A stretch of DNA of 37,048 nt from positions 1-37,048 of the forward strand of contig CAVSBT010000029.1 of assembly GCA_963726245.1 (NCBI GenBank), in the 5' to 3' direction. A model generated the notes under the pieces. The model was not told the DNA's origin. It searched no databases and saw nothing but the letters and a program-made list of their open reading frames with translations. The stretch's first letter is position 1. Every line of letters starts with the position of its first letter. Positions 1 through 37,048 of this stretch are shown piece by piece. The translations under genes were made by a program, and so were the position numbers. This DNA comes from an uncultured Chloroflexia bacterium (lineage in GTDB: Bacteria > Chloroflexota > Dehalococcoidia > DSTF01 > JALHUB01).

Positions 1-61
1 GACTGGAGTTGCGCCCCAGCACGCCGACGCCATTCGCCGGTCGGACGCTGTGCCCGCGCGG

Positions 62-3000
62 TCACCCGTTCGGCGGCTGCGGCAACAGTCGTCGAGAGAA
101 GCGCATCTTGAGCCCCTCGACCAGACTGTAGACCACCGGCACCACCACCAGCGTAAGCAGGGTTGAGCTGAATAGCCCGCCGATCACCACCCGGCCCAGC
201 TCGCTCGCGATTATCGCCCCCTCGTTGCGGCCCAGCGCCAGCGGGACGAGAGCAAGCATCGCGGCGACGGCGGTCATCATGATCGGCCGCACGCGCGTCT
301 GCCCGCCTTCCACCAGCGCGTCGTACGTGCTGTAGCCGCGCTCCTTGCGAAGCATGATCACGAACTCGAGCAGGACAATGGCGTTTGTCACAACGATGCC
401 GACGAGCATCAAAATGCCGATCAGCGAGCTGATGCTGAGCGCTGAGCCGGTGATTGCCAGCGCCACGAGGGCGCCGATCAGCGCCAGAGGCAGGCTGAAG
501 AGAATGACGAACGGCGTAAGCAGGCTGCCAAACAGCAGTGCCATGACGGTGTAGACCAGCACGATCGACACCACGATGGCGACGAACATCGTGGAGAAGC
601 CCTGATTGATGTCCGAGGCGATGCCGCCGGCTTTCACGCGTGATCCCGTTCGGCAACGTGAGCTTGTCAACGGCATTCTGCGCGTCTCCCGAGACCTTGC
701 CCGTGTTGTCGCTAGTGATGTCGCCGGTGATTGTCGCCGCCGGCTTGCCGTCTACACGCGTGATGGTCGTTTGCCTGGTCACGGGCACGATGTTCGCCAC
801 GGAGTCCAGCCTCACGCCGCGGGCGATCTCCAGCGCGCCCAGCGTCTCCGCGCTAGTGATGTCGCTGCCGGATACTTCCAGGCTCACGCCGAGGGGCCCC
901 TGGCCGAGGTCTGCCGTAGTGATGGTGCGGCTGGACGACAGGTTGGCGATACTGCTGGAGATCTGCTGCGCCGTCAGCCCGGCTGCCGCTGCCCTCGCCG
1001 GATCGACCCGCACTTCAAGCGTGGGCTGAGCAGCGGCGAGATCGCTGGTGACGTTGGCAGTGTCGGGCACGGCCGCCACTGCCGCCCGCACCTGCTCCGC
1101 CGCGTCGGGCAGCCCGCTCTCCGCCGCATCACTTTCGGCCGAGACGGTCATCGAGATGCCGGACGAGCCCATGCTGGTGTCGGCAGCGGAGACCGACATG
1201 TTGTCGCTGCTCGGGACATCCTGCGCGATCAGGCTGCGGAGTTGGGCCGCAACCGTGTTCTTGTCCGGTCCGCTCTTCGCCAGCTCAATGGTGATTTTCG
1301 CGCTGTTGGCGCCCTTGCCGGAAATGACATTGCTGAGGGTGCCCAAGTCGCCGGCGGTGCCGTTGATCACAGTCTGATAGCGGTCGACCTTGAAGTTCGA
1401 GAGCAGGTTCTCGACGGCGATGGCCTGCTGCAGGACGGCGTCCTGGGTCTCACCGGGGCGGGCGTTGACCGACACCGTCACGGTCTTCTGACCCGAGTCG
1501 GGCAGGAACTGCACGGGTAGTCGCGGGACGAGTGCCAGGCTCCCGATGAACAACACACCGGCAACGCCGAGGGTGATCCAGCGGTGCCCAAGCGCCCAGC
1601 GCAGCACGGGCGTGTACACCTTCGCCAGCGGGGTGTCGCCCGGGCCTGCCTTCTCACGCACTTTCACGCGGCCGGCGATGGTGAAGCGGGTTAGCGCCGG
1701 GATAACGGTCACGGCCACGAGGAGCGAAGCCAGCAGCGCGAACACGACGGCGAGCGCGAATGAAAAGAAAAGCTGGCCGATGATGCCTCCCACGAGGCCA
1801 AGCGGCAGGAAGACGGCGCACGTTGTCGCCGTGGCCCCGGTGATGGCGATGCTCACCTCGCGGGCGCCGTTAACGATTGCGGGGAAGGTCTTCTCCCCCT
1901 TAGCCATATGCCGGTAGATGTTCTCGAGGACCACGATGGAGTCGTCGATCACGCGGCCGATAGCGATGGTGAGGCCACCCAGCGTCATGATGTTCAGCGA
2001 ATAGCCCATGCGGTCGAGCAGCACCACGGCCGTGATCACGGACAGCGGGATCGAAACGGCCGTCACCAGCGTCGTGCGCCAGTTGGCCAGGAAGAGAAAG
2101 ACGATGATGATCGCGAACACGCCGCCGATCAGTCCGTCCCGGACCACTCCGTTGATCGAGCTGGTAATGAAGGTGGACTGGTCGAAGAAGACGCTGAACG
2201 AGGCGCCCTGGGGCAGCGCAGGCTTGATCTTGTCCAACTCCGCCGTCACCCTATGAGCGACCTGGACCGTGTTGGCGTCCTTCGCCTTGGCCACCTGGAT
2301 GCTCACGGCCGGCTGCCCATCGGTGCGGCTGGCGCCGTTTGGGGCGGCCGACGCCTCGGCGACCGTGGCGATGTCCCCCAGGCGCACAACGCTTGCGGGC
2401 GTGCCGGCGGCGGGCGTCGTGAAGATGCCGATGTTGCGGATATCGTCCAGGCTCTTGTAGACGGCGACCGTCTCGACCGGCAGGACGGTGTCGCCGGTGG
2501 CTAGCTCGCCGGAGGGGAGGATGACGTTGTTGGCCTCCAGCGCCTGCGCCACCTGGTCGTAGGTGAGGCTGCTATCAAGCAGCTTCTGGCGATCGAGCGT
2601 TACGACGACCTGGCTGAGCGCGCCACCGCTCACGGAAACAGAGGCGACTCCGTCCAGGTCCGTCAGGTTGGGGACGACCTGGGACTGAGCAAGCTGATAC
2701 AGCTCCGCCTGGCTGAGATCGCCCCGCAGGCTGAACGTGACGATGGGGATCATCGAGATGTCGAACTTGAGGATCGATGTGGAGACATTCGACCCCAGCC
2801 GAGCATCGGTGAGAGCCTCCTTGACCGCCGTTTCGGCGCTATTGAGGTCCGTGCCGTAGTCATAGCTGAGCATCGTCACGCCCAGGCCAGACACAGCGGT
2901 GGAGGAGGTCTTCCGCACCCCCGGGAGGCCGGAGACGGCGGACTCGACCGGCGTGATGACCGTCTGGACGATGTTCTGGGGCTGGTCGCCGGGGCTGCGG

Positions 3001-3160
3001 GCGATCACGGTAATCACGGGGAAGTTGACATCCGGGAGCAACTCCTCGCGGACGCGGGTCAGCGTGTAGCCGCCGAAGCCGACGACGAGCACGATGGCGA
3101 CGAGTACGAGCAGTGCTTTGCGGTACGAGATTCAGTCAGCCAGGAGACAACACGGCGCAC
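62..3160 (-). CDS. RND-family efflux transporter permease (AcrB/SwrC-like), ~1030 aa, interrupted by two apparent frameshifts (~3130, ~638)
   Basis: GGAGG RBS and GTG at 3160. Manual translation gives ELLPDVNFPVITV, SIPLSV, LNIMTLGGLTIAIGRVIDDSIVVLENI, and C-terminal GIVVTNAIVL / RVRPIMMT / GGLFSSTLLTLVVVP, all RND hallmarks. The long middle frame is absent from the ORF track because after the ~638 shift it runs off the window without a stop. Confidence 0.92.
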
Positions 3161-3180
3161 AGTTGGTCCTCCGATCGTTC

Positions 3181-3206
3181 CAGGGAGCCAGAGTCTCGGT
3201 TCCTAT
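3181..3206. promoter_or_regulatory. Putative TetR operator (imperfect copy) just upstream of the RND gene
   Basis: CAGGGAGC-N10-GTTCCTAT; shares CGGTTCCTATC with the perfect palindrome at 3268-3293. Confidence 0.55.
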
Positions 3207-3240
3207 CAAGGACAACGGACCGCGCCAATCTGCTTTTCGC

Positions 3241-3269
3241 TTGACATACCGAAGCCGTGGTCTTAGAAT
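3241..3269 (+). promoter_or_regulatory. sigma70-type promoter for tetR
   Basis: TTGACA (3241-3246), 17 bp spacer, TAGAAT (3264-3269). Confidence 0.8.
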
Positions 3270-3293
3270 AGGAACAGGAGTTCCGGTTCCTAT
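3268..3293. promoter_or_regulatory. Putative TetR operator overlapping the -10/+1 region
   Basis: Perfect inverted repeat ATAGGAAC-N10-GTTCCTAT between divergent tetR and RND genes. Confidence 0.7.
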
Positions 3294-3341
3294 CCATTAT
3301 CGGATCGGTTTCCGGCTTCTGTCAACAGAGGGGGAGCCGCC

Positions 3342-3996
3342 GTGACCACGAACCCAGCAGGGGGGCCGCTTCGCCCCCGCCCGGCCAGGTCAGACGCCCT
3401 GGCCAACCGCGAGGCTATCCTAGAAGCGGCACGTGAGCTGTTTGCGGAGAAGGGACTGGCAGCGGAGATAAGAGAGATCGCAGACCGCGCCGGCGTCGGC
3501 GTCGGTTCGCTGTACAGGCACTTCGAGAGCCGCGAGGGTCTCATCGGAGCGGTCATGCAGGCTGCGGCCGAAGACCTGGTTCAAAGGCTGCGCGACGCCG
3601 CCGAAGAGAGAGACCCGAAGGCTGCCCTTAGGGAGATGATCCACGCTGCCGCCGGCCTCTTCGAGCGCTTCGGCGTTCTGACCGAGGTCATGCTCAGGGG
3701 GCAGGCCGACGAGATGCCCGACCACAAGACGGAACTCCGTCCCGGACCTACGCGGATCTCACTGCGAGCGTCCTGCAACGGGGCGTAGATGAAGGATATT
3801 CCGCTCTGACCTGGACATCCCCGTCGCCATCGCGGCCCTGGCGTCGATCTTCGAGTCTGGGATGCTGCTGGCGCTCGCATCGAGACGAACCTATAGCGGC
3901 GCCGCAGATGCAGTCGCGGACTTTTTTCTGACGGCGATCGGTGCCACGGAGGGAAGACAGCCTCCAGATCAGCACAGCGCATCTTCGCAAGGCTAG
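3342..3996 (+). CDS. TetR/AcrR family transcriptional regulator, two apparent frameshifts (~3740, ~3798)
   Basis: N-terminal HTH RSDALANREAILEAARELFAEKG...IADRAGVGVGSLYRHF. The C-terminus continues in other frames (VLQRGVDEG / FRSDLDIPVA...FFLTAIG) to TAG at 3994-3996. Confidence 0.88.
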
Positions 3997-4465
3997 CCCT
4001 TAGGGCAATGGTTCCACGATGTGAGTCGCAACGCCGTAGCCCGGAACCTCTCCAGACTGACCACGGATCACCCTGCTCTTCGATGTGCGCCGATGGCCAG
4101 CCGGGAGCGCTAGTAGCCCAGCGGGACTCGCCTTGGACACCCTACTGCAGCGGCGGCCGCCTGGTACGCCAGGAGGCGGTGGCTGAACTAGCCCCGAATC
4201 ATGTAGGCGGGCGCGGGTGGGTCCTCAGCAGGCCACCCTGGCACCCGGCGGGGCGGTCGCCTAGCCTACTCGCTACAAGTCGCCGCCGACCTCCCATACG
4301 CCCAAGAATCGCGCACCATCCGTGAATCGTGTGCGGGGCGAGCCGGACCTCAGTCCCCTTGATGCGCTGGAGGCGGGAGACGTGACAGTCATCGGGCGCG
4401 ACCGCCGGGATGTCTTCCGCGAAAGACAGGAGATGAGCCTCTGAGAGCCTTGGTGCCGGCGGGAG

Positions 4466-5854
4466 CTATACCTCGTAGCCCTCGGCAAAGGCGGCGATGC
4501 TCACCTTTCTCTTCAGCTCCGTGCGTATGGCCGCCGCTAGCCCTTCCAGGCTCTTCTGCTCACCGTGCACCAGCCGCACGTCCGCCTTCTCCGTCCCCCG
4601 CAGCCAGTCCACCAGCCCCCGCTGATCGGCATGAGCGCTGAGGCCGTTGATGGTGTAGACGCGGGCGCGTACCGCTACCTCTTCGCCGAAGATGTGGATC
4701 GAGCGGGCGCCGTCGACAATGGCGCGGCCAGGCGTGCCGATCGCCTGGTAGCCGACGAAGACCACCGAGCACTCTTTGCGCCACAAGTTGTGCCGCAGGT
4801 GATGGAGAATGCGCCCCCCGTTCGCCATGCCGCTTCCGGCGATGATTATGTTCCCCGACGGCCAGCGCTGGATGGCCTTCGAGTCCTCCGTGCTGACCGT
4901 GAACTCCACGCCGGGGAACTCGAACGGGTTCTCGCCCGCGTGCAGCTTGGCGAGAAGTCGCGGGTTCAGCGCTTTCAGGTGACGTTCGTAGGCCTTGGTG
5001 ATGCTCACGGCAAGCGGGCTGTCGAGGAAGATGCGGCACTGGGGTAATTCACCGGCATCCCACATGAGGTGCAGGTAGTAGAGCACGTCCTGCGAGCGCT
5101 CGAGAGCGAAGGAAGGAATGAGGACGTTGCCGCCGCGTCCGATCGCCTCCTTGACCGCCTGCTCGAACTCCTGCCGCGATTCCTCGACGGAACGATGCGG
5201 CCGGTCGCCGTAAGTCGCCTCGCTCAGGACGAGGTCGCACGGATGCGGGTCGACCGGATCGGGCATGACTTCGCGCCCCCGGTAGCCGATGTCGCCGCTG
5301 AAGGTTATGCGCTTGCGGTTCCCGTTCCTCTTCTCCTCGAACTCGAGAAACGCCGAACCCAGGATGTGCCCGGCGTTGCGGAAGGTCACCGACAAGCCGT
5401 TGGCCAGTGAGAGTGGCGAATCGTAGCCCACCGGCGCTTCGAACTGGTCCATCGCTACCAGCACGTCTTCGACGGCATACGGCGGTGGCTCCACCTGGTT
5501 GCCCTGGCGCTCCGCTTTTCGCCGCCGCGCGCCGTACTCCTCGTACATCACGTGCGCCGCGTCCATGAGAATGAGCCGCCCGATCTCCCGCGTCTCCGCC
5601 GTCGCCAGTATGGGCCCTTTGTAGCCCTCCTTGACGAGCAGCGGCACACGACCGATGTGGTCGAGGTGACTGTGCGTGATGATAACGGCGTCGATGCTCT
5701 TGACGTCGAAGTGGAACGGCTCGGCGCTGCGGGCGTAGGAGTCATCGCCGCCCTGGAACTGGCCGCAGTCCACCAGCAGCCGCTTGCCGCCGGCTTCTAG
5801 CAGATGGCAGGAGCCGGTGACTTCACCCGCCGCTCCGTAGGAAGTAACACGCAT
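4466..5854 (-). CDS. MBL-fold beta-CASP family metallo-hydrolase (predicted RNase, YSH1/TTHA0252-like)
   Basis: GAAGEVTGS, DCG, THSHLDHIG, AGHILGS, SGD, EATYG, SGMANGG, SAHAD and LVHGE motifs. Confidence 0.93.
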   Translation of the reverse strand: MRVTSYGAAGEVTGSCHLLEAGGKRLLVDCGQFQGGDDSYARSAEPFHFDVKSIDAVIITHSHLDHIGRVPLLVKEGYKGPILATAETREIGRLILMDAAHVMYEEYGARRRKAERQGNQVEPPPYAVEDVLVAMDQFEAPVGYDSPLSLANGLSVTFRNAGHILGSAFLEFEEKRNGNRKRITFSGDIGYRGREVMPDPVDPHPCDLVLSEATYGDRPHRSVEESRQEFEQAVKEAIGRGGNVLIPSFALERSQDVLYYLHLMWDAGELPQCRIFLDSPLAVSITKAYERHLKALNPRLLAKLHAGENPFEFPGVEFTVSTEDSKAIQRWPSGNIIIAGSGMANGGRILHHLRHNLWRKECSVVFVGYQAIGTPGRAIVDGARSIHIFGEEVAVRARVYTINGLSAHADQRGLVDWLRGTEKADVRLVHGEQKSLEGLAAAIRTELKRKVSIAAFAEGYEV

Positions 5855-5898
5855 GGAATGCGTCCTTTCATGAATGACGTTGCGATGTGGGGAGGGAG

Positions 5899-6574
5899 CT
5901 AGTCGTTGTCATGCCCCTTCAGGTGCTGCCAGCGGTCCACCTTGGCCACGATCTCCGCCGGGTCGTCCACGATCTCCATGAAGTCCAGGTCAGCCAGGTC
6001 GATATAGCCGCTCCCCGCCGTCTTGCTGGACAGCCAGCCCATCAGGCCTTCCCAGTACTCCCGCCGCATCAGGAAGACAGGGAAAGGCCGGATCTTGTGG
6101 GTGTGGATCAGCGTGATCGTCTCGAACAGCTCGTCGAGGGTGCCGAATCCGCCCGGCAGCAGGACGAAGGCCGTCGCGTACTTGACGAGCATGACCTTGC
6201 GCACGAAGAAGTGGTGGAAGTCGATGGCGACTGTGTGGTACTGGTTCGAAGGCTGCTCCTTCGGCAGGGCGATCGTCAGCCCCACCGACGTGCCGCCGGC
6301 TTCGTATGCCCCCTTATTCGCCGCCTCCATGATGCCCGGCCCGCCGCCGGTAATCACCGCATAGCCTGCAAGGGCCAGCCTGCGCCCCAGGTCTTCAGCC
6401 AGCTTGAACAGCGGATCATCCGGCAGGACGCGGGCGGAGCCGTAGACCGTGACGGCCGGCGTGAGTCCGGCGAGCGCTGTCGAACCCCTCGATGAACTCG
6501 CCCATGATGCGGAACATGCGCCAGGCCTCTTCCTTGCGCAGCTCGTTGATGATGTACTTGTCCCGCTGCTCCAT
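5899..6574 (-). CDS. LOG family (TIGR00730) nucleotide phosphoribohydrolase, one apparent frameshift (~6478)
   Basis: GGAGG RBS, ATG 6574 (MEQRDKY...WRMFRIMGEFIEGFD) joined to VTVYGSAR, TGGGPGIMEAAN, FFVRKVML, PGGFGTLDE. Confidence 0.9.
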
Positions 6575-6641
6575 AATGCGCCTCCAGCTAGACTCCGAAG
6601 CCGAAGCCTCAAATACAATAGCACGAGAGCAGGAAGGGGCA

Positions 6642-6767
6642 ATGCGAAAGGTCAGATTGAGACCTGAAGACACTGCACGTCTTTGGTGCACCACATCAAT
6701 GGGCAGCCCCATCGCTCACTGGACTTCGAGCCCCGGGCTGGCTGCATGGCCGCCCGACCGGTTCTGA
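6642..6767 (+). CDS. Possible 41-aa leader ORF upstream of mgtA
   Basis: Purine-rich AGGAAGGGG before ATG 6642; MRKVRLRPEDTARLWCTTSMGSPIAHWTSSPGLAAWPPDRF; no recognised homology. Confidence 0.22.
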   Translation: MRKVRLRPEDTARLWCTTSMGSPIAHWTSSPGLAAWPPDRF

Positions 6768-6871
6768 GTCTTAACCACGAGTACGAATGGGTAGCTGCTT
6801 GACGCACGCAGATACGGATGCAATATTGGCACCCCACAGTCTGTGAACAGAGGAGCTGCCGTACGCAGTTG

Positions 6872-9520
6872 ATGGATGATTCGGGCGCCGGAGAGAATGG
6901 GTGGCAAGGCCTGGAGCTCGCGGCGGCGGCCCGGCTCGACGCGTCGGCCGTGCTCGGACGGTTGGGGAGTTCCGAGAGCGGTCTGAGTGCGGCTGAGGCA
7001 ACGCGCCGCCTGGGCAAGGTCGGTCCAAACGCCATTCGCAGCCACGGTGCGAACGCTCTGGATGTGCTGCTCCGCCAGGTCAAGAGCCCCTTGCTGATCC
7101 TGCTGGTGGCGGCGGCAGCCACGTCGCTGGTCGTCGGGGAGCGAACCGACGCCCTGATCATTTTTGCCATCATGGCCCTCAGCGTAGGGCTCGGCTTCTT
7201 CAATGAGTACCGGGCCGCGCGCGCCGTAGAGGCGCTGCACTCTCGCATCCGTCACACCGCCGTCACGTCCCGCGACGGCAAGGCCGTCGAGGTCAACGTC
7301 ACGGAGCTGGTGCCCGGTGACGTCGTCCGTCTCGCTGTCGGCGAGGTGGTGCCGGCAGATCTGCGTCTCCTGGAGGCCAGCGACCTGACATGTGATGAGG
7401 CGATGCTGACGGGTGAGGCGACGCCGGCGGAGAAGAGCATCGCTCCCGCGCCTCCCGCCGAGTCGCCCCTCGATCTCCCGTCGTGCGCATTCATGGGCAC
7501 CGTGGTGCGCACGGGCGCCGGCCGCGGAGTGGTAGTGCAGACGGGAAGAAACACCGCCTTCGGTCGCATCGCCATCCGCCTCGGCGAGGCGCAGGAAGAG
7601 ACCGGCTTCCAGCTCGGCCTCCGCGATTTCTCCGTCCTGCTCGTAAAGGTCACGATCGTTCTGACCGTGTCCATCTTCGTCATCAATGCCGCACTGCGAC
7701 GGCCGCTTCTCGATTCCGCACTCTTCGCCCTAGCCATCGCGGTAGGGCTCACGCCGCAGCTCTTGCCCGCCATCGTGACGGTCAGCCTTTCGACCGGCGC
7801 CCGTCATCTGGCCCGCAAGTCGGTGATCGTCAAGCGGCTCGTAAGCATCGAGGACCTGGGCAATATGGAGGTGCTATTCACCGACAAGACAGGCACCCTC
7901 ACCGAAGGTCAGATCACCTTCTCGGCGGCCCTCGATCCCGCCGGCAACCCTTCCGATGAGACGTTGCTTCTCGGGCTGCTGTGCAACTCGGCGACGGTTG
8001 AAGGCGGCGTCGTCGTCGGCGGGAATCCGCTTGACCGCGCCCTGTGGGACGCTCCCCAAGCCGCAGCAGCCCGCGTATCGGACTTCGTCCGTCTCGCCGA
8101 GGCCCCCTTTGACTACGACCGTCAGCGGATGTCGGTGCTGGTGCAGGACCCGAAGGGAGCCCGCCGCGTGATAACGAAGGGTGCGCCCGAGTCGGTGCTT
8201 GCCCTCTGCCACGAGGTCCCGCCGAGCGTGCGCGCCCTGCTGAATGCCCAGTTCGATGCGGGCAGCCGGACCATCGCGGTGGCGACCCGTGACGGAGACG
8301 GCCTCTCGACCATTGGCCCTCAGGACGAGCACGACCTCCAGTTCGCCGGGTTCCTCACCTTCGTCGATAGGGCGAAGCCCGACGTTGGCGCTTCCATAGA
8401 ACTGCTCAACAAGCTCGGCATCACCGTCAAGATCGTCACGGGAGACAACGACCGGGTGGCGGCCAAGCTCTGCGCTGACCTGGGGATCCCTGTCGCTGGT
8501 ACGCTGACCGGTACCGCCTTGGAGAAGCTCAGCGATGATGAGCTGGTGGCGGCGCTGCCTTCGACTACGATCTTCGCCCGGGTGACACCTGAACAGAAGT
8601 CGCGGATCATCCGGGCCCAGCGGACGCTGGGCGCCGATGTCGGCTTTCTCGGCGATGGGGTCAACGACGCGGTGGCGCTGCATGACGCCGACGTCGGCAT
8701 CTCAGTGGATTCCGGCGCCGACGTGGCCAAGGACGCCGCCGACATCGTGCTGCTGGACAAGGACCTGGGCATCCTGGCGGGCGGCGTCGTCGAGGGCAGG
8801 CGCGTGTTCTCCAACACCATCAAGTACGTGCTAATGGGGACATCGTCCAACTTCGGCAACATGTTCAGCGCCGGCGGCGCCTCTCTCCTGCTGTCCTTCC
8901 TGCCGATGCTGCCGCCGCAGATCCTGCTCAACAACCTGCTGTACGACGTGAGCGAGATGACCATCCCGACGGACAACGTCGACGAGGAGCTGCTGGAGCA
9001 TCCGGCGCACTGGGACACCTCTTTCATCCGCAAGTTCATGATGTTCTTCGGCCCCATCAGCTCGGTGTATGACTTTCTCACTTTTGGGGTCATGCTGTGG
9101 GTCTTTCACGCCGGCGAGACGCTGTTTCATTCCGGGTGGTTCGCTGAGTCGCTCGCCACGCAAACGCTGGTGATCTTCATCATCCGCACCAGGCGGATTC
9201 CCTTCTTCCACAGTCGCCCCAGCCGCCCACTGCTGGCGACGACGCTGGCCTGCGCCGCTGTTGGTGTCGTGCTCCCGTTCTCGCCTCTGGCAGGCGTGCT
9301 CGGGTTTACGGCGCTGCCGGCCGGCTTCCTTGCGATCCTGGTGCTGATGGTCGTGACCTACCTGGGTCTGGTCGAGGCCGGCAAGTCGCGGTTCTTCCGG
9401 CCTGAGCCGGGCGAGCGGCCTCTGGCCCGGAAACGGGGGAGATGGGAGAGGCGCGTTCACCGGGTTGCGGCGCGCTGGAGCCATCCGAGGCTTCCCGTGA
9501 CCGGGACTACCTCACCATAG
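6872..9520 (+). CDS. mgtA: Magnesium-translocating P-type ATPase (P3B)
   Basis: LTGE, AVGLTPQLLP, DKTGTLT, TKGAPE, TGD, FARVTPEQK, GDGVNDA, SSNFGNMFS, LLNNLLYD, FGPISS, GWFAESL. Start codon is uncertain (6818, 6869 or 6872). Confidence 0.9.
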   Translation: MDDSGAGENGWQGLELAAAARLDASAVLGRLGSSESGLSAAEATRRLGKVGPNAIRSHGANALDVLLRQVKSPLLILLVAAAATSLVVGERTDALIIFAIMALSVGLGFFNEYRAARAVEALHSRIRHTAVTSRDGKAVEVNVTELVPGDVVRLAVGEVVPADLRLLEASDLTCDEAMLTGEATPAEKSIAPAPPAESPLDLPSCAFMGTVVRTGAGRGVVVQTGRNTAFGRIAIRLGEAQEETGFQLGLRDFSVLLVKVTIVLTVSIFVINAALRRPLLDSALFALAIAVGLTPQLLPAIVTVSLSTGARHLARKSVIVKRLVSIEDLGNMEVLFTDKTGTLTEGQITFSAALDPAGNPSDETLLLGLLCNSATVEGGVVVGGNPLDRALWDAPQAAAARVSDFVRLAEAPFDYDRQRMSVLVQDPKGARRVITKGAPESVLALCHEVPPSVRALLNAQFDAGSRTIAVATRDGDGLSTIGPQDEHDLQFAGFLTFVDRAKPDVGASIELLNKLGITVKIVTGDNDRVAAKLCADLGIPVAGTLTGTALEKLSDDELVAALPSTTIFARVTPEQKSRIIRAQRTLGADVGFLGDGVNDAVALHDADVGISVDSGADVAKDAADIVLLDKDLGILAGGVVEGRRVFSNTIKYVLMGTSSNFGNMFSAGGASLLLSFLPMLPPQILLNNLLYDVSEMTIPTDNVDEELLEHPAHWDTSFIRKFMMFFGPISSVYDFLTFGVMLWVFHAGETLFHSGWFAESLATQTLVIFIIRTRRIPFFHSRPSRPLLATTLACAAVGVVLPFSPLAGVLGFTALPAGFLAILVLMVVTYLGLVEAGKSRFFRPEPGERPLARKRGRWERRVHRVAARWSHPRLPVTGTTSP

Positions 9521-9656
9521 TCTCCTCGCCCTTGGCAGGCCCGCGTCTACGCGGAGATGCAGCCGGCGCTCAGGGCACCTGTTTGAGCGAGAGTGAGTTC
9601 GATTCTTGACCCTTTGGTGCCCCCGGGCTGCTGTCAGACTGACATCCCGCCGAGGA

Positions 9657-10583
9657 TCAGTGGAAGTACCCGACGATGTAGGAAGTCACGGGCAAGGCGA
9701 CGACGCCGCTTACCTCGCCCGAGTTGCTGTTTCCCCTCAGTTCGAAACGCGTCGCCCCCAGCCGGCCCACAGTCTCCACGAGGACGGCCACAGAGGCCGG
9801 CGAATCCAGGTGCTCGTTGCCCCACCGCAGCAGAGGCGCCCAGTCGGAGGCGCGGAGCAGAGCCAGCGTCTCGCCGTCGCGCTGACGGGCGGCTGACGCC
9901 GGCAGGCCGTGGGAGAAGTCCACGGCCGCCACTAGCACCGTACCCTCGTCCACCAGCGGCGTCAGAGCGGTCGCCAGCCGCTCGACATCTTCGGCCGAAA
10001 GCCCTCCCCGGAGGACAAGGGGAACCACCTTCGCTTCGGGCAGGTAGCGGCGCACCGCAGGAATGATGCCGGCCACCGAGTGCTCGTAGGTGAGGACCTC
10101 CGGCTCCAGGCGTGCCAGACCGCTGGCGGCCAGGGTGGTCACCGCCTCTCGGTCCGCCTCGGCCCGGCCGAAGGGCGTCTCCCAGGACAGGTCGCTGGTC
10201 AGGACGGCGGCGCCGCCGGCGTTGGTATGGTTGGGGCCGACGAGGATGACCCGCGTCACTTTTCGAGAGGCCGCTAGATCGCGCAGGGGAGTGGTGATAA
10301 AGGCGCCGCCCACCCAGTCATGCGGCAGCAGCAGGCCCCGCGCATCTGGCATGGGTTCGACCGGCGTGGCGGCGGTAGCGGCCTCGGCAGCGGCGAAGGA
10401 GCGCTCGTCGAAGAAGAGGAGGGGATGGCTGGGAGAGTACGTGGTGCCCGGCGGCTTCGACGGCGCCGTCTCAGCCCCAAGAAGAGGCAGCAGCCAGATG
10501 GCCAGCCCCAGGGCCAGGCCGCCGGCAGCCGCGGCCGCCACGCGCAGACCGAGTGCGGGCCGGCGGACGGAGACCGCCCTCAC
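9657..10583 (-). CDS. MEMO1-fold protein (AmmeMemoRadiSam protein B family) with N-terminal signal or membrane anchor
   Basis: LLPHD, VILVGPNH, WETPFG, EHSV, VDFSH motifs; basic-then-hydrophobic N-terminus; GTG start overlaps the A2M stop (GTGA). Confidence 0.82.
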   Translation of the reverse strand: MRAVSVRRPALGLRVAAAAAGGLALGLAIWLLPLLGAETAPSKPPGTTYSPSHPLLFFDERSFAAAEAATAATPVEPMPDARGLLLPHDWVGGAFITTPLRDLAASRKVTRVILVGPNHTNAGGAAVLTSDLSWETPFGRAEADREAVTTLAASGLARLEPEVLTYEHSVAGIIPAVRRYLPEAKVVPLVLRGGLSAEDVERLATALTPLVDEGTVLVAAVDFSHGLPASAARQRDGETLALLRASDWAPLLRWGNEHLDSPASVAVLVETVGRLGATRFELRGNSNSGEVSGVVALPVTSYIVGYFH

Positions 10584-13500
10584 GGGATCACCACCTTCTC
10601 TGGCGCCGACAGGTTGATGCTCTCCGGCGCCTTCTGCGACTGGATGATGGCCGGCTCGGCCTCGAACTCGCCGCGGCCGGTCACCCGCGCGTAGTAGATA
10701 ATGGTCGGCCGTGGGTCGAGCTTATCGACGCAGAAGCTCACCCTCTGCCCTTCGATTAGATACGGGTAGAAGGCGTTGGGGTCAGTGATTCCCCAGGCGT
10801 AGCAGCCGCGTCACCGCCTTCAGGCCCGACGGCAGCAGGTCCGAGACCTGGTAGCAGCCGTCCAGGGCCTGAGGCCCCAGGGTGTAGTTCAGCACCACCC
10901 GCACCAGCTCTCCCTCTCGAAGGATGAGAGGGCCTCCAGACGGGCCCTGGAAGACACGTGTGATGGCGACATCCGGGTCTTTCTCGATAGCCGCCGGGTC
11001 CAGGGGCGCCAGGTAGAAGGTGGCTACGCCCACCTGCCCCTCCAGGGGCTCCGGGTCCAGGGCGGCCAGCTCGTCGGCCGAGAGCAGCAGCGCCAGGGAC
11101 TCGCCGCCCTTCAGTTCGGCCTCCTTCCGCTGGCCGTCCAGGGTGTAGGCGAAGCGCACCGGCTGAGGCGAAAGCCGGGGCAGGACGTTCACCAGGTAGC
11201 TGATCTGCTCCAGCTCTACCAGGATGTCCTTGGTGTAGTTGCTGCGGGTGTACTCGAAGAGGTCGGGCGCCAGGGGATCGCCGATGCCAGCCGCCAGGAT
11301 GGCGGCCAGCGACGTGGCCTCCAGGATGTCGTCCTGGTCGACGCCGACGCGGAGGCGGACGGCGGGGCCGCGCCTCTCGCCGAACTGCTCCAGCAGCCCC
11401 CGCTCCAGGCCGCGGGCCGTATCCTCGTCGCCCAGCTCCTGGGCGGCCAGGGCGACGTAGAGGCGCTCCCGCCAGTCGAGGTCGGAGGCGGCTGCGGCGG
11501 CCTGGACGGCCGGCAGCACCGGCTCGCCCAGGGCGGCCAGCCCGTAGAGGGCGATGATGGCCCGCTCGCGGGTCTCGTTCTGGTCCTCGTAGACCCTGCG
11601 GAAGTAGGCAGCCAGCGACTGCTGGCCGAAGCGGTCCGGCGCCACGGCGGCGACGCGGGCGCTGAGGGTCAGGTCGGCGTCAGCGTAGGGGAAGAGGGCG
11701 ATGCCGCCGTCGGGCGTCTGGTAGAGGGCGCTGTCGAACTCGGCGGGCGGCGCGAAGGACTTCTCATCGAAGTAGGTGGCCAGCATCTCCTGAGAGAGGG
11801 CGCGGGCCAGCATCTGGTCCACCCGGTCGCCGTGGGTCCAGGAGAGCGACTGGAGGATGGGCAGGTAGCGGCCCCGGTTGTGGTCGCTGAAGACCACGCG
11901 GGTCGCCCGGTCAGGGGCTGCCCTCGAGACTGATACCTTTCGTCAGCTCTGTGAAGCTCGCCTGAGTCTGCACAAGCCGCGACGGCAGCACCTGGATGGT
12001 GCGCTTGAGGCTATCGCTCAGGGAGCCGTGGCTGCCCTTGATGATGAGGTCGTGCGTGCCTTCGATGAGGGCGGGCAGAGCGATGTCCACGGGCTGGAAG
12101 GCGACGCCCTGGGCGGTCAGGGGCTCCGTCAGCCCCAGGCTGGGGGCCGACACCTCGAAGGAGACGGGGTCGCCTGGCTGGAGCTCCTGCCCGAAGCCGC
12201 GCACCCGGAGCATAGGCTTGTCGCTGGTCAGGTAGTCGCGGTTCAGGACCACGTCCACGAAGAAGGGCAGGCCCACGGGCACCAGCTTCAGGCTGTGGCC
12301 GGCGTAGAGGGTGTCGGTCACCGCCAGGGCGGTCACCCGCCAGGAGGTGAGGTTATCGGGCAGCTTGAAGGAGACGCTGCCGCGGCCGTCGTCGCCGGTG
12401 GTGACGGTGCCGAAGAAGGCCACGTCCTTGAAGTCCTCGCGGGGGCCGCCGTCGCCGCCCCGTTCGGCGGCCGGGACAGCTCCCGGGTACTGGTGCGAGG
12501 CATAGGTGTGCAGGATGCCGGGGTCCACCGCCTCGTATAGCTGCTCCAGGATGTTCCGCTCGTAGTCGTAGCCGGGCTGCTCCAGGCGGAAGATGGCCTC
12601 ATCGACGGCGCTCAGGAGCACCTCGGCGCGAACGCCGTTGCCGTCGGGGCCGGTCACCGTCACGTTCAGTGTGGCGTCGTCGCCCGGCTCGTAGCGCTCG
12701 CGGTCGGGCTCGACGCGCACGGTGAGCTTTCGCTCCTCCGGGTCCAGGCGGGCCGTGTAGCCGTAGCCCACCTCCTGGTAGGTGGCGCCGGTGAAGCGCA
12801 CGCCCATCACGTCGATGCTGGGGATGTGCTTCTCCTCGAAGGGGAAGCTGAGGTGGGAGGTGTCCTGCACCCGGTAGTCCCGCAGGCCGTTCTGGGCGAA
12901 GTAGAACAGGTAGCGGTTGGGGCCGCCTGAGGGCAGGTCGTCCGGCCCGACGCGCATGGTGAGCTCCACCGCCTCGCCGAGGGCGTAGGTGTTCGTCGGC
13001 CCGAAGCCGGAGTAGTTGTCCTTCTGTCCAGCCGAGAGGTAGGGCTGGTCGCTGTAGTAACCCCGGAAGCGGCCATAGACGCCGGTCTCGAGGACAGCCT
13101 TCCGGCCGGCGTCGTCCACGGCGGTGAGGGTCACCTCGTAGGTCACGTCCTCGGAGCCGCTGAAGGTGAAGGTGAAGCGGCCTTGGGCGTCCGTGGTGGC
13201 TTGCAGGTTCGGGAGGGGCCGGCGCCGCTCCTCGTATCGGTAGCGCGGCCGCACGATCTTGGCGATGAAGTCATAGTACTCGCCTTCCTGGATTTGCTCG
13301 TAGGTCACTTCCTCCACCTGCGCGTCCACCTGCCGGCCGGGCAGAGGGTCGCCCAGGAAATCGTTGGTATCCTCCGCCTGCTCGCTGTTGATGCGGTCCA
13401 GGTCCACAGCCGTCAACTGCCCCTCGACGACGGCCTGGCCGTCCCGGAAGTCCGTCTGGATGTCGCGGAAGGTGACGGCGGCGGGAAACACCTGCACCCA

Positions 13501-15687
13501 GGCGCTGCCCGTGATCTCACCCTCCTCGGCTAGCTGTGGCACTACGTCCAGCGAGAAGCTGTCGAAGGACCTGTATGGCGTCCCCGTCGGGGCGGTGGCC
13601 GTGACCGTGGCCTGGCCGTCGGCGTCGGTGGTGAGCTGCCCTTGCGCCATGCCGTTGTAGTTGAGGCCCAGGTTGGGCACGGGGCTCCCCTCGAAGAAGG
13701 TGGCGCTGACGTCGAAGTTCACGGTCTCGCCAGTGAAGACGGCCTTGCGGTCGGGCACCACGTCGATCTTGTAGGCCGGCTTCACGAAGTCGCGCACCTC
13801 CAGGTAGGTGGAGGTGACCACCTGATCGCCGACAGCGACCTCCAGGTTGTAGTAGCCGGCGGAGACGCCGGCAAAGGAGAGCTCGCCGGTGAAGGTGCCC
13901 GTGGGTGACGTGGTGAAGGTGTCTTCGGCGACGACCACCGGCTCGTACTCGGACTCGGAGCCGCTGCCCGTGATCCGCACCGTCACCTGCTGGGAAGGCG
14001 GCGGGTTCTCGCGGGCCCGCACCAGGCCCCAGAAGTGGATGGTGTCCGTCAGGCGGTAGAGGTGGCGGTCGGTGTAGAGGAAGCGCCAGTAGAAGCTGGG
14101 GTTGCCCACGTAGCCGTAGGCGCGGTACCCGTAGTAGCGGAACCCGGCGAAGATGCTGCCCAAAGGCACCACGGCCGTGCGCCCGTCGGGGGCCTCCACC
14201 ACCAGGTTGCCGACGACGGACGCGGAGCTGTACCCGAACTGGCTGGGCTCGAGCTGTACCAGGTCTTGCGGGGTCTCGAAGAAGGCGACGCCGTCGTCGC
14301 CCGTGGTCACGTCCAGGGTGGCGCCTACGCTGCGCACGCGGGCTCCCTCGATCGGACTGCCGGCAGACACGTCGTTGACCCAGACCAGCGACTTGCCCAG
14401 CCCGATGGAGGCGTAGGTGGCCACGTCGGTGACCTGGAGCCAGCCCTGGAGGCTGCTGGTCGGGCCGCTGGCCTGCACCAGGTAGAAGCCGGCCGGCAGC
14501 GGCGGCCGGAAAGAGCACGAAGTAGTCGCTGTACTCGCCGACCGGCTCCGGCGTGGCCTGGAAGGACGCGGCTTCCTCGAGGCCCGTGGTGTCCTCACGA
14601 TAGCGGGAGCGCGTCTGGTCGGCCCAGGACGGGATGGCGTCGAAGCGGGCCAGGCTCTCCAGGAAGGCGTCCACGTCCGGAAAGCGATAGACGGTGAAGG
14701 AGAGAGGCTCGACGGGCGGCGCCTGGTCGGGGTTCCCGTAGTACGCGCGGTACAGCGACAGCGCAGGCGGCTCGCCCGTTGGCGACTCGGAGACGGCCCG
14801 CGAGAGCTGGATGGAGGAGAAGGGAGCGGGCTGCTCGCCCCGCTTCTCCGAGCCGGTCTCGAACCGGAAGACGAAGTCTTCGCCCAGGGTCTGGTCGCTG
14901 CCCTCCAGGCCCACGCCGGCCCCTACGGTGACGGTGTAGAGGGTGAAGGCGCTCAGGGGCTGGCGGGGGACGAAGACCACCGTCCGCTTGTGGGTCTCGA
15001 ACCGGCCGTCCACCGCCGGCTCGATGTGGAACTGGCTCCCGACGCCGATGACGCCTTCGTGGCTGAAGGTGAGCTCGATGCCGGTGTCCAGGGGGACATC
15101 GGTGGCCTGATCCCGTGGTAGCGTCTGAACGATGCGCAGGGGGCGCTGCACCTGGAAGGCCCAGACGCGGGCGGGCGTGCCGTCGGGCTCCTCCAGGAGG
15201 GTAAAGCGGTAAACCTTGCCCTCGGCCAGTGGCTCTTCGGGGGAGATGGTGGCCTTCTCGGAGCTAACGTCCTCGAAGTTCAGGCCCACGGGCGGCTCGA
15301 CGAGCAGGCGGCTCTCAGATTGTTCAGCCGGGCGCCCTCCTGGGCCGCCAGGACGAAGGAGGTGTCGGGGGCGACGCCGCCGGCGTCGGCTTGAGCAGCG
15401 GCCAGGGAGTAGCGGTTCTCCGGCTCTGGGACCTGGAGCTTCTCCCAATTGGGGCCTGTGGTCGGCGTGGGCGGGGGCGCCTCGACGGTGGGGGCGCCGC
15501 CCCCGCCGCCCCCGCAGCGGATGCCGGCTCCGCCGCCCAGGACGGCCAGGATGAGGATGACCGCCAGGACAGGTCGATGACCTCTGCCCCGTAACCATGC
15601 CCACGGCCGCCCCAGGATCGCTCCTGGCTGCTGGATCGGAGAACGTCCGGGCCCAGTGGTCTGCTCACGTCCTGCTGTGCTACCCAT
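10580..15687 (-). CDS. Bacterial alpha-2-macroglobulin family protein, ~1700 aa, with N-terminal Ig-like domains; four apparent frameshifts (~15320, ~14505, ~11915, ~10803)
   Basis: GGAGGGG RBS and ATG 15687; TM segment; Ig-like (LRIVQTLPRDQATDVPLDTGIELTFS); MG2-type LYTDRHLYRLTDTIHF; VRDFVKPAYKI; AVDEAIF; PREDFKDVAFF...FKLPDNLTSWRVTA; QTPDGGIALF; C-terminal SDLLPSGL...YYARVTGRGEFEAEPA. Confidence 0.88.
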
Positions 15688-15855
15688 GAGACCCCCTCCC
15701 TGGTAGATGGTGCCCACATGATACTAGAGGCCAGGCGCGTTGCGTAGGCGAAAACGCCAGATTTTCGGCCTTCGCGGTGCCTTACACCACCCGACCGATG
15801 CACCTACTCTCTCCTATAGCGCACTCCTCGTGCTGGGGCCGCACTCAGGGAGGAA

Positions 15856-15918
15856 GCGGCGTTGCTACGCCGCAGGAGGCAGAACAGTGGAGAAGCGCCC
15901 CGGGTTGCCCCGGTGCGC
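15856..15918 (-). terminator. Two GC-rich hairpins just after the flxA stop; possible terminator or 3' stabiliser
   Basis: On the minus strand GCGCACCGGG-GCAA-CCCGGGGCGC then TTCTCC, and GCGGCGT-AGCA-ACGCCGC then TTCCTCC; U-tracts are weak. Confidence 0.4.
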
Positions 15919-15920
15919 AC

Positions 15921-16769
15921 TCAATACTCAGGGGGCAGCCGTCTCAGCTCGGCCAGGGTAAAGACTGGGCCGTCCCTGCACACATAGCTGCTGCCGATGT
16001 TGCAGCGGCCGCACATCCCGATGCCGCACTTCATCTTCATCTCCAGGGAGAGCACGACACGCTCCGGGGGGAAATGCAGCCGTTCCAGGACCGGCAGGGT
16101 ATATCGAGTCATGGCGGGCGGTCCGCACACTAGGGCGTAGGTGTCGTCTGCCGCCGGTGCAAGGTCGCTGACCACATCCGGCACCACGCCTACCCGGCCC
16201 TTCCAGTCGCCGTCTGCGGCGTCGACCGTCACGTGAAGTTTCGGGTCATCCCTCTGCCGCCACTGCTCCAGCTCGCCCTTGTAGAGCAGCATCCCCGGTG
16301 TCCTCGCCCCATAGACGACAGTGAGCTTCCCGAACCGGCCCCGGTTGTCTCTCTCCAGCACGTAGTTGATGAGGGAACGGAGGGTGGTGAACGCAAACCC
16401 GCCGCCGATGACGAGCAGGTCTCTGCCCTCCATCTCCTGCAGCGGGAAACTCGAGCCTAGCGGCCCCCTTACTCCCACCAGGTCCCCGTGTTCCATCTGG
16501 TGCAGGGCGCTGGTCAGGAGGCCAGCCCGGCTGACGGTGAACTGTAGGAGGCCGGCCCTGGTCGGCGAGGACGCGATGCCGAACGGCGCCTCCCCCTTTC
16601 CGAACACCGAGAGCTGAGCGAACTGCCCGGGGAGATAGCGGAAGGCCTGCTCATCCTCCTTGTGGATGAAGGAGAGGTCGAAGGTCTTGATGCTGCGGTC
16701 CTCCGTCTCGACGGTGACCTTCTCGATCCTCATAGGGATGGGCACATACGGGCTCTTTGCGATCATCAT
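15921..16769 (-). CDS. flxA: FlxA: FAD/NAD(P)H-binding oxidoreductase with [2Fe-2S] (AsrB/HydG family)
   Basis: PGQF, GEAPFGIASSP, VRGPLG, GGGFAFTTLRS, YGARTP, VCGPP, MKCGIGMCGRC...VCRDGPVF; ATGA overlap with flxB. Confidence 0.88.
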   Translation of the reverse strand: MMIAKSPYVPIPMRIEKVTVETEDRSIKTFDLSFIHKEDEQAFRYLPGQFAQLSVFGKGEAPFGIASSPTRAGLLQFTVSRAGLLTSALHQMEHGDLVGVRGPLGSSFPLQEMEGRDLLVIGGGFAFTTLRSLINYVLERDNRGRFGKLTVVYGARTPGMLLYKGELEQWRQRDDPKLHVTVDAADGDWKGRVGVVPDVVSDLAPAADDTYALVCGPPAMTRYTLPVLERLHFPPERVVLSLEMKMKCGIGMCGRCNIGSSYVCRDGPVFTLAELRRLPPEY

Positions 16770-17794
16770 TCGGCTTGCTTGCTCAGCGACTCGATCTCGT
16801 TCAGCACCTGCCGGATGTCCAGGTTCACCGGGCAGTTCACCACACACCGTCCACAGCCGACGCAGCCCGCCTCACCGTGGCTCTCCGCCCAGTAGCGGAA
16901 CTTGTGCATCAGCCGCTGCCGCCAGCGCTCCTTGCCCGTCGGGCGTGGGTTGTGGCCGGAGGCATGCTGGGTGAAGAGGGGGAACATGCAGGAATCCCAG
17001 AGCTTGAGTCGGCGCCCTCGCTGTTCCGAGCCCTCGTCCACGATGTCGAAGCAGTGGCAGGTGGGACAGAGATACGTGCAGACTCCACAGCCGATGCACT
17101 TCTCGTGCAGGCGGTCCCAGAAGGGGTCGTCCCACATCTCCTGCAGCCTGCGCTCCATGTCCTCCGTCCTGATGGCGCCTCGGAAAGCCGCCTCTGCTGA
17201 CGCCTGCGCCTCTGTCCTGCGGCGGACGCTATCTTCGTCCGCCTCCCTGCACCCGCCGATGCTCTCCATCAGAAGAGCCCCTTTGTCAGTGACCGCCTCG
17301 AGCAGGTAGTCCGTTCCCAGGTCTGTCACCAGCACATCCGAGCCCGTAGCGGAGAAAGGTCCGCCTCCTACCGAGGTGCAGAAGCAGGTAGCCTTCGGGC
17401 TGGTGCACGACAGGCCAACCACCGTGCAGTTCTCTCTCCTCGCCAGGTAACACCCGTCGCACTGGTTGCCGCCGGCGAACACCCGGTCCAGGAAGGTGAA
17501 GCTTCGCGCATCGCAGGGCCGGACGCCGAACAGCACCTGCGACCGCGACGCCGGCTGCGGTTCCTCCAGCGCAAGCTGTCCCCGTTCCAGGCTGTAGGCG
17601 AAAAGAGTCTCGGTCTGGGGGAAGAACAGCCCCTTCGGCGGCAGTGTCGAATTGTGGTAGTCGAGGCGCACCTGCTGCGGCGAGTCCACCTGCCGGAAAG
17701 CGATCACGCCGTCGTCATTGACCGGAGCGAACACCTCGCGGCCCTGGAGCAGCGCCTCCAGCAGCACCGACATCTGGTCCTTTGCGAGAAGCAC
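16766..17794 (-). CDS. flxB: FlxB: 4Fe-4S dicluster protein (AsrA/HydB family)
   Basis: PKGLFFPQTE, FGVRPCD, TCFC, CIGCGVCTYLCPTCHCF, WDSC, HKF, CVGCGRCVVNCP; start estimated at GTG 17794. Confidence 0.87.
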   Translation of the reverse strand: MLLAKDQMSVLLEALLQGREVFAPVNDDGVIAFRQVDSPQQVRLDYHNSTLPPKGLFFPQTETLFAYSLERGQLALEEPQPASRSQVLFGVRPCDARSFTFLDRVFAGGNQCDGCYLARRENCTVVGLSCTSPKATCFCTSVGGGPFSATGSDVLVTDLGTDYLLEAVTDKGALLMESIGGCREADEDSVRRRTEAQASAEAAFRGAIRTEDMERRLQEMWDDPFWDRLHEKCIGCGVCTYLCPTCHCFDIVDEGSEQRGRRLKLWDSCMFPLFTQHASGHNPRPTGKERWRQRLMHKFRYWAESHGEAGCVGCGRCVVNCPVNLDIRQVLNEIESLSKQAE

Positions 17795-17798
17795 GCTC

Positions 17799-18749
17799 TC
17801 ACCGGATGAAGTCTCCAGGGTCGTCAGGGCTGAACGTGGAAAGCGGCATCGGCTCATGCACATCGAGCCCAGCCTTGTAGTGAAAGAGCTCTTCCACGTC
17901 CTTCTCCACCTTCTTTGTGAGCAGTCTCAGGTCGAGGCCCACGGGGCAGGCCCGTTCGCAGGCGCCGCAGTCTACGCAGCGACCCGCCGTGTGCATGACC
18001 CGCATGATCTGGAAGACGAGGGCATCCGTGGCGTCAGTCGACGGGCTCAACCAGCGGGGCTGGGTGCTGTCCACAAAGCACTCCGCGCAGTAGCACAGCG
18101 GGCAGGCGTTGCGGCAGGCGTAACAGCGGATGCACCTGCTCGCCTGGGCCATGAAGAACTGCCAGCGCTCGCCTGCCGGCATGGCTTCGAATTCCCGCAC
18201 CGCTGCGTACTCGTCGTCGGCCGGCTCCTCCGCGACCGGATCGCCGATGAGGGTGTCATATATCACCGGATTGCGAGAGCGGCAGGCACGACAGGAGGCG
18301 TGAAGATAGCGCTCCTTCTCCAGGGCGATCTCGAAGCCGTCCCCGCGGAGGAGCACTTCCCCTTCCCCCTCCTGCACATCGATTGCCTCTCTCCCCGCCA
18401 GCTCGCTCTCGATGCGCCGCCGGTCGATCACGCCCCGGCAGGGAACGCCGATAATGTGCAGCCGCTCTCGCTCTACCTGTCCCTCCCTGAGAAGCCCAAC
18501 GATGGAGCGCGTGTCGCAGCCCTTGGCGATGATCCCCACCCTTTCGCCACGCCGCGGCAGGTACTTCGCGAGGTTGTTCTCGCAGCTCATGTTCCAGACC
18601 AGCCGCTCGACCTCAGCGGCATCCCTCACGAAGCAGGGCGAACTGCGCAGAGGAAGGCTGCCTGCCTCAAAGCCGATGACGACATCCACCAGCCCGTCGC
18701 TCAGCAGCCGCCTGGCAGCATCCCTTATCGCCGGCGCGAGGTCCGTCAC
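17799..18749 (-). CDS. flxC: FlxC: 4Fe-4S protein
   Basis: CENNLAKYL, KGCDTRS, IIGVPC, CIRCYACRNACPLCYC..C, CVDCGACERACP; GTG 18749 overlaps the flxD stop. Confidence 0.86.
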   Translation of the reverse strand: MTDLAPAIRDAARRLLSDGLVDVVIGFEAGSLPLRSSPCFVRDAAEVERLVWNMSCENNLAKYLPRRGERVGIIAKGCDTRSIVGLLREGQVERERLHIIGVPCRGVIDRRRIESELAGREAIDVQEGEGEVLLRGDGFEIALEKERYLHASCRACRSRNPVIYDTLIGDPVAEEPADDEYAAVREFEAMPAGERWQFFMAQASRCIRCYACRNACPLCYCAECFVDSTQPRWLSPSTDATDALVFQIMRVMHTAGRCVDCGACERACPVGLDLRLLTKKVEKDVEELFHYKAGLDVHEPMPLSTFSPDDPGDFIR

Positions 18750-19195
18750 GGCGCCCCCTCTTGATCCCGGGCCCTGATCAGCCGCTGGGCAGGCCCCAGT
18801 GCCCGCACCGACTCGGTCACCTCTGCCACCACGTGGGCGAACTTGCCGCCCTCGGACGCGGACACCCAGGCGAACTGCACTCGCCCCTCCTCGATCCCCA
18901 CGTACTCGAGCAGACCCTTGAGCAGGGCGAAGCGCCTTCTGGCCAGGTAGTTGCCTTCGAGGTAGTGGCAGTCGCCGGGGTGGCACCCGGAGACCAGCAC
19001 GCCATCGGCGCCGTGCATGAGGGCGCGGACGATGAACAGCGGGCTCACCCGACCAGCGCACGGCACGCGGATGGTGCGCGTGTTGGGCGGGTACTGGAGG
19101 CGGCTCGTCCCCGCCAGGTCGGCGCCGGCGTAGCTGCACCAGTTGCAGAGAAAGGCCACTATCCGTGGTTCCCAGTGACTGTGCTTCTCTTCCAC
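18746..19195 (-). CDS. flxD: FlxD / MvhD-type [2Fe-2S] subunit
   Basis: FLCNWCSYAGADLAG, RVPCAGR, ADGVLVSGCHPGDCHY, WVSASEG. Confidence 0.93.
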   Translation of the reverse strand: MEEKHSHWEPRIVAFLCNWCSYAGADLAGTSRLQYPPNTRTIRVPCAGRVSPLFIVRALMHGADGVLVSGCHPGDCHYLEGNYLARRRFALLKGLLEYVGIEEGRVQFAWVSASEGGKFAHVVAEVTESVRALGPAQRLIRARDQEGAP

Positions 19196-19210
19196 GGACG
19201 GCCACTCCGC

Positions 19211-22200
19211 CTACAACGCCGCTATCGAGGCGAGGACCTGCTCGTTGCTGACCCCGTGGACATCGATCGCCCCCGGCCAGCAGGCAGCAGCGCACGCCCC
19301 GCAGCCCTTGCACACGACCTCGTCGACCACAGCGACCCTCGCCTCGCCGTTGACACTGATCGCCCCAAAGGGACACACCGCCTCGCAGAGGCCGCACCCC
19401 GAGCACTTCCTGGCCTGCACCTCGGCGACGATCGCCGGCGCCTCCAGGGCCTCTTGCGCCAGGATGGAGGCTGCCCGTGAGGCTGCGGCCTGAGCCTGGG
19501 CTATGGCCTCGTCCAGGGACTTCGGACCGTGGGCCAAGCCGCAAAGGAACACCCCGTCTCGGGCGAAGTCCACCGGACGCAGCTTCATGTGAGCCTCGAG
19601 GAAGAAGCCATCGCTATCCAGAGGCACCTTCAGCAGGCTCGAGATGCGGGCGTTGTCCTCGTTGGGGACCGTCGGCGCGGCCAGAGCCAGGATATCCGCC
19701 TCCACCTTGACCACACGGTTGAGGTCGCAGTCCTCGCCCGTGACCAGCAGCGCCCCCGACCCGGCCTCTACCGAAGCCTGCGGCGGCGCATCCGGCCGGT
19801 AGCGGTGGAAGCGGACGCCTCGCTCTCGCGCCAGCCGGTACGACTCCTCGGACAGGCCGTACGTCATCATGTCGCGGTAGAAGACGCGCACGTCAATCTC
19901 GGGGTTGAGCTCCTTCAGCCTCAAGGCGAGCTTGACCGTCTGCCGGCAACAGGTCCGGCTGCAATAGGGCCTATCGTCGTTCCGGGAGCCGGCGCACTGG
20001 ATGAATGTGACGTTGCGGGCCCGTGCTACGAGAGCGCCCTTCGACGCTATCTCGTCCTCCAGCTCGAGGAGGGTTAGCACCCGCTCATCTGCGCCGTACG
20101 GGTAGCCGGTGGGTCGCCCTTCCTGTGCGCCGGTGGCAACGATGATCACGCCGTGCTCGATACTCCGCTCCTGCCCGTCGGTGCGGCCAGCGATGACGGT
20201 CGAGAAGTTGCCCACGTGGCCACGGACCTCCCGCACCTCGGCGTTCCGGTGGACGGTGATCAGCGGGTCGTTCTCCACCCGTGCGACGAGGGCTTTCACC
20301 TGCACGCTGACGTCCCCGCCGTCGAGGGAGTAGCGCAGGCGGCTGGCTATGCCGCCCAACTCGTCATTCTTCTCCACAATGTGGACAGGGAAGCCCTGCT
20401 CCGCCAGAGACAAGGCTGCCGTCATGCCGGCAACTCCGCCGCCCAGCACGAGGGCCGAGCGGTTTACTGGCAGCGAGAGGCGTGAGGCCGGCCGGGCAAT
20501 TCGTGCTCGCGCCACAGCCATGTTCAGCAGCTCGGCGGCCTTCCGGGTCGCGACCTCCTGCTGGTGCATGTGTACCCAGGAGCATTGCTCGCGGATGTTG
20601 GCCATCTCGAAGAGGGCGGGGTTCAGGCCGGCCTGACGTATGGTGTCCTGGAACAGCGGCTCGTGGGTGCGCGGCGTGCAGGCGGCCACCACCACCCGGT
20701 TTATGCCCAGCTCCTCGACGGCCTCGATGATGCGCCGCGACGTATCTACCGAACAGGTGAAGAGGTTCTCCTCGGCGTGCGCGACGTTAGGGAGGCTGCG
20801 GGCGTAGTGCACCAGCGACGGCACGTCCACGACGCGGCCGATGTTGGTGCCGCAGCGGCAGATGAAGACTCCGATGCGGGGACGTTCGCCGGAGACGTCC
20901 TTCTCCGCAGGATACTCCTTTGCGGTCGCCAGGCTGCCGCGAACATCGGCCAGAAGCTGCGCTGATAGGGATGCCGCGCCGCTCGCCATCGTCACGGACT
21001 GCGGGATGTCGGCGGGGCCAGCGAAGACGCCCGCCACGAAGACGCCGGCGCGAGAGGTGGAGACCGGCGAGGAGGGACTCGTGCGGCAGAAGCCGTTGCC
21101 ATCGATCTCCACACCCAGCTTCTCGGCCAGCTCCAGGCAACCGCTACTTGGCGCCATGCCCACCGAGAGCACTACCAGGTCGAACTCCTCCTCGTGGGCC
21201 GTGTTGTCTTCGCCCCAGAAGCGGATGAGGAGTCCCTTCGTCTCCTGCACCTCCTTGATCGTGGACACGAGGGTCCGGACGTAGCGTACGCCCGGCATGC
21301 GGCTCACCTGGCGGTAGTAGTGCTCGAACCCCTTGCCGTAGCTGCGGACATCGTTATGGAAGACGGTAGCCTCAATACCCGCGTCGTGCTCCCGGGCCAT
21401 CGTCAATTGCTTCGCCGCGTACATGCAGCACACCGCCGAGCAGTAGACCCGGCCGCGCGCGGGATCACGAGAGCCGACGCACTGGATCCAGGCGATCCTC
21501 TTTGCCGGCTGCCCATCCGAGGGACGAATCACCTGTCCTTCACTGGGCCCGGAGGCGCTGAGGATGCGCTCAAACTCCAGTCCAGTCACCACGTTGCGGT
21601 AGCGCCCGTACCCGTACTCCGGCTTGTCCCTCGCATCAAACGTCTCATAGCCGGGCGCCAGGATGATGGCGCCGACGTTGATCTCCAGCCTGCTGTTCGC
21701 TCTGGCGCATGTCGATTGCCTTGCGGCGGCACGTCTGAGCGCAGATCTTGCACTGCTTCGACGTGTGGAAGAGGCAACGCTCCGCATCAACTACCGATAC
21801 TGCCGGCACGGCCTGGGCAAAGGGGACATGGATGCACTTCGTGGTCGACAGGCCCTCGTTGAAGGGGTCGGGCACGAACACGGGGCAGTAGTCGGCGCAC
21901 GTCCCGCAGCCGGTGCACTTCTCTTCATCAACGAAGCGAGGCTTCTTCAGCAAGACCACCGTGAAGTTGCCCGCCTCTCCCTGCACCTCATCGACACGCG
22001 CTCGCGTTATGATCTCGATGTTCGGGTTCCTCTCGCAGTCGATGAGCTTCGGCGAGAGGATGCACATCGAGCAGTCGTTGGTGGGGAACGTCTTGTCGAG
22101 CTGGGCCATCCGCCCGCCGATGCTCGGCGACTCGTCGACGAGGTAGACCTTGAAGCCCACCGCGGCCAGGTCCAGCGACGCCTGGATGCCGCTTACCCCG

Positions 22201-22295
22201 CCACCCACCACGAGGACAGCCCCCACCTTGGAGAGCAACTCCATGCCCGTCTCCGGCTGCTCGTCCAGCAGGCTCGAGGTAGTTGCCTCTGCCAT
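19211..22295 (-). CDS. hdrA: Large (~1030 aa) HdrA-family flavoprotein with two FAD-binding modules; one apparent frameshift (~21690)
   Basis: VLVVGGGVSG, GGRMAQLDKTFPTNDCSMC, ferredoxin insert, IQCVGSRD..CSAVCC, internal RIGVFICRCGTNI, AACTPRTHE, NIREQCSWVH, second LVLGGGVAG, IQCAGSR..CSRTCC, FLEAHMKLRPVDF, C-terminal 2x[4Fe-4S]. Confidence 0.92.
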
Positions 22296-23095
22296 CAGAG
22301 GACTCCCGCCTTCGCCAGAACCGGCACCGGGTTGACCATGTGCCGCCGCCACCACGACTCGGTTCCCTCCAACCCAAGCGCGCAGGCCAGCAGCTCGGTG
22401 AAATACATCACGGGAAGGCCGCGCTCGTCCTGTCGCGTGTCTAGATTCGTCTGGCACAGAGGACAGGCGGTGACGATGCAGTCTGCCCCCGCCTCACGGG
22501 CCATCTCTACCAGGCGGCCGCTCAGCCGGCGAACCACGTCCGGACGCGCCACCGCCAGCCCCGCCCCACAGCAATCGGTCTTGAACGACCAGGGACGCAC
22601 GTCAGCCCCAGCCGCGGACATCACCTGGTCCATCGACTGCGGGTCCTCGTAGTCGGCCCTGCCGGTGAGTTCGGGAGGTCTCACCAGAAGACAGCCGTAG
22701 TAGCAGACGACCTTGAGGCCGTTTAGAGGCCGCCGGAGCGACTCGCGGAGCCGGCCCAGCGTCTCTGAGCTGCTGGCTATGTCCAGCGCGTGGAGCACCG
22801 TCACTCGCGAGGACGATTCCTTCTCGGCCACCTTCAGCCGGTGGTAGCAGGCGGCGCAGGGCGCGACGAGGTAGTCTCCTTCCGCCTCGGCCAGCTCCAG
22901 GTTGCGCGTGGCCAGCGCCACCGCCAGCGCCGGGTCGAGCGAATGCGCCGCGCTGGCGCCGCAGCACGTCCAGCCGGCTAGCTCGTGCAGGTCTATCCCC
23001 AGCGCGCCATAGACCAGCCTTGTCGACGCGTCATACTCGCGCGACATCCCGTGCAGGGAGCAGCCGGGATAGTACGAGACGACCGTCACCCTCAT
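22295..23095 (-). CDS. hdrB: Heterodisulfide reductase subunit B
   Basis: YYPGCS, WTCCGA, APCAAC, YYGCLL, TDCCGAG, TACPLCQ (two CCG domains). Confidence 0.93.
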   Translation of the reverse strand: MRVTVVSYYPGCSLHGMSREYDASTRLVYGALGIDLHELAGWTCCGASAAHSLDPALAVALATRNLELAEAEGDYLVAPCAACYHRLKVAEKESSSRVTVLHALDIASSSETLGRLRESLRRPLNGLKVVCYYGCLLVRPPELTGRADYEDPQSMDQVMSAAGADVRPWSFKTDCCGAGLAVARPDVVRRLSGRLVEMAREAGADCIVTACPLCQTNLDTRQDERGLPVMYFTELLACALGLEGTESWWRRHMVNPVPVLAKAGVL

Positions 23096-23649
23096 TTTCC
23101 CTTCGCCCGCTCAAAGAGATGGCGCAGTTCCCCCGTCGCGGCCTTCTTCGGTAGGGCAAGGGGGATCTTGCCCTTCCGGACCATCCTTGCCCCCAGCCGG
23201 ATGTCCCCCGGGAGACGCCTGGCCCTCAGCGAGTAGCGGGCCATGAGCGCCATCTCGTGCACACGGCCGCGGGCTCTCACTTCGTCCAGAAAGGCACGGT
23301 AGAACGCCAGCACCCGCCCATCGCGGGGCTTCACGCCGGAGGCCGCGGCCCGCTGCTTCAGAGCGTCTATCACCCCCGCCACGTCCACGCCGTTCGGACA
23401 CCGGGTGGTGCAGGTCTGGCAGGAGGTGCAGAGCCAAATCCCTGAGCTACGCAGCGCCTCTTCCTCGAGGGCGGCCGCCACCAGCCTGACAAGCTGGTGC
23501 GGGGCAAGCTCCATGTCGTCGGCGACAGGGCAACCCGCCGAGCACTTCCGGCAGGAGAAGCACAGCTCGGGGTCCAGGCCCTCGACTCCACGGATGCGGT
23601 CAGCCGGTGAGACGCAAGCGCTCCTGGGCCCGGCTCTGTTGACAGTCAT
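23092..23649 (-). CDS. hdrC: Heterodisulfide reductase subunit C
   Basis: CFSCRKCSAGCP and IWLCTSCQTCTTRCP; GRVHE. Confidence 0.92.
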   Translation of the reverse strand: MTVNRAGPRSACVSPADRIRGVEGLDPELCFSCRKCSAGCPVADDMELAPHQLVRLVAAALEEEALRSSGIWLCTSCQTCTTRCPNGVDVAGVIDALKQRAAASGVKPRDGRVLAFYRAFLDEVRARGRVHEMALMARYSLRARRLPGDIRLGARMVRKGKIPLALPKKAATGELRHLFERAKGK

Positions 23650-23664
23650 GGCTACGTTGCGGGG

Positions 23665-24039
23665 TCAGACATCGACCAGCGTCAGGGCGCCGCTGGGACA
23701 CCACTTGACGCAGGAGGGGTTAGGCGGCACGCCACAGAAGTCACACTTGAGCGGGATATCGGTGTCCGGCTCTCGGAAGATGGGCTTCGCTGGGCAGGAG
23801 GCCCTGCAAATGAGACACTTGTCGTACTCCCGCCCGCCGATGACCACGATGTTTCGGGAGTTGCACTCGGCGTCCGTGTACGGGCCGGCCAGCTCCGGGA
23901 AGCACAGGTCATCCTTTCGAAACACCCTGATCCGCGAGCGCTGTGGGTCGACCGTGTCCGGCACGTGGTGCAGCGAGCACGCCACCTCGCACAACCGGCA
24001 GCCCGTGCACTTGTCGTAGTCGATCCTTATCTTCTGCAC
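23665..24039 (-). CDS. BamC-like multi-[4Fe-4S] electron transfer protein
   Basis: KCTGCRLCEVACS, RSRIRV, AGPYTDAEC, GREYDKCLICRASCP, FREPDTDIPLKCDFC, CVKWC. These match motifs recalled from BamC of class II benzoyl-CoA reductase; the C-terminus is shorter. Confidence 0.75.
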   Translation of the reverse strand: MQKIRIDYDKCTGCRLCEVACSLHHVPDTVDPQRSRIRVFRKDDLCFPELAGPYTDAECNSRNIVVIGGREYDKCLICRASCPAKPIFREPDTDIPLKCDFCGVPPNPSCVKWCPSGALTLVDV

Positions 24040-24063
24040 CCCGACCTCTGTCCCAGAGCTAGG

Positions 24064-25869
24064 TCACAGTTTCAGTTCAGACAGCTTCTCCGACGTCGGT
24101 ACGCCGGTCTCATCCCATCCCCGCATCCGGTAGTACTGCGGCAGCATCTGCCCGAGCGAGCACACCCGGCCCTGCGCGGGTCCGTCCGGCATGGGCTCCT
24201 CGAGCCAGCGACGGGGCAGCCGATCCTGCTCCTGCCCTACGCCGCACTCCAGATTGAAGCGCCGCTCCAGGTTCACCACCCTCTCGCCTATCTGACGCGC
24301 CGACTCTTGCGATAGCTCAAGCCCCGTGGCAGCGTTGGCAACCCGCAGGGTGTCTTCCAGCGGCAGCGCGATGGCCGCCAGCGGACAGACTCCCAGCGAG
24401 TCGAGAAACGCCTCCATGTCCTGACGCTCGATCACGCTGGCGACCACCTCCTCTGAGGGTGGGGCCTCCTTCGAGCCTCGCAGAAGGCGGCTCGCCAGGG
24501 GTGTCCCCTCGACCCGGCTCGGGCCATGGTTCGCCGTCGCGTACCAAAGGCCGAGCGCGTCGTCGCCGCGCGGGTCGTAAGGCGCGGCGGCGCGGCCCTT
24601 GACGCCCATGAACAGCTCGGGCTGTCCGTACCTCTCCGCCAGCGCCGAGGGCCCATCGGCCAGGATCTCGCCGGAGCGGCGGCGCTGGGCCATGCGGTTG
24701 AGCTGCAGCAGAACCGCCTCGGCGTCTCCGAATCTGAGCTCGGACCCCAGGTCCTGCTCAGGGATCAGGCCCTTCTCCGCCAGCTCCATGGCGCAGGCGA
24801 TGGTGGAGCCGCCGCTGACCGGGTCGATCCCCTGTTCGGCGCAGAGATAGCTGGCCCGGGTCACCGCCTGCAGGTCTGCCACGCCGCAAAGAGCCCCCAG
24901 CGCTCCCAGCGCCGCATGGTCCGGGCCCTCGCCGACCGCCGTCGAGTCAGCGGTGGGAATCTTGGTGAGCCGTCCGCAGGCTATCGGGCAGCCGAAGCAG
25001 CCCAGGCCGCGACTGAGGATACTCGCTGCGATGGCTCGGCCGCCGAGCGCGGCGCTCCCCTCGAGAACGCTGCTCTGGAAGTGCCGCACGCCTAGCGTTC
25101 CCTGCGAGCCGGCGGCCTCGATCATCGATGCGGTGCCCAGCGGCGAGAGCACGTCGCTGACCAGCGACGACCGCTTGATCCGGTCGACGACATGCGAGAT
25201 GGCGTTGCGGAAGGCCTCCCCGTCGGCCACCGGCAGTCCCCTCGTCCCCCGCACCGCGACCGCCTTGAGCTTCTTGGACGCCATTACAGACGCCAGACCG
25301 TCGCCCTGGCCAAAGCCGTAGCCGTCCGCCACGACCGTCGCCACCGCGGATAGCTTCTCGCCCGCCGGCCCGATTCCAAAGATCCGGGTCTCGCTGCTCT
25401 TCCAGGCGTCCCCCGCCTCGGAGCGGATGAGCTCTTCAGCCTGATGAACGGTGCGGCCCCAGAGATGGAGGCCGACCGCCGCTGTCACCGAACCATCGCG
25501 GACATTGAGGTACGAGGGCTCGGCGGCCTGACCTTCGATGATGAGGGCGTCGTAGCCGGCGAACTTCAGCTCGGCGCCGAAGTGGCCCCCGAGTACGCTA
25601 CAGGCAAGGCCGCCCATCGGTGACTTGGCCGCGACGCACCAGCGCGAGCTCCCCACCGCGCCGACTCCGGTCAGGAGCCCGGGGGCCACGACCACCTTGT
25701 TCCCGGCGCCAAACGGGTCCTCCCCGGCGCCTACCTCACTGGCAATGATGTGCGCCGCCAGTCCGCGCCCGCCCAGGAAGCGTCCAGCTACCTCCGGGTC
25801 AAGCTCCTCGACCGTGCGCTGGCCGGAACTCAGGTTGACCCGGAGGATGCGATTCGTTCTTGCGCTCAT
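24064..25869 (-). CDS. Aldehyde:ferredoxin oxidoreductase (AOR/WOR) family protein with degenerate active-site motifs
   Basis: ILRVNLS, FLGGRG, KSP, ELKFAGYD, IGPAGE, SKKLKA, CFGCPIACGR, YDPRG, DSLGVC, YYRMRGWDETGVPT; intact 601-aa ORF. Confidence 0.9.
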   Translation of the reverse strand: MSARTNRILRVNLSSGQRTVEELDPEVAGRFLGGRGLAAHIIASEVGAGEDPFGAGNKVVVAPGLLTGVGAVGSSRWCVAAKSPMGGLACSVLGGHFGAELKFAGYDALIIEGQAAEPSYLNVRDGSVTAAVGLHLWGRTVHQAEELIRSEAGDAWKSSETRIFGIGPAGEKLSAVATVVADGYGFGQGDGLASVMASKKLKAVAVRGTRGLPVADGEAFRNAISHVVDRIKRSSLVSDVLSPLGTASMIEAAGSQGTLGVRHFQSSVLEGSAALGGRAIAASILSRGLGCFGCPIACGRLTKIPTADSTAVGEGPDHAALGALGALCGVADLQAVTRASYLCAEQGIDPVSGGSTIACAMELAEKGLIPEQDLGSELRFGDAEAVLLQLNRMAQRRRSGEILADGPSALAERYGQPELFMGVKGRAAAPYDPRGDDALGLWYATANHGPSRVEGTPLASRLLRGSKEAPPSEEVVASVIERQDMEAFLDSLGVCPLAAIALPLEDTLRVANAATGLELSQESARQIGERVVNLERRFNLECGVGQEQDRLPRRWLEEPMPDGPAQGRVCSLGQMLPQYYRMRGWDETGVPTSEKLSELKL

Positions 25870-25966
25870 CGGTGCACTCGCGGGAATGGCGAGGCACAGC
25901 CCTCGCCTCTGGCCCGCATCCCATGACCATTGGGCGGGCAGCCCTTGCCAGCCCGCAGGGTTTGGC

Positions 25967-26185
25967 CTAGGCCTTGCCCATCAACCAATCGAGGCTCTTC
26001 TCCTCCAGCGCCTTGTCATAGCTGAATGCGGTGCAGGCGCGGCGGCAGATGCCGCAGCCCACACACTCATCGGATTCGACGTAGACGGTGTTCGTGTGGA
26101 CAGTGATGGCGCCGGAGGGACAAACCGCCTCACAATAGGGAACACGGCAATTCTGTCGACAGATTACGTTCATCATCTGGAGCAC
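25967..26185 (-). CDS. Small ferredoxin-like 4Fe-4S protein (72 aa)
   Basis: AAGGAG RBS; CRQNC..PYCEAVCPSGAI and CVGCGICRRAC. Confidence 0.8.
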   Translation of the reverse strand: MLQMMNVICRQNCRVPYCEAVCPSGAITVHTNTVYVESDECVGCGICRRACTAFSYDKALEEKSLDWLMGKA

Positions 26186-26215
26186 TCCTTCACAGCAGCC
26201 CTTCCCGTGCCGGGG

Positions 26216-27780
26216 CTAACCCAGGATCCGGTCCGCCTCTTCCTTGTCCAAGTCCATGACGTAGGGTATGCCGGAGACCGCTGCCGCTTCCGGCGTAAGG
26301 GCTACCAGGTCATCCCTCTCCAGGTACTGCAAGGCGAACTTGCGTGCCCCGGCCATTAGCTGCTTCAGCCCCCCTGCCAGACGGTCGAGGTAGTTGAGCA
26401 TCCCGATAGCCGATGGTGGTACACGCTTGAAGTCTGCGCCGAACCTCTCCTTGAGCGCGGCGGCCCCGACGAAGACCTTCACCAGGGCCTCATCGTAGTC
26501 CTCCGGGTCGGGGTACTCTCGCTCCTTCATCAGCTCCCCGTAGGTGTTGCCCACCATGGCCGCGGCCATGGTGGCCCGGCCCATGCAGCAGGCCTTCACG
26601 TAGGGGGCGCCGAGGGCGATGGCCTTAAAGATGTGGTCCTCCAGCGAAAGCCCCCCGGCGATGGCGACCGGGGGTACGTAGGCGCCCCTCTTCGCCAGTC
26701 GGTCCAGGTAGTCGTAGAGCAGGCATTCCAGGTAGACGGTGGGGATTCCCCATTCGTTCATCATGCGCCAGGGGCTCATGCCCGTGCCGCCGCCGGCGCC
26801 GTCCACGGTCAGCAGGTCGATCTTGGCGTCAGAGGCCCACTTACTGCCCGGGCGAGGTCCGCCGGACGGTAGGCGCCGGTCTTGAGGGTGACGTACTTGG
26901 CGCCTATGCCGCGCAGCCGCTCCACCTCACGATGGAAGCCATCTTCACTGACCATCCCCAGCCGCGAATGCCGCTCGAATCCGTGGAGCGCCCCCTGACG
27001 GAAGGCGTCTCGGCTCACCGCTTGCGCCGGGTCGGGTATGACGAGGTACCCGCGGCTCCTGAGGAGATCGGCGCGCTCCAGGGTCGGCAGTTTCACCTCG
27101 CCGCCGATATCCTTGGCCCCCTGGCCCCACTTCATTTCGACGGTCTGCACGCCGAGCTTCTCGACCACGTACTCCGGGACCCCCAAGCGGCCGTCCTCCA
27201 CGTTGTACTGGACGAAGATCCCGCCCCAGCCGTCGTACCACTCCTTGAAGGTGTTGACCCGGCGCTCCATCTCCGGCGAGCGGACCACCCTGCCGTTCTG
27301 GATCTCTGCCTCCGGGTCCATGCCGCAGACGTTCTCTCCCACGACGACAAGGATGCCGGCGATGGCTGCGGCGATAGCCATGCCCTCCCAGTGCACGCGG
27401 GCGATGTCGGTAGAGCCGAGGGCGCCGGTGAATACCGGAAGCCGCATCTTGAGAGACCCATCCGCACCCACGGCGGTCGTGACGTCAACGGCAGGGAAGA
27501 TCGCCTCGTCCGGATCGGCCTCTACCCCCACGGCGCCCACGCAGGTTCCCATGATGTTGAAGTGGGAATAGTCGATGGGGTAGTCCTTCTCGGAACCGGC
27601 CGTCACCTTCCCGAAGGGTTGAGGGTAGAGCATCTCGCGGCCTCGCAGCGCGGACCGGCCTATCTCGCACGGGCCAGTGCAGCCATCGAAGCAGGTGGTG
27701 CACATCCCTGATATCGGCGAGACGTCAGCTCGCGTGGTCGTAAGCGTGGCCGCACTGGCGTTAGGCTTGCTGAGTGACAT
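26216..27780 (-). CDS. Stand-alone FMN-binding glutamate synthase family protein (~520 aa) with N-terminal Cys cluster; one apparent frameshift (~26842)
   Basis: AAGGAAGGAG RBS; CTTCFDGCTGPC; GALGST, VVGENVCG, EMKWGQGAKDIGGE, TVDGAGGGTG, IAGG, KAIALGAP. Adding one A at GTAAG gives AVKWASDAKIDLLTVDG and joins the two ORFs. Confidence 0.85.
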
Positions 27781-27901
27781 CATTGCTCCTTCCTTGACGA
27801 CAAGCAGTCGTTGGCACCCTTTGAGCTGGCGTGGTTGACACAGCAGGCAATGTCGTGAAAGGCCAGGGCGGGGTTGCGGCGGGCGGTGGCCGCTTGCCGT
27901 T

Positions 27902-27930
27902 ACCCTACCCGCCCGACGCGCCTGTGTCAA
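27902..27930 (-). promoter_or_regulatory. Putative sigma70 promoter of the redox operon
   Basis: TTGACA (27930-27925), 17 bp spacer, TAGGGT (27907-27902), ~120 nt upstream of the first start codon. Confidence 0.55.
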
Positions 27931-27977
27931 GCCGGCTGTCGGCGTCGCAACTCGCAGGTTCGGGGCGATTCTGGGGG

Positions 27978-28030
27978 TGGCGGGCGCTGTGGGGCTCGAA
28001 CCTAGGACGCCCGCGACTAAGAGTCCACTG
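27978..28030 (-). pseudogene. Degenerate tRNA-Lys(CTT) 3' fragment
   Basis: Minus strand CAGTGGACTCTTAGTCGCGGGCGTCCTAGGTTCGAGCCCCACAGCGCCCGCCA has the GACTCTTA anticodon loop, GGTTCGAGCCC T-loop and a CCA end. Anticodon and T stems are mismatched, and the 5' acceptor strand and D-arm are missing. Confidence 0.6.
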
Positions 28031-28047
28031 GTCGCGGTGATCGCAGG

Positions 28048-30058
28048 CTACTCCACAAGGAGCACATCATCGACTAGACGCGCCGAGCTCCGCGGCCTCG
28101 TCCCCTGCTGCCGAGGTCGTCAAGTCCAGCGTTCCCTTGCGCACCCGCATCCGTACGTAGTACGGGCCCGGTTCCAGATTCCGGGGCACCAGCACGTAGT
28201 ACTCCTCCTTCACGATCTCGCCCGTGCCCCACTGGCTCGTCGGGTAGAGGCCCCCACCCAACTCATGGCTCTGCCACCACAAAGGAAAGCCGTATCTGAC
28301 CCGCAAAGTCCCATCCTGGTTGGTGAAGAAGACGGTGGCCTGCAAGTCTTCCTCGGCCGGAGTCTCCAGGCGCCAGTAGTACGACACCTGAAGGACATCA
28401 CCTCGCTTGACCACCTTGGGGTCGGTCGGAAACCAACGAGGGTTACCGCGTCACCGAAAGGCATGTCGAGTTGCGCGGAGGATGGAACCTCTTCGACGGA
28501 CAGCGTCGGCGGGTCTTGAAGGACGCGGTAGAACGACCCGCTCGGCACCAGGTCGTCCTTGTATTCGGGCTTGGGGAGCACGTTCGTGAGCATGGTCTCG
28601 ATCCTGTTCAGAACGACAGGCTGGACGTAGTACTCGTCTCGGATAGCGTCCAGGTCGTCTCGCAGGCCTTCCGCCACGTACACAGGCCGGCCCTTCTCGA
28701 ACTGGCCGGCGATGAAGGCGCCCACGTCTTCGCCCGGGGCGGAAAGGACAGGCGAGACGAACACGTCGCGCCGGTAGCCCTCCACAAGCTGCACATACCA
28801 CAGGGGAGAGGCCGTCCAGCTATCGGTGACGATGGTGGAGTTGGGCTCGACCCGTTCGAGCGTCGTGCGGGCGAAGTCGTAGGCGCTGTAGTCATGGCTT
28901 CGGTCCACGACGGGCAGGCTGCGCGCGAAGAGCACGAGCGGTAGAGATGCCAGGACGAGAGCCGCCAGCGACCAGCGCAGCCCTGGTCGCACCACGCTCA
29001 ACTGGGACGCTCCGAGGCCGGCCCGGCGGGTAACAAAGGAGAGGATCGCATCGGCCCCGTAGCCGATCCAGACCCCCACCATCAGATAGGCGGGGATGAA
29101 GTAGTTGAAGACGTTGTGGATCATGTAGGTGAGGACGAGGAGTCCAATGGAGGCGCAGAGCAAGAGGCTGTAGGCGGCGAACAGCCGGTCGCGCTTGAGG
29201 GCGGAGACGAGGCCGATGGCCGCCAGGATGAGCCCGAAGGCCGTCACCTCATGCAGGGGGAACAGCGCCAAGATGTCCAGCCGGCCCAGGAACGCGAAGT
29301 TCCAGTATTCACTCCCGCTGTCCCCGGTGAGGAACATGCGCCAGTAGGTATTGAGATTGGCAGGCTGGGCCCAACTCAGCGGCTGGCTCCTGGGAGCCGC
29401 GGATCGGCAGGTACAGGTAGACGGAGAGCCCCAGCAGGAAGAGAAGGGCGAGTTGCAGCCAGTGGCCAGTGCTGAGGCGCCTTCGGCCGGCCCACAGGAA
29501 CAGGAGGATGCCCGGCGCGAGCAGGACAATGAGGCGGTGGTTGCCGATGCTGAGGCCGAAGGCCAGAAGGGCCAGACGGACATACCAGACCTGACCCGTC
29601 GTCCGCCAGCGGAGCAACAGCCACGTGATGAGGGCCGTCGAGAAGGCGTTCAGGGGATAGGAATCCGCCCAGTTGGCACTGGCCCAGAGAGTCGAGGAGA
29701 AGGCCACCGTGAGCGCGCCGATGAGAGCTGCCGCTCGATTTCGAGTGAGCTCAGCGATGATGAGGAAGACGAACGCCACCGTAAGCGAGGCGAAGACGGC
29801 CGACATGAGGTTGACCCGATAGGCGACGTCGCCGATGGGGAAGAGGGTGAACAGCTTGCCTAGCAGGATGTAGAGAGGGTAACCGGTGTTATGGGCAATA
29901 CCCAGTACGTATGAGGCTGTCGTGAGCTCCCCCATGTCGTACCACATGACGGTGGGGGCCAGCGTGCGCAGGTAGACGACGAACGCCGCCAGCCCGGCCA
30001 GGGCCGCACACACGCGGGAGTCCAGCGCAACCGCCGACCTGAGTAGGCGCTGAGCCAT
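28048..30058 (-). CDS. DUF2723 / TMEM260-like GT-C glycosyltransferase (~670 aa), apparent frameshifts (~29395, ~28425, ~28075)
   Basis: YLRTLAPTVMWYDMGELTTASYVLGIAHNTGYPLY, YRVNLMSA, GNH, YLYLPIR, many TM helices, PLWYVQLVEGYRRDV, C-terminal YW...YPTSQW..GEIV...PGPY domain. Confidence 0.82.
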
Positions 30059-30067
30059 GCCTGCCCC

Positions 30068-31177
30068 TCACGAGACCGCACGAAGTTGCGGCCTCGGCCC
30101 CGTCGTCAGCAGCCTTCCCAGCTCCTCGGCGTTGGCGCATCGGGCCAGGGCGTCATCCTCAGTGATGATGCCCCTCTGGCAGAGGCTCGCCAGGGCCTGG
30201 TCCAGGGTCTGCATGCCGTACTGGGAGCCGGTCTGGATGACGTTGAGGATCTGGAAGGTCTTGCCCTCTCGGATGAGGTTCCTGATAGCCGGCGTCGCCA
30301 CCATCACCTCGACAGCCGCCGCCCGGCCCGATCTGTCGGCCCGTGGCACCAGCGTCTGGCAGAGGACCGCCTCCAGGACCTGCGAAAGTTGAACCTTCAC
30401 CTGCTGCTGCTGGTGCGGCGGGAAGGAGTCGATGATGCGGTCGATGGTCTGGGCCGCGCTGGGCGTATGCAGCGTAGCCAGCACCAGGTGGCCGGTCTCG
30501 GCGGCGGTCAGGGCCAGGGCTATCGTCTCCAGGTCCCTCATCTCGCCCACCATGATCACGTCGGGGTCCTGGCGCAGCGCATGCTTCAGGGCAGCGGCGA
30601 ACGAGGTGGTGTCCGCTCCCAGCTCCCGCTGTGAGATCAGGCACCGTTTGTCCTCATGGACGAACTCGATTGGGTCCTCGATGGTCACAATGTGTCGCCG
30701 CTCCCGCTCGTTGAGGTAGCCGATCATGGCGGCCAGCGTCGTCGACTTGCCGCTGCCGCTGGGCCCCGTCACCAGCACCAGCCCTCTCGGCTTCAGCACC
30801 AGCGAGCGGCAGATTTCGGGCAGGCCCAACTCCTCCAGCGTCGGAATAGTGGAGGAGATCAGTCGGAAGGCCAGCGTGATGCTGCCGCGTTGCAGGGCAG
30901 CGTTCACCCGGAAACGGCCTATCCCCTGGGCACTGTAGGAGAAGTCAAGCTCCTTCGCCCGGTCGAAGAGCGCCTGCTGCTCCGCAGTCGCTATCTGGCT
31001 CAAGGCTCCCCTCATGGCTTCGGCGGTCAGCCGTGGCAACTCCTGGGGCGCCAGGTCACCGTGGATGCGCAGGACGGGTGGGGAGCCCGCCTTCATGTGC
31101 AGGTCGGAGGCGCGAGCCTCCACCATCCGGCGCAGCAGATCATCCACGTTCAGTGCGTTATCACCCCTGGATACCAT
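30068..31177 (-). CDS. pilT: Type IV pilus retraction ATPase PilT
   Basis: ASDLHM, RFRVNA, Walker A GPSGSGKST, TIEDPIE, LRQDPDVIMVGEMRD, TGHLVLATLHT, AIRNLIRE, GMQT; likely start ATG 31177 rather than 31717. Confidence 0.95.
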   Translation of the reverse strand: MVSRGDNALNVDDLLRRMVEARASDLHMKAGSPPVLRIHGDLAPQELPRLTAEAMRGALSQIATAEQQALFDRAKELDFSYSAQGIGRFRVNAALQRGSITLAFRLISSTIPTLEELGLPEICRSLVLKPRGLVLVTGPSGSGKSTTLAAMIGYLNERERRHIVTIEDPIEFVHEDKRCLISQRELGADTTSFAAALKHALRQDPDVIMVGEMRDLETIALALTAAETGHLVLATLHTPSAAQTIDRIIDSFPPHQQQQVKVQLSQVLEAVLCQTLVPRADRSGRAAAVEVMVATPAIRNLIREGKTFQILNVIQTGSQYGMQTLDQALASLCQRGIITEDDALARCANAEELGRLLTTGPRPQLRAVS

Positions 31178-31896
31178 CGCAGGATCTCCTCCCCGTAGAG
31201 CAGGGCGACCATACCGCCCACGGCCAGAAACGGCGCAAACGGGAGGGCGTCCTTCATCCCTATTCGTCTCGCCAGCACAGCGGCCGCGCCGACGGCTCCC
31301 CCGAGAACAAAGGAGAAGAAGAGGGCCAGCAGGACCAGCGGGAAGCCGACCACCAGGCCGATGAGGGCGGCCAGCTTCACATCTCCCAGCCCCATCCCCC
31401 CTGGATAGACGAGGACGATCAGTGACAGTAGCGCAAGGCCTACAGCCCCACCCCAGAGGGCCTGGGATGGGCCTGGACCCACTGCGAAGGGTATCGCCAG
31501 GAGAGCGGCACCTATGGCGGGGTACACCAGCCGGTTTGGGATCAGACGGTGTTCGAGATCGATGACGAGAGCGACGATGAAGACGCACGCCACCAGGGCG
31601 ACGAAGACGAAGTGGGGTGACACACCGTACCGAACCCAGAGCAGCAAGAACAGCAGGCCGGAGCCGGCCTCGATCAGGAGGACTCGCAGCGGGATCGGCG
31701 CAGAGCAGTAGCGGCACCTTCCCCGCAGGAGCAGGTAGCTCAGCACCGGCACAAGGTCGCGGGCGGCAAGCGGCGTCTGGCAGGCGGGGCAGTGGGAGCG
31801 GGGCCGCAGGAGCGACCGCCCATCCGGCAGACGATTGATGCAGACGTTAAGGAAGCTCCCAATGGCCAGGCCCAGTAGAACCACAAGCACAGCCAT
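31150..31896 (-). CDS. pilD: Prepilin peptidase (A24A)
   Basis: GSFLNVCINRLP, SHCPAC, GRCRYC, IDLEH, GMGLGDVKL, PFAPFL. Confidence 0.94.
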   Translation of the reverse strand: MAVLVVLLGLAIGSFLNVCINRLPDGRSLLRPRSHCPACQTPLAARDLVPVLSYLLLRGRCRYCSAPIPLRVLLIEAGSGLLFLLLWVRYGVSPHFVFVALVACVFIVALVIDLEHRLIPNRLVYPAIGAALLAIPFAVGPGPSQALWGGAVGLALLSLIVLVYPGGMGLGDVKLAALIGLVVGFPLVLLALFFSFVLGGAVGAAAVLARRIGMKDALPFAPFLAVGGMVALLYGEEILRWYPGVITH

Positions 31897-31907
31897 GGAG
31901 CTGACCC

Positions 31908-32492
31908 CTACTGCGTCACCTCAATGGTGAAGGCCACCCCGCTACCTCCCTGCTGACCGCTCGCAATCGCCATGGAGGTGATTCGAGTCTGAGAGTACCT
32001 GCCGCTTGCGGCGAGGGCTCCGTAGTACCCCAGGACGTCCGCCGGTTGGCCCGCCTGGCCCGTCAGTGTGAATCGACCGTCACCGGCGGTGATCGACGCG
32101 ATATGGGTGCCCGGAGGCAAGGCCAGCATGGCGTCGGAGAGGTCTGCCGAGAGCTCTTGACTGTCACCGAGTATTGCCTGTCGCTCTTCACCCAGACGGG
32201 CGGTGGAGGCCTCAGTAGCGTCGATCTGCCCCCGGATATCCCTTGCCCTGCCGAAGTCGATCTCAATGTCCGTCAGCTCCTTCTTGATGAGATCCAGTTC
32301 GGCACCCAGGCGCGCCGACTCCGCACTATCAGCCCGTTCGACCGCATGCAGCGGGATCAGGAGCAGGCCGAGGAGGAGGACGGCGACGAGGCCCAGGACG
32401 TACCAGGGAGGATACCGCAGTGGGCGCAGCTCCTCCGGCAGGACATTGAGATCGACGAACACAGGCGGCCCTAGCGTTGCACCCTGCTGCAT
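31908..32492 (-). CDS. pilN: PilN-like pilus alignment protein
   Basis: DLNVLPEE motif, single TM, coiled coil, LPPG..I.SI...LTGQA, C-terminal FTI; follows pilM. Confidence 0.75.
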   Translation of the reverse strand: MQQGATLGPPVFVDLNVLPEELRPLRYPPWYVLGLVAVLLLGLLLIPLHAVERADSAESARLGAELDLIKKELTDIEIDFGRARDIRGQIDATEASTARLGEERQAILGDSQELSADLSDAMLALPPGTHIASITAGDGRFTLTGQAGQPADVLGYYGALAASGRYSQTRITSMAIASGQQGGSGVAFTIEVTQ

Positions 32493-32497
32493 GTCTG

Positions 32498-33409
32498 TCA
32501 GGCCTCCTTCAGCGCAAGCCCTATGTTCACCATGAACGTCGCCACCGGCAGGTCAGGGGGGCACTCCAGCGGCGGTGACAACGGCTCGACCGGGTAGTCA
32601 ACTGATGCCTCAACGACGCCCGACGAAGCCACTTCCTCCGCCAGGGAGCCCGTCAGGCACACAGGGGTCGACGGCGGAAGCGGATCCTCCCGATGCGTAT
32701 CGCTGTAGAACTTTACGGTGCGCGCCAGTTCCTCTCCCAGGCGGCGGACCTTGTATTCGACTTCGCTGAATTCGTATCTTAGGCTGACCGTCCGAATAGT
32801 GTCCGGGATGGCCTCGCGGACCACGATGACGTCGATGCTCTCCGGCTCGAGGTCTGCGATCAAGGCATGGGGCTTGCCAACTGCCCTCACCAGAGCGAGT
32901 GGCTTGATATCCATGGAGTGCGCCTTCCTGCCGGCGAGCTTGATCGCCTCCACTTGTGGACCGAGGATATCTCGCGGCACACCAAGGGCGAAGACACGAA
33001 GATGGCCGTTCTCCGCACCGATGACCTGCCATGAGACGTACATCTCATCGAGCGACACGGGCATCTCCCGCTTCATCTCCCGCGGGATCGCCTCCCGCAA
33101 GAGCTGCGCATTCATCTGCGGGAATTTGAGGATGCGGTGCACGGACCGCTGACCCGTCAGGCTGGCGACGAGCTTCCCATTCCTGACATGGTGTGAGGCC
33201 AGCAGGGATCTGATGTGCATCCCAACCGCCTGCGGGTCGACGACGACACCGTCGGCCACCAGGTCGGGCTCCAGCGGCTCGATTCCCCAGTCTGTGACGC
33301 GCCTACCCTTGGCTACAAGAAGACGCACGCTGCCGCCTTCGATGCCCAAGGTGGTGACGGGCTGAGAGAAGAGCCGTATTGCGGTCAAGTTGAGTACGGG
33401 CGCTTTCAT
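32498..33409 (-). CDS. pilM: PilM-like actin-fold pilus assembly protein
   Basis: TLGIEGGSVRLL, DGVVVDP, MPVSLDEMYVSWQ, MDIKPLALVRA, LTG, VNIGLALKE. Confidence 0.85.
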   Translation of the reverse strand: MKAPVLNLTAIRLFSQPVTTLGIEGGSVRLLVAKGRRVTDWGIEPLEPDLVADGVVVDPQAVGMHIRSLLASHHVRNGKLVASLTGQRSVHRILKFPQMNAQLLREAIPREMKREMPVSLDEMYVSWQVIGAENGHLRVFALGVPRDILGPQVEAIKLAGRKAHSMDIKPLALVRAVGKPHALIADLEPESIDVIVVREAIPDTIRTVSLRYEFSEVEYKVRRLGEELARTVKFYSDTHREDPLPPSTPVCLTGSLAEEVASSGVVEASVDYPVEPLSPPLECPPDLPVATFMVNIGLALKEA

Positions 33410-33411
33410 CG

Positions 33412-34098
33412 CTAACCCCCGTTTCGTGAAGCGCCTTTGTCATCGCCGGTGGTCGCAGGCGCCGGGCCCGATGGGCTCTGGGTAGTCTCGGGCCCAGAGG
33501 CTTGATCGGCGGCTGGCCGGGCATAGGCCAGGACTTCGAGCTTCAGGGTGTACCCTCCGGCCGACTCCTGGAGGGAGAGGCTCTTTATCCGGAAGGCGCC
33601 CGCGTCCTCGCTCTCAAGGCCCCCGAGAAAAGCGATCAGTGGTCCCAAGCCGCCCTCGATGTCGAAGGTGGCGCTGAGGACGCTGTATGTGCTTTCCCCC
33701 TGGGTTTGAACGGCGGGTGGCTTGGTACTCGCACTAAGCACTCGCACCTGGCTCTGATTCGCGTGAGCCAGGACCGTCTCCACGATAACGCTGCTATCGA
33801 GTTCGCTCGGGAAGGCCCTCTGGGCGAGGGCCAACTCCTGCTGGGCGGCCTGAAGGCGAGCCTGCAAGTCCGCCAGCTCCTGCCGCGAAGTCTCCGCAGC
33901 CGCCAGCACTCCTTCGCCCAGGCCGACCTGCGATGACAGGGCATCCTTGTCCTGCCGATGCCGGACGAAGGAGACGCCCAGCGCGACGTAGGCGATCACC
34001 ACGACGCCGGAGAGGGCGAGGAGCAGCGTGAGCGGTGTTAGCTTCACCCGGGCACGGATCTTTTGAAGCGACAAGTTCGACCTCACTCCCTCAATCAA
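33412..34098 (-). CDS. PilO-like membrane-anchored pilus protein
   Basis: One TM, coiled coil, FPSELD, then a ferredoxin-like pattern (F.IEG....LIAFL..LE); adjacent to pilM/pilN. Confidence 0.6.
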   Translation of the reverse strand: MIEGVRSNLSLQKIRARVKLTPLTLLLALSGVVVIAYVALGVSFVRHRQDKDALSSQVGLGEGVLAAAETSRQELADLQARLQAAQQELALAQRAFPSELDSSVIVETVLAHANQSQVRVLSASTKPPAVQTQGESTYSVLSATFDIEGGLGPLIAFLGGLESEDAGAFRIKSLSLQESAGGYTLKLEVLAYARPAADQASGPETTQSPSGPAPATTGDDKGASRNGG

Positions 34099-34868
34099 GC
34101 TGCCATGAGATGACCTTCACGGCGTTAGGGCTGGCGGCCGCCCTCACGGTGATGGACCGCCCATCCCTCTCTGACCGCAGGTCATAGCTGGCAACGGGAT
34201 AGTTGATCGTCAGCGTCTTCCAGCCTCCCGGGGGCGTCTCCACCAGCACCTGATAGGAGCCCGCTGACTGGCCCGGGAATTCCACCGTATAGGGAGGAGA
34301 GGTGCCGCCAAGAGGGGGCCCGCCGGGGTTCACGCAAGGGGCCGAGTCAGAGAGCAGGGTGACCCACACGTCGCCGGCATCGGCGGGGTCGACCACCACG
34401 AAGATGGAGCCGCTCGGCGGTGGATGTAACAGCGTAGCACTTGGCGCCGTCTGGTGGCTGCCAGTCGGGCGTGATCGTCTCAGAGGCGCCGGCGTCGGAG
34501 ACGGAGCAGATCTCCGTCGTCGGGAAGCTGTCGCCGTTGATGGAGGATGGAGTCGGCTCAAGCGGCGTCCCCGTGTAGGTTGGGCAGGCGCTCGCCGTCG
34601 GGAGGGTGGGGTTGTTCTTCAGCCGCCAGAGCCCCCACTCGATGCCGGCCTCGGCTGAGTAGTAGCCTGCGATGTTCTCATCGGTCCGGCGGCCCGCCAG
34701 GAGATTCGCGCTGACGTCAGCGAGGAACGGGGAGACCAGCAGGGTGCCGACGGCGAGGGCGACCAGGGCCAGCGGAAGCGCCTGCCCACCCTCCGCGAGA
34801 AGCGGGTACAGCCACCGAGCTCTGCTGCCCGAAGTGATTCTCGTCGACAACCGCCTGATCACCAGCAC
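34091..34868 (-). CDS. PilX/Tad-like minor pilin, one apparent frameshift (~34412)
   Basis: GGAGG RBS; EGG|QALPLALVALAVG class III-like signal; AGYYSAEAGIEWGL PilX-type motif; C-terminal VISWQ. Confidence 0.72.
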
Positions 34869-34877
34869 TGACCTCCC

Positions 34878-36793
34878 CTACGGCCCGTAGTACACCCTCA
34901 CCGGCACCCAGTCCAGGTAGAAGTCGCGGGTGCTGATGGTGCTGTTCGAAGTCAGGCGCACCCGGAAGTTGGCGTCGCTGAGCTGCGCGACCGTCCAGGC
35001 TCCTCCCCCACAGGTCAGCACTGCCGCCGAGAACCGCCGTGTGGAATGCGGGCAGGATGGTCTCCGTGCTGTCCGTCTTCGTCGCCGTCCAAGAGGTGCC
35101 GGTGTTCCAGGAGAGCGCCGCCCTCATGCTGTTGGTGCCCGAGGCGCTGTCCAGCCTCCAGTCGAGGTCCACCTCGATGCCCTTGATGGAGCAGCCCGAT
35201 GGGATGGAGATGCCGTAGTTGTAGTAGCGGTGGCGGTCGCGCGGCGCCATCGATGTTGAGGCGTAGCCGCCGCCGTCAGCGTAGGCATCGGTGGGGTTGA
35301 CCTCGAAGCCGTTGCCATCGCCGCCGCGTGTCGGCGGCTTGGCGCGACGGGTTCAGGTAGCCGGTATCGCCGGCGGTACAGGTCGGGTGGCGTTGCCGTC
35401 GGCGTAGGTGGCGTGGGTCGGCGTGTTGGTAGGCGTGGGCGTCGGAGTTGGTAGGCGTGGGAGGAGGACCGTAGTACACGTTGATCGGCACCCAGTCCAG
35501 GTAGAAGTCGCGAGGCGCTGGCGGTGCTGTTCGAAGTCAGGCGCACCCGGAAGTTCCCGTCGCTGAGCTCCGCAGCCGTCCAGCTCCTCCCCACGTGTCG
35601 GCACTGCCGCCGAGAACCGCTGTGTGGACTCCGAGGCAGGTACGGTCTCTGTGCTGTCCGTCTTCGTCGCCGTCCAGGAGGCGCCGCCGTCCCACGACAG
35701 CTCTACGCTCATGCTGTTGGTGCCGGAGGTGCTGTCCAGCGTCCAGTCGAGGTCCACCTCGATGCCGCTGATGGAGCAGCCGCCGGGCACGGAGATGCCG
35801 TAGTTGTAGTAGCGGTGGCGGTCAGCGGCGCCATTTATGTTGGAGGCGTAGCCGCCGCCGTCGGCGTAGGCATTGGTGGGGGTGACCTCGAAGCCGTTGC
35901 CGTCGCCGCCGGTGTCCGCCTCGTTGGCGGACGGGTTCCGGTAGCCAGTGCTGCCGACGACACAGGCCGGCGTTGCCGTTGCCGTCGGTGTTGCCGTGTT
36001 AGTCGGCGTCGGCGTGTTGGTAGGCGTTGGCGTCGGCGTGTTGGTAGGGTGCGTCGGCGTCGGCGTGTTGGTGGGCGTTGGCGTCGGTGTGTGTAGGTGT
36101 CGGCGTGGGCGTTGCGTCGCCGTGTTGGTGGGCGTTGGCGTCGCCGTGTTGGTGGGCGTTGGCGTCCGTGTGTTGGTAGGCGTCGGGGTCCGCGTGCTGG
36201 TAGGCGTGGGCGTCGGCGTGTTGGTGGGCGTCGGACGTCGGCGTGTCGGTGGGCGTAGGCGTCGGCGTAACGGTCGGAGTTTGCGTAGGGAAGGGAGTGG
36301 ACATCACCCCGAAGGGCCGCATGTAGACGGTCTCAGTTCGGGTCTGGGTGACCGCTCCCTTCACCGACGCAATGCTCACGGTAAGGAGATTGCCGCTCTT
36401 GGAGGCGCTGAACCCCAAAGCCGCCAGGTTGCGGGCCACCGTCTGACTCGATGGCGTCCCGTCGACCGTCAGAGCGCGCACCAGCTCAGTGCCGGACTGC
36501 GTGTACGAGCTCTGGTAGGTGGCGCCGCCGCCGGCGGCATCCGCCCACTGGAGCGTGACGCCAGAAGGAACCACTGTCGCAAGCTCCGGCACCGCCATCT
36601 GCGCATCCCGGTTGATCCACTCAAAGGCGGTGTCGTGGTCGTGCAGCACCGCCAGCCTATCGTGGCCGTGACTGGTCACGCTGAAGAACTGGAAGAGAAC
36701 CGTCGAGAGGAGACCAAAGACGACTGAGGCCACTGCCAAGGTCACCAGCAGTTCGACCAGGGTGAAGCCCAGCTCGCCTCTCTTCGCTCTCAT
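34878..36793 (-). CDS. Type IV prepilin-like protein (PilW-like head) with Pro/Thr stalk and two tandem C-terminal beta-rich domains, ~640 aa, several apparent frameshifts
   Basis: ELG|FTLVELLV cleavage motif; WINRDAQMA; (PTNTPT)n; domain GY.NPS...[18 protein letters not shown]...[11 protein letters not shown]...GIEVDLDW...LSW...[12 protein letters not shown] present twice; TAG at 34878-34880. Confidence 0.75.
34881..35950. repeat. Direct duplication of a ~480-490 bp domain-coding unit (copies ~34881-35370 and ~35467-35950)
   Basis: Identical blocks such as CGGCACCCAGTCCAGGTAGAAGTCGCG (34902-34928 and 35486-35512), GCTGTTCGAAGTCAGGCGCACCCGGAAGTT and GGAGATGCCGTAGTTGTAGTAGCGGTGGCGGTC occur in both copies. 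Confidence 0.9.
35968..36295. repeat. Low-complexity tandem repeat encoding a Pro/Thr linker
   Basis: Recurrent GGCGTTGGCGTCGGCGTGTTGGT-like units, reading [16 protein letters not shown] on the minus strand; a shorter linker lies at ~35385-35465. Confidence 0.88.
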
Positions 36794-37048
36794 CGGTCCA
36801 CCTTGAAGTCCTCAACCGTCAACAGCGTCTCGCCGTTTCTCGTGACGGTGACGGTGATCTTCTGGATGGTGGAGGGGTCGGTGTCGGGGATGGAGGCGGC
36901 CTCTGGGACAGAGGCGGCCTCCGCCGAAACGGTGTATCCCACCGGCGGGGTCACCGTGGCGTAGGCGGCGGGGGCCTGGAGGTACGCCTGGCTCCTGGTG
37001 TATTCGAGCTGAGAGCGGGCCAGGTTCGCCGCCGTCACCTGCCCATCC
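36790..37048 (-). CDS. PilV-like minor pilin, 5' end outside window
   Basis: AANLARSQLEY..SQ.Y...PVGY...IQKITVTV..NG...EDFKVDR; stop overlaps the next ATG (ATGA). Confidence 0.65.
   Translation of the reverse strand, partial: DGQVTAANLARSQLEYTRSQAYLQAPAAYATVTPPVGYTVSAEAASVPEAASIPDTDPSTIQKITVTVTRNGETLLTVEDFKVDR

Follow-up and report, generated by a model that had tools for sequence, protein, structure and literature searches.

An operon joining Hdr-Flx genes to an altered AOR-fold protein and a glutamate synthase-like flavoenzyme in a small clade of uncultured anaerobes: a candidate electron-bifurcating system

Introduction

Do 11 consecutive genes on the minus strand (27783 down to 15921) of the 37,048-nt stretch of DNA analysed here (the window) encode a single electron-bifurcating complex of a new kind? 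A sequence-only reading had proposed so, stating that it knew of no described complex of such composition, and our literature searches likewise found no published counterpart. If this proposal is right, a small group of uncultured anaerobes would have coupled electron splitting driven by NADH to the relic of a tungsten enzyme and to a flavoenzyme resembling glutamate synthase. What is new here is the gene order across 11 loci, the conservation of the promoter, the residue losses in the AOR-fold protein (pAOR), the BamC homology and the fused HdrA, together with the clade-limited linkage of the gene for the FMN enzyme of the glutamate synthase family (GltS-like) and the indels private to the window.

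Results

Layout of the Operon and Its Boundaries

The domain content of the 11 genes (Table 1) agrees with the parts list and gene order read from the letters, and domain matches confirmed the hdrCBA-flxDCBA genes in Desulfovibrio-type order. HdrA consists of two fused HdrA units in permuted form, composed of TrxR1 with an inserted ferredoxin domain, the N-domain, TrxR2, and a C-terminal ferredoxin domain. Intergenic gaps from the GltS-like gene to hdrC, taken from the coordinates, are 30, 97, 24, and 15 nt, the widest one separating the ferredoxin (fd) and pAOR genes; hdrA and flxD are 15 nt apart, and the pairs hdrC/B, hdrB/A, flxD/C, flxC/B, and flxB/A overlap. The earlier description of 11 co-directional genes behind one promoter with no gap above about 100 bp therefore holds, with a maximum of 97 nt. 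Its span (15921 to 27930) is right for the genes, but 27930 belongs to the −35 box and is not a gene start. No adh gene was found within the operon.

Table 1. Features of the operon and its flanks in the window.
Feature	Position	Strand	Remarks
Promoter	27902..27930	-	−35 TTGACA 27930-27925, 17-nt spacer, −10 TAGGGT 27907-27902; read from sequence
Small GC-rich hairpin, start of 5' leader	27877..27899	-	Kept with changed letters in relatives
GltS-family FMN/Fe-S oxidoreductase	26216..27783	-	521 aa when intact; split here near 26842/26843
72-aa 2x[4Fe-4S] ferredoxin-like subunit	25967..26185	-	Cx3Cx4Cx3CP ... Cx2Cx2Cx3C
pAOR, AOR-fold protein, 601 aa	24064..25869	-	AFOR_N and AFOR_C matches
BamC-type Fe-S subunit, 124 aa	23665..24039	-	Cysteines for three clusters; 4z3w_E match
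HdrC, 185 aa	23092..23649	-	Two 4Fe-4S motifs
HdrB, 266 aa	22295..23095	-	PF02754 in two stretches; two complete CCG domains
HdrA, fused double	19211..22295	-	About 1027 aa when intact; split here by 1-nt insertion at 21692
FlxD/MvhD, 149 aa	18746..19195	-	PF02662, E 2.5e-55
FlxC, Fe-S, 316 aa	17799..18749	-	Domain matches
FlxB	16766..17802	-	345 aa when intact; 1-nt deletion near 17793
FlxA, 282 aa	15921..16769	-	FAD, NAD and 2Fe-2S domains
Two GC-rich hairpins directly 3' of flxA stop	15856..15918	-	z −1.55

All 10 upstream regions in the alignment have kept the promoter pattern TTGAC(A/C)-N17/18-TAGGnT; its flanks differ between loci, and upstream of the −35 box the alignment breaks down. 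A consensus promoter scanner did not list TTGACA-N17-TAGGGT, because its −10 box fits the consensus at just three of six positions. By eye, no conserved −35/−10 pair comparable to it was seen in the 97-nt fd-pAOR spacer of 10 regions (those of the promoter alignment, minus contig C18 and plus locus L089), and this spacer carries a 135-nt insertion in loci L086 to L088. The predicted folding of the whole 5' leader did not surpass that of shuffled sequence (z 0.33), and an Rfam search of it gave no match. At the other end, the hairpin pair that follows flxA, which was not on the scanner's list, possibly represents terminators, with weak U tracts, and the likeness of the window to its C18 copy stops at 15815.

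Conservation of Gene Order and Linkage in Other Genomes

None of the 11 related metagenome loci of the pAOR subfamily departs, as far as its contig reaches, from the order GltS-Fd-pAOR-BamC-HdrC-HdrB-HdrA; the related loci comprise two lineages, with AOR about 67% identical between them, and genome G001 and contig C18 show the same order as the window operon. Wherever enough DNA was available, the genes were present: GltS-like and ferredoxin genes in 8/8 loci, BamC in 8/8, HdrC and HdrB in 7/7, HdrA in 5/5, and flxDCBA in 2/2. Substitutions were biased to third positions in every operon gene, pAOR included, and pAOR is under purifying selection and not decaying.

Linkage was found for the GltS-like gene in 2 of 41 relatives, and for pAOR in one genome out of 401 sampled in the phylum. 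Among the best 80 GltS-like loci outside the clade, it amounted to about 1/80 each for AOR, hdr, and flx. Linkage in other genomes, which the sequence-only reading had named as a test of its proposal, came out in its favour: the four upstream genes were linked to hdr in each of the related metagenome loci with enough DNA. In the best 80 GltS-like loci elsewhere, it was essentially absent. Such linkage to hdr is confined to one small clade, an observation that counts against the reading that we prefer below.

State of the Copy in the Window

The GltS-like gene of the window is broken by a 1-nt deletion and hdrA by a 1-nt insertion (Table 1), whereas the 1-nt deletion in flxB upsets its first 10 codons, with an in-frame ATG still present at 17773. 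These three indels, a caveat missing from the sequence-only reading, are private to this assembly and absent from G001 (same genus), the C18 copy, and L086. In the latter, all operon genes lying wholly on the locus are intact ORFs (flxA runs past the locus end), and HdrA is a single 1027-aa ORF. Contigs of four public runs have the reading frame restored at 17791/17793, 21692, and 26842; no public run was found in which the share of the stretch's words exceeded 0.40. That two genes of this copy are frame-broken also counts against the preferred reading.

The AOR-Fold Protein and Its BamC-Type Partner

The closest solved structure to pAOR was the P. furiosus AOR (1AOR, E 1.8e-136), with BamB at E 2.1e-46, and its subfamily is small (11 clusters). 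The four [4Fe-4S] cysteines (Cys288, 291, 295, and 494) are retained, and one DxxGxC motif and Arg76 are still present. In contrast, Glu313 is replaced by Ala, His448 by Arg, Lys450 by Glu, Asn93 by Val, Asp338 by Ala, and Arg186 by Gly, with Arg182 also changed (to Gly) in the window, P0001, and P0002. All 12 subfamily members have this pattern, which a consensus of 109 other AORs does not show, and a far more distant AOR of the same genome retains the residues in question. The protein had been called neither BamB nor a normal AOR, and rightly so: 1AOR is the closer of the two, but pAOR has other residues at catalytic and pterin-binding positions. In the reading that we prefer, pAOR would most likely be a relay or scaffold and not a tungsten enzyme, and it would have lost the pterin cofactor. 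The motifs now found in the pocket, such as GPGR(V/I)EG and CAEQG(I/M/V)DP, are in turn highly conserved, a pattern compatible with a functional pocket no less than with a relic; this counts against the preferred reading.

The label "BamC-like" for the adjacent protein was borne out by a match to 4z3w_E with an E of 6e-38 (residues 3-122); against AorA (8c0z_C) the value was just 1.3e-11.

The GltS-Like Enzyme and the Small Ferredoxin

In the intact G001 orthologue of the GltS-like protein, PF01645 was recognized at 63 bits, above the cut-off, in a partial match (profile positions 185-303 of 369). The N-terminus carries CxxCxxxCxxxC with invariant Cys27/30/34/38, AF2 predicts an FMN TIM barrel whose fold matches include 1ofd_A, and the automatic Atlas names are consistent with the FMN glutamate synthase family. 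A PDB sequence search with this protein gave no match, and literature searches found no biochemical studies of the family. The same genome holds a separate canonical Glu_synthase gene, which speaks against the preferred reading.

Relatives of the GltS-like gene occur in glnA/ANTAR/GATase_2 clusters, and in other phyla a NuoF-type flavoprotein is encoded upstream in 52 of 80 loci and a 2Fe-2S/4Fe-4S protein in 58 of 80. The nearest outgroup, Ammonifex (69% identical), also has a small ferredoxin, followed by NuoE, NuoF, and FdhA-like genes. Given such varied neighbours, the FMN enzyme would act as an end module of the adjoining redox module, and its relatives appear to run from NADH modules. 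An FMN enzyme does lead the operon, as had been noted, but it is not without context, in view of the NuoF-type or glnA/ANTAR neighbours.

Across the clade, the 72-aa ferredoxin shows 81-98% identity, and it is 41-43% identical to the core of WorS-type subunits preceding ordinary AOR genes. Its net charge, counted from the sequence, is near −1, unlike typical free ferredoxins, which are acidic.

Discussion

Proposed Electron Path

Our preferred reading, held tentatively and at slightly less than an even chance, is that this single conserved operon encodes a modular enzyme which bifurcates (or confurcates) electrons at an HdrA flavin and whose low-potential branch would pass via BamC and pAOR to the ferredoxin and the FMN enzyme. 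With the same reserve, this enzyme would combine a FlxABCD-HdrABC core with the arrangement of class II benzoyl-CoA reductase (BCRII). From NADH, oxidized at FlxA (FAD, NAD, 2Fe-2S), electrons would travel via FlxB, FlxC, and FlxD (MvhD type) to the fused HdrA and its bifurcating FAD. The high-potential electron would go to HdrC and then HdrB, which resembles a disulfide reductase, while the low-potential one would leave by the inserted ferredoxin domain of HdrA towards the BamC-type three-cluster subunit and the [4Fe-4S] cluster of pAOR. The latter, with neither the acid/base pair nor about half of the tungstopterin-binding set, would most likely serve as relay or scaffold. The catalytic end point would be the GltS-family FMN/Fe-S enzyme, reached through the two-cluster ferredoxin and probably reducing a 2-oxo or imino acid, glutamate-synthase-like, as its family context suggests. 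Subunit contacts, direction of flow, and substrate are all predicted here.

Two points weigh against this path. In the known structures of the BamBC and AorAB types, the Fe-S subunit docks at the sole surface near the AOR [4Fe-4S] cluster, so that a chain from BamC over the pAOR cluster to the ferredoxin has no obvious second exit. In addition, GltS-type reduction does not require low-potential electrons, which, together with the apparently NADH-module-driven relatives, puts the energetic logic in doubt.

Alternative Explanations

The chances appear evenly balanced that the operon is here a decaying pseudogene cluster, or carries assembly-error frameshifts in a mixed bin, with the window encoding no working complex. 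To the three private 1-nt indels of the window are added six in its C18 twin and a likewise split A2M-like gene adjoining the operon; moreover, other contigs of the same bin, the contamination of which is 6.3%, hold 78-94% twins of about 24 kb of the window. The strong bias of substitutions to third codon positions and the intact relatives argue against this explanation, which in any case bears on this copy and not on the nature of the system. Concerning that nature, two enzymes could share one transcript and form no supercomplex, Flx-Hdr with a vestigial pAOR-BamC reducing ferredoxin and the GltS-like/Fe-S subunit merely using the reducing power. Flx-Hdr has been reported, in the sources available in part, next to other enzymes (Adh/Aor metabolism, a succinate operon); the GltS-like gene is elsewhere paired with other donors and hardly ever linked to AOR, hdr, or flx; and the widest gap of the operon falls precisely between fd and pAOR, where L086 to L088 tolerate the insertion. 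We still consider this rather unlikely, as at every clade locus, without exception, the GltS-Fd pair comes together with pAOR-BamC-hdr under one conserved promoter, the ferredoxin lacks the acidic character of typical free ones, and pAOR is under purifying selection with no decay.

A metallopterin enzyme with new chemistry, in which pAOR would be the low-potential catalytic end and the GltS-like protein and ferredoxin accessory or a second output, would explain the strong conservation of the replaced motifs and the retained DxxGxC motif, Arg76, and cluster cysteines. Neighbouring clades of the AOR tree are also altered (Arg at Glu313 in L110-L118, with BamC-like and fused HdrA partners), and BCRII, according to parts of a preprint and a review, illustrates that an AOR-family enzyme is capable of chemistry besides aldehyde oxidation. 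Nevertheless, the phosphate- and Mg-binding positions Asn93, Arg186, Lys450, and, in this lineage, Arg182 are gone, as is Asp338 of the first pterin motif, and the distant AOR in the same genome keeps the pterin-binding positions; we regard such an enzyme as improbable. Least probable of all is that an active AOR makes reduced ferredoxin beside Flx-Hdr in an ordinary aldehyde/ethanol module such as that of Desulfovibrio, where Flx-Hdr is associated, in the accessible part of the source, with ethanol oxidation, Adh, and Aor. Although the AFOR Pfam matches of pAOR are strong, Glu313 and His448 are replaced, pterin ligands are lost, the partner is of the BamC and not of the WorS/AorA type, and the operon has no adh gene.

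Comparison with Known Systems

With FlxABCD-HdrABC of Desulfovibrio vulgaris (hdrCBA-flxDCBA), for which NADH oxidation coupled to ferredoxin and disulfide reduction is proposed in the part of the source available, the operon shares seven genes in identical order and with identical domains, and adds four upstream genes that are probably co-transcribed; DsrC was not found in this bin (83% complete). With AOR (1AOR) and WOR classes I-V, pAOR shares the full-length AFOR_N and AFOR_C fold and the four cluster cysteines, but it is changed at Glu313, His448, Lys450, Asn93, Asp338, Arg182, and Arg186. In the accessible part of a 2026 WOR classification, GmBCR is the sole Hdr-linked member described, and the pterin content of WorL is taken as conserved. 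The GltS-like protein resembles the FMN domain of glutamate synthase (the "FMN-binding glutamate synthase family") in its PF01645 match and FMN TIM-barrel model; however, it has no amidotransferase or GXGXG domain and adds the N-terminal CxxCxxxCxxxC.

Uncharacterized metagenomic clusters of AOR, BamC-like, fused HdrA, MvhD, and HdrCB genes (L110, L111, L113, L114, and L118) fall in the same part of the AOR tree, their BamC-like and fused HdrA proteins being 58-60% and 51-54% identical to those of the operon. GltS-like, ferredoxin, and Flx genes are missing from these clusters, and their AOR (1.5e-190 against 9mqx_D) retains the pterin-binding arginines and His448, with Arg in place of Glu313.

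Finally, BCRII of Geobacter metallireducens (BamBCDEFGHI) is collinear with the operon and has in common with it an AOR-fold subunit, a BamC-type three-cluster subunit, an HdrBC-like module, a fused double HdrA, an MvhD-type adaptor, and an NADH module. According to the accessible part of a cryo-EM preprint, BamE likewise comprises two fused HdrA units, and its inserted ferredoxin domain feeds BamC and then BamB. The parallel drawn by the sequence-only reading stands for the collinear layout, BamC, and the fused double HdrA, whereas the equivalents of BamD, BamF, and BamGHI are not BCR-like: HdrC and HdrB are separate proteins and the CCG motifs are complete, while BamD is fused with its distal cluster disrupted; the MvhD protein is short (149 aa) and BamF more than 100 aa longer; and the input module is FlxABC instead of the HydABC-like BamGHI. 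Moreover, pAOR is not BamB and lacks pterin ligands, and the window operon adds the FMN enzyme and the ferredoxin.

Organization of the Operon

Eleven minus-strand genes were found between positions 27930 and 15921 of the window (see table), with unrelated genes on either side, for an A2M-like protein downstream and for pilus components and a membrane protein upstream. From the lead gene to hdrC, the intergenic gaps measure 30, 97, 24 and 15 nt, and thereafter the genes overlap or are spaced by 15 nt, in agreement with the sequence-only reading, which had placed no gap above about 100 bp. The promoter that it had proposed was also recovered, with both the -35 and -10 boxes kept in 10 of 10 upstream regions from related copies, and the sequence 5' of the boxes does not align. 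No comparably conserved pair of boxes was seen by eye in the spacer between the ferredoxin gene and that of the AOR-fold protein (pAOR). Two GC-rich hairpins lie 3' of the flxA stop.

Genes and promoter of the operon, with positions in the window
Feature	Position	Strand	Characteristics
Promoter motif TTGACA-N17-TAGGGT	27930-27902	-
GltS-family FMN protein (GltS-like)	27783-26216	-	PF01645
Ferredoxin	26185-25967	-	72 aa, eight cysteines
AOR-fold protein (pAOR)	25869-24064	-	AFOR_N (PF02730) 1.4e-57, AFOR_C (PF01314) 5e-108
Fe-S protein, BamC-like	24039-23665	-	124 aa
HdrC	23649-23092	-	two 4Fe-4S motifs
HdrB	23095-22295	-	PF02754, two CCG stretches
HdrA	22295-19211	-	predicted fused double HdrA
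FlxD/MvhD	19195-18746	-	PF02662, E 2.5e-55; 149 aa
FlxC	18749-17799	-
FlxB	17802-16766	-
FlxA	16769-15921	-	PF00970, PF00175, PF10418 (FAD, NAD, 2Fe-2S domains)

A riboswitch or another RNA family in the leader was considered and rejected, as Rfam gave no match at E ≤ 1 in 25800-28300 (leader and first genes) and the leader folds like shuffled sequence. Just 5' of the promoter, the stretch 27975-28060 (minus strand) presented a tRNA-like GGTTCGAGCC loop and CGCCCGCCACC end; it was recognised neither by Rfam nor by ARAGORN, which reported no tRNA anywhere in the window. In the related metagenome locus L086, the flank upstream of the promoter carries integrase, methyltransferase and terminase genes, and because of the integrase and terminase genes in this equivalent position the tRNA-like stretch may be left over from such a site of integration.

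Conservation of the Gene Linkage

A scan of metagenome contigs with pAOR as query returned 80 loci, of which 11 (L085-L095) encode a protein that shares 67-95% identity with pAOR; none of the others exceeds 43%. Gene order is kept in these 11 wherever the locus has enough DNA: counting only such loci, the GltS-like and ferredoxin genes lie upstream of pAOR in 8/8 and the BamC-like gene downstream in 8/8, HdrC and HdrB are present in 7/7, HdrA in 5/5 and flxDCBA in 2/2. The linkage of the four upstream genes with hdr-flx, claimed from a single contig, was therefore found elsewhere as far as the DNA of these loci reaches. Two lineages were distinguished among them, about 67% identical to each other in the AOR protein and 81-84% in the GltS-like protein. 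Three loci, L086 to L088, showed a 135-nt insertion in the ferredoxin-pAOR spacer (L086:9767-10001, L087:8913-9147, L088:3361-3594), which has many inverted repeats and is perhaps a small repeat element. The clade is small, with the GltS-like gene in 2/41 relatives and the pAOR type in 1/401 sampled genomes of the phylum, that one being the source bin itself; identity to pAOR is above 66% in just 11 protein clusters and then falls to 48% or less. Sediment and wetland are among the habitats of the relatives.

Integrity of the Copy in the Window

The source bin (2.68 Mb, 46 contigs, 82.8% complete, 6.3% contaminated) includes the window as its contig C29. Three operon genes carry 1-nt indels there: the GltS-like gene changes frame near 26842/26843 through a deletion, hdrA at 21692 through an insertion, and flxB lacks one nucleotide near 17793. 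Contig C18 of the same bin repeats the whole block, with 89.8% identity over 12,111 columns and with six 1-nt insertions private to it. The copy of a genome of the same genus (G001), 93-94% identical to the window, lacks all the frame-breaking indels of both; in L086 every operon gene lying wholly on the locus is an intact ORF, with HdrA as a single 1027-aa frame and flxA running off the locus end; and at 17791/17793, 21692 and 26842, contigs from four public runs have the state that restores the frame. The three frame breaks are therefore private to the assembly of the window. Substitutions between copies fall mainly at third codon positions in every operon gene (112/71/288 at codon positions 1/2/3 for pAOR against L093).

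Two other explanations of irregularities in hdrA were rejected. A programmed frameshift, considered as both copies of the bin change frame, is ruled out by the 58 nt that separate the shifts (21692 and 21634), by G001, which has neither, by the single 1027-aa ORF of L086 and by the absence of the extra base in other runs. An apparent 155-nt insertion in the hdrA of G001 consists of a run of 100 N (L004:11657-11756) and a duplicated 55-nt flank, and is a scaffold join mimicking an insertion.

A fourth frame break of the window was observed in the alpha-2-macroglobulin-like gene (11911-15604, minus strand; domains Big_5, MG2, A2M_BRD and A2M), split into the overlapping frames 13517-15604 and 11911-14598. 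In addition, the segments 98-3174, 4466-9515, 15815-27910, 30041-34788 and 35983-37048 have twins 78-94% identical on contigs C34, C30, C18 and C17. These twins and the split gene suggest a mixed or indel-prone bin, and the twin stretches fit a bin that combines two related populations (contamination 6.3%) rather than true duplications.

The AOR-Fold Protein

The closest solved relative of pAOR was P. furiosus AOR (1aor_A, E 1.8e-136), and BamB (4z3w_A, E 2.1e-46), the AOR-family subunit of class II benzoyl-CoA reductase (BCRII), ranked ninth of nine solved structures. In the alignment to 1AOR, whose numbering is used here, the [4Fe-4S] cysteines Cys288, 291, 295 and 494 are kept. Glu313 and His448, which we take to be the catalytic residues of AOR, are replaced in the window by Ala and Arg, together with Lys450 by Glu, Asn93 by Val and Asp338 by Ala, and HRAAGRGG of AOR reads YGFGQGDG. 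The tungstopterin and Mg ligands of AOR are presumably Arg76, Asn93, Arg182/Ala183, Asp338, Asp343, Lys450 and Asp489; among the ligand positions, Arg76, Asp343 and Asp489 are kept in pAOR, and Asn93, Arg182 (in this lineage), Arg186, Asp338 and Lys450 are replaced.

All 11 subfamily clusters have Thr or Ala at position 313 and Arg at 448, and share the changes of NSGG to (V/A)(L/P)GG, of the RAAGR region to (R/G)FG(L/Q)G, of EGPEYE to EGPEH(T/A) and of NRGACH to x-x-GPGR. In the consensus of 109 other AOR-clade proteins the residues are canonical, Glu313 and His448 included, and NSGG, RLAARSG (RxAAR motif), EYE/Glu313 and His448 are also present in a much more divergent AOR encoded on contig C19 of the bin. 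As the replacements are subfamily-wide and the residues canonical in these other proteins, the description as a pseudo-AOR is well founded at the residue level; the further statement that the protein is neither BamB nor a normal AOR fits both the ranking of solved structures and the replaced catalytic and pterin positions. Judging from these residues, pAOR would have lost its cofactor.

In a FastTree phylogeny of 116 AOR sequences, the subfamily formed one clade on a long stem, with a degenerate group (P0096, P0111 and P0114) and the AOR proteins of loci L110-L118 as neighbours. The former, its sister group, which a source labels as Deltaproteobacteria, keeps His448 but neither Glu313 nor either of the pterin-binding arginines. 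The AOR proteins of L110, L111, L113, L114 and L118 have Arg in place of Glu313 and keep the pterin arginines; their genes (for instance, L118:2628-13110) are followed by those of a BamC-like protein, a 1038-aa fused HdrA, MvhD, FAD oxidoreductases, HdrC, HdrB and an HdrD-like protein, an AOR-Hdr arrangement that was not found described in the literature searched.

The BamC-Like, Hdr and Flx Proteins

The 124-aa Fe-S protein matched BamC (4z3w_E) with an E value of 6e-38 (residues 3-122 against 12-136), without a counterpart to the last 40 or so residues of BamC, and matched AorA with only 1.3e-11 and the WOR5 small subunit with 8e-9. The intact HdrA aligned with methanogen HdrA in three pieces: 26-395 against 146-517 (TrxR core and inserted ferredoxin domain), 464-635 against 2-167 (N-domain and second Rossmann start) and 850-1026 against 477-651 (TrxR end and C-terminal ferredoxin domain), an order that identifies it, at the level of sequence, as a fused, permuted double HdrA. 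Separate genes encode HdrC and HdrB, and both CX(n)CCGX(n)CXXC sets of the latter are complete in sequence. The best matches of FlxABC were sulfhydrogenase beta/gamma and AsrAB models, and hdrC-hdrB-hdrA-flxD-flxC-flxB-flxA lie on one strand, packed with overlaps or 15-nt gaps. DsrC (PF04358) was not found in the 83%-complete bin. Elsewhere in the bin, a second HdrA (43-48% identical) with an adjoining MvhD (62%) was located at G000:C14:23140-26186, and FlxB/FlxA-like genes at C27:41558-43951.

In the parts of a cryo-EM preprint on BCRII considered here (10.64898/2026.04.10.717634), BamE is described as a fused, permuted HdrA dimer whose inserted ferredoxin domain feeds three BamC clusters and then BamB, the other electron branch leading to the HdrBC-like BamD.

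The GltS-Like FMN Protein and the Operon Ferredoxin

The 521-aa GltS-like protein matched PF01645 with 63.1 bits (cut-off 20.4) over only profile positions 185-303, and a PDB sequence search with it gave no match at E ≤ 0.01. Its AF2 model (pLDDT 77.5) predicts an FMN TIM barrel, with alpha-hydroxy-acid oxidases (FMN oxidases) and GltS 1ofd_A as fold neighbours; Cys27, 30, 34 and 38 and many barrel residues are invariant across 37 homologues. The amidotransferase and GXGXG domains are absent from it. A canonical Glu_synthase gene is also present in the bin, on contig C30.

The family is represented by at least 597 loci of the species-level genome set, 55-69% identical and spread over many phyla, and neighbourhoods were counted in the best 80 of these. 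An AOR gene (opposite strand), a BamC-like gene (weak), hdrA (9 kb off), flxAB (opposite strand) and a ferredoxin gene were each found near the GltS-like gene in 1 of these best 80 loci. Directly upstream, a NuoF-type flavoprotein was encoded in 52/80 and a 2Fe-2S/4Fe-4S protein in 58/80, and Bacillota loci showed glnA (16/80) and ANTAR regulators (14/80); a GATase_2 gene lies near only one Bacillota relative, L010. Thus, this "FMN-binding glutamate synthase family" presents two stereotyped contexts, NuoF-type with 2Fe-2S/4Fe-4S upstream or glnA/ANTAR (L010, L016 and L007 being among the loci), which hint at a nitrogen-assimilation enzyme linked to NADH or ferredoxin and so far unstudied. The nearest outgroup, from Ammonifex (69% identical), also has the small ferredoxin, followed by NuoE-, NuoF- and FdhA-like genes. 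A motif scan for a small Cys-rich ORF after GltS-like genes elsewhere gave 0/75, with L007 scanned at another paralogue; in L007, the ferredoxin is present by hand translation. The operon ferredoxin is similar (41-43% identity) to the two-cluster core of WorS-type subunits, which are encoded ahead of ordinary AOR genes.

Proposed Electron Path and Alternatives

HdrA-based bifurcating modules are now regarded as building blocks that evolution has plugged into varied input and output units, and to our knowledge BCRII is the only solved case with an AOR-family subunit as output. We class the operon with these modular complexes, as a rare representative from uncultured organisms with a mechanism that we infer. 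By homology with Flx-Hdr and BCRII, NADH would enter at FlxA and its electrons pass through FlxBCD to the bifurcating FAD of HdrA, from which one would reach a disulfide via HdrC and HdrB, and the other would run through the ferredoxin insert of HdrA and BamC to the cluster of the relic AOR. The catalytic output would likely be the co-inherited GltS-like/ferredoxin pair, and the flow could also run in the reverse direction. We consider this path a plausible candidate with somewhat less than an even chance of being correct; its weak point is the lack of an obvious second exit from the AOR cluster, and its energetic benefit is not obvious, as NADH modules appear to drive the FMN enzyme in its relatives. 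More tentatively still, a catalytic module may have been replaced within a bifurcating machine: an Hdr-coupled AOR ancestor with BCRII-like wiring would have lost its tungsten site, the AOR fold surviving only to relay electrons through its [4Fe-4S] cluster or to serve as a docking scaffold, and a GltS-type FMN enzyme, together with a ferredoxin of its own, would have been recruited as new low-potential output, in one supercomplex driving FMN-based reduction with NADH electrons.

The main alternative, less likely than the proposed path but a serious possibility, is that two separate enzymes are co-transcribed and coupled only through the ferredoxin pool. That pAOR is a working metallopterin enzyme with new chemistry appears improbable, but it would fit the conservation seen within the replaced pocket motifs. 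A plain aldehyde module, of the kind reported for Desulfovibrio, is unlikely because of the residue losses in pAOR.

Relation to Known Systems

The gene combination was not found in the main texts of open-access papers, in line with the sequence-only reading, whose author knew of no described complex of this composition. In the sections consulted, a 2026 WOR classification lists five classes with the Geobacter metallireducens BCRII as the only Hdr-linked member, a Bfu-family paper makes no mention of a GltS-type module, and Flx-Hdr is reported beside other enzymes, for example in a succinate operon. Alongside BCRII, the operon would provide another and simpler chassis of this kind, the second, with Flx instead of a HydABC-like input, a HdrBC that looks intact, an AOR subunit that appears to have turned pseudo-enzyme and an added FMN enzyme. 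If the parts assemble, it would show how such machines change chemistry, would give a first functional handle on the very widespread and unstudied FMN-binding family, and would bring a cofactor-degenerate protein into the tungsten-enzyme family, which is at present classified on the assumption that the pterin site is conserved (the consulted part of the 2026 scheme treats WorL pterin content as conserved). If they do not, it is still a conserved operon pairing Flx-Hdr with a ferredoxin-dependent enzyme.

Compared with glutamate synthase, the GltS-like protein shares the PF01645 synthase-domain match and the predicted FMN TIM barrel but is devoid of the other two domains. Likewise, pAOR has the AFOR_N and AFOR_C fold and the four cluster cysteines of the AOR/WOR family but not Glu313, His448 and several tungstopterin/Mg ligands. 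The likeness to FlxABCD-HdrABC extends to the same, tightly packed hdrCBA-flxDCBA order, the FAD, NAD and 2Fe-2S domains of FlxA, the MvhD-type FlxD, the two CCG domains of HdrB and the two 4Fe-4S motifs of HdrC. As for BCRII, with which the operon had been said to share its parts list, the correspondence holds in part: it has a BamC-type three-cluster subunit and an HdrA that appears fused and permuted like BamE (as BamE is described in the preprint), whereas its AOR-fold subunit is not of the BamB type, HdrC and HdrB are separate instead of fused as in the HdrBC-like BamD, its MvhD has 149 aa where BamF is long, and its input module is a sulfhydrogenase/AsrAB-like FlxABC in place of the HydABC-like BamGHI.
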